A program made the translations under genes and the position numbers. This document shows, one piece after another, positions 1-52,750 of a stretch of 52,750 nucleotides of DNA. The DNA is from a virus (taxonomy: Duplodnaviria > Caudoviricetes). The stretch is from IMG/VR virus record IMGVR_UViG_3300032308_001864, positions 1 through 52,750 of that record. One strand, given 5' to 3'. The first letter of the stretch is position 1. The number at the start of each line of letters is the position of its first letter. The notes under the pieces are model-generated. The model worked only from the letters and a program-made list of their open reading frames with translations, made no database searches and was not told the DNA's origin.

Positions 1-1105
1 CAGATAACCTTTCTGTTATCGCTGAAACTTCTCCCATAACAGGTTGACCCTTTTCATCAACACCAACTTGCGCGATAACCATTTTGTTTTTACCATCAAT
101 GATAGTAGTATCTTTTGATGAAACTGTTACCATACGGCATTTACCAAAAGCATTTGCCAAACTAGTCGGATCCATTTTCTCTAACTTATGACCTTTATTT
201 GCGGAAAGAACTGTACCGCCAGTCAGCACCGCAATATCTTCCAATATAGCAGTTCTTCTATCACCGAAGTCGGGAGCTTTCACAGCTACCGCTTTAATAG
301 TTCCCTGTGCTTTATTCACAATCATAATAGGTAAAGCCTCACCATCTATATCTTCTGCAATCACAAGTAGCGATTTATTCTGTATATGTGCCGCTTGTAA
401 GATTGGTACTATCTGTGCTGACGTAGTAATTCGTCCGTCGTAAATAAGAATGTTAGGTGTCTCTAAAATGGCTTGCATCAGGTTATTATCGGTGACAAAA
501 TAAGGAGATTTATATCCTCGGTCTATCATCATACCTTCTACAATTTCTAAAGAAGTTTCACCTGTTTTAGATTCTTCAATAGCAACAACACCATCATTAC
601 CAACTTTTTCTAATGCGGTAGCTATCAAGTTTCCTATCTCGACATCACCATTAGCAGATACCGTAGCTACTTGCTTAATCTGTTCTTCTGTAGTAATTTC
701 ATTGGATAACTCTCTAAGTCTAGATATTACGGCCTTAACGCCCATATCAATACCCTTCTTTATCTCAACTGGGTTGTTACCTCGTTCTATAACACGCATC
801 CCTTCTTGTATCATAACAGTAGCAAGTAATGTTGAAGTAGTAGTACCATCACCCGCTTTATCAGCTGATTTAATAGCAACTTCTTTAACCATCTGAACTC
901 CAATATTTTCAAGAGGGTCTTCTAGCTTAGTAAAATTTTTAGCTACTGTAACGCCATCTTTAGTTACATTTATAACATTCAGTTCATCATGAATAATTAC
1001 ATTACGTCCCGATGGACCTAAAGTTGAAGAAACGCTGTCATTTAATTTTTGAATACCGCTCAACAATTTAGATTTTAATTTAGTACCAAATTCTGTTTTA
1101 ATCAT
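1..1105 (-). CDS. groEL: Chaperonin GroEL (3' end runs off the window)
   Basis: Not in the ORF track; translated by hand from ATG 1105: MIKTEFG...STLGPSGRNV...VTKDGVTVAK...AGDGTTTST...EGMMIDRGYKSPYF...AVKAPDFGDRR, all GroEL signatures. Confidence 0.98.
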   Translation of the reverse strand, partial: MIKTEFGTKLKSKLLSGIQKLNDSVSSTLGPSGRNVIIHDELNVINVTKDGVTVAKNFTKLEDPLENIGVQMVKEVAIKSADKAGDGTTTSTLLATVMIQEGMRVIERGNNPVEIKKGIDMGVKAVISRLRELSNEITTEEQIKQVATVSANGDVEIGNLIATALEKVGNDGVVAIEESKTGETSLEIVEGMMIDRGYKSPYFVTDNNLMQAILETPNILIYDGRITTSAQIVPILQAAHIQNKSLLVIAEDIDGEALPIMIVNKAQGTIKAVAVKAPDFGDRRTAILEDIAVLTGGTVLSANKGHKLEKMDPTSLANAFGKCRMVTVSSKDTTIIDGKNKMVIAQVGVDEKGQPVMGEVSAITERLS

Positions 1106-1120
1106 TTTTTTGTTTTTTAA

Positions 1121-1345
1121 TTATTCGTTATTATTTGTTTTCAATATGAATATTTTATTTTTGTGGCCAATAAGAGAACGTCCCCACCCCGCAGTAGTTA
1201 TATCAGAAAGAGAGATATCGGTTCGTTCGTCATAGTTAAGATCAATGTATTCTTTCAAATCCTCGTAAAAGCCCGGAAACATTAGAAATTCTCCTTTTCT
1301 AGGGACATCTAAAATGAAAGCAAAATGTTTATCATCGTTACTCAT
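1121..1345 (-). CDS. Hypothetical protein (74 aa) between groES and groEL
   Basis: ATG ORF packed co-directionally between its neighbours; no recognised motif. Confidence 0.65.
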   Translation of the reverse strand: MSNDDKHFAFILDVPRKGEFLMFPGFYEDLKEYIDLNYDERTDISLSDITTAGWGRSLIGHKNKIFILKTNNNE

Positions 1346-1354
1346 TCTATCATA

Positions 1355-1663
1355 TTATTTTAAATCCACTAAAGTTGCCAAGATTTCTACTTCACGGCAT
1401 ATATAATATTCTTCACCATCAATTTTTACTTCTGTAACCACAGCTTTGGGTACAATTACAATATCACCTACTTTAGATTTCATAGGGAAATATGCTTCAA
1501 CTGGAGAGTATGGATTATACATTCCCTCACCCACTGAAATAACTTGAAAATGATTTGATTTTTCTTTTCCTGTATCGGGTATAATAATACCTCCTACCAT
1601 TTCTTGGTCTGATTCTAATTTTTTCAGAACAATTTTGTCATGTAACGCTACTAAAGATTTCAT
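1355..1663 (-). CDS. groES: Co-chaperonin GroES
   Basis: LHDKIVLK, mobile loop GGIIIPDTGKEK, VISVGEG, KVGDIV, EVKIDGEEYYICREVEILA. Confidence 0.95.
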   Translation of the reverse strand: MKSLVALHDKIVLKKLESDQEMVGGIIIPDTGKEKSNHFQVISVGEGMYNPYSPVEAYFPMKSKVGDIVIVPKAVVTEVKIDGEEYYICREVEILATLVDLK

Positions 1664-1682
1664 ATTTGTTTTTTTTTATTTT

Positions 1683-2396
1683 TTATAATGTGTCTAAAGC
1701 TATTAAATAATATTTTGATTTAATTTTACTATCTTCGAATTCTATTTTCATTAATCCGTCAGCAAAAATTACCATGGTTCCTTCTGCGTCTTTATTTCTT
1801 TCAAAAATCTCTTCTATTATATCTGATGAAAATAATAACTTACTCATATCAAATAAGTAAATACCATTACTTGTAAATGAGATTTGATTACTGTAGGAAT
1901 TATCATCACCTACGGTATATTTTAATATTCCTTTTTCTATCAAAACAGAAAATATTTCAGAATTATTAGCTTTTTTAGCTTTTAAAAATCTATCAGAAAA
2001 ACCTTCGTTCAATTTAACCATCAGATCATATTGTCCAGGTTCATCTATATCCGGTACACGTTGTGATACCGAATCGGGGTCACATAAGATGAAAGTGGAA
2101 GTAAAATTAGAATCTTTTATCTTTATGACGTTCTTATCTATCTTCATATTCAATTCTTCTTCTTTTATGTTGAGCAGATTTAAAAGTTTTTTTGGCTCAC
2201 GTATGATAAAAAAACTATCTTCCATTTCTAATTTATTTATACACACCGTAGAAACGGTGGTCGACCCAAATGCTACAACATAAGAAGATAGTATAAGTTT
2301 ATTATTCTTTAAATTCCAAAATATATGATACTCATCGGCCCCTTTCAAGTCTAAAAACACTTTTTTTATAGCCGGTAATAATGTACTTTTATTCAT
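1683..2396 (-). CDS. Putative sliding clamp (T4 gp45-like)
   Basis: About 237 aa alpha/beta protein directly downstream of PolB, which ends in an aromatic clamp-binding-like tail (NKFFKFI). Start moved to ATG 2396 because the upstream TTG overlaps a promoter element. Confidence 0.65.
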   Translation of the reverse strand: MNKSTLLPAIKKVFLDLKGADEYHIFWNLKNNKLILSSYVVAFGSTTVSTVCINKLEMEDSFFIIREPKKLLNLLNIKEEELNMKIDKNVIKIKDSNFTSTFILCDPDSVSQRVPDIDEPGQYDLMVKLNEGFSDRFLKAKKANNSEIFSVLIEKGILKYTVGDDNSYSNQISFTSNGIYLFDMSKLLFSSDIIEEIFERNKDAEGTMVIFADGLMKIEFEDSKIKSKYYLIALDTL

Positions 2397-2403
2397 AGTA
2401 TTG

Positions 2404-2411
2404 CAAATATA
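2404..2411 (-). promoter_or_regulatory. Bacteroidota-type -7 element TATATTTG upstream of the clamp gene
   Basis: Exact TAnnTTTG, 7 nt from ATG 2396; no clean TTTG at the -33 spacing. Confidence 0.6.
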
Positions 2412-2440
2412 CAACTTTTTTTGTCAAAAAAGAAATAAAT

Positions 2441-5038
2441 TTAGATAAATTTAAAAAATTTATTGACATTTTTATTAAAATTAATAGTACCCCAAGATAA
2501 ATTATCATATATTTTTTGAAGTTTTTTAACTAAATTGCCTTCAAACATAGCATCTTTATCTATATACTTATTAGCATAATTTAATATTTCTTCCGGTGTA
2601 TCATATTGAGATATAGCTAAAACTTCTATATTATAAGGATTTTTTGCCAAGTAAACCCATTTCATTTTATCGCCCACTTGTATCACGGCATACATCTTAT
2701 CTAGGTTTTTAAACTTCAAAAGGTCATTATAATGTATCGCGGCTTTAATATGCGCTGCCGTACCAGACGCGATTCTAGAAAATATGGTGCCTTTGATAGG
2801 TTTAGCAAGAACATATTCTTTTAAATTCTTATTTATACCCGATGGTTTAGCTATTTCATTTATTGAAAGAGTTTTAAATTTTTCTCTAAAATCTAAAATA
2901 TCTTTATCTATTTTACTTTTACCGGTGTTGAATAATATGTCTTTAATCAACTTTTGATAAAATTTTCTATACAAAGGCGGGAAAGAACTTTTCATTCCAT
3001 CCAATCCCTTAAAATCAAAATCTTCTTTTGTTATTCCCTCTTTATCAACTATATATTGAGCATATTGTTTCTTAGCAGAAACGTAAAGTGTCTTTGCTAT
3101 AGTCTCAGATTTTATTTTAACACGGTTATTACTGGAGTTAAAATAAGATTTAGTGAATTCTTGTTCATAGAAATTATTCAAATAGTCCGAGAATTCCTTT
3201 GCTATTGGTCTAAGATTTTCGATAACCTCAGCGTCATTCGATAAATCTATCCCAGGGAATCTATTTTTTAAGATATCACAAGCTTCTAAATACAAACTAT
3301 CTGTATCACTCATTATCACGTAGTCTTTATCTGTATCGCATTCCGCACATATCTTTTCGTTCGCCATATCAGCCGAAGTCATGATTATCTTTCTACCACA
3401 TGCAGTTATGGCCGAAGCCAAATAATCTTTACCATCCGAATATCTAAATGATGGTAACCCTAAGCAACCATAAATACTATTAAGAAATACTTTCATAACT
3501 TGCTGATAAAGATCATAGAATTCTTCGGATTTTTTATCACCCGCTTTACCAAATTGAAGCATCAACTGTTTAAATTCTTTTCTTTTTTTAAACCATTCAA
3601 CCATCACTTCAACAAGCACAGAATTACTTTTGCTGTCAAATCCCACCCCATTTGGTGAAATACAAATATCATTTTTTTCTATAATTTTTATTAATGCCCC
3701 AATAGAAATATCTCTAATTGTACCATCTATTTTTTCTATCTGAACAATTTTATTTGGGTCTTTTAATTTCAATTCTTTTAAATTCCAACTATCATCGAAT
3801 TTATCTTCTATGACAATTTTAAAAATAAATGTTTCTATACCCGCATTTAGAAGAATACCGGCAGAAGGATACTCCGATTCAATATCTAGATCAAAGTTCC
3901 AACTATACAATCCTGGTATTGGATCTTTTACATATGCTCCCGCAAATTTTTCATCTTCTTCATCATCATCTAAATTGTCATCCCAAACTTTTTTCAATTC
4001 GGGGTTATTGGTAGATGGTCTATTAGGAGAAATGATGTTCTTTCTTTTTAGATAAGTCATAATACACCCTTCGACCACTTTCGATGATTGGTAAACATAT
4101 TGATATGGCACATGACTTAAATGACAAATCATTATAGCCAAATCTAAAAATTTCTTTTTTTGATCTAGTTCAACTATAAGTCTAACGTCATTAATATTAT
4201 ATTCTATAAATTTATCTATATCTTCTTTAAATAATTTATCTAAAGAACCTTCGTATAAGATTTTACCTTTACCGATCTCTTTTAAACATATATCGTTTAA
4301 TGAATAAGATGGTTGCTGTCTAGGTATAAATTTTTTATATAGTCTGAGGTAGTCCATACAATTCACGCCAGCTATTTTAAAAGGCATTTTATTATCTCTT
4401 TCATCATAATCTACAATACCAATAGGAGATAGAGAATCAGCTTTTTCTCTACCTAAAAGTTTTTTCATTCTATTATATAGATATGGTATATCGAAGTTAT
4501 CCGAATTCCATCCACATACTATGGTTGGGTCAAGTTGAGTCCATTTATCAAGAAAGTTCGATAACAAATCATATTCATTATCACATGGAACTATTGTAAC
4601 CTCATCATTTGGAGAGGATATAGATTTGCCGGTCACATTTTCTACAAATGCATAATATTTTTTTGTATTCTCGTCATACAAAGCAATTGCAGTTATACGG
4701 GAAGGTGCACTAATGCAGTAAGGTAAATTTATGGCGCCTCCCATAACTGTTTCTATGTCGAGGAAAACTCTATTGTGGACTTTTGGAATAGAGTCTTCCT
4801 CTCTATAGATTTCAAGTAATACCGATAAGGTTTTATCTACGTCTTGCTCATAATAATTTAAATCGCCATAAACAACTCTATCGACTTCTTTAACTTTTTT
4901 TCCGTCGAGTGTTGTATATTCGCCATTATCGTCTAGTTTATAATACTTGGGATTATAAGTAAAATTAAACCATCCTTCATTATCGTCGCGTATAAAAACA
5001 TTTCTATTTTTATAATTGTAGTAAACACTTTGGTACAT
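2441..5038 (-). CDS. Family B DNA polymerase (T4 gp43-like) with 3'-5' exonuclease
   Basis: ExoI FLDIET, ExoII GWNSDNFDIPYL, ExoIII YNINDV; motif A DIESEYPS, motif B KVFLNSIYG, motif C SDTDSLY, KKQYA. Confidence 0.97.
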   Translation of the reverse strand: MYQSVYYNYKNRNVFIRDDNEGWFNFTYNPKYYKLDDNGEYTTLDGKKVKEVDRVVYGDLNYYEQDVDKTLSVLLEIYREEDSIPKVHNRVFLDIETVMGGAINLPYCISAPSRITAIALYDENTKKYYAFVENVTGKSISSPNDEVTIVPCDNEYDLLSNFLDKWTQLDPTIVCGWNSDNFDIPYLYNRMKKLLGREKADSLSPIGIVDYDERDNKMPFKIAGVNCMDYLRLYKKFIPRQQPSYSLNDICLKEIGKGKILYEGSLDKLFKEDIDKFIEYNINDVRLIVELDQKKKFLDLAIMICHLSHVPYQYVYQSSKVVEGCIMTYLKRKNIISPNRPSTNNPELKKVWDDNLDDDEEDEKFAGAYVKDPIPGLYSWNFDLDIESEYPSAGILLNAGIETFIFKIVIEDKFDDSWNLKELKLKDPNKIVQIEKIDGTIRDISIGALIKIIEKNDICISPNGVGFDSKSNSVLVEVMVEWFKKRKEFKQLMLQFGKAGDKKSEEFYDLYQQVMKVFLNSIYGCLGLPSFRYSDGKDYLASAITACGRKIIMTSADMANEKICAECDTDKDYVIMSDTDSLYLEACDILKNRFPGIDLSNDAEVIENLRPIAKEFSDYLNNFYEQEFTKSYFNSSNNRVKIKSETIAKTLYVSAKKQYAQYIVDKEGITKEDFDFKGLDGMKSSFPPLYRKFYQKLIKDILFNTGKSKIDKDILDFREKFKTLSINEIAKPSGINKNLKEYVLAKPIKGTIFSRIASGTAAHIKAAIHYNDLLKFKNLDKMYAVIQVGDKMKWVYLAKNPYNIEVLAISQYDTPEEILNYANKYIDKDAMFEGNLVKKLQKIYDNLSWGTINFNKNVNKFFKFI

Positions 5039-5043
5039 TTATT

Positions 5044-5301
5044 TTATTTTTCTTCGGTTTGGTTTGCTTCTAGAAACTCTTGGAAATTGTCAGCAATAAC
5101 ATTTGCTGTATACTTAATAGGGTCTGCTTCTTCGGTAAAAAGAATAACACCCCCATGTAAAGCTGAAAATCCTTCTGTATGCATATACAGAACATCTTCG
5201 CCTCTCTGCATAGCCACGCTATCAGGATTTTGATTATCTAAAAGTAAATCAATATTGTGAGTATTTTTTAACTCGTCTGCTAATTTTTTTAATTCTACCA
5301 T
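5044..5301 (-). CDS. Hypothetical protein (85 aa)
   Basis: Co-directional ATG ORF ending 5 nt before the polB start. Confidence 0.7.
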   Translation of the reverse strand: MVELKKLADELKNTHNIDLLLDNQNPDSVAMQRGEDVLYMHTEGFSALHGGVILFTEEADPIKYTANVIADNFQEFLEANQTEEK

Positions 5302-5337
5302 TTGTAATAAATTTAATTTGTTTTTAAAATTTTTGTT

Positions 5338-5619
5338 TTATTTGTTTAAATTAATAATATTGTTTACTATCTCATTTGCATCAATAGGTTTTTGAATCTC
5401 AATGAATCTTTTTACATTAAAACTTGGTTCAAAGCCCGATGTGTCTAATTTATTATCTATTTCCTCTAACAATATACTAAGGGTGCCACCGGCACATAAA
5501 TGTGTCCCTATGTCCCTCACGGTATATATAACATTTTTAATAGGAGTCACTACATGTTGAAACTCGTAACCTTTTTTAAAAAGGTCATTTATACATATAA
5601 CTAGAGAATTTTTTTCCAT
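5338..5619 (-). CDS. Hypothetical protein
   Basis: Likely start at 5619 (MEKNSLVICIND...) through a TAATG overlap with the upstream gene stop. Confidence 0.7.
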   Translation of the reverse strand: MEKNSLVICINDLFKKGYEFQHVVTPIKNVIYTVRDIGTHLCAGGTLSILLEEIDNKLDTSGFEPSFNVKRFIEIQKPIDANEIVNNIINLNK

Positions 5620-5819
5620 TAGATTATAATAAGTAGTATACCAAAAAATAAACCTATAATCAATAAACATAATAAATCTAATATAAAACTAGAAAATTTT
5701 TTAATTATAGGATGCATTTTTCTTTTATTTAAATAATTTTTAATGTATGTCGCGCCTTCTATTATAGAACTCATTAGTATAAATGCGTATACTGCTACTA
5801 CTGCTAATATAAAAATCAT
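5619..5819 (-). CDS. Small membrane protein, two predicted TM helices
   Basis: Hydrophobic N- and C-terminal stretches separated by a basic loop (KNYLNKRKMHPIIKK). Confidence 0.65.
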   Translation of the reverse strand: MIFILAVVAVYAFILMSSIIEGATYIKNYLNKRKMHPIIKKFSSFILDLLCLLIIGLFFGILLIII

Positions 5820-5821
5820 AT

Positions 5822-6007
5822 CTATTTGTCTTTATCTTCTTCTACTTCTTTACTTTTTAACAGTAAAGTTAAAATCATAGATGCGGCGACCATGTCCTCA
5901 ACCAGTATTTTTAAACTCTTTTTCACTCTATCTATAAGATAGTGGACGTATATAAAGGATATTGCAGTCAAGGCAAATCCTAGTAAAATGTATTGTATCT
6001 CTGTCAT
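5822..6007 (-). CDS. Small membrane protein
   Basis: N-terminal hydrophobic helix YILLGFALTAISFIYVHYLI; first gene after a canonical promoter. Confidence 0.65.
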   Translation of the reverse strand: MTEIQYILLGFALTAISFIYVHYLIDRVKKSLKILVEDMVAASMILTLLLKSKEVEEDKDK

Positions 6008-6025
6008 AAATTATTATTTAGAGGA

Positions 6026-6057
6026 CAAAGATACAACAATATTTACCAAATACCAAA
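6026..6057 (-). promoter_or_regulatory. Bacteroidota primary-sigma promoter
   Basis: Minus strand TTTG (6057-6054), 20 nt spacer, TATCTTTG (6033-6026); intergenic. Confidence 0.85.
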
Positions 6058-6064
6058 TTTATTT

Positions 6065-7711
6065 TTAAGCTTCGCAGCTAGAACACTCTAAAATGTTCCT
6101 AGAAAACTCTTGAGCGGCATTAACATTAAGTTGATAATATAACGATTTTATTCCAAGTTTCCATGCCTCTATGATAAGACTATTAACGTCTTTTATAGGG
6201 ATAGACGGATGTATCATCAAGTTTAATGATTGTGCTTGGTCAATATATTTCTGCCTTTGAGAAGCCTGAATTATGATTTCCATAGGAGTAATTTCTATAA
6301 AAGTCCTAAAAACTTTCTTTTCGTGGTCACTCAAAAAATCTAAATGTTGGACACTACCGGCTTTCATTAGTATACTATTCCACACGTCCATGGTGTTATG
6401 ACCTTTTTCTTCCAATAGTTTTAACAAATGTGGATTTTTATATGTATATTTGATTTTAGCCAAATCTTTAATATAATAATTTGAAATTTGAGGTTCAACA
6501 TTTTCTGAAACTTGTCCTAAAATAAATGCAGATGATTTGGTAGGAGCGATAGCGAGTAAGGTAGTATTCCTACGACCGTAACCTTTTAATACTTCAGGCT
6601 CACCATATTCCTTTGCCAATTTCTCACTGGCCGCATACGCCTTCTCTTTTATATTTTTAGCAATCGCCACGTTCAAAATTTTAGCTTCCATGCTCTCGAA
6701 AGGAATCATCTTACTCTGTAAGTAGCTATGCCACCCTAGTTGCCCGATACCTATCGCACGATGTCTCTCTGCAAACCTAACTGCCCTTTCTAAATAAGGA
6801 ATATCTTTAGCTTTGTTAGTAAAATCGGTGCAAACTGCGTCTAATAAATATACAAATATTTCTACCGCATCCGTGTCTTTCCATTCATCGTAATGAAGAA
6901 TATTTAAAGAACCTAGATCACAGACAAAAGATTCAAGTATACTAGAAGGCAGACCAATTTCCGTACAAAGATTTGAAGCATAAATTTTCATACTTTTATC
7001 CTTATAAACATCTACAGTGTAATTGTTCATATTATCAATAAAAATAATATAAGGATAACCTATTTCAGCACGAGTTTGTAATACCTTAGCCCAAACTTTC
7101 CTTTTATCTATATCACCAGCCATCATTTCTTCCATCCATTTATCAGTAACGGATATACCAAAAGAAATATCCTGTAATGGGCTACCATCACTTTTTATGG
7201 TGAGGTGTTCCATAATATCTTTATGTTCAATCGGTAGATAAGAAGCGAAATTCCCTCTACGGAGTTTACCCTGACTAATTATATTAATCAAATTATCGAA
7301 AGGTTGCATAAAATGCACCGCACCTGAACTTTCTCCATTGTCTTTTATAGCAGCCCCCCTATGTCTCAATTCCCCAAAATAAGCTGAGGTGCCGCCTCCA
7401 ACTTTTGTCATCATGCCTACCTCAGAAATTGTCTGTAAAATGGATTCCATAGAATCACCTATGTAAGATCCAAAACAACTAATAGGAAGACCCCTAGAGT
7501 TCCCAAAATTCGCCCATATTGGGGTAGATAGTGAATACCATCCCTTCTCAATATTAGCCTTTAATTTAGCCCCGTAACCGGGTTTATTCAATATTTTTTC
7601 AGCCGAAGCACATATGATATCTACTCTTTCATCCAGCGTTTGGCCGGGTAACAAATAATCTCTATCTAGAAACACCTGTGATGCTTCATTTAACCACCTA
7701 TAATTTCCCAT
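6065..7711 (-). CDS. nrdA: Class I ribonucleotide reductase alpha subunit, no ATP cone
   Basis: PISCF, KVGGGTS, SNLCTEI (thiyl-radical Cys), FVCDLGS, AIAPTKSS, KSLYY tyrosine pair, C-terminal CSSC; only 548 aa. Confidence 0.97.
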   Translation of the reverse strand: MGNYRWLNEASQVFLDRDYLLPGQTLDERVDIICASAEKILNKPGYGAKLKANIEKGWYSLSTPIWANFGNSRGLPISCFGSYIGDSMESILQTISEVGMMTKVGGGTSAYFGELRHRGAAIKDNGESSGAVHFMQPFDNLINIISQGKLRRGNFASYLPIEHKDIMEHLTIKSDGSPLQDISFGISVTDKWMEEMMAGDIDKRKVWAKVLQTRAEIGYPYIIFIDNMNNYTVDVYKDKSMKIYASNLCTEIGLPSSILESFVCDLGSLNILHYDEWKDTDAVEIFVYLLDAVCTDFTNKAKDIPYLERAVRFAERHRAIGIGQLGWHSYLQSKMIPFESMEAKILNVAIAKNIKEKAYAASEKLAKEYGEPEVLKGYGRRNTTLLAIAPTKSSAFILGQVSENVEPQISNYYIKDLAKIKYTYKNPHLLKLLEEKGHNTMDVWNSILMKAGSVQHLDFLSDHEKKVFRTFIEITPMEIIIQASQRQKYIDQAQSLNLMIHPSIPIKDVNSLIIEAWKLGIKSLYYQLNVNAAQEFSRNILECSSCEA

Positions 7712-7712
7712 T

Positions 7713-8687
7713 TTAAAATAAATCGTTTACTGTTATTGATTGTGTTTTCTTCGAATAATTGGTAGGTCGTTTGTTAAAAAAATCAGTACTAGTTGCCGTG
7801 TACATTTCTTCAATAAACCATTGTAACCCCGACAATTTTTGATCATCTATATTAAAAACTTTATTACCACCTATCATTGCAATAGATTCATTAAATCTAT
7901 ACTTTATAAATTCTTTTAATACATCTTTAGTTAAAAAATCTAATTCACCTTTTTCAAAAATCCAATCAATTATTTTTGCTTCGGCTTCATAAGCTTTTTT
8001 ACAAGCCCTTTCTATTTTTTTATAAAAATCTTCATCGAACCATTCCGGATATTCTTTTTTTATCTCGTTTATTATAAACACCCCCAATAAAGCATGGAGC
8101 ATTTCTTCTTTTTGTGTAGCTTGAACTACATTATCAATATCTTTTAGTATGTTTTTTTCCTTGTTAAAGGATTTAATGATAGCAAATTGACTGAATAAGC
8201 TAACATTTTCTATAAATAAAGAAAATAATGCCAAGGTTAAGGTGTAAATTTGATGGTCGTCTTCTCCAACTCTCTTCAAATATTTACTTAAATAGTCCAC
8301 ACGACCTTGGATAACTGGTTCTTGTAAAAGTAATTCAAAATCTCCGTTTAAATCTAACACTTCTAACAAGTGAGAATAGGCTCTTTCATGTCTAACTTCG
8401 CTTTCAGAAAATGTGGCGCCTACAGCGTTAAACTCAGGTTTAGGGAATCTTTCTCCCAACTTACCCCAAAATGTTTTTACTGATACTTCAATCTGTGAAA
8501 TAGCAAGTAGGGTATTCTTAATAATATTTCTTTCTTTTTCGTCTAATGTAACATTAAAATCTTGTATATCAGAAGTAAAATTAAACTCTGTATGAATCCA
8601 ATATGAATGATTAATGGCGTCAACAAATTTTAAAACTTCGGGATATTCAAAAGGTTTAAATGCTACTCTTTTGGTAAATATGCTCAT
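7713..8687 (-). CDS. nrdB: Class I ribonucleotide reductase beta subunit (class Id-like)
   Basis: KPFEYP, QIEVSVK (E67/K71), ESEVRHERAY (E97/H100/Y104), IENVSLFSQF, EEMLH, DFFNKRPTNY. Confidence 0.97.
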   Translation of the reverse strand: MSIFTKRVAFKPFEYPEVLKFVDAINHSYWIHTEFNFTSDIQDFNVTLDEKERNIIKNTLLAISQIEVSVKTFWGKLGERFPKPEFNAVGATFSESEVRHERAYSHLLEVLDLNGDFELLLQEPVIQGRVDYLSKYLKRVGEDDHQIYTLTLALFSLFIENVSLFSQFAIIKSFNKEKNILKDIDNVVQATQKEEMLHALLGVFIINEIKKEYPEWFDEDFYKKIERACKKAYEAEAKIIDWIFEKGELDFLTKDVLKEFIKYRFNESIAMIGGNKVFNIDDQKLSGLQWFIEEMYTATSTDFFNKRPTNYSKKTQSITVNDLF

Positions 8688-8788
8688 AATTTAATTGTTT
8701 TTTTTACGGAATGTAAAAATAAATAGGTACAAATGTACATTTTTTTTTACCAATTTTCTAATTTTTTTTACGATATATATGATATCTA

Positions 8789-10144
8789 TTAATCATTTAA
8801 TCGTATGAATTTTTTTCGTATAGTAGTTATCTCCTCATCTTCAAAACCGGCATGAGAATTCTTACTAGAATTGTCATCTTCCTGGTATTCTTCTTCTGAT
8901 ATATCTATATATCCTCGGTCTAAATCTATTTTAGCACTATAGGCCATCCCATCCTTACCTAATCGGGATTTCATAATATGAAATATACCGGTGCCAGATA
9001 ATTTGTCTTTTCTTCTTCTAGAAAGAGATATACTAAGATCGGCAATCATCATTTTGCCATAAGAACCGGCAACTTTGTCACCTTCTATAATCTCATCTTT
9101 TGACCCCATCCTATTAATTTGGGATGGACACACTATTGGTATTTTTAGTTCTTTGGCTAATCCTTTTATTTCAGTATATACATCATCAATTTCTTCTTTT
9201 ACATCACGTCTAGATTTTCTAACTTTTAACAAATCCGGATAATCTATTATAATTAAATCCGGTTTAAATGATAAAGTAGATTCTAACTGCGATAAATGTG
9301 ATTCAATTGTATCTAAAGAAGCTTTTTTAGGAGAATACTCTTTTATGACTATTTTACCAGGAATCTGTGATACAGCTTTCTCAACTTCTTCTCTACAATC
9401 TTTCAATTTTTTAACCTCAATACCTGTAAGAATAGAGTCTATCTTTTTACCAACATAATTGTCTGATAATTCCAAGGTATAAAAAACTACTTTATATCCC
9501 ATTTTAATGGCGTGTGCTGCCATATTACAAACAACTGTTGATTTACCTATACCCGGGGGGGCAAATAAAAGCATTAAATCCCCTGTACCTATACCGCCAT
9601 CCGTTATATCATTAAAAACTTTCCATGGGAAAGGTACTATCTTCCGTTCAGATTCCCTGAATCTAGATTCTATATCTTTATCATATTCGTGGCCAATATC
9701 TTTAGGTGACCCAGCTTTTAATGCGTCGTCAATAAGTCTTCGTATATCTCCGTACTCACCCGCTTGAAGCAAGTCAACAGAGGTCAACAATGCTTCTTTC
9801 AATCTTTGGTTTTTACAGAAATTAACAAATTCTTCTTTTACATATTCTATATCTTCTTGTGTCGTCGTATACGCTTCTCTAAGATCTTCCTTTATAGCGA
9901 ATTGTAATACTTCGTTCTTTAATTTTTTTAATTCTAATTTTAAAACTTCCATGGTAGGATTAGAATGATATTTTTTAAAATAATCTAATATCTTTTCAAT
10001 AATCCATTTATGAGAAGGTGATTCAAAATATTCAGGTGATAAAACATCAAATATCTCTGATAAAAACTTTTTATCGCTTAATAATGAATATAAAACCTTT
10101 GTTTGGAATTGTCTTCCATATTGATTTAAACGTTCTGCCGTCAT
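8789..10144 (-). CDS. Replicative DnaB-family helicase (T4 gp41-like)
   Basis: Walker A APPGIGKST, YTLELS, Walker B IIIDYPD, SQINR, KSRLG. Confidence 0.95.
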   Translation of the reverse strand: MTAERLNQYGRQFQTKVLYSLLSDKKFLSEIFDVLSPEYFESPSHKWIIEKILDYFKKYHSNPTMEVLKLELKKLKNEVLQFAIKEDLREAYTTTQEDIEYVKEEFVNFCKNQRLKEALLTSVDLLQAGEYGDIRRLIDDALKAGSPKDIGHEYDKDIESRFRESERKIVPFPWKVFNDITDGGIGTGDLMLLFAPPGIGKSTVVCNMAAHAIKMGYKVVFYTLELSDNYVGKKIDSILTGIEVKKLKDCREEVEKAVSQIPGKIVIKEYSPKKASLDTIESHLSQLESTLSFKPDLIIIDYPDLLKVRKSRRDVKEEIDDVYTEIKGLAKELKIPIVCPSQINRMGSKDEIIEGDKVAGSYGKMMIADLSISLSRRRKDKLSGTGIFHIMKSRLGKDGMAYSAKIDLDRGYIDISEEEYQEDDNSSKNSHAGFEDEEITTIRKKFIRLND

Positions 10145-10152
10145 ATACTATT

Positions 10153-11193
10153 TTATTTATAACTATTTAATGTCGAAAATATGTCTAACCAAGTTTCTAT
10201 ATTTTGCATAGACCCATCCAACTTATCTTTATGATACATTTTAATAAAATCTAATTTTCTAAGAGAACCAGTCGGTCTAAAAAACTGTCTTCTAATATCA
10301 TCGATATCAGAATCACAAATTGTAGGTTCTTTTAAATTCATTATTTTATAAAATATCTCAACCCTGTTACTACTATTTAATATTCTTTCATACAAGACAG
10401 ATTTTTTTGGGGGATTTTCGCAAATATCATACAAATCTTGTAATTTTTTTTCACTATTTTCTTTTAAAATTTCAAAAAGAACTGTTACGTTCTTTTCTCC
10501 TATGCCTTCCACACCGGGAATGTTATCAGAATCGTCACCTATCAAAGTTTTATATAATAAAAAATTGCTCGGATGAACATTATAATCTTGAATTACAGCT
10601 TCTTCATTATACATTCTCTTCTTTTTAGGAGAAAATACCTTAACACGATCATTTACTAACTGTAAAAAATCAGTATCTGTTGAAACAATGATAGTTTGAC
10701 TATCTTCGTAATCTTTATATATTTTATTTGCAAGATAACCTATAATATCGTCTGCTTCCAATTTATCAATGCACATACAAGTCACTGGTAAAAAATTTAA
10801 ATAATCCATTAAACGGACCATCTCATTGTATTTTGCCTCTTGTTCTTCATCGACGTTATTAAAAGACTTAAAATTAACAGTCCTTTTCTTATCTCTCTTG
10901 CCTTTATACTCAGGAAAAATAAATTTTCTAGAGGTTGAGCCATCTTCACCATCAAATACTATTATTACCCTAGTAGGTGAATGTAGTTTGACTAAGTACC
11001 CGATAGATCTTAAAAACCCTGTTAAGCCGCCAATATGATGGCCACTAACATTACTTTTATTTATAGCAGAAAAACTTCGCAGAAAGGTGTTTAACCCGTC
11101 TACTATTAAAACCCTGCTATTTTGATGATAGCGTATTTGTCTATCCTCGGGTTTTATATTGTTAAAAATGTCAAGCAATCGATTTTTATTCAT
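10153..11193 (-). CDS. 5'-3' exonuclease / flap endonuclease (T4 RNase H or Pol I N-terminal-like)
   Basis: LIVDGLN, IVFDG, PEYKGKR, EADDIIG, STDTDFLQLV, helix-hairpin GDDSDNIPGVEGIGEK. Confidence 0.95.
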   Translation of the reverse strand: MNKNRLLDIFNNIKPEDRQIRYHQNSRVLIVDGLNTFLRSFSAINKSNVSGHHIGGLTGFLRSIGYLVKLHSPTRVIIVFDGEDGSTSRKFIFPEYKGKRDKKRTVNFKSFNNVDEEQEAKYNEMVRLMDYLNFLPVTCMCIDKLEADDIIGYLANKIYKDYEDSQTIIVSTDTDFLQLVNDRVKVFSPKKKRMYNEEAVIQDYNVHPSNFLLYKTLIGDDSDNIPGVEGIGEKNVTVLFEILKENSEKKLQDLYDICENPPKKSVLYERILNSSNRVEIFYKIMNLKEPTICDSDIDDIRRQFFRPTGSLRKLDFIKMYHKDKLDGSMQNIETWLDIFSTLNSYK

Positions 11194-11195
11194 TT

Positions 11196-12305
11196 TTATT
11201 CTTCTGTTAAATCATCATATCCCACAGCAAAATCTTCTTCAATATCAGCTTCTTCAATAATTTCAAAATCATCTGATTTAAGAATGTTCAACCATTCGTT
11301 CCTACGAGCTTTCTTATAACTGTCTATAGATTTGGGTGTATCTTCAATAAATCCATAAGGAGTCATTATAATTCTAGTAGTAGATGTAGCATCGGTCATA
11401 TGATTTTTATCTACAGAAATTTTAGTTCTTTTAGCAAAAGTCACTTTAAGACCATTCTTTATAGCTTCAATTTTAGATGTGCCCGAATTAGTAATATTAC
11501 CAAAAGTTACAACTAAAGAAGCGTCCCAATACATTGCATCACCAGCTTTATTACGCATTTTAGGTTTCTCATTTGGATTACCGATAGGATATTCGACACG
11601 AATTTTATTTACCACAATAAAAGTGTTCGTAAATTTAGACTCGGGTTTACGTGTCATAGTGAACATCTGATTAACATAGTTACCAAATTGTGTAGCCATG
11701 GCAGCAGCGTTCCACATAGCGTTATTTTTACCTGAATCTAAAGATTGCTGAGACGGTATAGAACCGGCAGAATCCCATAAAAATACTAAATCGTAAGGAA
11801 GCTTACCTTTCTTTTGATCATCAAATAATGATGTGATAAAAGCGGCAATATCTTCAATGCAATTTAAATTACTTCTATCAACGTAAATAAAATTACCACT
11901 ATAAGTAACCTCACCTGTTTCTAGGTCAGGAACAATATCAGCTTGAAACCCCATTTGAATTGCGTGTTCCCAAGACCACTTCATTTCTGTTATTATAAAA
12001 ACAGGAAGTTTTCCCGCTTGTTGTGTTGCAATAGCTGCTTCAACCATAGCAGTAGTCTTTCCTGTATCAGAGTGTCCTCTAATAATAGTTATGTGACCTA
12101 GGGGTACTCCAGGTAACCCTATTGAGTTATTAAACGCGGGCGATAACGGTAACCATTCTTGTGGTTTAAATCTAGCAGAATGTAAGATATTTCTACCTTT
12201 TTTATAATCGTCGAGATTAAAAGAAAAAGAATTTTTTTTCTTCACTGCTTTCGACGCGGCAGTTTTCAAATTTTCATTTGAAAGTTCAGTTTCCACTTTA
12301 GGCAT
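11196..12305 (-). CDS. RecA/UvsX-like recombinase
   Basis: GLPGVPLGHIT, Walker A GHSDTGKTT, Walker B FLWDSAGS. Start set at MPKVET (12305) because the longer start overlaps the upstream hairpin. Confidence 0.88.
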   Translation of the reverse strand: MPKVETELSNENLKTAASKAVKKKNSFSFNLDDYKKGRNILHSARFKPQEWLPLSPAFNNSIGLPGVPLGHITIIRGHSDTGKTTAMVEAAIATQQAGKLPVFIITEMKWSWEHAIQMGFQADIVPDLETGEVTYSGNFIYVDRSNLNCIEDIAAFITSLFDDQKKGKLPYDLVFLWDSAGSIPSQQSLDSGKNNAMWNAAAMATQFGNYVNQMFTMTRKPESKFTNTFIVVNKIRVEYPIGNPNEKPKMRNKAGDAMYWDASLVVTFGNITNSGTSKIEAIKNGLKVTFAKRTKISVDKNHMTDATSTTRIIMTPYGFIEDTPKSIDSYKKARRNEWLNILKSDDFEIIEEADIEEDFAVGYDDLTEE

Positions 12306-12325
12306 TTTAAATTTATTTATTTTAT

Positions 12326-12365
12326 AAAAGAGAAACATATAGGGGGAAATAATTCCCCCTTATAT
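12326..12365 (-). terminator. Intrinsic terminator-like hairpin between ssb and recA
   Basis: 8-bp stem AGGGGGAA/TTCCCCCT (12341-12360) with a 4-nt loop, followed on the minus strand by ATATGTTTCTCTTTT. Confidence 0.65.
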
Positions 12366-12388
12366 TTCATAAATAACAACCAACAAAA

Positions 12389-13345
12389 TTAATTATCGTC
12401 ACCCTCAAACATATCATCAAACTTAGATTTGATATTTGCTTTCTTAGGATTTTTGACTTTATTAATATCTACTACGGGTCTTTGTACTTTTACCGGTAAT
12501 TCTTCTTCTTCTTCCTCATCCTCTTCACCATCTTCATCTTCAAAAGCAAAAGGTTTTACTTCTTTTGAATATGATGGGGCGGACTTACTATATTTAGGAG
12601 CTTCCTTTTTTTCGGGAACGTCTACGACTTCGTCATCTTCTGATGTGTCATTTTGTTCTCCCTCGGGATTCATCCATTGATTAAACATATCTTTAATCTC
12701 AGCAAATGAATACTTTTTATATAAGGAAAAAATATCCACTTGACTTTCTAACCATTCTTCAATCTGCTTAGATTGTTTGGATAATGGAGTAGAATTTCTT
12801 TTAGGTGTAATATTAACAGCAATATAAGATACTTCTCTTTTACCAATTTTAACAGAGTCATTATAACCCTCTACAGTAAGATCGGTACCAGTATTGATAT
12901 CTTCAATATCACCATAATCTTCATTAGCCATGATAGATAAAATTTTCTCATATGTGGTCTTATTAAATTTCCACAGGCGAACACCGGCTTCGGGTTCTTC
13001 ACGAACTACTACATGTGCGTAGTATTCAGTCTTAGGTTGAATTTTTTTAGCCAAATCGCGGCTTTCGTCTGTACCATCATTATACAGTTCTCTTACTAAT
13101 TCTACGACTGGATCTTTTTCACCAAAATTCTTTAGGGAATAGATGCTTTTTTTGAACACGTTGTACTGATGGAAATCCACTTGAATAAAGGGATCTTCGC
13201 TGTTTAGCTTGTTTGGTAGGATTCTTACTGTCTGAGAACCCAATTTAGGTTTCCAAAAAATCTTGGAGTAATCGGTTTTTTCATAGGAACCACCTTTTGT
13301 CTGAAATTTGTTTAATCTCTGTTTGATTAAATCTAGATTTGCCAT
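12389..13345 (-). CDS. Single-stranded DNA-binding protein (T4 gp32-like)
   Basis: FWKPKLGSQTVRILP, DPVVE, GVRLWKF, YGDIEDINTGTDL; long acidic C-terminal tail; next to the recombinase. Confidence 0.85.
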   Translation of the reverse strand: MANLDLIKQRLNKFQTKGGSYEKTDYSKIFWKPKLGSQTVRILPNKLNSEDPFIQVDFHQYNVFKKSIYSLKNFGEKDPVVELVRELYNDGTDESRDLAKKIQPKTEYYAHVVVREEPEAGVRLWKFNKTTYEKILSIMANEDYGDIEDINTGTDLTVEGYNDSVKIGKREVSYIAVNITPKRNSTPLSKQSKQIEEWLESQVDIFSLYKKYSFAEIKDMFNQWMNPEGEQNDTSEDDEVVDVPEKKEAPKYSKSAPSYSKEVKPFAFEDEDGEEDEEEEEELPVKVQRPVVDINKVKNPKKANIKSKFDDMFEGDDN

Positions 13346-13385
13346 AACTTAATTTATTTATGATTGTTAAAAACTTATTTATATG

Positions 13386-13417
13386 CAAATATACAACCTT
13401 TTTTAGGTAAAACCAAA
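13386..13417 (-). promoter_or_regulatory. Bacteroidota primary-sigma promoter upstream of ssb
   Basis: TTTG (13417-13414), 20 nt spacer, TATATTTG (13393-13386). Confidence 0.85.
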
Positions 13418-13441
13418 TTTTTCTTAAATAATATTTTGATA

Positions 13442-13867
13442 TTAAATATTATTTAGATTTATTATGGTGTTTATTTTTGTAGTATATTTACAGAAATCCC
13501 CTTCTTTAGTGAGGAGAATACTATTTCTATAATTACCCCAGGAAATGGGATAATTTCTATCTAAAACCCCGCCATTCAACGATTCTATTAATTTATTTAA
13601 AGAATTTATTGTATATAATACATTATATTCTTTACGTCTATGCATCAAAATAGTATTATTTATAATATTTTCCTTGTTTATATTTACGGAATCTATATTA
13701 TATGTGCATATAAGTTCATTTGTATCAGAAATATCCAACACAAATATCTTACCGAATAAGATATTGTAATTTTCTTGAATGAAATTTATTGTTTTTTGTA
13801 ACTCCTCTTTAGTCGTAAAAGTACAAAATAATTTGTTTCCCAACTCTTCTATATTATTAAAATACAT
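13442..13867 (-). CDS. Hypothetical phage protein (141 aa)
   Basis: Intact co-directional ORF in the replication module; function not recognised. Confidence 0.75.
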   Translation of the reverse strand: MYFNNIEELGNKLFCTFTTKEELQKTINFIQENYNILFGKIFVLDISDTNELICTYNIDSVNINKENIINNTILMHRRKEYNVLYTINSLNKLIESLNGGVLDRNYPISWGNYRNSILLTKEGDFCKYTTKINTIINLNNI

Positions 13868-13902
13868 ATATAAATATCTAATTTTTTATATTAAAAATAA
13901 AT

Positions 13903-15243
13903 TTATTTTAATTCTTTTAAACTGCCGTAATTTTTACCATATTTGGTAGAAACTGGGTAACCATCTTGCTCTAATATATTATTAATATCTAATAATAAGT
14001 GTTTACCGTCATTCTTAGAATAATCTAATAAAAAAGAATCATACGTATATAATACTAGCTTTGTTTCCATACCATTTAAACGCTCTTGCAATTCATTTAA
14101 TACTAAAATGTTTCTTTCCGTTTCATAAAACTGCATTAGATAGGGAAGCAACTGATTTTTATTTTCAATATTGTAAATAGGTCTTTTTGATATGTGCGTG
14201 TTAATATATTTATTTTCTTGATAAAAAGCCCACATCTCTTCTTTCATATCTTTTATTAGAGAGAAAAAAGGTATTTCGGTAAAATCATTTATAATTTTTT
14301 CATTATATAGTATTTTAAAAGTTATCTGCTTACTTTGGTCATATTCTTCTTCCGACAACACTTCTTTTTTAAAGTAGAATTTACCTAAAAAAGTATGAAT
14401 ATCATCGTCAGGGAACTCATATCCAACCATCTTAGATAAGATTTTTATATGATATGAAGAATAATCAAATTCTATTAAATAGTCGTTTTCACATAAAATA
14501 CACTTCCTAGCTTCACCTTCTTTAGGAAAAGACGTAAAATTCAAATTATTAAAGCTATTTGATGGTCTACCGGCAAGAGTAAAAAGATTGTAATTGGTGT
14601 ATACTTTACTGTCTTTTATTGAAAAATCTCGTGTGCCTATATTAACAGAATTTAAAAATCTATCTTCATCTATCAAAAGACCATTTTTCTCTATATTATG
14701 AAATATATTATTAGTAAAATAACTATAAAATTTATAATATTTTTGTTCAAAAATCTTCTTATTTACTTTAAAAGAAGAATAAATATTCTCATATTTTTCA
14801 TAGTGCTTAGATATAGGTATAATATTATTAATATTTTTAATATCGTTACACTTGGAATAGTAAAAATTGTGTGCCGGAGTGTTAAAAACATCCTCTTTAA
14901 ATATCTCGGTTGATTCAAAATATTTGGCTGTCTTTAAACAAAGAATATTAATATTTTCGTTAAAAAAATATAATATTTTCTTTATATTTGCAGTATAGAT
15001 TTTATCAAGCTTTGTTTTTAAGGCTTCTATAACTTCTTCAAATGGTAAACCAAAAGACTCGGTGTGGTCTATGGAAATTATAAAACCTTTCTTAGATATA
15101 AAAGGTTTTATATATATTAGAGATACTTCGGAAATAGATGGGTGGTAGTTATCATTATTTAATATAATATCTAAATAGCAAGAAGACAAATCAAACTCAG
15201 TAAAATCACGTAACTGTTCGGTATTTTCTATAATATAATACAT
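13903..15243 (-). CDS. Compact family A DNA polymerase-like protein
   Basis: AGRPS, motif A LIEFDYSSYHIKIL, DDIHTFLG, motif B SKQITFKILY, motif C LVLYTYDSFLLD, terminal KYGKNYGSL; degenerate N-terminal exonuclease-like region. Confidence 0.8.
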   Translation of the reverse strand: MYYIIENTEQLRDFTEFDLSSCYLDIILNNDNYHPSISEVSLIYIKPFISKKGFIISIDHTESFGLPFEEVIEALKTKLDKIYTANIKKILYFFNENINILCLKTAKYFESTEIFKEDVFNTPAHNFYYSKCNDIKNINNIIPISKHYEKYENIYSSFKVNKKIFEQKYYKFYSYFTNNIFHNIEKNGLLIDEDRFLNSVNIGTRDFSIKDSKVYTNYNLFTLAGRPSNSFNNLNFTSFPKEGEARKCILCENDYLIEFDYSSYHIKILSKMVGYEFPDDDIHTFLGKFYFKKEVLSEEEYDQSKQITFKILYNEKIINDFTEIPFFSLIKDMKEEMWAFYQENKYINTHISKRPIYNIENKNQLLPYLMQFYETERNILVLNELQERLNGMETKLVLYTYDSFLLDYSKNDGKHLLLDINNILEQDGYPVSTKYGKNYGSLKELK

Positions 15244-15275
15244 ATTTTAATATAACCTTTATTTTTGTAACTATG

Positions 15276-15306
15276 CAAATATACGACAAAATAACCCAAT
15301 TACAAA
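15276..15306 (-). promoter_or_regulatory. Bacteroidota primary-sigma promoter upstream of the polA-like gene
   Basis: TTTG (15306-15303), 19 nt spacer, TATATTTG (15283-15276). Confidence 0.75.
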
Positions 15307-15854
15307 ATATTTTTGTAATATTGTATGGGATTTTGTAAATATTCTGTTATTCCTGGTATAGTTCGCTCCGATGATTTTATAGACTGTCTATTGAAATATA
15401 TGACATCTTCTATAGAATATCTTGATATTCTCCACATCATTTTTGTGTGGCAATATAAAACATTTTTTGAAAAATAGTCGTACTGGGCGAGATTTATTTC
15501 TATTATGTCTTTAGTAGAACTATTGACTCTATTTATAAAATACCTATACATATACCCATCATCATATTCATCAGCAGTCGGTAATGTTGGGTTAAATATG
15601 GGTGAGTAGTTTATATTTTTTTTGTCTTTATTAGTTATAAAATTATATTTATGTTGCTCCGAATTAAGACTTGGTGAAGATAAATCTAATTTTATTATTT
15701 CTTTATTATCACCCGTATAGGTTGGACCAGTAAAATATTTTCCATCGTATGCAGAAAAATATTTACCCTTATACGCTTTTAACGAGTCTTTTAGAACAAA
15801 CTCCCCTTCTGGCGCATTAAGATCTTCTATTATTTTATTCTTTGGGTAATACAT
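15300..15854 (-). CDS. Hypothetical protein, last gene of the tail module
   Basis: Intact 184-aa ORF directly after the hub-like gene. Confidence 0.75.
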   Translation of the reverse strand: MYYPKNKIIEDLNAPEGEFVLKDSLKAYKGKYFSAYDGKYFTGPTYTGDNKEIIKLDLSSPSLNSEQHKYNFITNKDKKNINYSPIFNPTLPTADEYDDGYMYRYFINRVNSSTKDIIEINLAQYDYFSKNVLYCHTKMMWRISRYSIEDVIYFNRQSIKSSERTIPGITEYLQNPIQYYKNIL

Positions 15855-15868
15855 TTTTTATAATGTGT

Positions 15869-18800
15869 TTATACAGATTTTCTATAATATTTTGTAAGAC
15901 CTCTATTATATTTTCCCGGTACGGCATTTGGCGTCGATATAAAATTGGTATAACTAATTTTATAACTATTAATTGCTATATTTGGGAAGTTTTTAGGAAA
16001 TTGAGATCTTTGTTTTATTTTACCGGTAACACCATCAGTCACTAAATTTATTAAAATAGTAGGAAAATAAAATCTATTTTGCTGACTTATGGCTTTTTGC
16101 ATTATAACAAAATTTTCATCAAAAAAAGTTTTTAAATTAAAATCTAAATTAGTGTAAAAATAATTATTTTTGATAATATAAGAAAGTATATTACTTCTAA
16201 AACTTTCTATTTCACTTTCGTTATATATTTTTGTACCAAATAAATCGGTTTTTTGCGGGAAATCTAATAATAAATTATAATAACCAGGTGGGATATTTGC
16301 ATAAATTTGATCTTTACTTGTAAGATCAATTTTTTGATCTATACCCAAACTTTTTTTAAATGGCGCTTCGGATGCTATTGATTTTGGGTCGGAGTTTATC
16401 CCATAAGTTAAAGCTTGACTAAAATAAAAATATACGGTTTCTAATGTGCTGCCATATGATGTATCAGAAAAGTTTTCAGAAATTATAGTTGATTGCAATA
16501 ATGAAGGCTCCGCTTTATCGGAGGAGGCCACTTCTCCAATATTAAATATTTTTTCACGAAAATATCGCATATTATTTATTGGATTATTCCCAGCAATATA
16601 TATTGTTGAATTATAAAAATCAGCTATAAATGCTACTAAAATATTATAATAAGTAACAGAAGATTTACTAATTTTAGTATTTTCAATTATTTGATTTTGT
16701 AATTCTTTTTTTGTAGTTTTTGATAAAGCAGTTATATTTTCTGAAAGCTTAAATTGATCTAGTAAACAGACTTGTGTCGATATAGTTGTAGTCCAATCAC
16801 CGTTTTCAATATTGTTAGATAAACCAGTTATAATAAATCCAACGTTTTTATTTTCGTATTCTTTAGGTAATACATCACTATTGACAGTAAATATTTCTCC
16901 TACAACCATCCCAGAGATGCCATCAATGGTTATTTCTAAATTTATAGGTATAATACCTTTGTAATTAGTAGTTTGATCTACTTTAACTAATAATGAATTT
17001 AACCAGCTATACGCAGAAGGTTTTATATTATCGTTATAGTCTAAAGTGACAACACCTTTTAAAAAATAATTTTCTACAATACTTTTTAATTTTAAAATAA
17101 TATCATTTGTTTTTATTTTTTCTCTTTCATTTTTCTCAGATATACCATTTTTATTATCATATTCAACTTTAGAAGACATTATTCTACTTCTTAACCCCTT
17201 ATTAAGATACGCCATAGTAGAAGATTCTACACTAGTGACATTTTCTCTATCTTGAGCTGCAACTGCAAACATGTTTGCTTGACTTGCAAAAATTTGAGTT
17301 TGCACATTATGAGTTCTAACTATTGAGTTAGTCCCGTTTAAATTTATTTTATATTTTTTTGAAGCATATGAATTTTCAGGATATTCAACATAGTGTTTAT
17401 CTATTATTACTATTTTTGAATCTTCTGTATATACGTCAAAATCATTTATGCCACCTAAAGCATAGCTACAATCTGCTAGTACTGCTTTTATTAGAGTCAA
17501 AACATCAGATACACCAGAATTTTTTATTAAATCTTTATATATATCCATTATTCTATGTAAACTAACATATATGTTTCCTATTACACCACAATAATAAATT
17601 ATATTATTTTTACTTTTAAAATCTACTAAAAAATTTTTAATCTGTTGTCTAGTCCCACCTTCTTTAGTTTTATCCGATATTTTTTTATACGTGTCATATG
17701 AATATCCTTTTAAACTTGGGATTGGACTTTGGAATATTGTAGATATTTCATTTTTTATTATACAAGATAGAGGATCTATTGAAATACTATTTTGCCCAGC
17801 CACACAAAGTCCGTTACCTTTATTTTTAGATAAAGGATCTTTTAAATTAGATGAATAAAAAGGCAATTCAATACTATACATTTTTTCCTGTTTTTCAGAA
17901 TATAAATTATTATATTCATCTAATATATGTAAAAAATATCCTAATTGAATAAAACCTTCAACATTTAAAGTATTACCGCTATCTTCACCTTTAGTATTAT
18001 CAGTTTTCTTTGGGGCTAAAAAACCTGTAATATAATTATAACCTACTAGGTCTTTTCTAGCCTCTTTAGTTGTGTCCCCAACTGACGGTTCCACAGAGGT
18101 AATATTTACTGAATTATTTATAGTGTATATATCAGTATCAATTACATTTTTATACTTTTCGGGTATATTATCGTTTATTTGTTTTATTACAGTATTATTT
18201 TCGTGACTACCAAAAGCTAATTTGTTCATCAATACTTCGAAATTGTCTTTTTTGGGCACATTTTGAGCTTCATTGCTGTCTGGATAGCCAGTGGCTGTGT
18301 TCATTCTTAATGATTCAATTACCTCGCCAATGCTTATTAACACAGTAGTACATTCATATCCACCATTTGGTAAAAGTCTTCTAGTAAAATTCTTAACAAA
18401 CCCCAACATTCCATCGTAATTGCCACAATATTTTCTTTTATTTAAATCTATTTTATCGTAAATTTCAAGTTGTGACATATTATTATTAAAAATATTGATA
18501 GTAGTCATATCATTACCGGGGTTTATTTTTATATCCGGAGTTTCAATATTTGCTAAGTCATGTTCATTAATAACATATTCGGTTATATCTTCTTTTTTAT
18601 TAAAAGTATCTAAAAAAACAGACCACCCCCATTCCAATAAAATTGGATAGAAAGGTCTCATATATAATATTTCTAGTTCTTCTAATTGTTTTTTATCCCA
18701 AGCATAGTAAGTTATAGTGGCTTCTCTTAAAGAACCATATGCACTTTTATTTTTTATCTCAATTTTTTTAATACCGGGCATTGGAACTAACCCGTATTCT

Positions 18801-19144
18801 CTACTCCAATCTGTGCTGCCGTAAACGGCATTTTTATTTGTACCGTCAGCAATACCTCTTCTTAATGTAAATCTTTTATCGTCATTGGGATCTATTTTTA
18901 AAGAGCCCCCAAATAAAACATATTTTTTAGCTAAATTAGACGAGTAATTTGGAGAATATGTATTATCATTCATTTTGTAGTTTGGGTCATAATCTACAAA
19001 AGATGTCATTTTTATCCAAGAAGATTTAGAAGATACATACTGCTGGAACTGGATAGGTCTGCGTCCCTGTATATTTAATAAGTCTTGGCGAGCTTTTATT
19101 TGTCTTACAACGTATCTTTTAAAAGAATTTTTAAATATGCTCAT
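15869..19144 (-). CDS. Putative baseplate hub protein (gp27/VgrG-like fold expected)
   Basis: 1091 aa; VPMPGIKKIEIK...GSLREATITY...LLEWGW...YDGMLGFV at the N-terminus and LEITIDGISG...FIITGLSNNIENGDWTTTI near aa 730-790; follows the gp53-like gene. Confidence 0.6.
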   Translation of the reverse strand: MSIFKNSFKRYVVRQIKARQDLLNIQGRRPIQFQQYVSSKSSWIKMTSFVDYDPNYKMNDNTYSPNYSSNLAKKYVLFGGSLKIDPNDDKRFTLRRGIADGTNKNAVYGSTDWSREYGLVPMPGIKKIEIKNKSAYGSLREATITYYAWDKKQLEELEILYMRPFYPILLEWGWSVFLDTFNKKEDITEYVINEHDLANIETPDIKINPGNDMTTINIFNNNMSQLEIYDKIDLNKRKYCGNYDGMLGFVKNFTRRLLPNGGYECTTVLISIGEVIESLRMNTATGYPDSNEAQNVPKKDNFEVLMNKLAFGSHENNTVIKQINDNIPEKYKNVIDTDIYTINNSVNITSVEPSVGDTTKEARKDLVGYNYITGFLAPKKTDNTKGEDSGNTLNVEGFIQLGYFLHILDEYNNLYSEKQEKMYSIELPFYSSNLKDPLSKNKGNGLCVAGQNSISIDPLSCIIKNEISTIFQSPIPSLKGYSYDTYKKISDKTKEGGTRQQIKNFLVDFKSKNNIIYYCGVIGNIYVSLHRIMDIYKDLIKNSGVSDVLTLIKAVLADCSYALGGINDFDVYTEDSKIVIIDKHYVEYPENSYASKKYKINLNGTNSIVRTHNVQTQIFASQANMFAVAAQDRENVTSVESSTMAYLNKGLRSRIMSSKVEYDNKNGISEKNEREKIKTNDIILKLKSIVENYFLKGVVTLDYNDNIKPSAYSWLNSLLVKVDQTTNYKGIIPINLEITIDGISGMVVGEIFTVNSDVLPKEYENKNVGFIITGLSNNIENGDWTTTISTQVCLLDQFKLSENITALSKTTKKELQNQIIENTKISKSSVTYYNILVAFIADFYNSTIYIAGNNPINNMRYFREKIFNIGEVASSDKAEPSLLQSTIISENFSDTSYGSTLETVYFYFSQALTYGINSDPKSIASEAPFKKSLGIDQKIDLTSKDQIYANIPPGYYNLLLDFPQKTDLFGTKIYNESEIESFRSNILSYIIKNNYFYTNLDFNLKTFFDENFVIMQKAISQQNRFYFPTILINLVTDGVTGKIKQRSQFPKNFPNIAINSYKISYTNFISTPNAVPGKYNRGLTKYYRKSV

Positions 19145-19158
19145 AAAAATAAAACTTA

Positions 19159-19458
19159 TTATAGATTGTTTATAATATTGAAATCTTCTTTTATTTTTTC
19201 TATATCGTATGGTATTCTTATTTGTGTACCAGGTGTTAAATATAGACTATCGCACTTTAAATTATTAGCTATAGCAATAATCCAATAGTAACTCATGTCA
19301 CTATAATAATTTAAAGCCAGTAAATCAAGACGATCATTTATAATAGATATAGTATAGATATCGTTGTCATTAAAATCTATAGTAGGATATTTTAATGCTT
19401 TATAGTACCTTATACCTTTAGAATCTTTTTTAATTTCTACGTCTCTATACCTATCCAT
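19159..19458 (-). CDS. LysM-like baseplate protein (T4 gp53 / P2 gpX-like)
   Basis: DRLDLLALNYYSDMSYYWIIAIANN...LTPGTQIRIP. Confidence 0.85.
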   Translation of the reverse strand: MDRYRDVEIKKDSKGIRYYKALKYPTIDFNDNDIYTISIINDRLDLLALNYYSDMSYYWIIAIANNLKCDSLYLTPGTQIRIPYDIEKIKEDFNIINNL

Positions 19459-19460
19459 TT

Positions 19461-21488
19461 TTATTGCTTTTGACTATTAGGACCCTTTATGTTGCCAGAA
19501 TATAACCAGTTATTTTTTTTATTTTGACCATTGACAGAATCATTAATTCCAATAAATGGCGAATTAGCAGATTTTCTCGGTAGAAAATTGTATATTGGTA
19601 TAAAATTAACTGAACAACGAAGAATATGCGGTAACTCATGCATTTTACTGTCATTACCACCTTCAAAACTATCTATAGCTATCTCCCAATTGGTATCATC
19701 GTCTATAGATATATTTAAATCTGTTATTATACCGGGCTGAAATTTAACATAATCGCCTATTGTTAGCTGCATTAGATTACCTCTCAATTTATAATTTTGA
19801 GTATAATCAGGTGCTAAAGTAGATTTAAGATAATTTAGCTTCTGATATAGCGGTTTCATTTCCATCGCGGACGATGCTGCTATAACAAAAGAAAAGTTTA
19901 TATTATTTGTAAACGAATCGTATAAGTAAAAGTTTTCTCCTCGACCAGAGTATGTATATTGATTCCATTTAGAATTCATTTTATCATCAAAACTTTCTAA
20001 ATACGCTCTAAAAACCATATATACACCATATTCGGGACTATCATTATCTATTGATTTAAACCTAAATTTAACAATATCTCTTATTTTTTTTGCATCTACG
20101 TTTTCACCATTGTAATCCGTGATATTATTTAGTCCTTTTGTTACATCTTGATTATAAAAAAGACCAGTGGCATTAACTTTATCAGATGCACCCTCTTCGT
20201 CTTCCCAATATTGATATCTATTCTCACCAAGTTTTCTAGCTCTAGAGATTCCTATTCTTTTTTCCATATTCCATTCAACATAATTGGTCTCAGGAATATA
20301 GTCTTTTTTATCTCTACCACTTACTTTATTTTTATATTCTCTAAAATCTTGAGTAGAAAAATTAAAAATATTGGAATTAGGACCCGAATTAGCGTCTTCC
20401 GAGGGAGTAGGTAAAAAAATATAAGAATTTACACCATCAAAGTTTATAGAATTATATTCGCCCATTGTCATAGGCATAAAATTATTAAGAATCTTTTTTT
20501 TATCTTCTGTATTATATATAGAATCTACCGTTTCTACTTTTTTATTTTTGTTTTGAGAATCTATAGTTTTTACATAGTTGGTAGAACCACTTTTTACAAG
20601 AAATTTATTTTTATAATCTCTAAAATCTTGTTTAGAAAAATTAAATGAAGTAGAATCGAACCCAACAGTTGAAGGAAATATTATATTTCCAATAGTCGAA
20701 AGACTATCTATTTTAAGCGTATCTCCAATAGTAATTGGTACAAAATTATTTAATGCCCTTTTTTTAAGGTCATTATCATCCATTCCCGTTAAACTATTTA
20801 CATCTTTAGCTCTTTTAATTGTTGTTCTACCTATACCAAGAAAAGAATTCGGACCACCGTTATATCTAGATATAATATTATCATTTTTACCACTAAATTT
20901 TCTAACAAGATTTAATAATCTGTTATTATTATGGTCGCTATTAAATTTTACTACGCTTTCATATTTGTCTTGTTCAGACATTATAGGTAATAATCCGTGT
21001 CTTACAAAATGGCCTCCAAACGCATTTACACCCACTTGTAAAAGAGTATTTACACCTAGGTTATATATTCTAGTTCCACTGTTTTTAGAAGATAATGCAT
21101 TAGCAGAATCTATAATTCCCTGCAAAACTGAGTTAGTAGAGTAAATTTTTTTGTCTTGTTTGGCTTCAAGTTGCACGTTTTGTAACTGTAAGGCTACTTG
21201 CTTTGCTATAAACTTTGGTCCAGTCTTCTTATTTATTAAGAATTTGCCTATTCTTTCTAAATCCGCTGCTGTTCTAGTAGACGCATTAATTACACCAAAT
21301 CTAAAAAATCCATCGTCGGCACTAGTTGGACTCCATCGTTCTCCTATATCTCTTTTAATATAAGGTTGATTACTATCACCTCCACCGGAAGTATCTCTCC
21401 CGTATGGTCGTTCTACACTAAAAGAACCTCTTCCCCCATAATAGTTATAATTGGGGATATTTTCTACTAATTCCGCTAATGATGGCAT
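19461..21488 (-). CDS. Putative tail tube initiator / baseplate tube-cap protein
   Basis: C-terminal FRAYLESFDD...W...YSGRGE...INFSF...KLNYL...LTIGDY...GIITDL pattern of tube-fold initiators; lies between the tape measure and gp53-like genes. Confidence 0.6.
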   Translation of the reverse strand: MPSLAELVENIPNYNYYGGRGSFSVERPYGRDTSGGGDSNQPYIKRDIGERWSPTSADDGFFRFGVINASTRTAADLERIGKFLINKKTGPKFIAKQVALQLQNVQLEAKQDKKIYSTNSVLQGIIDSANALSSKNSGTRIYNLGVNTLLQVGVNAFGGHFVRHGLLPIMSEQDKYESVVKFNSDHNNNRLLNLVRKFSGKNDNIISRYNGGPNSFLGIGRTTIKRAKDVNSLTGMDDNDLKKRALNNFVPITIGDTLKIDSLSTIGNIIFPSTVGFDSTSFNFSKQDFRDYKNKFLVKSGSTNYVKTIDSQNKNKKVETVDSIYNTEDKKKILNNFMPMTMGEYNSINFDGVNSYIFLPTPSEDANSGPNSNIFNFSTQDFREYKNKVSGRDKKDYIPETNYVEWNMEKRIGISRARKLGENRYQYWEDEEGASDKVNATGLFYNQDVTKGLNNITDYNGENVDAKKIRDIVKFRFKSIDNDSPEYGVYMVFRAYLESFDDKMNSKWNQYTYSGRGENFYLYDSFTNNINFSFVIAASSAMEMKPLYQKLNYLKSTLAPDYTQNYKLRGNLMQLTIGDYVKFQPGIITDLNISIDDDTNWEIAIDSFEGGNDSKMHELPHILRCSVNFIPIYNFLPRKSANSPFIGINDSVNGQNKKNNWLYSGNIKGPNSQKQ

Positions 21489-21709
21489 TATCTAGGTGGC
21501 TTATCTAAATATTTTTTCGGATTCAATGTACCCGTACTTAAAGCCGTAGGCTTCAAAGTTCTCAAATAAGGTCTGGCGTATGTAGAAAAAGCGGGTGAAC
21601 CATCTAAACTTGAACGGTTATGTAAAGTAGAATTTACATCAAATTCAAATTTTAACGGTACACCGTTTAATCTGGTTTTTCCTGCCTCGTAAAGATCATA
21701 TAGTCCCAT
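21488..21709 (-). CDS. Hypothetical small protein (73 aa)
   Basis: TAATG-coupled to the next gene; preceded by a GATATTTATA motif. Confidence 0.7.
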   Translation of the reverse strand: MGLYDLYEAGKTRLNGVPLKFEFDVNSTLHNRSSLDGSPAFSTYARPYLRTLKPTALSTGTLNPKKYLDKPPR

Positions 21710-21747
21710 AGTATAATAGTTTTATATAAATATCGTAGTTTATATTA

Positions 21748-23955
21748 TTAAGCAAAAGAATTATAAGATATACCTTGAGCCGTTCCAACTTTAACAGAAT
21801 CCATTATTACTGTACCACCTCTTTGTAATAGTTCTATCATCTGTTTATTTTGTGATACAACGACTTCATTTTGTTCTATTAATTTAGACATACCCTTTAT
21901 GTCAAAAATATTCTGTTTATTTAGAGGTATTATTGCCTCGGGACCAGCTTCACCAATCATCCCCACATGTTTTCTAACTGCTATACCGCCATCAGCATGC
22001 CTGTTACCATCTGGTATAGCTTCTTCTGCGCCATTTATTCTAGTGGCGGCAAATGCCCCGGCAGCTATACCACCTATAGCAATACCTGCAGGACCAAAAG
22101 CTGCACCCATCAATCCCCCCATTAAAGTTGCTATTCCGACCGCAACAAGTTTTAATTTCTGAGCATCACTTAATATATTAGCAAAACCCTCCGCCAATCT
22201 CATAAGAGGCCCAGAAGTTATCTGAATTAATATTTGCTGTAATTTTAACATAGATTGTTCAAACTGTTTTTGAATAGTAACTTTTTGAATATCCTGTAAT
22301 AAAATTTGACCGTTTTGTTTTTTTAATATTTCTTGTTCAAATTGTCTTTTTTCTTCACCGTCTTTTATAGTCTCGTATTTTTTCTGCAATTCTTCTCTAT
22401 CTTGAACTCCTAAATCATTAAACAACTTTTGGTTTTTCATCATTTCCATCATTTCGTCCGATGACATACCTAACAAAGAAGCCAGCGATTTTCTTTGAAT
22501 AACATTAAGACTCATCAATTTGTCTATACCCCCAAACTGTTTAGATATTTCAGCTACTGCCTGTGAATCTTTTCCATCTAAAGCAAGTGATCTTGCTCTC
22601 TCTAGATTCAATTGACGTCCTGTTAATAATTCTGCTTCTAATTCGTTACTTATAGAACTTTCAAAATCTAATAGCCCATCAGCTGCTTTAGCTGCTTGTT
22701 CCATAGTAAAACCTAATTTATTAGCTTGTACCACGGCTTGCGTTATTTGTTCTACGTTTCCTTTATATTTAGCAAAAGTTTCCCCACCTATGTTTGAAAC
22801 ATCTTTCATTATCTTTTTATATGCAACAGATGTTCTATTCATTTTTAAAGTAGTCTGCATTAAATCTGATGCTGATTTACCTGTAAGTAATGACATTTTT
22901 TGGATGTTACCGGCTTCTTCTGCAGTAAGACCCATTTTTTCGGTCATGTCTATCTGATCTTTTAATTGTTGAGCAGTAAACATGGCGTTTGTCTGTAAAA
23001 CACCCTGTAAGGAACTTAATGCGTTTCCTAAATTTTGTGTATTTACAAATGAGTCATTTGCAGATAGTTGCATAGCATTGAAACTTACTTGAATACGTCT
23101 AGCAAAATCATTTGAAACGCCCATATTATTTGACATTTCTACAACAGATTCATTTAGCTTCATCATGCCTTTCCATAAAAATGAAATAGTTGTCGATATA
23201 GCGGTAATACTAACTAAAGGATCATTGAAAGATTGTTTTAATTGTTCACCCGTAGAGATTATACCTCGTTTAAAAACATCAAATTTAGTGGAACCCGCTG
23301 TTCTAGCAACATTTTCCATATCATCTCGAATGGCTTTTAAATTCATAAGATCACCAAAAATAGGAATTTTTGATACCCCCTTAATAAGTTTATCTATGAT
23401 ACCCATTTTAATCAAAAGCTTACCGTATTCTTTGTTAGCTGCTAAAACACGTTTTTCTTGATCCTCTTGAACATTTAATATGTTTCGGTTTTTAGCAAAA
23501 ATTTCAGTTAACATAGCTGCATGTAAATTCTGTTCAGTAGAATTATGTTGAGCTAATATTAAAGCTTGTTCCGCCAACATATTTAAATCTTTTTGAATTT
23601 GAGCCTGGTCGTTACCAGAATTTAAAATAGTATCTAACTGATTTTTAAGAGTACTATTATTTCTAGTAGAATGTTCTTCTATCTGCTGCAGCAATTGAAC
23701 TTCTTTAGCTTTACTTACATCTAATTCTCTTTGTATATTTCTATGTCTAATAAATTCGGTACCTAATTTAGCTTCTAGATCTAGAGTTTGTTTTAAACTA
23801 TTATTGACTGATGTCGCAATCGATTTAATAGTTCTATAAGATTGGGAGGCAGCTTGTGGCACTGATTGCGCAACTCGAGATAACCTATCACGGGTATCGT
23901 CAAACGCCATTTGGAGGTCAGTTAAGTCCTTTATTATTTGGTCATTAGTAGCCAT
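21748..23955 (-). CDS. Tail tape measure protein
   Basis: 735 aa, helical and Ala/Gln/Leu-rich; LLDFESSISNELEAELLTGRQLNLERAR; Gly/Ala hydrophobic stretch; C-terminal ADGG...GEAGPEAIIPL. Confidence 0.88.
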   Translation of the reverse strand: MATNDQIIKDLTDLQMAFDDTRDRLSRVAQSVPQAASQSYRTIKSIATSVNNSLKQTLDLEAKLGTEFIRHRNIQRELDVSKAKEVQLLQQIEEHSTRNNSTLKNQLDTILNSGNDQAQIQKDLNMLAEQALILAQHNSTEQNLHAAMLTEIFAKNRNILNVQEDQEKRVLAANKEYGKLLIKMGIIDKLIKGVSKIPIFGDLMNLKAIRDDMENVARTAGSTKFDVFKRGIISTGEQLKQSFNDPLVSITAISTTISFLWKGMMKLNESVVEMSNNMGVSNDFARRIQVSFNAMQLSANDSFVNTQNLGNALSSLQGVLQTNAMFTAQQLKDQIDMTEKMGLTAEEAGNIQKMSLLTGKSASDLMQTTLKMNRTSVAYKKIMKDVSNIGGETFAKYKGNVEQITQAVVQANKLGFTMEQAAKAADGLLDFESSISNELEAELLTGRQLNLERARSLALDGKDSQAVAEISKQFGGIDKLMSLNVIQRKSLASLLGMSSDEMMEMMKNQKLFNDLGVQDREELQKKYETIKDGEEKRQFEQEILKKQNGQILLQDIQKVTIQKQFEQSMLKLQQILIQITSGPLMRLAEGFANILSDAQKLKLVAVGIATLMGGLMGAAFGPAGIAIGGIAAGAFAATRINGAEEAIPDGNRHADGGIAVRKHVGMIGEAGPEAIIPLNKQNIFDIKGMSKLIEQNEVVVSQNKQMIELLQRGGTVIMDSVKVGTAQGISYNSFA

Positions 23956-24024
23956 GTATTATATATTTCTAATATAAGTTTTATAAGTATATCCTATAAA
24001 CATAAATATATAAGTAATGTTTTT

Positions 24025-24279
24025 TTACTTTTTCCTAGACATATTAGTGGCATAATCAAAAGATACCGGATTCTTTTTAGCCAAATCGTTCAAATTCAAA
24101 GTATTTTTAGAATGGTCTTTGTTGGCTTCTTCGATCTTTTTTACCAATTTTCCTATATTAAATTTACGTATAGGTACAGGCATATGATAACATTCATAGT
24201 ATGTTATACCCCCATTACTATTAGTACATAACCACAATAATTCTTCGTGAAATCCTTTCCGATAATTATCATCTAGGCC
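24025..24279 (-). CDS. Tail assembly chaperone C-terminal extension, probably reached by frameshift
   Basis: Frame is open from the T7 run at the end of the upstream gene: GLDDNYRKGFHEELLWLCTNSNGGITYYECYHMPVPIRKF...; its only own start candidates are a TTG or an internal ATG. Confidence 0.65.
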   Translation of the reverse strand, partial: GLDDNYRKGFHEELLWLCTNSNGGITYYECYHMPVPIRKFNIGKLVKKIEEANKDHSKNTLNLNDLAKKNPVSFDYATNMSRKK

Positions 24280-25021
24280 AAAAAAAGTCCGCCGTAAATG
24301 GCAAGCTAAGGCCCTCCACTACCTCGCCATCTTTCTTGGTGAAGGATACTGTTAGATCTACTCCTGGTGATAAATTTTCTACGTGCCGTCTGAATTTTAA
24401 AGAATCTAATGCCGGCATTGAATCTACAAAATTGTTTATTGTGCCTCGATTTTTATCACCATTTACAGCTACAATCATTTTTTTCAATTTAGTTGTAACT
24501 TCGGAAGCCATGTTCTTTCCTAACCTTTCCATAGAACGGAGTTCATCGGATATTTCTTTTTCGTCCCTACCAGTTAAAAACTTATAGGTAACAGTGACTT
24601 TACTCAAAGGCAAAACAAATTCGTGTTCATTGAGACCTTTTGTAAATAGAGATTCGTCTATTTCTTTATTTTTTAAAGCTGTCAAATCTACTATAACTTC
24701 TTCTTTTTTACTACCATCGGTATAATCAAAAGCATAGTCTTTTCCATAAGCTAATACTCTAGCTGCTACAATAATAGCATCTTTATCACCTATTAAAAGA
24801 TCCATATGATCAATTTTAGAAATTATAATTGATTCTATGAATTTGTCAATTGCGGCATTCTGCTTAATCAGATTTTTATTAGTTATAATATCTTCTTCTT
24901 TAGCGGTGGGTATTTTAAGTTCAATTATACCGTTGCTAATAGGACTAGAAGAAGGGTAGAAAATACCTTTTGAAGGTAAATCTAAAGGTTGAGAAGGTAG
25001 ATCGAAAACATTGTTTGTCAT
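24269..25021 (-). CDS. Tail/baseplate hub assembly chaperone (T4 gp26-like)
   Basis: LDLPSKGIFY, TAKEEDII, LLIGDKDAIIVAARVLAYG, LPLSKVTVTYKFLTGRDE, DSLKFR, C-terminal DFFWP; upstream of the tape measure gene. Confidence 0.8.
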   Translation of the reverse strand: MTNNVFDLPSQPLDLPSKGIFYPSSSPISNGIIELKIPTAKEEDIITNKNLIKQNAAIDKFIESIIISKIDHMDLLIGDKDAIIVAARVLAYGKDYAFDYTDGSKKEEVIVDLTALKNKEIDESLFTKGLNEHEFVLPLSKVTVTYKFLTGRDEKEISDELRSMERLGKNMASEVTTKLKKMIVAVNGDKNRGTINNFVDSMPALDSLKFRRHVENLSPGVDLTVSFTKKDGEVVEGLSLPFTADFFWPR

Positions 25022-25073
25022 ATAATCTTTATTTGTTTATATATAAATATATGGTAATTTTATTTTTTTACTA

Positions 25074-25319
25074 TTATGTGTTTAAAATTTTATATTCTTC
25101 GCGTATACCTTTCCATCCGCACCAACAACTATTTTCAAAAATATAATGAAACGAATGACCCTGGCTACAATTACCAACAGTGCTTCGTGTGTTATTATCG
25201 TGATGATGCAGTCTTCCATTTTCATCATAGTAAGGAATAAACCCCATAAGAGTGGATCTCGTATGCTCTGTTGTAACAGTAGATTTTAATCCTTGTTCTT
25301 TACATATTGGGCATATCAT
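25074..25319 (-). CDS. Hypothetical Cys/His-rich protein (possible zinc binder)
   Basis: CPIC, HHHD, CSQGH, CWCGW; ATGA-coupled to the upstream gene. Confidence 0.7.
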   Translation of the reverse strand: MICPICKEQGLKSTVTTEHTRSTLMGFIPYYDENGRLHHHDNNTRSTVGNCSQGHSFHYIFENSCWCGWKGIREEYKILNT

Positions 25320-25576
25320 TTGCCGTAGGTTTCGTTGTAGAAATCTGTTGGGTCTTTCGTTTCTGATATACTTTTTGCGCTTTCATATCCATTCCATTTA
25401 CCATATTGAAAAGCATCTTCTATCTGCTGCTTTTCCATTTCTTTGGCTCGTACTTCTAAATCATTAAGTGCATGTAAGCATAATTCAAGCTGGAATGGAC
25501 TGTTGTTTTTAGCAAAATCAATTAGTATATTTTCAGCTTGTTTAGCAAACCACTCAACCGCTGTCTGCTGTGCCAT
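25316..25576 (-). CDS. Small hypothetical phage protein
   Basis: QTAVEW...AKEMEKQQIEDAF...FYNETY pattern, recalled from small accessory proteins of Bacteroidota phages. Confidence 0.75.
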   Translation of the reverse strand: MAQQTAVEWFAKQAENILIDFAKNNSPFQLELCLHALNDLEVRAKEMEKQQIEDAFQYGKWNGYESAKSISETKDPTDFYNETYGK

Positions 25577-25588
25577 GTTATTTCTGTT

Positions 25589-25798
25589 TTAGTTTGATTG
25601 ATATTCATTTCCATCTTGCAATATTGCATCTAAAACCCTGTACAAGGGAACTAATATTGCTCCGTTTGTATATATCTGCTTCTCATCTTTGAAGCTATAA
25701 GCAATTATAAAATCAGCTATTTTTAATTTTTGCTCATCAGTAATATATTTTAATCTACTGCTGATAGATATATGGTTTTTTATATCTTGTTGTGCCAT
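25589..25798 (-). CDS. Small hypothetical protein
   Basis: Start MAQQDIK at 25798 shares a 15-nt start region with the neighbouring gene. Confidence 0.65.
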   Translation of the reverse strand: MAQQDIKNHISISSRLKYITDEQKLKIADFIIAYSFKDEKQIYTNGAILVPLYRVLDAILQDGNEYQSN

Positions 25799-25811
25799 GT
25801 TATTTATTGGT

Positions 25812-25913
25812 TTAGTATTTGTAAAAGTCAAAACACAACCAAGTAAAACCTGAATATGTTTTGAATGGTATTAAGTGCCACTCTAATAAATGTATTTCAA
25901 TAAGTATTTTCAT
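25812..25913 (-). CDS. Very small hypothetical protein (33 aa)
   Basis: Translated by hand: MKILIEIHLLEWHLIPFKTYSGFTWLCFDFYKY; ATG 1 nt after the sigma gene stop; fills the gap. Confidence 0.45.
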   Translation of the reverse strand: MKILIEIHLLEWHLIPFKTYSGFTWLCFDFYKY

Positions 25914-25914
25914 G

Positions 25915-26760
25915 TTATGCTTTTTTATTTATTTTCCCAACTAAAATATTTTCATCCGAATCTAATTCTCCATTTAAATACATAACATTCATTTGTTGCT
26001 TATAAATCGTTTTTAAAGCCTTTACAATTTTTGTAATGTACGGGGTTGGTTGACCAGTTATCTCTCTTATAAAGAGATAAAAATGTTGTTTATTATATAT
26101 TTCTAAGCTTTCTCTTCTTTTGAATATTTCTAGTATAGCAAACACTATATCCTGGTCTTTTACATCCGGAAAATATTTATCTATATTTTTTTGAATATGT
26201 CTTATAAACGATTCTATAAAATAATATAATTTTTCATCACTTTCCGATAAAGACGAAGCAAAAGAAATTTTAGAATCATCTCCATAGTATTCATTATTCC
26301 ATACTATCTTTTCTTCATCTACATCTTCTAGATCTGCTTTACTTTTTAATTTTTTATAATTGTTTATATTATAAACTATTAAATATCTTTTAGCAATGGT
26401 GCCAAAAAAAGAATATGCTTTACCCAAATTTTGGTCATAACGATGTAATTTTTCTATTAAAAAAGTTACAACTTCATGTTTTAAATCTTCTATATTATCT
26501 AAATCGGTATAATAAAACTTAAAAGTATGTATTATATTTTCAGCTAATTTATTAAAACTTTTATCTATGTATTTATTGTACAATTTATTTCGTTCAATTT
26601 GATTGACCGATTTTAAATATTCTACAATAGCATCCTCAGTTTCTTTATTAAAATAATCTAAAGATTTTTTTTGTTTTCTTTTTCTAAGTTTACCCGATTT
26701 AGTGTAAATAGTTAAATCCAGTTTTTCTTCTTTTGTTTTTTGCATTACTGATATTTTCAT
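25915..26760 (-). CDS. Phage sigma-70-like factor (T4 gp55-like late sigma)
   Basis: Region-2-like KLAENIIHTFKF...EDLKHEVVTFLIEKLHRYD...KAYSFFGTIAKRYLI. Confidence 0.72.
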   Translation of the reverse strand: MKISVMQKTKEEKLDLTIYTKSGKLRKRKQKKSLDYFNKETEDAIVEYLKSVNQIERNKLYNKYIDKSFNKLAENIIHTFKFYYTDLDNIEDLKHEVVTFLIEKLHRYDQNLGKAYSFFGTIAKRYLIVYNINNYKKLKSKADLEDVDEEKIVWNNEYYGDDSKISFASSLSESDEKLYYFIESFIRHIQKNIDKYFPDVKDQDIVFAILEIFKRRESLEIYNKQHFYLFIREITGQPTPYITKIVKALKTIYKQQMNVMYLNGELDSDENILVGKINKKA

Positions 26761-27038
26761 TTTTTATAATTCAAAAAATACCCACTTAATATCAGTGATA
26801 TACTTTTTAATTGCTTAAAGAAAAAACCGGTTTCGTCGTCTGATTCAAATGCACCTAGTGTGTCTAGTTGTTTCATTTTTTGTGACGATTCATCTATTAA
26901 TGATTTTAATTTATCATAAAATTCATCTTTATACTTTATATCATCTTCGTATAATTCTACTTTTTTTAGTAGAACATATACTGCTGTTCCTAATGTAGAT
27001 GATGCAACAGCTAAAATAAAAATTATAAAATATAGCAT
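26757..27038 (-). CDS. Membrane-anchored hypothetical protein
   Basis: N-terminal hydrophobic helix, then coiled coil and GAFESDDETGFFF. Confidence 0.75.
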   Translation of the reverse strand: MLYFIIFILAVASSTLGTAVYVLLKKVELYEDDIKYKDEFYDKLKSLIDESSQKMKQLDTLGAFESDDETGFFFKQLKSISLILSGYFLNYKK

Positions 27039-27047
27039 TTTTTTAAT

Positions 27048-27653
27048 TTAAAGTGACGCGATTAAATTTGATTGATATATAATATGCGGAATTATACTGT
27101 TTTTATTTGCAAAAGTATAAGTGTAATTCTTATTACTTTCCTCGTATATTTCCAATGAAAGTTTAACTCCTAGAAACTCATTAAATGTCATTTTAATCCC
27201 CATTTGTTGCAATAGATAAATGCTTCTATCAGAAGTTTTCATATATTGACATGAAGGATTAAATTTATAAATTTCTCCTCTGTTTTTAACAAACCAGTCA
27301 TTATCTTGTGGGACAAATAAAGGTTCTGTAAAAGATCCGAATTTACCCAAATTAAAGTGCATAGCAGTAAAAACTAATTCTTCTTCACTATGTGTCATTT
27401 TATAGCCACTATTAGCAAAAACTTTATTCATTTCTAATGCAGCATTAACAACCTTGTTAGTATATTCTATGTATCCCCCTGGATACGCTCCCTTATACTC
27501 GTTAGATGTCGCATTAGGTAAATCTATAAATCTTTCTTCGAATTTAGTATAAAAATACTGAAGTACTTCTTTTCTTTTTAAATTCGAATTATATTTTTCT
27601 ATATTAGAAAGAAAGGTCTCCCAATTTTCTAAAATTTTTTCTCCTGTTATCAT
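27048..27653 (-). CDS. HD-domain-like protein with degenerate metal ligands
   Basis: AYPGGYIEY and AMHFNLGKFG align with the H..A..GG...H and HDLGK.G pattern of HD hydrolases, but the His/Asp residues are replaced. Confidence 0.65.
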   Translation of the reverse strand: MITGEKILENWETFLSNIEKYNSNLKRKEVLQYFYTKFEERFIDLPNATSNEYKGAYPGGYIEYTNKVVNAALEMNKVFANSGYKMTHSEEELVFTAMHFNLGKFGSFTEPLFVPQDNDWFVKNRGEIYKFNPSCQYMKTSDRSIYLLQQMGIKMTFNEFLGVKLSLEIYEESNKNYTYTFANKNSIIPHIIYQSNLIASL

Positions 27654-27658
27654 TGTTA

Positions 27659-27847
27659 TTAATATCTATTTAGATAAAAGTCTTCCTCAACATCAACCGC
27701 TTCTTCTAGCTCTTTCAGAGCTATTTTCATATTTTCAAGTAAGATAGTTGCTTGATCATAATTTCTAGTATTAAAAAAATAATTCATAGATATAACCATG
27801 TTTTGAACTTTCTCTAATTTGTTTAAAACCCCTTTTTTATTTTTCAT
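27659..27847 (-). CDS. Hypothetical protein (62 aa)
   Basis: ATG ORF directly downstream of a canonical promoter. Confidence 0.7.
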   Translation of the reverse strand: MKNKKGVLNKLEKVQNMVISMNYFFNTRNYDQATILLENMKIALKELEEAVDVEEDFYLNRY

Positions 27848-27863
27848 ATTTTAATATTTTACA

Positions 27864-27895
27864 CAAAGATAGTATATTTTTTTACATTTACCAAA
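27864..27895 (-). promoter_or_regulatory. Bacteroidota primary-sigma promoter
   Basis: TTTG (27895-27892), 20 nt spacer, TATCTTTG (27871-27864). Confidence 0.85.
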
Positions 27896-27896
27896 T

Positions 27897-28499
27897 TTAT
27901 TTTTCACCTTTTATTTCTAGTAATTCCTCGTACTCATCCATATTCCTGTATAATAAATCTCTATATCTCCAGTAAAATTTATCTAATAGCTTTTTTTGAT
28001 ACCTGGGAAATAGTAATTCTTTATGTAAGAATGGTGCTTCTTTGATGATATTAGCCGGAGTATTCCTATCATCTATTTCTATAAGTCCCGCGTAAGCGGG
28101 TATTACATGTGAAGTTAATAATCCTTTTGGTACAGCATACCAAAATTTATTTGGTTTTTTATAGCAATTTTCCGTATCATTGCTTTCTAACAGAATATGT
28201 TTATCTTTTTTGTTAAAATCATCTTTAAAATCACTTTTACTAACTTTAATCTCAAATTCATATACATATCCTGCATCAGATAAAGAGAAAAAATCTGACT
28301 CCCAATCAAATATATATGCATTATTAATTAAATATTTATGATTTACATATTTTAAAGATAATGAATATATTATATCTTTAGAAGATATCTCACCATAATT
28401 CTTAGCTGAGGATATATTCTTAATAGATTTAATTTTTCTATGTGTTGGTTTAACTAATTCAGTTTTATTTAAGTTACTAAAATCTATAAGTTTACTCAT
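27897..28499 (-). CDS. PD-(D/E)XK nuclease, MmcB-like
   Basis: WESDFF...YEFEIKVSKSDFKDD...PNKFWYAVP...PAYAGLI. Confidence 0.75.
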   Translation of the reverse strand: MSKLIDFSNLNKTELVKPTHRKIKSIKNISSAKNYGEISSKDIIYSLSLKYVNHKYLINNAYIFDWESDFFSLSDAGYVYEFEIKVSKSDFKDDFNKKDKHILLESNDTENCYKKPNKFWYAVPKGLLTSHVIPAYAGLIEIDDRNTPANIIKEAPFLHKELLFPRYQKKLLDKFYWRYRDLLYRNMDEYEELLEIKGEK

Positions 28500-28533
28500 T
28501 TTTGAAAATATTTTTAAAAAATATGAAAATAAA

Positions 28534-28565
28534 TTTGGAATTTGTCTAAAAAGTCATTATATTTG
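28534..28565 (+). promoter_or_regulatory. Bacteroidota primary-sigma promoter pointing into the AT-rich tract
   Basis: TTTG (28534-28537), 20 nt spacer, TATATTTG (28558-28565). Confidence 0.8.
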
Positions 28566-28567
28566 CA

Positions 28568-28790
28568 TTGTCTCAGACAATTAATACTATTAGCCCCGTA
28601 ACGGGGCAAACTAATAACTAACTAAATACTACTAATAACTACTATATAATAACTAAATAACTACTATATAACTATAATATAATAATAATTAATATATTTA
28701 TATACTATATTTATACTATAATAAATATATATTTATATATATAAAATACTATTTTTAATATATTTATTTTTATATAATAATAATTAATAT
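28568..28790. repeat. Two short inverted repeats plus a G-free low-complexity AT-rich tract (candidate origin)
   Basis: TTGTCT-C-AGACAA (28568-28580), GCCCCG-TAA-CGGGGC (28593-28607), then no G on the plus strand from 28608 to 28790, with repeated ACTA/TAACTA units; at the divergent strand switch. Confidence 0.7.
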
Positions 28791-29163
28791 GGCGGATTTT
28801 GATCAAATAATTTTTGGTAAAAAAAAATTTAGTGACCTCATAAAAGAGATTTATGACAGGTCAGTTAGTAAAGAATCCCAGATCGGAGATTTAATTATGC
28901 AATTGCAAGGATTAATACAGAATACCAGCGATGCTTTGATGGTAGTGCCACTTATAGCCTCATACATGGACTTAAATCTTAAAAACGATGATTTACTCAT
29001 AAAGATGCTTGGGGTCGTACAAAAGGCTATGGATAGGGGTAAAGAGACAGGTAGCACTATTCTTTCAGAAGAAGAAAAGCAACAATTGATAGATATAGCT
29101 AAAGAGTACGGTGGAACCGAAGGTCAGATTTTAACTAAAAAAGACTTACCCAACTCAAAATAA
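28789..29163 (+). CDS. Hypothetical helical protein, first gene of the plus-strand arm
   Basis: Intact 124-aa ORF abutting the next gene; function not recognised. Confidence 0.8.
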   Translation: MADFDQIIFGKKKFSDLIKEIYDRSVSKESQIGDLIMQLQGLIQNTSDALMVVPLIASYMDLNLKNDDLLIKMLGVVQKAMDRGKETGSTILSEEEKQQLIDIAKEYGGTEGQILTKKDLPNSK

Positions 29164-30714
29164 ATGAAAAACGGAACAGCGGCTTTAGGGGAATCCATAT
29201 CATCGGCTGCTAGGATGGAATATGGAATAGCAGGTTCTGTTTACGGCAAAAGTAAAGCCGGTGAACAAGATTTTGTCTGCAGAGTAGAATTTGTTTTATA
29301 TGATGATTCTGACAAAATTAAATATCAGAAATATTTAGGGGTAATTGGAACTATTGAATGTCGACCTGTTATAGATGATAACTTGTCTGCCGACAGTCCA
29401 ATTGTGGCTTTTCCAATAGATAGTAATATAAAAAAATTACCATTAATAAATGAATTAGTCTTAGTTAGAGCAGCTTCAAATATGAAGACTCAGGATCCCG
29501 ATGAAAACTATAATGCTTCTCATTACTACATCAATATAATTGGAACTTGGTTTTCTCCTGAACATAATGCCACCCCCGATGCGGGATTTTTCAAAGATAA
29601 AAGTAAATCTGTTACAGGTGATAGATTTAAAGATACTGGGCTTATTAGACCCTTAATACATAATCCCGGAGATATAACATTTGAAGGCAGATTTGGAAAT
29701 ACTATACGACTTGGCGGTTCAAATAAAACTTCTATTAAAAATCCTTTAACAGGAGAAGATAATAAACCAGTTATTTTAATTAAAAATGGTCAAAATGTCA
29801 ACTTAAAGAAAGAGTTGAATAAGGCTATATATGAAGATATAAATAACGATGGTTCTTCTTTTTATATGCTGTCTGGACAGAATAACCCACTAGTTTTAGG
29901 AAATTATAATTTTGAATCATACGGTCAAAAAGTTGAATCAACTAAAAGGAATATGGTTGAAATAGATAATGTTGTAAATAATACTCCTAGCACATCGTTA
30001 AAACAAAACGAAACCGCTCCCGTAAAAGAGGAGAAATATACTGAAAAGAAAGTTATAACAAGTGGAACCGAGAATAAAGACAAAAATAAATTATCAGACG
30101 AACTGGCTACTATTCCTGATACTGAAGGGGAAATGGACGAATTTGTTACTATGACCTCCGATTTAGAAGATGTGATAGATCTTAATCAAAGTATATCAGA
30201 AGTTTATGAGGACGCAAATTCTCCTACTATTACAATCGGTATAAATTTTGCATTAAATGTAAAACATATAATTCAAAATACACCATGGAAATGCTTCCTA
30301 GCCAGTACAGAAATGGTCATGAAATATTATAATATAACAACTGAGGCCACTCAAAACACTATTCCTAAAAAATATTTAGATTCTAGTAACAATTTTAATT
30401 CAAGTGCTTTTTATAGTGCAAAAGGATTCAATATAACTAAAGTGAATATCTCAGGAGGAGTAGAAGGATATGCTAAAATAATTCAAGTATTTAAAGAACA
30501 AACTCCTAGAATTCCTATAATTTTATACCGTAAGCCAACCAATTTAAGCATAACTGACCCTAACCGAGGTCACTTTGTCGTAGTGGTGGGAATTACAGAC
30601 AGTAATCGTATAATAGTAAATGACCCTGGTAGGAGAGATGGATATAGAGTTATTTTAAGAGAAGAACAACTAAGAACTTTCGGTGGAAGTTTACGTATAC
30701 CAAAAAAATATTGA
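29164..30714 (+). CDS. Baseplate spike (gp5-like) N-terminal part fused to a C39-like cysteine peptidase
   Basis: OB-fold-type LPLINELVLV...YYINII and GDITFEGRFGNTIRLG; acidic linker; C-terminal QNTPWKCFLAS...GHFVVVVG...IVNDPG (Q-C-H-D). Confidence 0.7.
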   Translation: MKNGTAALGESISSAARMEYGIAGSVYGKSKAGEQDFVCRVEFVLYDDSDKIKYQKYLGVIGTIECRPVIDDNLSADSPIVAFPIDSNIKKLPLINELVLVRAASNMKTQDPDENYNASHYYINIIGTWFSPEHNATPDAGFFKDKSKSVTGDRFKDTGLIRPLIHNPGDITFEGRFGNTIRLGGSNKTSIKNPLTGEDNKPVILIKNGQNVNLKKELNKAIYEDINNDGSSFYMLSGQNNPLVLGNYNFESYGQKVESTKRNMVEIDNVVNNTPSTSLKQNETAPVKEEKYTEKKVITSGTENKDKNKLSDELATIPDTEGEMDEFVTMTSDLEDVIDLNQSISEVYEDANSPTITIGINFALNVKHIIQNTPWKCFLASTEMVMKYYNITTEATQNTIPKKYLDSSNNFNSSAFYSAKGFNITKVNISGGVEGYAKIIQVFKEQTPRIPIILYRKPTNLSITDPNRGHFVVVVGITDSNRIIVNDPGRRDGYRVILREEQLRTFGGSLRIPKKY

Positions 30715-30716
30715 TA

Positions 30717-31172
30717 ATGGCATTCCAGGATATAAATACATTTAAAGGTGATAGTGTCATATTGAATACAGACAGAATTATATTCAATACTAAAAAAGAT
30801 AATATTTTTCTTTTATCTAAGAAAGACGTTGTTATATCAGCTTATGGTGATGTACATATAAATGTGGGGCCTGAAAATTATACTAAAAAAGATAAATTTT
30901 TTATTGTAAATTCTCCAATAATACAATTAGGACTAAGTTCTAAAGGAGAATTAGAGCCAATAGCAAAAGGAGCACAAGCAGAAAAAATTTTAAATAAAAT
31001 GATTACTGCGTTAGATTCTTTTTCAATAGCATTGAAAACAGCTACGGGCGCAGGAGCCGGAGTAGTAAATTTAATACAGATTAATGCAGCAGCTGATAAA
31101 TTATCGTCTGATTTGAAATTTATACAAAAAAATATAGAAAAAATAAAATCTGAAACAACTTATAGTATATGA
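30717..31172 (+). CDS. Baseplate spike C-terminal part (beta-helix and tail helices)
   Basis: GDSVILNTDRIIFNTKKDNIFL, IVNSPIIQLG...EPIAKG, terminal IKSETTYSI. Confidence 0.6.
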   Translation: MAFQDINTFKGDSVILNTDRIIFNTKKDNIFLLSKKDVVISAYGDVHINVGPENYTKKDKFFIVNSPIIQLGLSSKGELEPIAKGAQAEKILNKMITALDSFSIALKTATGAGAGVVNLIQINAAADKLSSDLKFIQKNIEKIKSETTYSI

Positions 31173-32062
31173 CAAATTTAGATGTAAATAGCATAAACGG
31201 TATAAAAAACACAATTTCTTCAAATCTTAACATAGAACAAAAGATAGAAGAGAATGTGACTTCTGCTATTAGTGATCCTATAGGAGCTTCAATAAAAAAA
31301 ATATTATTTAAATCAAACTCTTTAATAAACACAGTAGCAGATAAAATTGAAAATCTAAACGGAGATTTTATAAAAATGTCTGATAATAAATCTAAAGTGT
31401 TATTAGAAGGAACAAACATAGTAATAAAAACTACTTACGATAATATTGAAAAAGCTGCACAAATCCAAGAAAATATACAAAATAAAATAAATTCGATAAC
31501 AAACACTATAAATATTTTAAGCACAACCATAGAAACTCTTTCAGCTATAGCTACAACCGCAACAATCTTACTTAAAGTTTTATCTGTGCAAGAAACAATA
31601 TTATCACTTAATCCTGTTTCGGGTCCGATGTTTACAGTATTCAAAAAAGCAATTAAAATAGTTTTTTTAAAAGAAATATTAACTCAGAACTTAAAAGTAT
31701 TACAATCTTCTTTATTACAAAATAAGAAACTTTTAGAATTGTTAAAAAACCGGTTTAATGGGCTCAAGGTTCAAGTTAAAATTGACGACAACAATAATAA
31801 CATAACTTCAAATAAAGCGCAAGAAATGGTCGTGTATGACCTTCTTGGGGGTCAAAATGTTAATAACACATCAGAGGAGTATTTAAGTACTAATGGTAAT
31901 ACGTATATATTAAAAATAGAAAAATATGGAGAAAAAATGCTCATTGGTAAAGCGTATGATAAATTTTCCGGCCTGTTGTTTCAACAAACCGCACCGAGTT
32001 TTGTATCCTCGGCAGAAGAATTAAATCAAGAATTAAAACAAATATTAAACGACACTGTATAA
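31169..32062 (+). CDS. Hypothetical coiled-coil protein
   Basis: 297 aa, ATGA-coupled, heptad-rich. Confidence 0.75.
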   Translation: MTNLDVNSINGIKNTISSNLNIEQKIEENVTSAISDPIGASIKKILFKSNSLINTVADKIENLNGDFIKMSDNKSKVLLEGTNIVIKTTYDNIEKAAQIQENIQNKINSITNTINILSTTIETLSAIATTATILLKVLSVQETILSLNPVSGPMFTVFKKAIKIVFLKEILTQNLKVLQSSLLQNKKLLELLKNRFNGLKVQVKIDDNNNNITSNKAQEMVVYDLLGGQNVNNTSEEYLSTNGNTYILKIEKYGEKMLIGKAYDKFSGLLFQQTAPSFVSSAEELNQELKQILNDTV

Positions 32063-32089
32063 TTTTATAACTTCAAATATTTATATTAT

Positions 32090-32533
32090 ATGACAAAAGA
32101 CGACATCATTTTGATTAAAGAGCTGATTAAAGAATCAGTTAGATCCGTAATTAGAGAGGAAATCGAAGCTACGAACAGAAAAGACTTTAAAGATGTTAAG
32201 CTACTTTTAGCTAAAATCATTAAAGAAAACGCTGCTTATAAAGACAGTACTATAGTAGAAAGCAGACACAATAGTTACCGACAAATGGGGGAAAGACCCG
32301 CTGCGGAAGATAATTTCAAGAAAAGAGAAAGATTGAAATCTATGTTCGGAAAAGATAATAGTGACATGATAAACGAGTCTATGCGTTTCCCTATTGCTCC
32401 TATACCAAACATAAGTCAAGAACATGCAACGAATATATCTTTAAATGGAACGCTTCCTGACATCGACGCCCCAATTCCGTTTATAGATAAAAATTCTATT
32501 GCTTGGAAAGCAATGCAGGAAAAAATATCATAA
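32090..32533 (+). CDS. Hypothetical protein (147 aa)
   Basis: KELIKESVRSVIREE N-terminal helix; preceded by an ATATTTATA motif. Confidence 0.75.
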   Translation: MTKDDIILIKELIKESVRSVIREEIEATNRKDFKDVKLLLAKIIKENAAYKDSTIVESRHNSYRQMGERPAAEDNFKKRERLKSMFGKDNSDMINESMRFPIAPIPNISQEHATNISLNGTLPDIDAPIPFIDKNSIAWKAMQEKIS

Positions 32534-32534
32534 G

Positions 32535-32933
32535 ATGCCAATAAAAAGAGAAGAATATAATATACTTAGACAAGATATATATAAAAATGTTGGAATAGGT
32601 ATTGAAATACCTTTTTCAGAAGATACCGTTTTTAAAACCACATATTCTTCAAAAGATCAAATTAAAAGTAATCTCATCAATTATTTGTTATCAAATGTTG
32701 GTGAGAGACCTTTTAGTTCATTTGGCGCTAATCTACGGCAGTACATTTTTGAACAGATGGTAGATGAAGAAAGACTTTCTGAAATATTGATTGAAAAAAT
32801 ATATCTATATGTTCCTAATATAACAGTGAACAAAGTAGACGTTTCTAAAATAGAAGAAGATAATTCTTTGGCTATACAGATTTACTATTCTTATAATAAC
32901 ACTAACGATAAAATAGCAATAAAAATAGCATAA
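32535..32933 (+). CDS. Baseplate wedge subunit / sheath initiator (T4 gp25-like)
   Basis: GIEIPF...QIKSNLINYLLSNVGERP..FGANLRQYIFE; start moved to ATG 32535. Confidence 0.92.
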   Translation: MPIKREEYNILRQDIYKNVGIGIEIPFSEDTVFKTTYSSKDQIKSNLINYLLSNVGERPFSSFGANLRQYIFEQMVDEERLSEILIEKIYLYVPNITVNKVDVSKIEEDNSLAIQIYYSYNNTNDKIAIKIA

Positions 32934-34822
32934 TGCCTACTAAAGATATATCATATATTAATAAAGACTTCTCTTCTTTTAAAAATTCGCTAGTTCAATA
33001 CGCGAAAAACTATTTCCCCACGACTTACACGGACTTTTCCGATGCTAACCCGGGTAATATGTTTATTGAGATGGCTAGTTACGTAGGCGATGTTCTTTCT
33101 TTTTATATCGACAAGCAGGTCCAAGAAAATTTCTTGATGTTTGCTCAAGAAAAAGAAAATCTTATATCTTTAGCTTATGCTTTAGGGTACAGACCCAGAG
33201 TAACTTCAACTGCAACGGTTTTTTTGGATGTATATCAACAGGTACCAGCCATAATAAATGGCGGGGTGGCTTCTCCTGATTATAACTATTGTTTAATCGT
33301 AGATAAAGAAACCAAAGTTAGATCTTCTGATGCTTCAAATACTGTTTTTATAACAGAGGATTTAGTTGATTTTAGTTTTTCTTCTTCTGCCGATACCACG
33401 AACGTAAACGTTTACCAAATAAATACTGTAACAAATCAACCAGATTACTATTTGCTGAAAAAATCAGTAAAAGCTATTGCGGGGACTATAAACACGGCAT
33501 ATTTTTCTTTTGGTAATCCGATTAAATTTCAAAGTATAACAATAGATGATGAAAATATCATTGAAATATTAGATGTAGTTGATAGCGATGGTAATAAATG
33601 GTATGAAGTACCTTATTTAGCTCAAAATACTGTTTTTGAAGAGGTCAGGAACACCGAATTAAATGATCCTTTTCTTTCTCAGTATAACAATACTACGCCA
33701 TATCTTTTAAGAACTCGAAAGGTTCAACGTAGATTTACCACAAGATTTGATTCTAACAATAAATTAACAATAGAATTTGGGGCGGGTATCATAAATTCTA
33801 ATGATGAGGAAATTGTTCCTAATTCCGACAATATAGGCATAGGTTTAATCGATAGTATAACTAAATTAAACACCGCATTTGACCCAGCAAACTTTATGTA
33901 TACTAGGGAATACGGTCTTGCTCCTTCTAATACAAATTTAACTATACGATATATATCTGGTGGTGGTGTATCAACCAATGTTCCTGCAAATAGCATTACA
34001 CAGATATATGAAATGTCTTTAAACACTGTTTCTTTAGTGCAATCAACATTAAATCAGCAATTATTAAACTATGTTAAAAATTCAATTGCTTTTAATAATG
34101 AAAATCCTTCTTCTGGAGGGGGTGACGGTGATAGTATAGAAGATATCAGGCTTAAAACAATGGCTAATTTTCCTACTCAGCTTAGGAATGTTACCAAAGA
34201 CGACCACATGATAAGAGCTTTAAGCATGCCCTCCAAGTTTGGAATGTTATCTAAAGTATATGTGGCACAAGATTTAGCTTTAGGAGAGTATGATAAGCAA
34301 GAGGATTTTATAAATAGTAACCCTTTATCTCTAAGTTTTTATGTTCTTTCCTTTGATTCGGATAAAAAACTAACAAAAGCTTCTCGTGCAATAAAAGAAA
34401 ATCTTAAAAACTATATTGGGCAATATAAAATTTTAAGTGATGGTATAAATATAAAAGACGCGTACTATATAAACGTAGGAGTTAATTTTGATATAATAGT
34501 ATTACCCGCATATAACAGTCGAGAAGTATTAAATCAAGCCTTATCTAGCGTCAAAGACTATTTTAATATAGATAAATGGCAAATAAATCAACCTATAATA
34601 CTATCAGACATTTATAATCTTTTAAATGCTGTACAAGGCGTGCAAAGTGTTGTAAAAGTTGATATAACAAACAAATATGGTGTTGTAAATGGGTATTCAG
34701 AATATGGATACGACATAAAAGGTGCGACAAAAAATAACATAATATATCCAAGTTTGGACCCGGCAATTTTTGAGGTGAGATATCCTAACAACGATATTTA
34801 TGGTAAGATAATAACATACTAA
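32933..34822 (+). CDS. Baseplate wedge protein (T4 gp6 / baseplate J-like)
   Basis: YINKDFSSFK...YTDF...PGNMFIEMASYVGDVLSFYID, ALGYRP, IEFGAG, SSGGGDGDSIEDIR...QLRNVTKDD. Confidence 0.93.
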   Translation: MPTKDISYINKDFSSFKNSLVQYAKNYFPTTYTDFSDANPGNMFIEMASYVGDVLSFYIDKQVQENFLMFAQEKENLISLAYALGYRPRVTSTATVFLDVYQQVPAIINGGVASPDYNYCLIVDKETKVRSSDASNTVFITEDLVDFSFSSSADTTNVNVYQINTVTNQPDYYLLKKSVKAIAGTINTAYFSFGNPIKFQSITIDDENIIEILDVVDSDGNKWYEVPYLAQNTVFEEVRNTELNDPFLSQYNNTTPYLLRTRKVQRRFTTRFDSNNKLTIEFGAGIINSNDEEIVPNSDNIGIGLIDSITKLNTAFDPANFMYTREYGLAPSNTNLTIRYISGGGVSTNVPANSITQIYEMSLNTVSLVQSTLNQQLLNYVKNSIAFNNENPSSGGGDGDSIEDIRLKTMANFPTQLRNVTKDDHMIRALSMPSKFGMLSKVYVAQDLALGEYDKQEDFINSNPLSLSFYVLSFDSDKKLTKASRAIKENLKNYIGQYKILSDGINIKDAYYINVGVNFDIIVLPAYNSREVLNQALSSVKDYFNIDKWQINQPIILSDIYNLLNAVQGVQSVVKVDITNKYGVVNGYSEYGYDIKGATKNNIIYPSLDPAIFEVRYPNNDIYGKIITY

Positions 34823-34833
34823 AAATACAATTT

Positions 34834-35376
34834 ATGATTTTTAACAGCGCAGGACATAACCCAAAAGGGATTAAAGTAGACCCAGGAGCATCCGGTTTTG
34901 GTTACAATGAAGCACATTTGGCATGTATGCAGCGTGATGCTGTCAATGCTGAATTAGATAAGAAGAATGTTAAGTATATTTCAGATAAAGACGACGAAAC
35001 ACTATCTGATTATCTTAAAAGAATACAGACAGGAGAAGGGTCGGTGGTACTAGAGTATCATTTTGACGCTTTTAATGGTAAGGCAAGTGGTGCTACAGCC
35101 TTAGTTGGCAGCGACGCTGATAGATTAGACAAGATGTTTGCCAAAGAATTGGTTGATACTACCTCTACCATTTTGGGTATACCTAATAGAGGCGTAAAAA
35201 GCGAGTCTGAAAGCCATAGAGGAAGACTAGGTTTAATGCGCGAACAAGGTACAGTATCTTTAATTGAAATATGTTTTATTGACAATAAGGCAGATTTAGA
35301 TAAATGGTTTGCCAATTATGGTAAATTAGCTAAAGCCTATGCTGATATTTTGATAAAATATGAAAATTTAGTTTAA
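34834..35376 (+). CDS. N-acetylmuramoyl-L-alanine amidase (Amidase_3), catalytic domain only
   Basis: SAGHN..., DPGA...NEA, LEYHFDA, LIEICFIDN give the H-E-H zinc ligands and the catalytic E. Confidence 0.9.
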   Translation: MIFNSAGHNPKGIKVDPGASGFGYNEAHLACMQRDAVNAELDKKNVKYISDKDDETLSDYLKRIQTGEGSVVLEYHFDAFNGKASGATALVGSDADRLDKMFAKELVDTTSTILGIPNRGVKSESESHRGRLGLMREQGTVSLIEICFIDNKADLDKWFANYGKLAKAYADILIKYENLV

Positions 35377-35378
35377 TA

Positions 35379-35810
35379 ATGCCTGTATATAAAATTTTTC
35401 CAAGTAAAGATACTACCATTTATTCTGAAAAGAGTACAACCAACACTGGAATGGACGCTATATTGGAATTAACAAAAGAAAAAAGTGTATTATATCCGTT
35501 CCAACAAGTTGGAATAGCCTACATATATGTCGGAACAGACGCTTTTGATGCTAGTTTTGACCCGACTTTCTCGGGGAACCCGGCTTCTACTGGATCTATA
35601 TCTGTTTCTTTGGAGGGTGTACCCTTGGGTTCATATACTGTAAACCCTGCTACTGACACAAATGTTAGTATTCTAGCAACAAACCTGGCTGCTTCAATAA
35701 CTTTAAACAGCTTTACAGCTACCGCCACCAGTAATATTGTAAAAGTTGTTGCACCCAAAACATACGGGAATTATATTTCAGGTAAACAATTAACAATTAC
35801 TATATCATAA
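35379..35810 (+). CDS. Virion protein fragment: N-terminal strands of a DNRLRE-like domain plus an inserted beta-sandwich
   Basis: PSKDTTIYSE..TTNTG.D.ILEL start, then FDASFDPTF and a sheath-insert-like DT...LATNLAASI...FTATATSNIVKVVA segment. Confidence 0.6.
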   Translation: MPVYKIFPSKDTTIYSEKSTTNTGMDAILELTKEKSVLYPFQQVGIAYIYVGTDAFDASFDPTFSGNPASTGSISVSLEGVPLGSYTVNPATDTNVSILATNLAASITLNSFTATATSNIVKVVAPKTYGNYISGKQLTITIS

Positions 35811-35827
35811 TTACAAAAAAATAAACA

Positions 35828-36340
35828 ATGAGTAAATCACGCACAGAACTTTTAACTAACGCGGCTACAATTAAGAACGAAACCACTGCTGCTGCAAATA
35901 CTGCAACAAGAATAGGAACAATGTTTGAAGACATTGTATATAGTACTAACAATACCAATTATACGTATTTTGCAAGATTATCTCAATCATCTACTTCCGC
36001 GCCAGCAGTACAAAGAGTATTCACGGATAATTTATCTGTCGGTGTGCCCGGCGATTTAAATTATACCGCAGTTGTTTATACTAGAAACTCTCCTGGAGAC
36101 TATAAAATTAAAATAAGATCCGCAGTTAGTTCTTCTAAAGTAACAGATGGTTATTCTTATGCGGTGTCTTTTTCTGACGCTAAAGTGAGAATGGTGTCTT
36201 ATACAAATGGGACAGATGGCTCTTATCCGCCAGCTCAATACTTTACAGAATTTAATATCAGGTCATATAATACTTCAGGTTCATTATCGGACGATGTTAT
36301 AAATTTTACTAACGTTTTAATACAATATTACGAATGGTAA
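35828..36340 (+). CDS. Inserted putative fibre/adhesin protein (170 aa)
   Basis: N-terminal IKNETTAAANTATRIG, then YFARLSQSSTSAP...YTRNSPGDY; flanked by ATATCAT direct repeats. Confidence 0.65.
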   Translation: MSKSRTELLTNAATIKNETTAAANTATRIGTMFEDIVYSTNNTNYTYFARLSQSSTSAPAVQRVFTDNLSVGVPGDLNYTAVVYTRNSPGDYKIKIRSAVSSSKVTDGYSYAVSFSDAKVRMVSYTNGTDGSYPPAQYFTEFNIRSYNTSGSLSDDVINFTNVLIQYYEW

Positions 36341-37365
36341 TATCATCATCGTTATTTGCTTTAGGTGACCCAAATACAACTCCGGTAGGCTCTACTGCGG
36401 CTAGAATATTGATACAATTCTCTGATACAGATATACAAGATGTTTATTCAAAATACATAACCGGTAGTGATTATAAGGCGTATTTAAAACTGTATTTAGC
36501 AAATGCTAGTGAAATTCCATCGGATTATACCGTCGTATGTTACCCTTTATACCAAAGTTGGGATATGGGTACTGGCAAGTATGGTAATTATCCCGTTGAT
36601 ATAAATGGTGTTTCTTGGAAATACAGAAACGCGAACTCTACTAATCAATGGCAAGCCAATTCATTCCCAGTTAATGTTACTGCATCATTTTTAACTGGCA
36701 GCGTGGGTGGAGGTGCTTGGTATTATAATTATCCGTCTACACAATCTTTTGGTGTTTATATAGATAAAGATATCACATTGGATGTTACTACAGCAGTCAA
36801 AAACATGGTGTCTGGAACAATATCGAACAACGGTTTTATTATAATGAACTCTGGGTCAATAGAATTTAACGGTAACTACAGTTATGTATTAAATTATTTT
36901 TCTAGAGACACCAATACAATTTACCCTCCAGTATTAGAATTTAAATGGAACAATACTGTTTATACTCCTAACACGGCTTCCATGAGTATATCGACTTCTC
37001 CCGATATTAGATTGTCTTTAAGTAACAATAAAGGCACATATAACCAATACTCGGTAGAAAGATTTAGAATAAATGTTAGAGATCAATATCCTGTAAGAAC
37101 TTTTACTACTTCATCTTTATATACAACACCAAAATATTTACCTAGTTCATCTTACTTTAGTATAAAAGATGTTAAAAGTGATTTGACAGTTATTGAATTT
37201 GATGATAATTATACTAAGATAGGTACTGATAGTAAAGGAAGTTATTTCGATGTTTATATGTATGGACTTGAACCTGAAAGATATTATAAAGTTTTAATTA
37301 AAACTGTAATAGACGGTTCCGTCTTGGTATTTGATAACGAACAATTCTTTAAAGTAATAGAATAA
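36334..37365 (+). CDS. Virion protein: remainder of the DNRLRE-like domain plus C-terminal domain
   Basis: RILIQF...KAYLKLY...YPLYQSWDMGTG...GVSW...LDVTTAV...NNGFII...YFSRDT...PVLEFKW. Confidence 0.7.
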   Translation: MVISSSLFALGDPNTTPVGSTAARILIQFSDTDIQDVYSKYITGSDYKAYLKLYLANASEIPSDYTVVCYPLYQSWDMGTGKYGNYPVDINGVSWKYRNANSTNQWQANSFPVNVTASFLTGSVGGGAWYYNYPSTQSFGVYIDKDITLDVTTAVKNMVSGTISNNGFIIMNSGSIEFNGNYSYVLNYFSRDTNTIYPPVLEFKWNNTVYTPNTASMSISTSPDIRLSLSNNKGTYNQYSVERFRINVRDQYPVRTFTTSSLYTTPKYLPSSSYFSIKDVKSDLTVIEFDDNYTKIGTDSKGSYFDVYMYGLEPERYYKVLIKTVIDGSVLVFDNEQFFKVIE

Positions 37366-37697
37366 TGGGCCAAACTGTAGACGTAAAACGTAAAATATAT
37401 GGTATAAGCACTTTTAAGAACGTAGTTGACGTAACTTTTAATCAATTAGTTCCAAAAGATGCGCCGGTAGTTGTAACAAAGCCTACTAACGTTGATGATT
37501 TTTTTAAAAGTTATGACGAACTTTTTTATGATATACCCGCAGTTGGAGACACTAATTCTCATTTAGAGTTAATAAATAGAAGCTCTGATTACATAGGAGT
37601 ATCTTTAGCTGAATTAGAAGAAGAAATAAAAACTTTAAGACAAGAAAACGTTAGTCTAAAAAATCAATTAGCTACGTTGGCTACAAATAATAAATAA
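37365..37697 (+). CDS. Hypothetical protein with C-terminal coiled coil
   Basis: TAATG-coupled on both sides; LAELEEEIKTLRQENVSLKNQL. Confidence 0.8.
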   Translation: MGQTVDVKRKIYGISTFKNVVDVTFNQLVPKDAPVVVTKPTNVDDFFKSYDELFYDIPAVGDTNSHLELINRSSDYIGVSLAELEEEIKTLRQENVSLKNQLATLATNNK

Positions 37698-40600
37698 TGG
37701 GTGTTTCGATATCAGAATTAAATTATAGTCTAGAAAAATATAATGTAATTGATACCACATTAATTACAACAAAAGATTTTATCCGAAGTTTTGGACAAGA
37801 TATTGACTATATCGAAGCGCATCTTTATACTCAGAATAATACATTAATAAAATCTGATTATAATTTTACATACTATACAGTACCGGGGACACTTCAGGGG
37901 GAAACTGAAACTACTAGTAAGCAAATAGAATTTAAAACTGAGGAATATTTAAAATATCTTGGATACTACCTTGGTTCTTATAAGGTTCAATACAATATTT
38001 TTAGAAAGAAAATTTTCAATACCAATGAGAAACTTTTCTTTGTTAAAGAAATATCTCAAGATAGAAAAGAAATTAGAATATCTACGAATGATATTTCTAA
38101 TAGTGATATTGAATCAGGGGTTTTAAATTTTATTCAAGAATACCAAAGTTCTCCTTATTTCAAGGATTTTAATTTAAATTTTGGTGACAATAATATTGTC
38201 AATGCTGTAAATATAATATTGGATAAAAATACTAATCCGTATTCTATCTTAGTAAAGTTATACAACCCATTACCTTCTGAGTTCGATTTAAAAAGTTCTC
38301 TGTGGTTTGTGGAAGAACTTTCCGACCCACACCTATTTCAAATAGACATATTCCCAGATGTCGTAGAAGAAAAGATACCTTTTTTACGAAACGCAAATTT
38401 TGATATAGATGTTGAAAAAAATTCTATAAAGCCAACTGAATATATAAATAGTCAAAATATTTTGACTAATAGCACCCTATCTGGCTATCAGAAACTACTC
38501 AATGTAACTAATACTACGGGTATAAAAATAAATACTGACTATAGTTTATATGAAAACTTTGTTCATTTTTCTTCTGCTAAACAAAGACTCTTAAACTTTT
38601 TTTACAAGCTTCAGAATATAGAAAACAATCAGAGTAGTATAAATAGTATAAAAAATATAAATAATTATACTATATCATTTAATGTAAGTTCTAGTATATA
38701 CACCTTACAAGCTAAAATAAATGATATTATAAAGAATTTTGACGGATATGAAAATTATTTATATTTTTCTTCTGGTTCCAAGTGTTGGCCAAAATCTGGT
38801 TCGTATGGTTATTATACTAACTACCCAACAACTTCCTCTATTTCAAAAACTTGGTTAGGAAGCGATGATTATAACTCTATATATTATGGGGGGCAACTTT
38901 TTACTGCGTCATACTATGATCAAAATAATCAGAATAACTTAATTAATATTGTTCCCGAGTATATAAAAGAGGATGATATTAATTTTAGTTATGTTTTATT
39001 TTGTAACATGGTCGGTCAACATTTTGACGACATATGGCTTTATATAAAATCTGTTACAGATTTGTATAAAAACACTAATAGTTTAAGTACCGGTATATCT
39101 AAAGATGTAGTTTACTACGCTTTAAAGTCTTTAGGGATGGATACTTACAATTCAAAAAGCGATGATGACATTTATAATTACCTTTTAGGAATTAATCCTA
39201 ATGGTAGTATTCTACCTTTAACTGGTTCAAATCAAACTTTAGTAAGTAGTTCTAATGAATCTATGTCTGGAGAAGACATACAAAAAGAATTATTAAAAAG
39301 ATTATGGCATAATATTTCTCATATATTTAAATCTCGGGGTACAGAAAAAGGTATAGACGCACTGATAACTACATATGGTATACCTGATTCTATTTTAAGT
39401 ACTAATGAATATGGTGGAACTGATAAAACCTCAGCTGTCATAGAATATGTATATGAAAGATTTTCATATGCCCTGGCTAATACCACGTCTTCTTTTGTTA
39501 GAATACCTTGGTTCGCATTATATCAAAATGGATTGAAAGGAGCTGGTTCAGATGTAGTGCCTGATGCCATAGAATTTAGATTTAAACCGGCTAAGAATCT
39601 GATGCCATATTCAGCTTCTCTGTTAGATTTGATGTCTCCGGGTGCAACTACTAGTTCTTTTAGTTTATATTTTCAGCCCAACACAACTAGAAGGTATCCT
39701 TATGCAGATGTAATATTTAGACTATCTGGTTCTTCAGGGTACTATACTTCATCCTTGACGTTACCAATATATTCGACTCAATCAAATGGAGAGACATATT
39801 GGTGGAACGTTCTTTTAAAAAGAAGAACTCAAAAAAATTCTACTTCTAACAATGATGCTCAATATTACGATCTATTTGTAAAAAATAAAATAGAAGGTAG
39901 GATAGGCCATCAAGCGTCAGGGAGTATTTATGTTCCTGTGAACTCGTCATCTTATAATTACTCTTGGACTAGATATACAAACTATCCGGAACTTTACTTA
40001 GGCGGCTTTAGAAATAGATTTAGTGGTTCTTTTCAAGAGTTTAGATATTGGTCGTACCCCATATCAGAGTCATCATTTAACTTTCATGTGCTCAACCCAG
40101 AGTCAATCGAATCATATTCGACATCTTCTACATATGATGATTTAGCCGCACGTTATCCATTAGGTAATAACTTATACACATATAGACATTCTAACGTATT
40201 AATTGTTTCTTCTATCGCTCCAAGTAACATTAATCCAATTTATGTCAACACTTTACTGGATGAAAAAGATATGTTCTTTGGATTTACCGGGAGTAATAAC
40301 TATGTTGCAAATGTGGAGGAATATTATACTAATACACCTAATGCCGCATACTCAACTCCTGTAACTGAAAAGATTAGAATAATAGATAATATTATAACTG
40401 GAAGTCTTTTATCTCCTTTTATAAAAATGGAGAAAAAATCGATCGATCCTCTAACAAAAGATATACATTTTGTAGACGTATCTTTCTCCCCACAAAATGA
40501 AATAAATAAAGATATTATTGCCCATTTTGGTAATAAAGCAGATTTAGATGAATTTTTAGGAGATCCTAAAAATGATTATAAAAATGAATATTCTTTATTA

Positions 40601-42937
40601 AAAAATTTAAATGTTGAATATTATAAAAAATATACTAAAAGATATAATTATAAAGATTATGTTGAATTAGTAAAATCTTTTGACAATTCTTTATTCAAGA
40701 TGATTAAAGATAATGTCCCAGCTAGATCAAATGTTCAGACTGGATTGACCATAAAACAACCAATTTTAGAAAGATCTAAAATAAAAAGAACAGAGACAAA
40801 AGCGGAGAGTATTCAATATAAAAATGATAAAATAAAAGTAGGTAAAATATCTATAGATAGTACATATAAAAGTAATTATTCTGATGGTAAAGATTTTTAT
40901 AATGGCGAATTAAAAAATTCTTTAATAGATGTAAATAACTATTTTGAAAAAAATAATTACAATCCTTATATTGTTTATATAGAAAATTTAAATGTAAATA
41001 ATTTTGAACATACCGACTATAATACATTGATAAATAATGTTTCTTTAGGTCAACTTTCTAGAATAAATAAAGTAATAAATAATTACAATACTAATATATT
41101 AGAAGACGCTTACTTACAAGATTGGTATAGAACATATCAAAGACATATCAGACCAAGATATCTTGGTTCAAAGACTTATAGTGCAACTTATAATTTTTAT
41201 ACTCAAGGTGATTACTCTTATGGTAAAACGGCTGCGATAGATAAAAATACTTTGAAGTTTGCATGGATAAAAAATATAGCTAAAAAGAATTTAAACTTCT
41301 TTGATAAGACCTCTTTAAATTTAAAATATCTTGTTGATTCAGAAAGTTCTTTATTGGAGTTATCTAAAAATAATTCAAATTTATTTGAAGTTCAAAATAT
41401 TTTTAAATCTGGTAAAACTTCTATAATATCTCTCACTGACCCGCTTTCACCTACAAATCAAACATCTTTAAATGGTAATAAGATAATATGGAGAGGGGGG
41501 TTTTCTTTTGATCCCATATTGTATAGAGAATTAAATGAAACTTTATATTTTAAATACGACACTCCAATTCAAACTTTAGTTGTTCCATTAGGGATAAAAG
41601 CGTATTCAAATAATTCATATCAATACGCATATTTGGCAAATCAAAATAACGCCACACCACCTACTTCACCCGCTTTAAATGCTTCTGGAGATGGTTATTA
41701 TTATTATATAAATAACTCAACGTCAAATACTACCAGTAAAGCTATGGCTGATAATAGTTATACAACATCTACTTGGCGATATAATAATAAATCTAGTGTA
41801 AGCATAAATCCAACAACAATAACTTTTACTACTGCTGGTGGCGCAAATCCACAAACTCTTTCTGGGAGAAACTCTAAAGTGTACGGATTTAATTTATTAA
41901 ATTTTAATGATACTACAAGCGGATTTAATACAGAACCAGATATCAATACTTATAGACCATACATAACTTCTTCAAATTATTATTATGTTGCACCTAGAAC
42001 AGGTAAATATAATATTGAAGGAAATATAAAAATGTCTTTTAGAGGACACGATGAGGGAGCTGCCGGTACAGCTGGTCTTAGAATAGTAGGCATATTCGAG
42101 TATTGTCCTAACTCGGGAAATCCGCTTGATGAAGATCAATGGGTATATATCGCAAATACAACACTTGCTCCATTAAATGGGGTAGGGCATGGCAGCCTCC
42201 CAGGTAATTTTGGCTACAATAGTGCGGAAAGTGCTATATTCTACGACAGATCGATGATCAGTGAGTTCATATTTCAATTACAATACACCGGGGTAACCCC
42301 CGTTTTATTACAGGGATCTAATGTAAGATTTAAATTATATTGGTGTGATATAAACGGAGCGTACAATAACTCAAATTACGTTTCATGGTATGTGTATCCC
42401 CAATCATATTTTCAGATAACTGACACCACTGCGACTGTAAATAAGTATATCTACGAAAGATCTTATGGTCAAGATTCACCGTTTTATACAAAAGGTACCA
42501 CTTATATATCTAATGATACTTTAATATTTAATAGCGAAACCACGCAATTTTTTAATTTATCTAAATTTAAACCATACAGTTCTACGTCGGGAAGCTATAC
42601 GGATGTTGTCGATTATATGAGTGTTCAACCAAATGATATAATAAGAATAGGACCTTTCGAATCTGCTGCATCACAGCTATATGAAGTTAAGGAAGTGTCT
42701 CTTATTGCCGGGAGTTACTATATAGTTTTAGATAGAACTATAAGTGATATAAATTATGACGATGCGCAAAACTTTGCCATTCTTAGACCCAAACCAGACG
42801 AAACTTCTATAATATTGGATTATAATAAAACCGCAGGTGAAACTACAACGGGTGTAATAATGTGTGAAGATTTATTGCCGATAATAAAAAGCGACGTAAG
42901 TAATATAATAAAACCGTTAAAAACCGATTTATTATAA
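37697..42937 (+). CDS. Large baseplate wedge protein (gp7 / P2 gpI-like core with added domains)
   Basis: 1746 aa; LINIVPEYI...MVGQHFDDIW...HIFKSRGTEKGIDALITTYG core; lectin/LamG-like LYLGG...FSGSFQEFRYW segment. Confidence 0.65.
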   Translation: MGVSISELNYSLEKYNVIDTTLITTKDFIRSFGQDIDYIEAHLYTQNNTLIKSDYNFTYYTVPGTLQGETETTSKQIEFKTEEYLKYLGYYLGSYKVQYNIFRKKIFNTNEKLFFVKEISQDRKEIRISTNDISNSDIESGVLNFIQEYQSSPYFKDFNLNFGDNNIVNAVNIILDKNTNPYSILVKLYNPLPSEFDLKSSLWFVEELSDPHLFQIDIFPDVVEEKIPFLRNANFDIDVEKNSIKPTEYINSQNILTNSTLSGYQKLLNVTNTTGIKINTDYSLYENFVHFSSAKQRLLNFFYKLQNIENNQSSINSIKNINNYTISFNVSSSIYTLQAKINDIIKNFDGYENYLYFSSGSKCWPKSGSYGYYTNYPTTSSISKTWLGSDDYNSIYYGGQLFTASYYDQNNQNNLINIVPEYIKEDDINFSYVLFCNMVGQHFDDIWLYIKSVTDLYKNTNSLSTGISKDVVYYALKSLGMDTYNSKSDDDIYNYLLGINPNGSILPLTGSNQTLVSSSNESMSGEDIQKELLKRLWHNISHIFKSRGTEKGIDALITTYGIPDSILSTNEYGGTDKTSAVIEYVYERFSYALANTTSSFVRIPWFALYQNGLKGAGSDVVPDAIEFRFKPAKNLMPYSASLLDLMSPGATTSSFSLYFQPNTTRRYPYADVIFRLSGSSGYYTSSLTLPIYSTQSNGETYWWNVLLKRRTQKNSTSNNDAQYYDLFVKNKIEGRIGHQASGSIYVPVNSSSYNYSWTRYTNYPELYLGGFRNRFSGSFQEFRYWSYPISESSFNFHVLNPESIESYSTSSTYDDLAARYPLGNNLYTYRHSNVLIVSSIAPSNINPIYVNTLLDEKDMFFGFTGSNNYVANVEEYYTNTPNAAYSTPVTEKIRIIDNIITGSLLSPFIKMEKKSIDPLTKDIHFVDVSFSPQNEINKDIIAHFGNKADLDEFLGDPKNDYKNEYSLLKNLNVEYYKKYTKRYNYKDYVELVKSFDNSLFKMIKDNVPARSNVQTGLTIKQPILERSKIKRTETKAESIQYKNDKIKVGKISIDSTYKSNYSDGKDFYNGELKNSLIDVNNYFEKNNYNPYIVYIENLNVNNFEHTDYNTLINNVSLGQLSRINKVINNYNTNILEDAYLQDWYRTYQRHIRPRYLGSKTYSATYNFYTQGDYSYGKTAAIDKNTLKFAWIKNIAKKNLNFFDKTSLNLKYLVDSESSLLELSKNNSNLFEVQNIFKSGKTSIISLTDPLSPTNQTSLNGNKIIWRGGFSFDPILYRELNETLYFKYDTPIQTLVVPLGIKAYSNNSYQYAYLANQNNATPPTSPALNASGDGYYYYINNSTSNTTSKAMADNSYTTSTWRYNNKSSVSINPTTITFTTAGGANPQTLSGRNSKVYGFNLLNFNDTTSGFNTEPDINTYRPYITSSNYYYVAPRTGKYNIEGNIKMSFRGHDEGAAGTAGLRIVGIFEYCPNSGNPLDEDQWVYIANTTLAPLNGVGHGSLPGNFGYNSAESAIFYDRSMISEFIFQLQYTGVTPVLLQGSNVRFKLYWCDINGAYNNSNYVSWYVYPQSYFQITDTTATVNKYIYERSYGQDSPFYTKGTTYISNDTLIFNSETTQFFNLSKFKPYSSTSGSYTDVVDYMSVQPNDIIRIGPFESAASQLYEVKEVSLIAGSYYIVLDRTISDINYDDAQNFAILRPKPDETSIILDYNKTAGETTTGVIMCEDLLPIIKSDVSNIIKPLKTDLL

Positions 42938-42964
42938 AAAGTTATTTGAAATCATTATATTTTT

Positions 42965-42974
42965 GATATTTATA
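42965..42974 (+). promoter_or_regulatory. Candidate late promoter motif GATATTTATA
   Basis: The same sense-strand motif also lies upstream of genes at 13869-13878, 21725-21734, 25042-25050 and 32077-32085. Confidence 0.55.
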
Positions 42975-43000
42975 TATACAAACTTTAAAAACACTATAAA

Positions 43001-43660
43001 ATGGGCTACTTAGATAACACGATTGTTTCTATTGACGCGATATTGACAAAGAAAGGTAGAGAATTACTGGCTAGAAATGACGGTTCTTTTCAAATAACTC
43101 AATTTGCCTTGGCAGATGACGAAATAGACTACACATTGTATAATGTGAATCACCCATCAGGTTCTGCTTTTTATGGAGAAGCTATTGAAAACATGCCTCT
43201 CTTGGAAGCTTTCCCCGACGAAACACAAGTAATGAAGTATAAATTAGTTACTCTCTCAAGAGGAACTAGTAAACTACCAGTAATTAATGTGGGGTACAAT
43301 TCAATTGTATTAAAACAAGGTGCATCGATTGTAATAACTCCTCAAACACTTAATTACTTGGGTGCAGTTAGTACATTTGAGCCATCTGGGTACGTAGTAA
43401 CAGTTAGTGATGCTAGATTACTTGCAACTTTTACTGGAATAGGAGTAGACACTAGTAACTTAAACGTGACTAGTTTAAATAGTTCTGCGGGTTCTCAGTT
43501 AAGTAAGACCGCAATAGGAACATCTTTTACATTAGTTGGTACTACAACTAATACACTTTTCACTAATAATGGTACCACTTTAACTACTACTATCACCGTA
43601 GTTGGTAGAGATTCTGGTGCTAGAATTACAATTCCTTTAACAATAAATAAAAATAGCTAA
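43001..43660 (+). CDS. Putative baseplate / fibre-attachment structural protein
   Basis: AILTKKGRELLA...ITQFALADDEIDY resembles the N-terminal half of tail-collar/fibre-anchor domains. Confidence 0.6.
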   Translation: MGYLDNTIVSIDAILTKKGRELLARNDGSFQITQFALADDEIDYTLYNVNHPSGSAFYGEAIENMPLLEAFPDETQVMKYKLVTLSRGTSKLPVINVGYNSIVLKQGASIVITPQTLNYLGAVSTFEPSGYVVTVSDARLLATFTGIGVDTSNLNVTSLNSSAGSQLSKTAIGTSFTLVGTTTNTLFTNNGTTLTTTITVVGRDSGARITIPLTINKNS

Positions 43661-43662
43661 AT

Positions 43663-44694
43663 ATGTCCTTTATAGCATTCGCAGAAGATGATAGTGTAAT
43701 AAGTTCAGAAACAATAACCTCGGCTTTATGGGCGGGTAACTCCTATAATTTAAGTGGTTCTTACTATACTTCTAGTGCACAAGAAACTGGTAGCAGCGGT
43801 AAATTTTATTTAAATGTTTATCAATTACCTTCCAATTTTAGTGGCTCAGAAGTACAATTTTCTGTAGCATATGGCCACATTTCAGGTAGCGGTTCCGCTT
43901 TATTTAATTCATTTGTAAACGAGAAATCGCCCACTAGAGATGTGTATGGCCAAATGAGAAATTTAGTTTATGGTGATGAAGGTTCCGTGTTTAATTTTGG
44001 TGGTTCTAACGGGGCTTCTAGAGATATCTATGTAATAAATGTAAATAGAAGTAGATTTAAAGAAAGTATAGCAACTGGAACTTGGAATTTGGAATTAAGA
44101 GTTGGTACTGGTAGCATATATTTAACTGACAATAGTAAAGATAGTTCTATAACAAGTTTTATTGGTAGTAACGAAGTATATTATATTGTTAGTGGTACTA
44201 ACGGTAATAGTTACAATAGTTCTTCCATACAAACTAATAGCGGTAGTTACGGATTGTTTTTCCCTGATATGGGGGTATTTATTCTTAATCCTAGAGCTTT
44301 AAGCTTACCATATAGTATAGGTGGGTTAAATATGTCAATTAATGAAACTCCAGCAACAAGTTACACTTCTTCTGTAAACTTAAATAATAGAACTTTGTAT
44401 ACTGCAATAGCATCTAGTTCTGTATTTTCTGCAAGAAGCCAAGAAACAATTTCATCAAGATACTTTTTTGTAAACGCTAAAAGTTCTCAACTAAATTATA
44501 CTACAAATCCATCTATTATCGATAATAACGGGAACCTGTTATATCCTACTTTAGTAGATAATCCTCAAACATATGCAACTACCATAGGATTGTATAATAA
44601 CTCAAATGAACTTTTGGCTGTAGCAAAATTAAGTAAACCTTTAATTAAAGATTTTACTAAGCAATTAACTTGCAGAGTTAAACTGGAATTCTAA
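43663..44694 (+). CDS. Putative baseplate / fibre-attachment structural protein
   Basis: C-terminal TTIGLYNNSNELLAVAKLSKPLIKD resembles the C-terminal half of tail-collar/fibre-anchor domains. Confidence 0.6.
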   Translation: MSFIAFAEDDSVISSETITSALWAGNSYNLSGSYYTSSAQETGSSGKFYLNVYQLPSNFSGSEVQFSVAYGHISGSGSALFNSFVNEKSPTRDVYGQMRNLVYGDEGSVFNFGGSNGASRDIYVINVNRSRFKESIATGTWNLELRVGTGSIYLTDNSKDSSITSFIGSNEVYYIVSGTNGNSYNSSSIQTNSGSYGLFFPDMGVFILNPRALSLPYSIGGLNMSINETPATSYTSSVNLNNRTLYTAIASSSVFSARSQETISSRYFFVNAKSSQLNYTTNPSIIDNNGNLLYPTLVDNPQTYATTIGLYNNSNELLAVAKLSKPLIKDFTKQLTCRVKLEF

Positions 44695-44711
44695 ATTTGT
44701 TATGAACCATT

Positions 44712-47700
44712 ATGTCCGCATTCAAAAGAATAAATAAATCTGATGTAGTTGTAAGTCCATATATAGCAAATAAAAACTGGAGTTTTAATAATACTCAGTT
44801 AGAAAATAATGGAATACTAATACACAATGGTGCAAAATGCACTGGGTCTTTTGATCCTGACAAGGACTATTTTACAAATGGTGAATATGATAGATTGATT
44901 TATGAATCTATAAATCATATCTTTTATCAAGAATTTTCTGGTTCTTATTTAGATTCTCAACAAAATTTAACATCAAATTATTATCTATCTTCTTCTATAT
45001 ATAGAGCCAGTGGGTCATATTATACAGAAGGCGTAACTGGGTTTATCTATAAAAATTTTCCCAAAAATGTTGGAGATAAAATAAAAGTTATATCTGTACC
45101 TAAAAATATTTATGGCAACTCTTTACATCCGACAACTTTTAATATATCTTCTTCTACTTATAATTTTATAGACGATGGTGACGGTAATGTGTTAGATACA
45201 TTGAATAATAGAGAATTAGTAGGTAACATTTTTTATAAAAAAGGAATTGTTGTAATAACACACCAAGCGTATCAACAAATTTTTACCTTACCGGCTTTTG
45301 CAAAAAATGATTCGGTAACATTTAAAAGAAATGATGTTCTAAAAATGATATACCCGCTCTCTAATGACGATCCTAGAGACGGTTCTTTTATAAATAATAG
45401 TTTAACTTTATCCGGGTTAGACTCAAGTTTTTTTATAAATAATGGTGACGGAACAATCACATTAAACGCAAATGAAGTCGGGGTTTATAAGACGTATTAT
45501 ACAATAGATACGCAAGTACAATCTCCATGCCCAGGAGTTTTAACTAGTAACCAAGGTTTAATAACAGCGATCATAGAACCGGGAGATTGTTCTTTTTCTC
45601 TACTTGTTGATTTTAATCCTACTACGCCTACACTAACCCCTACAAGAACTGCTACTGCTGCACCAACTTCTACTCCTACTAGTACAACTACTTCAACACC
45701 TACTAGTACACCTGGATTAACTTCAACGCCCACTGTTACACCTGGGTTAACTAAAACCCCTACTCCCACGAACACTTCTACTCCAACTAGAACTGTAACA
45801 CCCACCTTGACTTTAACTGGAACTCCTACTAGTACACCGACATTAACAGCTACTAGTACTCCAACTCCAACTCTAACTTTGACACCTGGACTGACTCAAA
45901 CTCCTACTCCTACCGTCACTTTAACAGCAACTGTGACACCTGGATTAACTTCAACACCTACTCCAACTCAAACACCAACGCTGACAGTAACTGCTGGATT
46001 ACCACAAACGCCTACTCCAACAGTATCATTAACTGCCACTCAAACAGTTACCGCTACGCAAACGTCCACATCGACGTCTACACCAACGTTAACACCTACG
46101 TCTACCCCTAACGTAACGCCAACGCCGACTTCTACACCTACTTCAACACCGACAAGCACACCAGTTATTGGTCTTATCTATATAGATACCAATGCTTCTC
46201 AAACCATGGGGGTAGCAAGCGCTAGATTTGCTAAAGCTGGCTCTCCTACTACATATACAAATTTGGTATATTATTCCGGCAAAGATTTTCCTATTGGTCC
46301 TGGAGAATCAGGATATTTTACATCCGTAAGTCAAAGTGTGGGATGGGGTAGATTAGTGTTTACACCTACTACTACTGGATGTGTAGACATGGTTATAGAT
46401 AATGGTTTTGCAAGCAATTCTCCAAGCTATTGTTTCGACCCTGTATTTGAATATAGTAGTTGGGCAGAAGGAATCTACGGTACACCCGGGGCTGGTAAAA
46501 CTCTTTCTTTATTTTTAAGTCAACCTCCTCCTCCAACACCTACAATAACTCCGACTTTAACAAATACTCCTACTGTTACTGCGACGACAACTGCTGTTGC
46601 AACGGCTACGGGTAGTTTCTTTGTACAATTTAAGAAAAATACTGACCGAGGTGGCGGCAACGTAGATGCATTAAGCTTTTTCCTAAGAGTAAATAATGGT
46701 TCTTGGCAACAGTTTCCATCTAATGGTTTTTGCGTATCTCCACCTAATCCTCAACCAACATATATATCTTCAAGTTTTTTTGCAATCACAGCTTCGGTTG
46801 GATCCACGTTAGATTTTGGAGTAACTGATTGTACTGTGCTTACAGGAGCACCTGTTAAATTCGGGGTAGGGTATACAATAAGTTCAGGTAGCGGTGATTG
46901 GAATACTTATTGTGGCACTGACCCTTTTTATAGAATCACTAACTGGACTGGCAGCAATGTGTATTTAAACGTAGACGTTTCAGGAACAAGATTTGTAACT
47001 TGTAGTTTAGTACCAACACCAACGCCATCTCCGACACTTACTAGTACCCCCACACTTACTAGTACACCAACGTTGACTCGAACCTTAACTGGCACACCGA
47101 CTGCTACTAACACTCCAACACTTACTAGTACTCCAACACTTACTAGTACCCCCACACTTACTAGCACTTCAACTCCAACGAGTACTACGACATTGACTGC
47201 CACCAATACACCGACGGTAACACCACCGCCTACGCAGACTCCAACTCTAACGGGTACACCAACGTTAACGCCAACTTTAACTCAGACATTAGCGCCTACA
47301 CAGACACCGACGTTGACTAATACTCCTACCTTGACTAGTACTCCTACCCGTACTGCTACACAAACTGTGACGGGTACTCCTACTAATACACCAACTCAGA
47401 CTACAACAATAGGATCAACTCAAACTGCGCAGCCTACACAGACACCGACGTCTACACAAACACCGACACTTACTAGTACACCTACACTTACTAGTACACC
47501 AACGTTGACTGCTACTGGCACGCCTACCCCAACAAGCACGCCTACTAATACGGCAACACCAGCGGCTACTGCAACTGCAACGCAGACTCCTACTAGTACA
47601 CCGACGTTGACAGCTACTAATACTCCAACGTTGACTGCTACTAATACTCCAACGCTTACTGGCACAGCTACACCAACGTTGACTGCTACTAGCACACCTA

Positions 47701-48359
47701 CTCTGTCATTAACGCCTACACAGACGCCAACATTGACTTCTACGACAACTAGTACTCCTACACCATCATATATCGTAGATCCAGGATTTACATGTGTGTC
47801 TATCGAGTCGTTGAACTTAATTCAGGGTGAATGTTATTACTATCCTAATACGTATGAAAGCGCCATAGCAACTTTTGCTAAATTTTATAGTCCATATGGG
47901 TCACCTCCCGTGAGACCTTTATTAGATGTCGTATTTACTATAACTTTATCAGATAGTAGTGTGGTATACAGTACTATATACGCCACAGATCCATTTCCAT
48001 CTGATGGCGCATATGCTATATGGTATAGTGCATATCCGTGTGGTGGATTCCAAGAGCCGACTGTTACAAATGCTACTGCTAAATATTTAAATAATTATAA
48101 TGTTGTGAGTTGCGGCGATGATTCTTACGGAACTTATAATTACTATTTTGCAACACAATATTTAGATTGTGAGCAAAATTCAGCACCAGGTGGATTTGTA
48201 ATTAGAACAATACTTTCACCTTCTTCTTGGATTTGTGGGGCTACTGATGATTTACAATACGAAATTACAGGAACAGCAACTGAGGGTGACTATAACGTTT
48301 CACCAAATAAAATGAACGGAGATCTATTAATTAGTTCTTGTGGTGGAACATGTGCTTAA
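44712..48359 (+). CDS. Mucin-like virion fibre/appendage protein with three Pro/Thr tracts and Cys-containing globular domains
   Basis: N-terminal structural region (DDGDGNV...[14 protein letters not shown]) resembling the upstream gene, a cadherin/Ig-like AKNDSV...PLSNDD segment, and (PTxT)n tracts; no signal peptide. Confidence 0.8.
45615..46163 (+). repeat. Pro/Thr-rich coding repeat, tract 1
   Basis: TPTLT, TPTST, TPGLT, TPTVT units with varied synonymous codons. Confidence 0.95.
47012..47766 (+). repeat. Pro/Thr-rich coding repeat, tract 3, with 18-nt tandem units
   Basis: Near-identical CCNACACTTACTAGTACN units (PTLTST) at about 47032-47170 and 47463-47500. Confidence 0.95.
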
Positions 48360-48414
48360 AAATAAAAATATTTGTAAATTTATATGTAATATTTTAAAAT
48401 TTTTAATTATAAAA

Positions 48415-48446
48415 TTTGGTTTTTAACAAAAAAAGTGTTATATTTG
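48415..48446 (+). promoter_or_regulatory. Bacteroidota primary-sigma promoter of the glycosyltransferase cluster
   Basis: TTTG (48415-48418), 20 nt spacer, TATATTTG (48439-48446); ATG 4 nt later. Confidence 0.85.
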
Positions 48447-48450
48447 CAAA

Positions 48451-49698
48451 ATGAAAAAGATTTTTATATCAATTGCGTCTTATAGAGACCCGGAACTAAT
48501 CCCCACAATCGAAGATTGTATAAAAAATGCTAAAAACCCCGAAAATCTAGTTTTTAGTATAGCTTGGCAACATTCTAAAGACGATTCTTTTGACGATTTA
48601 TCTGTCTACAAAGATGATAAAAGGTTTAAAATTATCGATATACCTTATGAAGAATCTAAAGGGGCGTGTTGGGCAAGAAATAGAGTCCAAGAAAATTATA
48701 ACGGAGAAGATTATTATCTTCAACTAGATTCACATCATAGATTTATCCCTAATTGGGATGCGGAATGCATAAAAATGATACAAAAATTAAAGAAAAAAGG
48801 TTTTAGCAAACCTCTTTTAACAGGTTATGTATCGTCTTATGATCCCTCTAATGACCCGGGATCTAGAATAATGCAGCCTTGGAGAATGGCTTTTGATAGG
48901 TATATACCGGAAGGAGCTATATTCTTTTTACCTGAACAAATTCCTGATTATGAAAAATTAAAAGAGCCCATACCAGCAAGATTTTTATCAGCACATTTTA
49001 TTTTTACTGTGGGTCAATTTGCAAAAGAAGTTCCTTATGACCCCGATTATTATTTTCATGGAGAGGAAATTTCTTTGGCTGCTAGAGCTTACACTTGGGG
49101 GTATGACCTTTTTCATCCACATAAAGTAATAGTTTGGCACGAATATACTAGACGTGGTAGAGTTAAACAATGGGACGATGATAAAGATTGGGTTAACAAA
49201 AATAATAGTGCGCATAAAAGAAATAGAACACTTTTTGGAATGGATGGAGAATGTCCTTGCACAACCGATTTTGGTATTTATGGCTTCGGTAGAGAGAGGA
49301 TGTTGTATGATTACGAGAAATACGCGGGATTACAATTTAGAACAAGACGAGTACATAAAAATACTTTAGATAAGGTAACACCTACACATGAACCTATAAC
49401 TGATCAAGAACATTATGAGGGATTAGTTTCTAGATTTAAACATTGTATAGATGTTTTTCCTGGACAAGTACCGGAAAATGATTATGATTTTTGGGTTGTA
49501 GCAGTACATTCTGAAAATGACGAAACCTTATATAGAAAAGATTTATCCGGCGAAGAAATAAAAGTGTTAGGTAGTGACCCTGACAATTATTATAAGATTT
49601 TTGTGGAATTTGATTCTATAGAAAAGCCTCATTATTGGGTTGTATGGCCGCATAGCACATCTAAAGGGTGGTGCGAAAGATTGACTAATAAAATATAA
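48451..49698 (+). CDS. GT60-like polypeptide alpha-GlcNAc transferase (Pfam GlcNAc family)
   Basis: IFISIASYRDPE, SKGACWAR, YYLQLDSHHRF...WD (DSH motif), EVPYDP...FHGEEISLAARAYTWGYDLFHP match the pattern of Dictyostelium Gnt1-type enzymes. Confidence 0.88.
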   Translation: MKKIFISIASYRDPELIPTIEDCIKNAKNPENLVFSIAWQHSKDDSFDDLSVYKDDKRFKIIDIPYEESKGACWARNRVQENYNGEDYYLQLDSHHRFIPNWDAECIKMIQKLKKKGFSKPLLTGYVSSYDPSNDPGSRIMQPWRMAFDRYIPEGAIFFLPEQIPDYEKLKEPIPARFLSAHFIFTVGQFAKEVPYDPDYYFHGEEISLAARAYTWGYDLFHPHKVIVWHEYTRRGRVKQWDDDKDWVNKNNSAHKRNRTLFGMDGECPCTTDFGIYGFGRERMLYDYEKYAGLQFRTRRVHKNTLDKVTPTHEPITDQEHYEGLVSRFKHCIDVFPGQVPENDYDFWVVAVHSENDETLYRKDLSGEEIKVLGSDPDNYYKIFVEFDSIEKPHYWVVWPHSTSKGWCERLTNKI

Positions 49699-49700
49699 GT

Positions 49701-51317
49701 ATGAAGATAAAAGTAATACAGTATTATACGTCTAATATAAGTTATGGGCAGTATTCTAAAGAGATAAATGAAAAATATTGTAGCTTACATGGCTATGATT
49801 ATTACTGCGAGACAGACGATGTTAAAATACAGAATAAAATAAAAGATAGGGCTCCTACTTGGTACAAACCTATTTTTATAAATGAGCATTTACATGATTG
49901 CGACTACGTTTTATTTATAGATGCAGATGCAGTTTTTGATGATTGGTCTAAAAAAATAGAAGAATATGTTGAAAAAAATTATGATTTTGTTGTAACTGAA
50001 GACCACGGTCCATCTGTTATGAATGCGGGTGTTATTTTAGTAAAAAATACAGATACTAGCAAGAATTTTTTAAAAAAATGGTGGGAATTAGCGGAAAATT
50101 TAAATAATCTAAAAAATGGATTATGGCATGACCAAACATGTTTTGGTCTTCTTGCAAAATATAATGATGACCATAAAAATAAAATAAAGATTGTAACAAA
50201 TAGATTTTTAAATCATAGGGAATATAATAAAGGCGCTTTAATATTTCACGCATTTGCATATGGTATGCAGCCTTACAGAACGATTGACCAAGTCTATAAA
50301 GATAAAATATTAAATTCTAATTTTTCTTTAGAAAAAAAAGAAGTAGTTAAAAAAATATATTTAGTATATCATTGTTTTTTAGTAAAAAATTGGAAAATTC
50401 TTGTTAAAGAACAAATAGAGAGAATTGTAAATTCTGGATTGTATGATAAAGCTGAAGTTTTTTATTGTACTGTAATAGATTTGCATGACAATAAAGAAGA
50501 GTTCTTAGATCTTGTAAAAGATTATACTAAAATAAAACCAACATTTTTTGAAAATAACCAATACGAGCACGAAGGAATTAAAAAAGTTTGGGAAACAGCA
50601 AATGACAATGATGGATATATTTTGTATTTTCATACAAAAGGCGTCTTTAATGATTTTATAGATAATGATAATCCTCAGAAAGATGATTTAAAAATAAAAA
50701 CGGTTAAAGATTGGCGGCACTTATTAGAGTATTATTGCATAGATAAATGGGAAGAAGCAGTTGATAAATTGCAATATCATGATATGACGGGTGTCACTAA
50801 TAATAATAATTGGTGGTGGGGGAATTTTTGGTGGGCTACTACAGACTACATAAAAACTTTAAATACCCCTTCTGATGGAGATAGATGGTACTACGAAGCC
50901 TGGGTAAACAGCAGAGGTTCAGCAACTAAATATGAATTTCATCATTGTGATTTTATATTTTATTATACCGACTACCCTGAAAAATTTTATAAAAATAAAG
51001 AGTTTTATAAAGATAGTAAAATAATACTTAGAAGCGCTTTTTACGGGACACCCCATTCTAGAATGGACGAAGGTTGGCCCCCAGTAGAGGAAGATCCAGT
51101 TTTGATAGACGCTTATGAAAAAATAGAACAAAATCTAAAAGCACACGATTATAAAAAATTTCATTTTATGACTGATAATAATCTTGTTAAAAAAGATCCT
51201 TATTGGGGCAAAAGAAAAGTTTTATATATAACGTACAGCTATGATGTAGAACCCGATATTATTTATAATTTATTTTCTATAGAAGGACAATTTATTTCTT
51301 TTGGCCATGCAGAATAA
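49701..51317 (+). CDS. Multidomain glycosyltransferase: GT34/GMA12-MNN10-like, a second putative transferase domain and a lectin-like tail
   Basis: YCSLHGYDY, TWYKP, LFIDADA (DxD), MNAGVILVKNT, HDQ; middle YFHTKG...WR...GNFWWA; C-terminal SAFYG...DPYWGKRKVLYITY. Confidence 0.78.
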   Translation: MKIKVIQYYTSNISYGQYSKEINEKYCSLHGYDYYCETDDVKIQNKIKDRAPTWYKPIFINEHLHDCDYVLFIDADAVFDDWSKKIEEYVEKNYDFVVTEDHGPSVMNAGVILVKNTDTSKNFLKKWWELAENLNNLKNGLWHDQTCFGLLAKYNDDHKNKIKIVTNRFLNHREYNKGALIFHAFAYGMQPYRTIDQVYKDKILNSNFSLEKKEVVKKIYLVYHCFLVKNWKILVKEQIERIVNSGLYDKAEVFYCTVIDLHDNKEEFLDLVKDYTKIKPTFFENNQYEHEGIKKVWETANDNDGYILYFHTKGVFNDFIDNDNPQKDDLKIKTVKDWRHLLEYYCIDKWEEAVDKLQYHDMTGVTNNNNWWWGNFWWATTDYIKTLNTPSDGDRWYYEAWVNSRGSATKYEFHHCDFIFYYTDYPEKFYKNKEFYKDSKIILRSAFYGTPHSRMDEGWPPVEEDPVLIDAYEKIEQNLKAHDYKKFHFMTDNNLVKKDPYWGKRKVLYITYSYDVEPDIIYNLFSIEGQFISFGHAE

Positions 51318-52750
51318 TGTAACAATAGTCACCGGATTATGGGATTTAGGTAGAGGTGAACTAAAAGAATGGATGCGTAGAGATTTCGAGCAATACAAGA
51401 AAAAGTTTTTTGAAATGCTTGTGTCTGATGTACCTATGTGTATATGGATACCCTCGTCTTTGGTTGACGAAGTTATGAAAATTAGGTCTGAACATAACAC
51501 AAAAATATTTATAAAAGAAGTAAAAGATTTTGAACAATGGTTTCCTTTTTTTGAAGAACATGAGAAAATAAGGACTAACCCCGACTGGTACAATATAGAA
51601 GGTTGGGTAGCTGATTCACCTCAAGCGGCATTGAAATATTACAATCCTATGATGATGTGTAAAGTTTTCATGCTTAATGATAGCGCGATAATAAATCCTT
51701 TTGAATCTAAATATTTTTATTGGGTAGATGGCGGTTTAACAAATACTGTAAGTACAAGTTATTTTACAGACGGGTCTATATTTAAAAAAATTCCTAATTA
51801 TAGTGAGAAATTCATTCATATTTCTTATCCTTATATGCCGAATAAAGAAGTCCATGGATTTCCGGCTGATAAAATGTATGAATACCTTGGGATAAAATCC
51901 GACGAGGAGATACTGATTTCAAGAGGTGGGTTTTTTGGAGGTAAAAAAGAAGATGTTCACACTTATAATAGTCTATACTATTCTGTTTTAGAAGACACTA
52001 TGCGAAAAGGTCTTACCGGAGCGGATGAATGTCTATTTACAATAGTAAAATATCAAAATAAAAATTTTATCGATTCTTTTAAAATAGAAAGTAACGGTTT
52101 AGTTTGGCCGTTTTTTGAAAAAATACATAATTCAGAATTTGATAAGAGTAGAATTGGGTTATATGTAATAACTTTTAATAGTCCGGCACAATTTGAGACA
52201 TTAATAAATTCAATGTTGTCATATGATGCAAATTTTATAAATAAAACAGAAAAATTTTTGTTAGATAACTCTACAGATTTGACAACAACACCTAAATACG
52301 TAGAATTATGTGAAAAATATAACTTTGAACATATAAAAAAAGATAATATAGGCATAGTAGGAGGGAGAGTTTTTGTCGCTGAACATTTTGATAAAAGTAA
52401 TTTAGATTATTATTTTTGGTTTGAAGACGATATGGCTTTTTATGATAAAAAATTCGGAGTTTGTAGAAATGGTTTTAATAGATACACTCCCGATTTATTT
52501 AATAAATGTATCGATATAATAAAAAAAGAAGATTTTGATTTTTTAAAATTGAATTATAGTGAATTCTTTGGCGACAATTCCACGCAATGGGCTTGGTATA
52601 ACGTACCACAAGTAGTAAGAGACAAATTCTGGCCTGAAAATAACACCTTACCTGAACATGGTTTGAGTCAAAATGCGCCTAAAACACTATTTAAAAATAT
52701 AAAATCTCACAAAGAAACCTCTTATGTTTCCGGAGAAATCTTTTTATGTA
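51307..52750 (+). CDS. HtrL/YibB-like glycosyltransferase fused to a GT-A domain (runs off the window)
   Basis: Not in the ORF track; translated by hand from ATG 51307: MQNNVTIVTGLWDLGRG...YNPMMMCKVFML...NPFESKYFYWVDGG...RGGFFGG...DECLF, then GLYVITFNSP...LDNS...NIGIVGGR...YFWFEDD; open to the window end. Confidence 0.8.
   Translation, partial: MQNNVTIVTGLWDLGRGELKEWMRRDFEQYKKKFFEMLVSDVPMCIWIPSSLVDEVMKIRSEHNTKIFIKEVKDFEQWFPFFEEHEKIRTNPDWYNIEGWVADSPQAALKYYNPMMMCKVFMLNDSAIINPFESKYFYWVDGGLTNTVSTSYFTDGSIFKKIPNYSEKFIHISYPYMPNKEVHGFPADKMYEYLGIKSDEEILISRGGFFGGKKEDVHTYNSLYYSVLEDTMRKGLTGADECLFTIVKYQNKNFIDSFKIESNGLVWPFFEKIHNSEFDKSRIGLYVITFNSPAQFETLINSMLSYDANFINKTEKFLLDNSTDLTTTPKYVELCEKYNFEHIKKDNIGIVGGRVFVAEHFDKSNLDYYFWFEDDMAFYDKKFGVCRNGFNRYTPDLFNKCIDIIKKEDFDFLKLNYSEFFGDNSTQWAWYNVPQVVRDKFWPENNTLPEHGLSQNAPKTLFKNIKSHKETSYVSGEIFLC

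Follow-up and report, generated by a model that had tools for sequence, protein, structure and literature searches.

The window, that is, the whole 52,750-nt stretch of viral DNA that was analysed, carries a series of genes on the + strand in which two reading frames, ORF A and ORF C, are separated by a third, ORF B. A sequence-only reading of this DNA had described the three ORFs and two copies of the heptamer ATATCAT, and all of these are present as claimed. The features of the region are listed below.

Genes and features at the locus

32933..34822, + strand: J/gp6-like baseplate wedge gene, 629 aa (PHROG baseplate wedge subunit, 1.7e-12 and 9.1e-11)
34834..35376, + strand: N-acetylmuramoyl-L-alanine amidase gene, 180 aa (Pfam Amidase_3, 8.6e-16; PHROG endolysin, 9.4e-34)
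35379-35810, + strand: ORF A, 143 aa, last codons ACT ATA TCA TAA
35379..35498, + strand: host part 1, ancestral codons 1-40 with CBM96/DNRLRE-like beta strands 1-3, now the N-terminus of ORF A
35499..35810, + strand: cassette part 1, the adaptor/decoration domain D, 103 aa, in frame after codon 40 and with its own TAA
35802..35808, + strand: ATATCAT copy 1, within the cassette and not at a border
35828-36340, + strand: ORF B, 170 aa, cassette part 2, short-fibre-like
36334-37365, + strand: ORF C, 343 aa, first codons ATG GTA ATA TCA TCA
36334..36369, + strand: cassette part 3 and right junction, an ATG over the ORF B stop (ATGGTAA) and about 12 leader codons (MVISSSLFALGD)
36340-36346, + strand: ATATCAT copy 2, within the ORF C leader
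36370..37365, + strand: host part 2, the remaining CBM96/DNRLRE-like domain and a C-terminal beta-sandwich, forming the body of ORF C
37365..37697, + strand: conserved downstream gene, 110 aa
37697-42937, + strand: gene of a 1746-aa protein, next after the 110-aa gene

In relatives, the homologue of the split gene comes directly after the wedge gene, and the gap between the J/gp6-like wedge gene and the DNRLRE-like gene is 5-68 nt in 46 of the 49 related loci measured. The amidase gene is a lineage-specific extra between the two, with a homologue in one of 54 related loci (L011) and a GC content of 36.6% vs 31-32% in the adjoining genes. Downstream of ORF C, the gene order is that of Flavobacterium phage immuto. 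A terminator scan returned four sites vs 1.4 ± 1.4 in shuffled sequences, none of them between ORFs A and B or between ORFs B and C. A promoter scan, the models of which do not include Bacteroidota-type promoters, gave 17 sites vs 15.8 ± 3.9 in shuffles, and neither scan revealed a signal.

The interrupted domain and the borders of the insert

Homologues of the split gene correspond to residues 1-40 of ORF A followed by ORF C from about residue 13-19, in one ORF of about 366 aa. Host part 2 has 2,739 homologues, and the best 120 of these matches comprise 119 proteins of 356-397 aa and the window's own 343-aa cluster. N-terminus and body are found in one frame in 53 of 54 non-self viral loci, and two phages in culture, immuto (369 aa) and Mel-JY01 (386 aa), have the gene as a single CDS. 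Both counts bear out the earlier expectation that homologues would be single ORFs. Among unsplit relatives, P0004 and P0005 come closest (77% identity); their sequence, ...LELxKxxSxLY-[3-12 aa]-STAARxLIQF, is the arrangement obtained when residues 1-39 of ORF A are joined to ORF C from about residue 19. Host part 1 matches residues 1-40 of these two proteins and N-termini across the family. The ORF C leader, MVISSSLFALGD, has no counterpart in the homologues.

Profile searches locate the break within a domain. Two unsplit homologues pass the 34-bit cut-off of the NCBIfam DNRLRE family (NF033679) over residues 10-226 (P0037, 47.0 bits; P0011, 37.6 bits), and P0005 reaches 22.1 bits, under the cut-off. 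On its own, ORF C reaches 30.6 bits and covers profile positions 49-162 only, and ORF A gives no match to NF033679 in the profile search. It takes A and C together to make up a complete DNRLRE domain. In a structure model of the unsplit P0005 (pLDDT 89.2), strands 3-6, 8-15, and 28-30 lie within the part equivalent to ORF A, and the N-terminal domain resembles 8wab_B (E 4.5e-6, TM 0.70 by target) and 7vbo (TM 0.56). Homologue alignment, profile coverage, and modelled strands agree with the earlier proposal that ORF A holds the opening strands and ORF C the rest of one domain, and that inserted DNA splits this domain of a normally single-chain protein. By alignment and modelling, the ancestral protein is a conserved, baseplate-associated protein of about 366 aa with a CBM96/DNRLRE-like N-terminal domain and a second beta-sandwich.

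The homologues also define what was inserted. Removing 35809-36346 (538 nt) does join ORFs A and C in frame, as had been stated (...ACT ATA TCA TCA TCG TTA..., read as ...TITISSSLFALGD), and yields the junction peptide ...QLTITISSSLFALGDPNTTPVGSTAAR; among the ORFs of these 538 nt, ORF B alone has homologues, in line with the claim of a single inserted gene. However, the 538 nt between the heptamers are not the insert. The homologues put it at about 870 nt, including residues 41-143 of ORF A, and the 538-nt deletion would not restore the ancestral protein but would keep about 115 extra residues relative to the homologues. Aligned in this way, the true insert is the segment from about 35499 to about 36369, made up of the D domain, ORF B, and an ATG with about 12 codons. 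Its borders are good to about ±12 nt, and the left one (after 35498) to about 9 nt. Both junctions are in frame. The base composition of the cassette is foreign, with a GC content of 36.2% overall and 39.1% in the ORF A tail vs 30.0% and 32.0% in the two host parts.

At the true junctions, no direct repeat was detected (35471-35530 and 36341-36400 have no k-mer of at least 5 nt in common), and the unit contains no recombinase or transposase gene. A transposon-like element was considered and discarded on the grounds that border repeats of at least 5 nt and a recombinase are lacking and that the heptamers lie inside the insert. A 7-mer shared in the same phase is expected by chance in 0.5% of cases for 15-nt windows, 3.0% for 30-nt windows, and 8.0% for 45-nt windows (window pairs 300-1200 nt apart in AT-rich sequence, 20,000 samples each), and the + strand of the window has 20 copies of ATATCAT vs about 15 expected from base composition. 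The repeat, for which chance had been raised as an explanation, is mildly unusual, but it was chosen after the fact.

The window is a metagenomic virus record with an estimated completeness of 29%, a setting in which an assembly chimera or a sequencing error could have produced an apparent split. However, the A/B/C layout is identical in a second IMG/VR contig (L004). A 3,635-nt contig from run X2 covers 34800-37207 with 52 differences and no gaps, and contigs from run X3 span both junctions, the contigs of X2 and X3 being about 2% diverged and free of gaps; all the sequencing runs belong to one study, and X1 is possibly the window's source. The database further holds P0127, a variant of ORF A of equal length and 94% identity. 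Misassembly, named earlier as a caveat, is contradicted by these further copies of the layout and is very improbable.

The variants also inform on constraint. Twelve (nearly) invariant residues of the family, Y4, K5, F7, D11, T13, Y15, S16, N22, G24, D26, I28, and L29, are all located in ORF A. Between P0127 and ORF A there are 8 changes, and the host part has 2 of these, both at non-conserved positions. ORF C and its counterpart in L004 are separated by 17 synonymous and 4 non-synonymous differences, and the substitutions at 36351, 36354, and 36357 in variant contigs are all synonymous by codon reading. Since the length of ORF A is kept in P0127, non-synonymous changes in ORF C are few, and the invariant residues are retained in ORF A, the comparison indicates that the split arrangement is kept under selection.

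Relatives of the inserted module

Domain D, which contains the motif FDASFDPTF, matches residues 42-151 of protein X of another phage locus, L063 (39% identity; tblastn 5.5e-20), and the protein P0129 (phmmer 8.3e-17). In L063, the gene order is X (151 aa), a homologue of ORF B (62% identical), and Y. Residues 1-49 of X and 3-128 of Y correspond to the two halves of a protein of 176-184 aa that L070-L073 encode in one piece (58% and 53% identity). The same gene is split in L075, but there the fibre is of another kind and has 418 aa. On these alignments, the domain-plus-fibre unit recurs in an unrelated phage group, represented by L063 and L075, where it splits a different gene. As to the ancestral state in the L063/L070 family, split or unsplit, the sequences may be read either way.

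The sequence-only reading had ascribed a new stop and a new start to the insert. The stop after TITIS is native to the donor family, the members of which stop in or close to one alignment column: all four D-family representatives found among 1.84 billion proteins end at the column of ORF A or within 15 residues of it, two of them with an extension of 13-15 residues before the stop. Likewise, the ATG-over-stop arrangement is also found in the donor-type locus L063, and a ribosomal bypass is required neither for the stop nor for the start. The right end of the cassette is less sharp. Resemblance between the leader of ORF C and that of L063 Y is not significant (7.7% of 352 N-termini score equally well), and the L075 Y leader differs again from both. 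The right end is thus ill-defined, and the idea that the leader is a conserved cassette end was dropped. That the cassette has matching borders in two host genes might be due to selection in favour of intact domains and a functional start codon, and not to defined ends of the element.

ORF B has three stand-alone homologues of 166-167 aa (57-64% identity). Its first 40 residues or so are common to phage fibre proteins (PHROG tail fibre N-terminus, 3.7e-4), and from this 37-residue PHROG match and its neighbours ORF B looks like a short-fibre-like protein. Its structure model has a pLDDT of 48.4, and its sole Pfam match is a weak one to Y_Y_Y (0.0053). No nuclease family was matched in Pfam or PHROGs; for the homologue P0126, NCBIfam gave no match and Pfam only weak ones, to families other than nucleases. 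Look-alikes of ORF B in the atlas belong to unnamed viral clusters; the named ones, H_lectin and gp53-like_C, have scores below 0.9 and count as no more than leads. By our own reading, the invariant P74-G75-D76 and D117-A118-K119 loosely recall a putative PD-(D/E)xK motif. Searching 50,697 phage records by tblastn gave no match to ORF A or ORF B, and scanning IMG/VR with patterns from ORF B, the ORF A tail, the D alignment, and P0137 returned the window's own lineage only or nothing.

Outside the window's lineage, a B-like N-terminus was found in seven contexts. In five of them (L062, L063, L064/65, L069, and L075), the protein just upstream carries an FD-type motif, with one intervening gene in L062 and only a half-motif, EFDNTFN, in L064/65; in the other two of the seven contexts examined, L066 and L068, the motif is absent upstream. 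Domain D also lies in frame, as a continuous domain, within the tail sheath protein of L074. Adaptor and fibre might tentatively be regarded as a portable cassette that enters surface loops or linkers of unrelated virion proteins in frame and splits the host gene, after which the host protein refolds from its two pieces and a new fibre is placed at a new site on the virion. If so, and it is a guess that we would not press, the host proteins would be the CBM96-like baseplate protein here and the 176-184-aa protein in the L063/L075 group.

These relatives bear on a further option of the sequence-only reading, an excisable cassette. In such an excisable or nested cassette as considered here, ORF B and the leader (538 nt) would have inserted into a continuous D at ATATCAT with a 7-bp duplication, their loss by recombination giving a fusion. 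The low chance frequency of a same-phase 7-mer in 15-30-nt windows (0.5-3%) speaks for it, as do the continuous, in-frame D of the L074 sheath protein and a complex model in which residues 2-11 of the ORF C leader sit against D (ORF A residues 43-52 and 123-142) in the manner of a last strand. However, the heptamers are off the homologue-defined borders and within the insert, L063 has no corresponding repeat, and the unit is devoid of recombinase and transposase. In addition, all four D-family representatives end near the column of ORF A, none of them, among 1.84 billion proteins, being a continuous D-plus-leader form. Finally, no deletion joint, at the heptamers or at the true borders, is present in contigs of the four runs, from which rare alleles could escape and in which X3 and X4 give partial cover. 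Excision at the heptamers is thus quite improbable.

Probable reassembly of the halves and comparison with known systems

The reading that we prefer, with a probability of about 0.7, is that of a structural gene in pieces, made by an adaptor-plus-fibre cassette and encoding halves that reassemble non-covalently. Some 870 nt from the adaptor-plus-fibre module of another phage group landed in the loop that follows the opening strands. ORF A consists of host residues 1-40 and a 103-aa adaptor/decoration domain ending at its native stop, ORF B is a complete short-fibre-like gene carried by the insert, and ORF C restarts at the ATG over the ORF B stop, with about 12 new residues ahead of the host remainder. 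The insertion itself, its borders, its donor family, and its persistence in diverged variants are shown by the sequences. According to the model, the strands of ORF A would slot into the sandwich of ORF C, thereby planting the adaptor domain on the baseplate. More speculatively, its FDxSFDxTF motif might dock the N-terminus of fibre B and so add a new small fibre to the baseplate, an idea that the upstream FD-type motifs in five of the seven outside contexts favour. Such a mechanism would dispense with bypass, splicing, and excision.

Co-folding of the two fragments, as the sequence-only reading had proposed, supports an association of A and C. The complex model has an ipSAE of 0.77, the best of three controls giving 0.00, with at least 81% of contacts agreeing between runs and a partner pLDDT of at least 70; 58 of 80 solved complexes and 2 of 110 mismatched pairs attain such a mark, a rough calibration in which own alignments were used, and halves of split genes tend to pass this test, as the single-chain fold is learnable, so that it reports likeness to the intact fold and not binding in the cell. 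In the model, ORF A residues 1-35 contact ORF C residues 20-30, 88-97, and 198-207. A and C probably rejoin as proteins, and not through unusual translation. Concerning the earlier suggestion of a split protein reassembled through translational coupling, reassembly is the best reading; coupling is plausible from ORF B to ORF C, given the ATGGTAA overlap, but not between A and C.

Alternatively, the gene might simply be broken, ORF C working alone or its function fading, with the 40 host residues of ORF A as a relic that does no more than provide a start for the captured domain. Support for such decay comes from L038, a natural 313-aa homologue that has neither the opening strands nor an A-like ORF nearby, and from the 30.6 bits that ORF C alone still scores on the DNRLRE profile. 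The body of the protein may be able to cope without the opening strands, the host part of ORF A then possibly being a passenger. On the other side, every invariant N-terminal residue of the family is kept in ORF A, P0127 has retained its length with host-part changes at two non-conserved positions only, the left junction is in frame, and the complex model places residues 1-35 of ORF A in the sandwich (0.77 vs 0.00 for controls). Decay is an unlikely explanation next to the reassembly of selected halves.

Two further readings would restore a single chain. Hint domains of inteins carry an N-terminal Cys or Ser, a TxxH block, a C-terminal His-Asn, and a nucleophile at +1. Were the ORF A tail and the ORF C leader the halves of a split intein that splices the host parts, such residues would be expected, but the 103-aa tail is devoid of Cys and His, the leader MVISSSLFALGD lacks His-Asn and is followed by Pro, and a Pfam search at E up to 1 shows no intein or Hint domain in ORF A or ORF C. 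Besides, D is a decoration-type domain that occurs in a sheath protein as well. The layout does resemble that of fractured genes as outlined in PMC2677866 (host N-part with about 100 aa, a free-standing gene, and a short piece with the host C-part), yet on sequence a split intein is effectively refuted.

The second is a programmed ribosomal bypass of 538 nt, also advanced by the sequence-only reading, which would produce a single A-C fusion. The UCA UAA at 35805-35810 and the UCA at 36343-36345 fit a take-off codon followed immediately by a stop and a matched landing codon, and the frame is right. A take-off stem-loop is, according to bioRxiv 10.1101/2022.08.31.505936, a key requirement for bypass in T4 gene 60. 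The locus shares with T4 gene 60 the matched end codons, the stop after the first of them, and the presence of a mobile insert that divides a gene, but differs in having no hairpin, a gap of 538 nt with a conserved gene, and a joint product distinct from the ancestral one. No take-off stem-loop is predicted in 35785-35845 (MFE -0.1 kcal/mol, z 0.68, 133 of 200 shuffles folding at least as well), and the gap, at ten times the known length of 50 nt, contains a conserved gene that is translated separately. Moreover, stop and start both come from the donor genes, and an A-C fusion is not the ancestral protein. Bypass is hardly credible here, and the locus is a clean counter-example to long ribosomal hops claimed from matched codons alone.

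Most of the split genes known from phages encode enzymes of DNA metabolism and are interrupted by homing endonuclease genes or by split inteins. In the present locus, it is a virion structural beta-sandwich that is cut inside its fold, by an insert bringing a domain, a stop, a passenger fibre gene, and a restart. A literature search confined to titles and the beginnings of abstracts turned up no case of a phage structural gene split by the insertion of a gene other than a nuclease gene.

Genes in pieces formed by free-standing homing endonuclease genes are illustrated, in PMC2988022, by mobE in nrdA of Aeromonas phage Aeh1, by mobA with T4 genes 39/60, and by the split gene 43 of phage 25. As in these cases, a gene that is uninterrupted in relatives has become two ORFs, the halves are kept and must reassemble, and a stop/start overlap suggests coupling. 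Unlike in them, the inserted gene here is fibre-like and has no GIY-YIG, HNH, LAGLIDADG, or Vsr-like match, the insert gives the upstream half an extra in-frame domain, and the host is a virion structural protein and not an enzyme of DNA metabolism.

Compared with known CBM96/DNRLRE proteins (NF033679, PF24517; 8wab, 7vbo; CBM96 paper PMC9971899), unsplit homologues pass the family cut-off and the modelled fold matches; in contrast, the domain is found here in a phage baseplate-region protein and is coded by two genes, sugar binding being putative. Provided that A and C do reassemble and that the fibre is recruited by the adaptor, phages would be able to bolt new receptor-binding parts onto baseplate proteins without covalent fusion. 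This would supply a natural blueprint for displaying split proteins on virions, and annotation pipelines that call the halves as separate hypothetical proteins would miss the link.

Finally, fractured genes, in which split intein halves surround a free-standing endonuclease gene, share with this locus a three-part layout and an occurrence mainly in phages (PMC2677866). They differ from it in that here intein residues and a Hint match are lacking, a decoration/adaptor domain has been added, and, according to the model, reassembly would be non-covalent. Should the portable cassette be real, it would be a counterpart of fractured genes among structural genes, one that works without intein or endonuclease, and it would give phages a modular way of acquiring a new host range.

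A domain divided between two reading frames

In relatives of this virus, a baseplate-associated protein of about 366 residues is encoded by one ORF. In the window, whose record (52,750 bases) has a completeness estimate of 29%, its residues are found in ORF A (1-40) and in ORF C. The three ORFs and two copies of ATATCAT described in the sequence-only reading are all present in the window sequence, and taking out 35809-36346 (538 nt) would give the in-frame ...TITISSSLFALGD....

Features of the split locus
32933-34822, baseplate wedge (J/gp6-like) gene, upstream of the split gene (PHROG, 1.7e-12)
34834-35376, Amidase_3 gene, upstream, separating the wedge gene from the split gene (Pfam, 8.6e-16)
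35379-35810, + strand, ORF A, 143 aa, last codons ACT ATA TCA TAA
35802-35808 and 36340-36346, the two ATATCAT copies
35828-36340, + strand, ORF B, 170 aa
36334-37365, + strand, ORF C, 343 aa, first codons ATG GTA ATA TCA TCA
downstream of ORF C, two genes, of 110 and 1746 aa

Homologues are single ORFs, as had been expected. The N-terminal motif and the body are in one unbroken frame in 53 of 54 non-self IMG/VR loci (complete ORFs in 44, run-off at the contig end in 10; the L011 homologue starts with TTG), the exception, L038, being a 313-aa gene without the opening strands. ORF C has 2,739 database homologues (E <= 0.001), and the best 120 of these are 119 proteins of 356-397 aa and the window's own 343-aa cluster. 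In the cultured relatives Flavobacterium phage immuto (44.7% identity to ORF C) and Microcystis phage Mel-JY01 (34.8%), a single CDS of 369 and 386 aa, respectively, directly follows the wedge gene; the uncultured phage record LR756508.1 has 23.9% identity.

That one domain is split across A and C is borne out by profile coverage and structure. The NCBIfam DNRLRE profile (NF033679), at a cut-off of 34 bits, covers residues 10-226 in two unsplit proteins, P0037 (47.0 bits) and P0011 (37.6 bits). ORF C matches profile positions 49-162 only (30.6 bits), and ORF A does not match this profile. In the AlphaFold2 model of the unsplit protein P0005 (57 homologues, pLDDT 89.2), strands 3-6, 8-15, and 28-30 fall in the ORF A part. 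Foldseek neighbors of the N-domain are the CBM structures 8wab (E 4.5e-6, TM 0.70 by target) and 7vbo (TM 0.56), and the top matches in the viral structure library are uncharacterised and CBM96-annotated phage proteins.

Independent contigs exclude an assembly artefact. A second IMG/VR contig, L004, carries the same three ORFs, with A and B identical to those of the window and with 17 synonymous and 4 non-synonymous differences in ORF C. Contigs of four metagenome runs of one study (X1-X4) were also aligned to 34800-37700. Run X1 is identical to the window and may be its source, X2 provides one gap-free contig of 3,635 nt that has 52 differences over 34800-37207, and X3 contigs span both junctions. 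The deletion allele sought in such data was not found in the contigs of the four runs, either as a joint at the 7-mers or at the true insert borders, rare alleles being beyond the reach of contigs. The only joint is in one 395-nt X4 contig, which connects 36184 to 36317, leaving out 132 nt of ORF B, and may represent a diverged ORF B variant of a related strain.

Several side observations concern variation around this gene. Over 7.5 kb, 17 of the 31 window-L004 differences are in 78 nt of ORF C (36988-37065), a cluster that suggests a small recombination patch. The amidase/endolysin-like gene (34834-35376) has a GC content of 36.6%, higher than its neighbors, and among 54 related loci L011 alone has a homologue at that place (46% identity); the gene appears to be a second insertion, specific to this lineage, in the baseplate block. 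In the three closest viral loci (L005-L007, 57-59% identity), the gap between the wedge and DNRLRE-like genes is 508-554 nt vs. the usual 5-68 nt and may hold another small inserted gene, not an amidase homologue. The unsplit homologues of L046 (3471-4712, 414 aa) and L003 (3734-4996, 420 aa) have long in-frame loop insertions after the opening strands, at the same place as the split, and this loop tolerates insertions. In L038 (1054-3058), the 313-aa homologue begins MSVIKNLGG.... An unknown 118-aa ORF lies before it, and the start (IYKITSPTGKIYIGQS) of the 237-aa ORF after it may resemble a GIY-YIG endonuclease. The 5' end of the DNRLRE-like gene seems to be a rearrangement hot spot.

Borders of the insert

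P0004 and P0005 are the closest relatives with an unsplit gene (77% identical). Their sequence, MPVYKI...LELxKxxSxLY-(3 to 12 residues)-STAARxLIQF, corresponds to ORF A residues 1-39 and then ORF C from about residue 19. This alignment places the insert at about 35499-36369 (about 870 nt, each border within about 12 nt), instead of the 538 nt between the 7-mers that had been taken for it, and both 7-mers are internal. As aligned, the true insert is made up of ORF A residues 41-143 (the 103-aa D domain), a 17-nt spacer, ORF B, and about 12 ORF C codons.

Two readings proposed earlier gave the 7-mers a role, and neither is supported. A cassette excisable at the ATATCAT copies is at odds with repeats that are inside the insert and absent from the donor-type contig L063, and the joined form was not seen in the contigs of the four runs. 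A long ribosomal bypass from A to C would account for the matched codons and for the stop right after take-off. However, the take-off hairpin, a key requirement according to passages of the bypass literature (bioRxiv 10.1101/2022.08.31.505936), is lacking (MFE -0.1 kcal/mol, z 0.68), the gap contains a conserved gene, and the product would differ from the ancestral protein. The repeat itself, picked post hoc, is only mildly unusual: in window pairs sampled 300-1200 nt apart in 31% GC sequence, a 7-mer is shared by chance in matching codon phase at a rate of 0.5% (15-nt windows), 3.0% (30-nt), or 8.0% (45-nt).

A putative adaptor-plus-fibre block in a second gene

ORF B has three stand-alone homologues (166-167 aa, 57-64% identity), two of which share the ending ...LIQYYEW or ...LIQYYAW. 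In L063, a metagenome contig, the gene order is X (151 aa), B (166 aa, the ORF B homologue), and Y (128 aa). Residues 42-151 of X align with ORF A residues 33-143 at 39% identity (tblastn 5.5e-20), and the ORF A stop is read as the donor's native stop because both proteins end in the same alignment column. The start of Y overlaps the stop of B (ATGA), and in the window the start of ORF C overlaps the stop of ORF B (ATGGTAA). The GC content of the cassette is 36.2% (A tail 39.1%) vs. 30.0% and 32.0% in the host parts. An exhaustive phmmer search with ORF A against 1.84 billion representatives gave 27 matches: one full-length (P0127, 94% identical), four to the tail only (P0129, P0136, P0137, P0140), and 22 covering just the first 33-118 residues, the N-terminal region of the host family.

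One 176-184-aa protein, encoded without a split in four IMG/VR contigs (L070-L073), matches both X and Y of L063: its residues 1-50 share 58% identity with X(1-49), and its residues 55-183 share 53% with Y(3-128). The more distant phage L075, with the same upstream gene (44-45% identity), has in order a host N-terminus with the D domain, a 418-aa fibre with a B-like N-terminus, and a Y-like gene. Therefore, in each of two unrelated genes, a block made of the D domain and stop, a fibre gene, and a restart occurs whole or is missing altogether. In the L063/L070 family, either the split or the unsplit state may be ancestral. The borders common to the two cases could also have arisen because selection favored intact domains and a start codon, with no defined element ends.

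A 511-aa tail sheath protein (sheath PHROG, 2.7e-33) also carries the D domain in frame (L074, E 9.2e-8, residues 55-168); this protein, encoded in a Bacteroidia-class genome, is the sole match in 401 genomes searched. In the Atlas, the D domain resembles the outer domains of sheath proteins, flagellins, and cement proteins (by-query TM 0.66-0.78); these structural neighbors are leads only. The first 37 residues of ORF B match a tail-fibre PHROG (3.7e-4), and its N-terminus matches those of longer fibres (L069, 353 aa; L075, 418 aa). Such an N-terminus occurs in seven contexts outside the window lineage. In five (L062, L063, L064/65, L069, L075), an FDxTFDxTF-type motif is at the end of or inside the protein just upstream, counting L062, with one gene in between, and L064/65, with the half-motif EFDNTFN only; it was not found in the upstream protein in L066 and L068. 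The motif-bearing proteins differ in kind; for instance, that of L064 is a head closure protein, Hc1 (5.8e-30), and that of L062 a tail protein. From this recurrence, we infer a putative docking role of the motif for the fibre N-terminus, with D as a putative adaptor.

Unrelated virion proteins ending ...F(D/E)xTFDxTFN are encoded in L062 (3926-4645), L064 (41-457), L069 (4405-4992), and L075 (4010-4519), and the product of the gene right after begins ...IKNETxxxANTAxRxG...; docking peptide and fibre N-terminus may form a portable pair in Bacteroidota-type phages. P74-G75-D76 and D117-A118-K119 of ORF B, invariant in four B homologues, loosely resemble PD-(D/E)xK nuclease motifs. Such a nuclease is unlikely, given the fibre-like N-terminus and the lack of a nuclease family match.

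Predicted reassembly of the halves and known split genes

Complex prediction was carried out with ORF C (alignment A5), ORF A (alignment A6), and three controls. This co-folding, proposed earlier as a check, passed with a score of 0.77 vs. 0.00 for the best control; of solved complexes, 58 of 80 reach the score mark, as do 2 of 110 mismatched pairs, a rough guide since own alignments were used. Runs share at least 81% of contacts, with partner pLDDT of at least 70. In the model, ORF A 1-35 contacts ORF C 20-30, 88-97, and 198-207, the place of these strands in the intact fold; the interface also lists the ORF C leader (residues 2-11) and ORF A residues 43-52 and 123-142. The predicted complex shows likeness to the intact domain and not evidence of in-cell binding, because halves of one fold, learnable as a single chain, tend to pass.

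Decay, with ORF C working alone, would have a natural counterpart in L038, which lacks the opening strands. The evidence speaks against it: the host residues of ORF A are conserved, and the A-C complex is modelled. P0127 is an ORF A variant of the same length with 8 changes, 2 in the host part. By codon reading, each of the three variant positions listed for the leader of ORF C is synonymous. Our main reading is a gene in two pieces whose products probably reassemble as protein. A bolder and more tentative reading, with a probability of roughly 0.3, is that a portable adaptor-plus-fibre cassette splits unrelated virion genes, which still refold.

A split intein was rejected: Cys and His are both absent from the tail, and the junction lacks His-Asn and a nucleophile.

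By analogy, this locus is nearest to genes-in-pieces generated by endonucleases and to fractured genes with split inteins. The former arise via free-standing endonuclease genes, as for mobE/nrdA of Aeh1, mobA with T4 genes 39/60, and split gene 43 (PMC2988022), and the latter carry split inteins (PMC2677866). The locus has the same layout as both and likewise requires its pieces to reassemble as protein. Unlike both, its passenger is a fibre-like gene without a nuclease family match, its insert brings an in-frame putative adaptor domain, and its host is a structural beta-sandwich.

Follow-up and report, generated by a model that had tools for sequence, protein, structure and literature searches.

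Does this tailed phage glycosylate its own fibers? The question is raised by the 3' end of the window, the whole 52,750-nt stretch of Caudoviricetes DNA that was analyzed. Because a protein with long Pro/Thr-rich (PT) tracts is encoded there beside soluble enzymes, the first of them most like the initiators of mucin glycosylation, the phage probably sugar-coats its own fibers. More specifically, we lean toward O-glycosylation of the PT tracts in the host cytoplasm, a reading drawn from sequence and modeling. Gene content, enzyme families, fold, synteny and co-occurrence are observations. The genes concerned and their tail-module context are:

24269-25021, T4 baseplate protein gene (context for the tail module)
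32933-34822, baseplate wedge gene (context for the tail module)
34834-35376, lysozyme gene (context for the tail module)
37697-44694, plus strand, upstream conserved structural genes for proteins of 1746, 219 and 343 aa (ORF calls, synteny)
44712-48359, plus strand, gene for the PT-rich modular protein, 1215 aa (ORF call, composition)
48451-49698, plus strand, gene for the GT60-type enzyme, 415 aa (ORF call, PF11397)
49701-51317, plus strand, gene for the second enzyme, 538 aa (ORF call, PF05637 domain)
51301-52749, plus strand, gene for the third protein, 483 aa as far as the contig end (TTG start as listed)

The ORF calls agree with an earlier sequence-only reading, which had described three tightly packed glycosyltransferase-like genes directly after the PT gene. 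A 91-bp gap separates the PT gene from the GT60-type gene, and the third gene is truncated by the contig end (full-length relatives reach ~557 aa). The cassette lies on the structural-gene strand, immediately 3' of the structural genes, with the replication genes on the opposite strand. The structural genes at 37697-44694 form the syntenic module for family comparison and are context outside the cassette. The same reading had assigned the PT protein to a virion module. As a matter of context, its place as a virion/tail-module component is supported by the baseplate wedge, T4 baseplate protein and lysozyme neighbors, by family-wide synteny of its first ~185 aa and by a generic Ig-like fold.

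PT tracts, defined as 30-aa windows with P+T of at least 50%, occur three times in the 1215-aa protein, among the following regions:

44712-45266, plus strand, family-conserved N-terminal ~185 aa, putative attachment domain (tblastn, alignment)
45294-45590, plus strand, Ig-like/cadherin-like beta-sandwich region, aa ~195-293 (AlphaFold model, Foldseek)
45591-46205, plus strand, PT tract 1, aa 294-498, with 85 Thr, 20 Ser, 35 Pro (composition)
46206-46478, plus strand, globular module 1, aa 499-589, without family (Pfam, tblastn)
46479-46628, plus strand, PT tract 2, aa 590-639, with 15 Thr, 3 Ser, 8 Pro (composition)
46629-46976, plus strand, globular module 2, aa 640-755, without family (Pfam, tblastn)
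46977-47804, plus strand, PT tract 3, aa 756-1031, with 124 Thr, 23 Ser, 44 Pro (composition)
47805-48356, plus strand, C-terminal Cys-rich domain, aa 1032-1215, 7 Cys, without family (Pfam)

The long PTLT/PTVT/PTST/PTQT repeats reported earlier were confirmed, at 531 tract residues rather than roughly 450. These residues include 224 Thr, 46 Ser and 87 Pro, and the two long tracts contain no Glu and a single Lys. PTxT motifs number 67 (PTLT 26, PTST 12, PTPT 9, PTQT 6, PTVT 5), and no other ORF in the window has a comparable tract. Since the tract region has 43% G+C against ~30% for the window, the tracts are not a compositional accident. Repeats at the DNA level are short and imperfect. An 18-bp repeat unit of tract 3 is lost in-frame at 47136 in one X2 contig from another run, which is weak evidence because it comes from a single contig at a depth of 3.6.

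Outside the tracts, aa 1-183 are matched by tblastn even in distant relatives (22-35% identity), D11, Y72, D154, D155 and N159 are invariant in a 31-sequence alignment of the N-terminal region (A2), and the first ~185 aa keep the same syntenic position throughout the phage family. The Ig-like region (pLDDT 81.6) has weak Foldseek matches (TM 0.2-0.27) to the phi29 capsid Ig-like domain, cadherin EC1-2 and PKD domains; its top BFVD match is an uncharacterized phage protein (E 5.8e-8), and Pfam Big_9 reaches E 0.14 at best. No Pfam family was found for the PT protein, and a match to phrog_15511 (unknown function) at aa 938-1168 may be repeat-driven. Pfam returned nothing at E ≤ 1 for globular module 1 and no family for module 2, and tblastn found neither in 80 IMG/VR loci carrying a GT60 51-64% identical to that of the window (hereafter GT60 loci). 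The Cys-rich domain, without a Pfam match, is possibly a distal binding domain.

The first enzyme had been called a GT60, and this assignment was right. PF11397 (GlcNAc/GT60) matches at E 7.8e-72 (243 bits against a cut-off of 21) and phrog_24687 matches over the full length (E 5e-169), while PF00535 scores 20 bits, under its 23.3 cut-off. The model (pLDDT 91.8) comprises two domains:

within 48451-49698, plus strand, GT-A catalytic domain, aa 1-~326, with D93-S94-H95 (Pfam, model)
within 48451-49698, plus strand, beta-rich C-terminal domain, aa ~327-415, fold unknown (model)

Across 23 sequences with identity down to 37%, D93-S94-H95 and H230 do not vary, and the D-S-H is similar to the D-x-H motif used by GT27 enzymes. 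Among 48,161 chains compared, the closest solved folds were the metazoan and apicomplexan GT27 ppGalNAc transferases (271-280 residues aligned): ppGalNAc-T1 (Z 21.2, rmsd 3.6, 280 aligned) and TgGalNAc-T3 (Z 19.8), with the remaining GT-A enzymes at Z ≤ 17.2. Foldseek ranks 1-22 were ppGalNAc-T chains throughout (best E 6.6e-10). Identity in the structural alignments is 11-17%, and the phage enzyme differs from GT27 in having no ricin lectin domain and in being putatively cytoplasmic, whereas GT27 enzymes work in the Golgi. We propose that the GT60-type enzyme starts the glycan.

GT60 enzymes are described, in the available text of two papers, as protist polypeptide alpha-GlcNAc transferases that initiate mucin-type O-glycans and are relatives of GT27 (PMC8724618; PMC6939170). 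Compared by family membership, those acting on Dictyostelium and Trypanosoma cruzi mucins and on Skp1 (Gnt1) share PF11397 with the phage enzyme. They are likewise soluble, and no ricin-type domain was detected in the phage enzyme, the feature by which the review, in its available text, separates GT60 from GT27 (PMC8724618). Skp1 Gnt1 also acts in the cytoplasm, as given in the available text (PMC6939170). Protist acceptors are Thr-rich, Pro-containing repeats, and such repeats, as putative acceptors, adjoin the phage enzyme. Unlike its protist counterparts, this enzyme comes from a bacterial tailed phage, bears an extra ~90-aa beta-rich C-terminal domain and has GT34-like and HtrL/GT2-like partners, with these domains:

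49701-50315, plus strand, GT34-like/Nucleotid_trans GT-A domain of the second enzyme, aa 1-205 (Pfam)
50316-51317, plus strand, DUF8361-like C-terminal domain of the second enzyme, aa 206-538 (ESM Atlas)
51301-52125, plus strand, HtrL_YibB-like domain of the third protein, aa 6-255 matched (PF09612)
52126-52750, plus strand, weakly GT2-like second domain of the third protein, truncated by the contig end (PF00535)

About five transferase domains had been counted across the three enzymes. HMM searches gave family support to three of them (PF11397, PF05637 and PF09612, the HtrL_YibB domain being of putative activity), but both C-terminal domains lack Pfam support above threshold. The second enzyme's N-terminal domain matches PF05637 (GT34, 2.6e-11), DUF273 (5.4e-10) and PF03407 (Nucleotid_trans, 4.9e-5). 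Its C-terminal domain has no Pfam match at E ≤ 1; the ESM Atlas look-alikes (0.98, 0.95) are viral clusters from Uroviricota and Nucleocytoviricota, partly PF27674 (DUF8361), a resemblance that is a lead only. In the third protein, PF09612 (HtrL_YibB) matches at 3.5e-13 (50.2 bits against a cut-off of 24.1) and PF00535 is sub-threshold in the C-terminal domain (E 0.044); in one ESM Atlas cluster of HtrL proteins, 33% of members carry PF00535. Homologues of these two domains occur in 65 and 64 of the 80 GT60 loci, respectively. The absence of signal peptides reported for the enzymes holds for all four proteins, in which a rough Kyte-Doolittle hydropathy test, used in place of a dedicated predictor, found neither signal peptide nor membrane helix (maximum 19-aa mean 0.91-1.31).

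Cassette content varies among sister phages. The 105 interior cassette genes from 32 loci include GT10, GT2, GT25, GT34, GT7C and Fringe-like transferases as well as sugar O-methyltransferases, carbamoyl transferases and pyruvyl transferases, and one sister phage cassette holds GT25, GT11, FkbM and UDP-galactopyranose mutase. In 43 representative loci, every gene 3' of GT60 lacked hydrophobic segments. These data uphold the view of the cassette as soluble enzymes that build and decorate glycans. They also make it highly improbable that the enzymes serve to evade restriction by adding sugars to modified bases in the phage DNA: methyl-, carbamoyl- and pyruvyltransferases, fucosyltransferase families and UDP-galactopyranose mutase build oligosaccharides, no DNA-modifying family exceeded threshold in the window or the 105 cassette genes, and the cassette sits in the structural operon, not with the opposite-strand replication genes. 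DNA-modifying phage glucosyltransferases are nonetheless well known, being cited in the available text on phage XacN1 (PMC5852040), and the C-terminal domain of a relative's HtrL protein has a sub-threshold match to a TET-associated glycosyltransferase (E 0.0087).

A different use of soluble glycan-building enzymes would be the synthesis or remodeling of an envelope glycan of the infected host (O-antigen or capsule), which might, for instance, block superinfection or keep progeny from sticking to lysed cells; the PT tracts would then be flexible linkers in a shared hypervariable tail-fiber region. In the available text, Iyer and colleagues take this view of the polymorphic glycosyltransferase clusters found in jumbo cyanophages (PMC7824862), the GT25, GT2 and HtrL_YibB families have LPS-related names, and cassette variation among sister phages resembles O-antigen loci. 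However, no candidate membrane protein, flippase, polymerase or polyprenyl-phosphate transferase was seen, and neither the genes 3' of GT60 (43 loci) nor the window's enzymes contain hydrophobic segments. Moreover, the family of the conserved first enzyme is one that modifies polypeptides, the enzyme's own fold is nearest to ppGalNAc transferases, and the genes directly follow the structural genes on their strand. We consider envelope modification unlikely.

Comparative genomics supports an association of GT60 with PT tracts, though not a strict one. In raw counts that ignore shared ancestry, a PT-rich ORF lies within 10 kb of GT60 in 64 of 80 loci, 36 of 43 clusters and 22 of 27 groups (grouped on shared non-cassette genes), and is missing from that range in 7 of the 43 clusters. 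Per 100 kb, GT60 loci contain 9.9 PT-rich ORFs and the 80 baseplate-wedge loci used for comparison 1.35, and in 33 of 78 loci (19 of 43 clusters) a PT-rich gene lies directly 5' of GT60. Because GT60 loci have 28-39% G+C throughout, base composition does not favor PT tracts. In the reverse direction, records were picked solely by a TPTxTxTPTxTxTPT-coding DNA pattern, with a (Gly-X-Y)9 collagen pattern as control; PF11397 was present in 20 of 72 PT-pattern records and 1 of 72 controls (Fisher p 5e-6), and at ≥ 50 kb in 17 of 34 versus 1 of 19 (Fisher p 8e-4). GT60 was absent from 52 of the 72 PT-pattern records, including a 166-kb record rated 100% complete, and from 17 of the 34 of at least 50 kb. 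The co-occurrence that the sequence-only reading had suggested looking for is clearly positive both ways.

Within the window's phage family, GT60 and PT tracts are both present in 4 clusters, which form one clade, and both absent from 20; none is discordant and 17 are uninformative. Five GT60-negative relative contigs (272.6 kb in total) contain no PT ORF. In sister phages the PT orthologue stands beside a GT60 of another subtype (34-41% identical; PF11397 match in 5 of 5), so the pairing survives enzyme exchange. When four "exception" records were read whole, two had long PT ORFs 27-55 kb or more from GT60, one a 48-aa PT linker and one an Ala/Ser/Thr-repeat ORF. A related lineage (G016/G017) encodes the orthologue and two further proteins with TPSVTPSISV-type (P/S/T-rich) repeats, followed directly by a homing endonuclease, primase and nuclease; no cassette lies within 18 kb, and PF11397 and PF09612 are absent from its 38.8-kb contig (24% complete). 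Retention of such proteins without a cassette favors envelope-glycan synthesis, which does not, however, predict the two-way enrichment. Accessory genes are often inserted in tail-fiber regions, a tendency that could alone give adjacency, and PT tracts that act simply as flexible linkers are known.

Alternatively, the cassette may glycosylate phage structural proteins elsewhere than on the PT tracts, such as the capsid, sheath or small globular modules. The best PDB sequence match of the GT34-like domain is A64R of chlorovirus PBCV-1 (2p6w, E 0.003), involved in major capsid protein glycosylation according to its depositors. To our knowledge, the virion glycosylation enzymes of mycobacteriophages are not GT60. 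In Che8, Corndog and Myrna (Freeman et al. 2023), phage glycosyltransferases modify the phages' own structural proteins; the targets in the available text are capsid proteins (PMC12363180), not long PT spacers. Host group and phage type differ from those here. The mycobacteriophage capsid target and the GT60 clusters without a nearby PT ORF are in keeping with other acceptors, but these leave unexplained the mutual PT/GT60 enrichment and the PT gene as immediate upstream neighbor, and the nearest solved folds work on Thr/Pro-rich mucin peptides. We regard acceptors outside the tracts as improbable.

Glycosylation of the PT tracts themselves has partial parallels. Giant viruses (PBCV-1 A64R/Vp54; Mimivirus fibrils) likewise use soluble virus-encoded glycosyltransferases without ER or Golgi, and the DUF8361-like domain is common to phages and Nucleocytoviricota, but these are eukaryotic viruses in which a PT-mucin acceptor is not described, and PBCV-1 glycans are atypical N-linked ones. 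For PkV RF01, a fusion of GT25 with GT60 has been reported. The PT-box linkers of bacterial and fungal cellulases join globular modules and are O-glycosylated, which extends them and guards against proteases, but cellulases are secreted and receive their glycans from cellular enzymes, either outside the cytoplasm or in the secretory pathway. In a set of 50,697 deposited phage records, GT60 homologues were found in four, the Xanthomonas/Stenotrophomonas jumbo phages XacN1, Xoo-sp13, CM1 and RAS14 (42-44% identity, full length), and in no others. Their cassettes include a carbamoyltransferase and lie near a giant baseplate-adjacent PT-tract protein. In XacN1, whose ORF334 shares 42.5% identity with the window's GT60, this is a 3313-aa protein with two short PT tracts ~9 kb from the cassette. 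These phages differ in their short tracts (about 42-49 aa as scored), much larger size and 40-50% G+C. Cultured XacN1 is reported, without names in the available text, to have at least two virion glycoproteins, and the authors proposed that its own glycosyltransferases make them (PMC5852040). Our literature search turned up no tailed phage with a described GT60-plus-mucin pathway, in line with the sequence-only reading; the XacN1 proposal (PMC5852040, available text) is, however, earlier, and GT60 already figures in a listing of viral CAZy genes.

GT60 identity, co-occurrence, the soluble cassette and, as far as its available text goes, the XacN1 glycoprotein precedent (PMC5852040) favor mucin-type glycosylation by the phage, for which we infer the acceptor, sugar, order of action, virion incorporation and benefit to the phage. 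The interpretation in the sequence-only reading is partly supported, the stiffening, shielding or adhesion that it suggested being putative functions. The region would be a late-operon module for a self-made mucin-like glycoprotein, and the 1215-aa protein would be a modular fiber or decoration protein of the tail/baseplate region, in which long, nearly uncharged Pro/Thr spacers separate an attachment domain at the N-terminus, an Ig-like domain and three small globular modules. The soluble GT60-type enzyme would act in the host cytoplasm, transferring a first sugar, probably HexNAc, from a host UDP-sugar to Thr (and Ser) of the spacers, and the GT34-like and HtrL/GT2-like enzymes would add further residues. 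We would class the system as a variant of virus-encoded virion glycosylation, its product potentially a densely O-glycosylated, extended, protease-resistant spacer whose glycan may differ among related phages.

The four genes on which the sequence-only reading was built, one for a protein with long Pro/Thr tracts (the PT protein) and three for putative glycosyltransferases behind it, were confirmed as follows, and that observation was correct in its essentials:

44712-48359 (+), PT protein, 1215 aa, the proposed glycan acceptor
48451-49698, GT60-type enzyme, 415 aa
49701-51317, GT34-like protein, 538 aa
51301-52749, HtrL_YibB/GT2-like protein, 483 aa

Hydrophobic stretches are absent from all four proteins, consistent with the reported lack of signal peptides. 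The record is of the linear class, estimated to be ~29% complete, with a G+C content of ~30%. Its minus strand carries genes for a family-B DNA polymerase, ribonucleotide reductase, a DnaB-type helicase, a UvsX-like recombinase, a gp32-like protein and a chaperonin, and its plus strand a structural operon that includes a baseplate wedge protein and lysozyme. Among deposited phages the polymerase reaches no more than 34.5% identity (Microcystis phage Mel-JY01, followed by T4-like cyanophages), and the virus is therefore a distant T4-like myovirus. Megablast of the region against deposited phages returned zero matches, and scans for promoters (45 found, 43.2 expected) and terminators (8 found, 5.0 expected) performed at chance. 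Three further genes were recorded outside the cassette (the GT60 gene plus the glycan-building genes after it):

2-1105 (-), Cpn60/GroEL-type chaperonin (PF00118, 5.8e-36), truncated at the contig start
29164-30714 (+), first large gene of the structural operon, with a C39-like peptidase domain at aa 364-488 (PF13529, 5.3e-11)
37697-42937 (+), Asn/Ser-rich protein of 1746 aa without a Pfam or PHROG family, a short way 5' of the PT gene

The 1746-aa protein is conserved at 25-56% identity across the window's phage family and is probably a large baseplate or fibre component. Phage-encoded chaperonins are also remarked on in the paper describing phage XacN1 (PMC5852040).

The first enzyme belongs to a family that initiates mucin-type O-glycosylation in protists. 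Taking Pfam PF11397 (GlcNAc) as a proxy for CAZy GT60, the 48451-49698 product scored 243.1 bits (cut-off 21; E 7.8e-72), its two aligned stretches spanning positions 2-45 and 98-350 of the 352-position profile, and the GT60 call thus survived a profile search. GT60 is described in a review as comprising protist polypeptide alpha-GlcNAc transferases that are related to GT27 and have no ricin-like domain (PMC8724618); members named elsewhere include Skp1 Gnt1 and a T. cruzi enzyme (PMC6939170). The phage enzyme shares the hallmark that separates GT60 from GT27: residues 297-415 gave no Pfam match at E <= 1, and no C-terminal ricin-type lectin domain was detected. Assignment to GT27 itself was rejected, given a PF00535 score of 20 bits (cut-off 23.3) and the missing ricin domain, which leaves a resemblance in fold only. 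At the place that the lectin domain occupies in GT27 enzymes lies a beta-rich C-terminal domain of ~90 residues (49429-49695, aa ~327-415) that has no family, is conserved among phage GT60 proteins and was barely covered by the fold searches.

Structural comparison leads to the polypeptide GalNAc transferases. The AlphaFold model (pLDDT 91.8) has a GT-A fold, and GT-A enzymes fill the fold-search list. Foldseek placed polypeptide GalNAc transferases first (T2, T4, T1, T10, T12, TgGalNAc-T3 and PGANT9, with E down to 6.6e-10), and in an independent alignment against 48,161 representative chains the top match was mouse GalNAc-T1 in complex with a mucin glycopeptide (Z 21.2, rmsd 3.6 over 280 residues), then TgGalNAc-T3 (Z 19.8), with other GT-A enzymes at 17.2 or below. 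A sequence search of the PDB found nothing better than an unrelated entry at E 0.069. D93-S94-H95 and H230, along with many other positions, are invariant in 23 aligned homologues whose identity goes as low as 37%, and by analogy D93-S94-H95 may bind the metal.

The proposed acceptor is mucin-like in composition, with long Pro/Thr/Ser-rich repeats and few charged or aromatic residues. Its three Pro/Thr tracts (aa 294-498, 590-639 and 756-1031) contain 67 PTxT motifs, and of their 531 residues 224 are Thr, 46 are Ser and 87 are Pro, while charged residues are nearly absent; the two long tracts together hold one Lys, two Tyr and no Glu or Trp. No other ORF in the window has a comparable tract. 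The tracts are G+C-rich islands within an A+T-rich genome and their DNA repeats are short and imperfect, which is more in line with compositional selection than with recent slippage. No Pfam family matches any of the protein's four globular parts, and a model of the N-terminal 293 residues gave only generic Ig/cadherin-like matches with low TM.

Among four DNA runs of one study, the region was identical in one, possibly the run it came from, and present as near-identical, fragmented pieces in the other three. One low-depth contig from another run of the same study carries an 18-bp in-frame deletion at 47136, corresponding to one six-residue PT unit, which hints at length polymorphism of the tract. 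Many "joints" with short sides inside PT tracts also appeared among the run contigs and are most likely repeat artefacts.

The sequence-only reading counted about five transferase domains across the three enzymes. Pfam supports three of these (GT60, GT34-like and HtrL_YibB), and the other two are weaker. The second enzyme matched GT34 PF05637 at 44.2 bits (cut-off 23; 2.6e-11), with its best stretch confined to profile positions 131-209 of 238; because this coverage is partial and DUF273 and Nucleotid_trans match the same region, the protein is best called GT34-like. Its second domain has no Pfam match. This domain (50316-51314) resembles DUF8361 clusters, with Atlas scores of 0.98 and 0.95, and such clusters occur in both tailed phages and Nucleocytoviricota. 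The third protein matched HtrL_YibB (PF09612), a family for which we know of no established activity, at 50.2 bits (cut-off 24.1; 3.5e-13) over aa 6-255 and profile positions 2-249 of 267. The C-terminal domain of the third protein, whose gene is cut by the contig end, is weakly GT2-like (E 0.044), and a PDB sequence search with this protein gave no match.

The pairing of GT60 with Pro/Thr tracts extends across phage genomes. Scanning IMG/VR with the window's GT60 protein recovered 86 relatives, of which 80 loci (51-64% identical; G+C 28-39%) were kept. At least one PT ORF, defined by at least 40 residues of PT tract, lies within the 10-kb flanks in 64 of the 80 loci (137 PT ORFs, or 9.9 per 100 kb). 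Collapsing the loci at 90% GT60 identity left 43 clusters, 36 with a PT ORF, falling to 34 and 29 when the threshold was raised to 60 and 100 residues; when loci were instead grouped by shared non-cassette genes, 22 of 27 groups had one, and many of the singleton groups may simply reflect short flanks. In 33 of 78 loci, and in 19 of 43 clusters, a PT-rich gene sits immediately before GT60. An HtrL-type two-domain protein accompanies GT60 in 64-65 of the 80 loci, a GT34-like protein in only eight and the window's own structural neighbours in only four, so the GT60-HtrL pair is a cassette common to different phages. The enzyme has many close relatives: more than 7,374 metagenome protein clusters, of 8,000 candidates scored, match it at E <= 1e-5.

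Four loci with no nearby PT ORF were examined over their whole records. In two of them long PT ORFs lie farther away, the third contains a PT linker of 48 residues, and the fourth has an Ala/Ser/Thr-repeat ORF and also no HtrL. On G008 (L232-L234), a GT60-positive record that lacks PT ORFs, an ORF at 17818-19344 (+) encodes 509 residues of AAST-type Ala/Ser/Thr repeats; this could be another kind of acceptor, or else an artefact of reading the wrong frame. PT-rich proteins often flank the cassette on its downstream side as well (L006:16456-17277, L013:12214-13945 and L012:16460-19573, among others), many of them starting with a small shared module recognizable by eye from motifs such as GPFNVYY or PYNIYVCD. 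An argument that PT carriers are many unrelated proteins was dropped because the carriers share small modules: with tracts masked, 154 ORFs formed 31 single-linkage families, one of which held 92 ORFs from 52 loci.

The association also holds in the reverse direction. A degenerate DNA pattern encoding TPTxTxTPTxTxTPT found at least 120 stretches in IMG/VR, and the 80 listed gave 72 records, at least one of which also belongs to the GT60 set; a control pattern of nine Gly-X-Y triplets, another fibre-type repeat, found 119 stretches, with the 80 listed likewise giving 72 records. Among the matches listed, PF11397 was present on 20 of the 72 PT-pattern records (17 of 34 at >=50 kb and 10 of 16 at >=100 kb) versus one of the 72 control records (one of 19 at >=50 kb). 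Fisher's exact p was 5e-6 over the full sets and 8e-4 when only records of at least 50 kb were compared; the underlying counts ignore relatedness among records.

Within the window's own family, the tracts and the enzyme are present or absent together. The conserved gene just 5' of the PT gene (43663-44694) served as a probe, with which 55 loci were fetched. A PT-rich orthologue of the 1215-aa protein is present in nine of the ten closest (67-72% identity), the tenth contig stopping 160 bp into the gene, and GT60 lies directly 3' of the PT gene in seven of the ten, the other three contigs stopping inside or at the start of that gene. PT ORFs, GT60 and HtrL are all absent from the 45 more distant loci, several of which retain an N-terminal-domain homologue that has no PT tracts. 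By cluster, four have both features, 20 have neither, none is discordant and 17 are uninformative; no PF11397 match and no PT ORF turned up in five GT60-negative records that rank among the longest and together amount to 272.6 kb. GT60 proteins of the sister phages, close relatives with a different cassette, pass PF11397 in five of five cases yet are just 34-41% identical to the window's enzyme, which is 60-64% identical to GT60 of less related phages. The enzyme was therefore exchanged, and its place adjoining the PT gene was kept.

Sister cassettes also differ in content, with GT25, GT11, FkbM methyltransferase and UDP-galactopyranose mutase genes, which suggests glycans containing fucose and galactofuranose and hence a difference in glycan "serotype" between close relatives. 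At L165:13978-20316 and L169:14050-21029, two sister loci, the same place holds a divergent GT60, a weakly GT4-like protein, GT25, GT11, the FkbM methyltransferase and the mutase. Small PT-rich proteins of ~230-260 aa follow the cassette in both.

The link is not strict. Among the matches listed, about half of the large PT-pattern records have no GT60, including a 166-kb record rated complete. Nine of the baseplate-wedge comparison loci carry PT ORFs; GT60, predicted on the records of five of these, was found on none (0/5), nor was HtrL (0/5), two of the five records being uninformative as they stop inside PT genes. Records G016 and G017, of a related lineage, have the PT orthologue and two further proteins with TPSVTPSISV-type repeats, then a GIY-YIG endonuclease, a primase and a nuclease, with no transferase over the 18 kb past the repeat proteins. 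This is the arrangement of the GT60-positive relative L006 minus the cassette, and the lineage is a true locus-level counter-example to a strict GT60-PT link. PT tracts thus exist without a GT60 enzyme, and such tracts are either sometimes unglycosylated or served by other enzymes. On G016 the three consecutive repeat proteins (L254:581-3537) have no glycosyltransferase nearby, and a SegE-type GIY-YIG homing endonuclease sits exactly at the position of the cassette boundary in other relatives.

Cassette contents help to separate the possible targets. In 32 representative loci, 105 genes lie between GT60 and the HtrL-type gene, and Pfam annotation of these identified GT10 (6), GT2 (6), GT25 (4), GT2-like (4), GT34 (3) and GT7C (3) transferases, one Fringe-like enzyme and one second GT60, together with several methyltransferase classes (including FkbM and CmcI/rhamnosyl O-methyltransferase), two carbamoyltransferases and one pyruvyl transferase. 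These are the enzymes needed to build and decorate an oligosaccharide in the cytoplasm, not those for exporting a polysaccharide or modifying DNA. DNA is a highly improbable target. The main rival is that the cassette alters the host's envelope glycan, in keeping with a jumbo-phage comparative study that treats polymorphic glycosyltransferase clusters as tools altering the outer polysaccharide of the host (PMC7824862). We consider this unlikely: no membrane-spanning stretch (Kyte-Doolittle >= 1.8 over 19 aa) occurs in the four window proteins or, in 43 representative loci, in any plus-strand gene over the 7.5 kb that follow GT60, and no candidate was seen there for the membrane components of an envelope-polysaccharide cluster (an initiating polyprenyl-phosphate transferase, a flippase or ABC transporter, and a polymerase), though host components could still serve. 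Skp1-like hydroxyproline glycosylation was set aside, no 2OG-oxygenase being among the 25 families listed, out of 26, for the 105 genes.

Cultured relatives are few. A search of 50,697 deposited phage records found a GT60 homologue (42-44% identity) in no more than four, all jumbo phages of Xanthomonas or Stenotrophomonas; their existence makes the case directly testable. In XacN1 and Xoo-sp13 the homologue is followed by a carbamoyltransferase and lies ~9 kb from the gene for a 3313-aa protein adjoining baseplate wedge genes. Close to its C-terminus this protein carries two short PT tracts flanked by Cys. In XacN1 this protein is ORF325 (L220:8371-18312), with tracts at aa 3078-3126 and 3130-3171, each Cys-bracketed; Xoo-sp13 has a similar tract. 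The XacN1 paper lists ORF334 (the GT60 homologue) and ORF328 as the phage's two glycosyltransferases, reports at least two virion glycoproteins, which are an indirect precedent for virion glycosylation here, and suggests phage enzymes as their makers (PMC5852040). Elsewhere, GT60 is named in the CAZy gene list of a sponge virome preprint, and a GT25-GT60 fusion is reported in a giant algal virus. Literature searches, which covered mostly work outside subscription journals, turned up no tailed phage for which a GT60-plus-PT pathway is described.

Taken together, cytoplasmic O-glycosylation of the phage's own PT tracts is the best-supported explanation and the one towards which we lean, on the basis of family, fold, synteny and two-way enrichment rather than chemistry. 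That the cassette instead glycosylates other virion targets seems improbable, to the same degree as the envelope rival, and both keep real weight. More tentatively, many abundant, low-G+C, uncultured tailed phages may run a complete cytoplasmic mucin-type O-glycosylation on their own fibres, a generalization we hold at somewhat less than even confidence. GT60 would then prime hundreds of Thr residues per fibre-protein chain, and fast-evolving soluble transferases, along with methyl-, carbamoyl- and pyruvyl-transferases, would build lineage-specific glycans.

Virus-encoded glycosylation of virion proteins is established in chloroviruses, mimiviruses and a few mycobacteriophages, and has been treated as a rarity among tailed phages in general. 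The system proposed here is of that known kind; new to it are initiation by a GT60, an acceptor of mucin-like character and an apparently wide occurrence among uncultured phages. A family that starts mucin-type O-glycans in protists is genomically tied to PT tracts in several phage groups, and the case offers a bacterial-cytoplasm system for producing mucin-like glycoproteins. It also raises the question of whether GT60/GT27 genes have passed between phages and eukaryotes. If the broader proposal is true, related virions differ in glycan "serotype" on bottle-brush spacers, and GT60, regarded as a eukaryotic family and sister of GT27, has a very large unnoticed phage reservoir that bears on the origin of mucin-type glycosylation. 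Glycosylation of the tracts would mean that a large share of phages in the environment wear a self-made glycan coat. Such a coat would vary between close relatives and could influence adsorption, stability and aggregation as well as grazing and host recognition.
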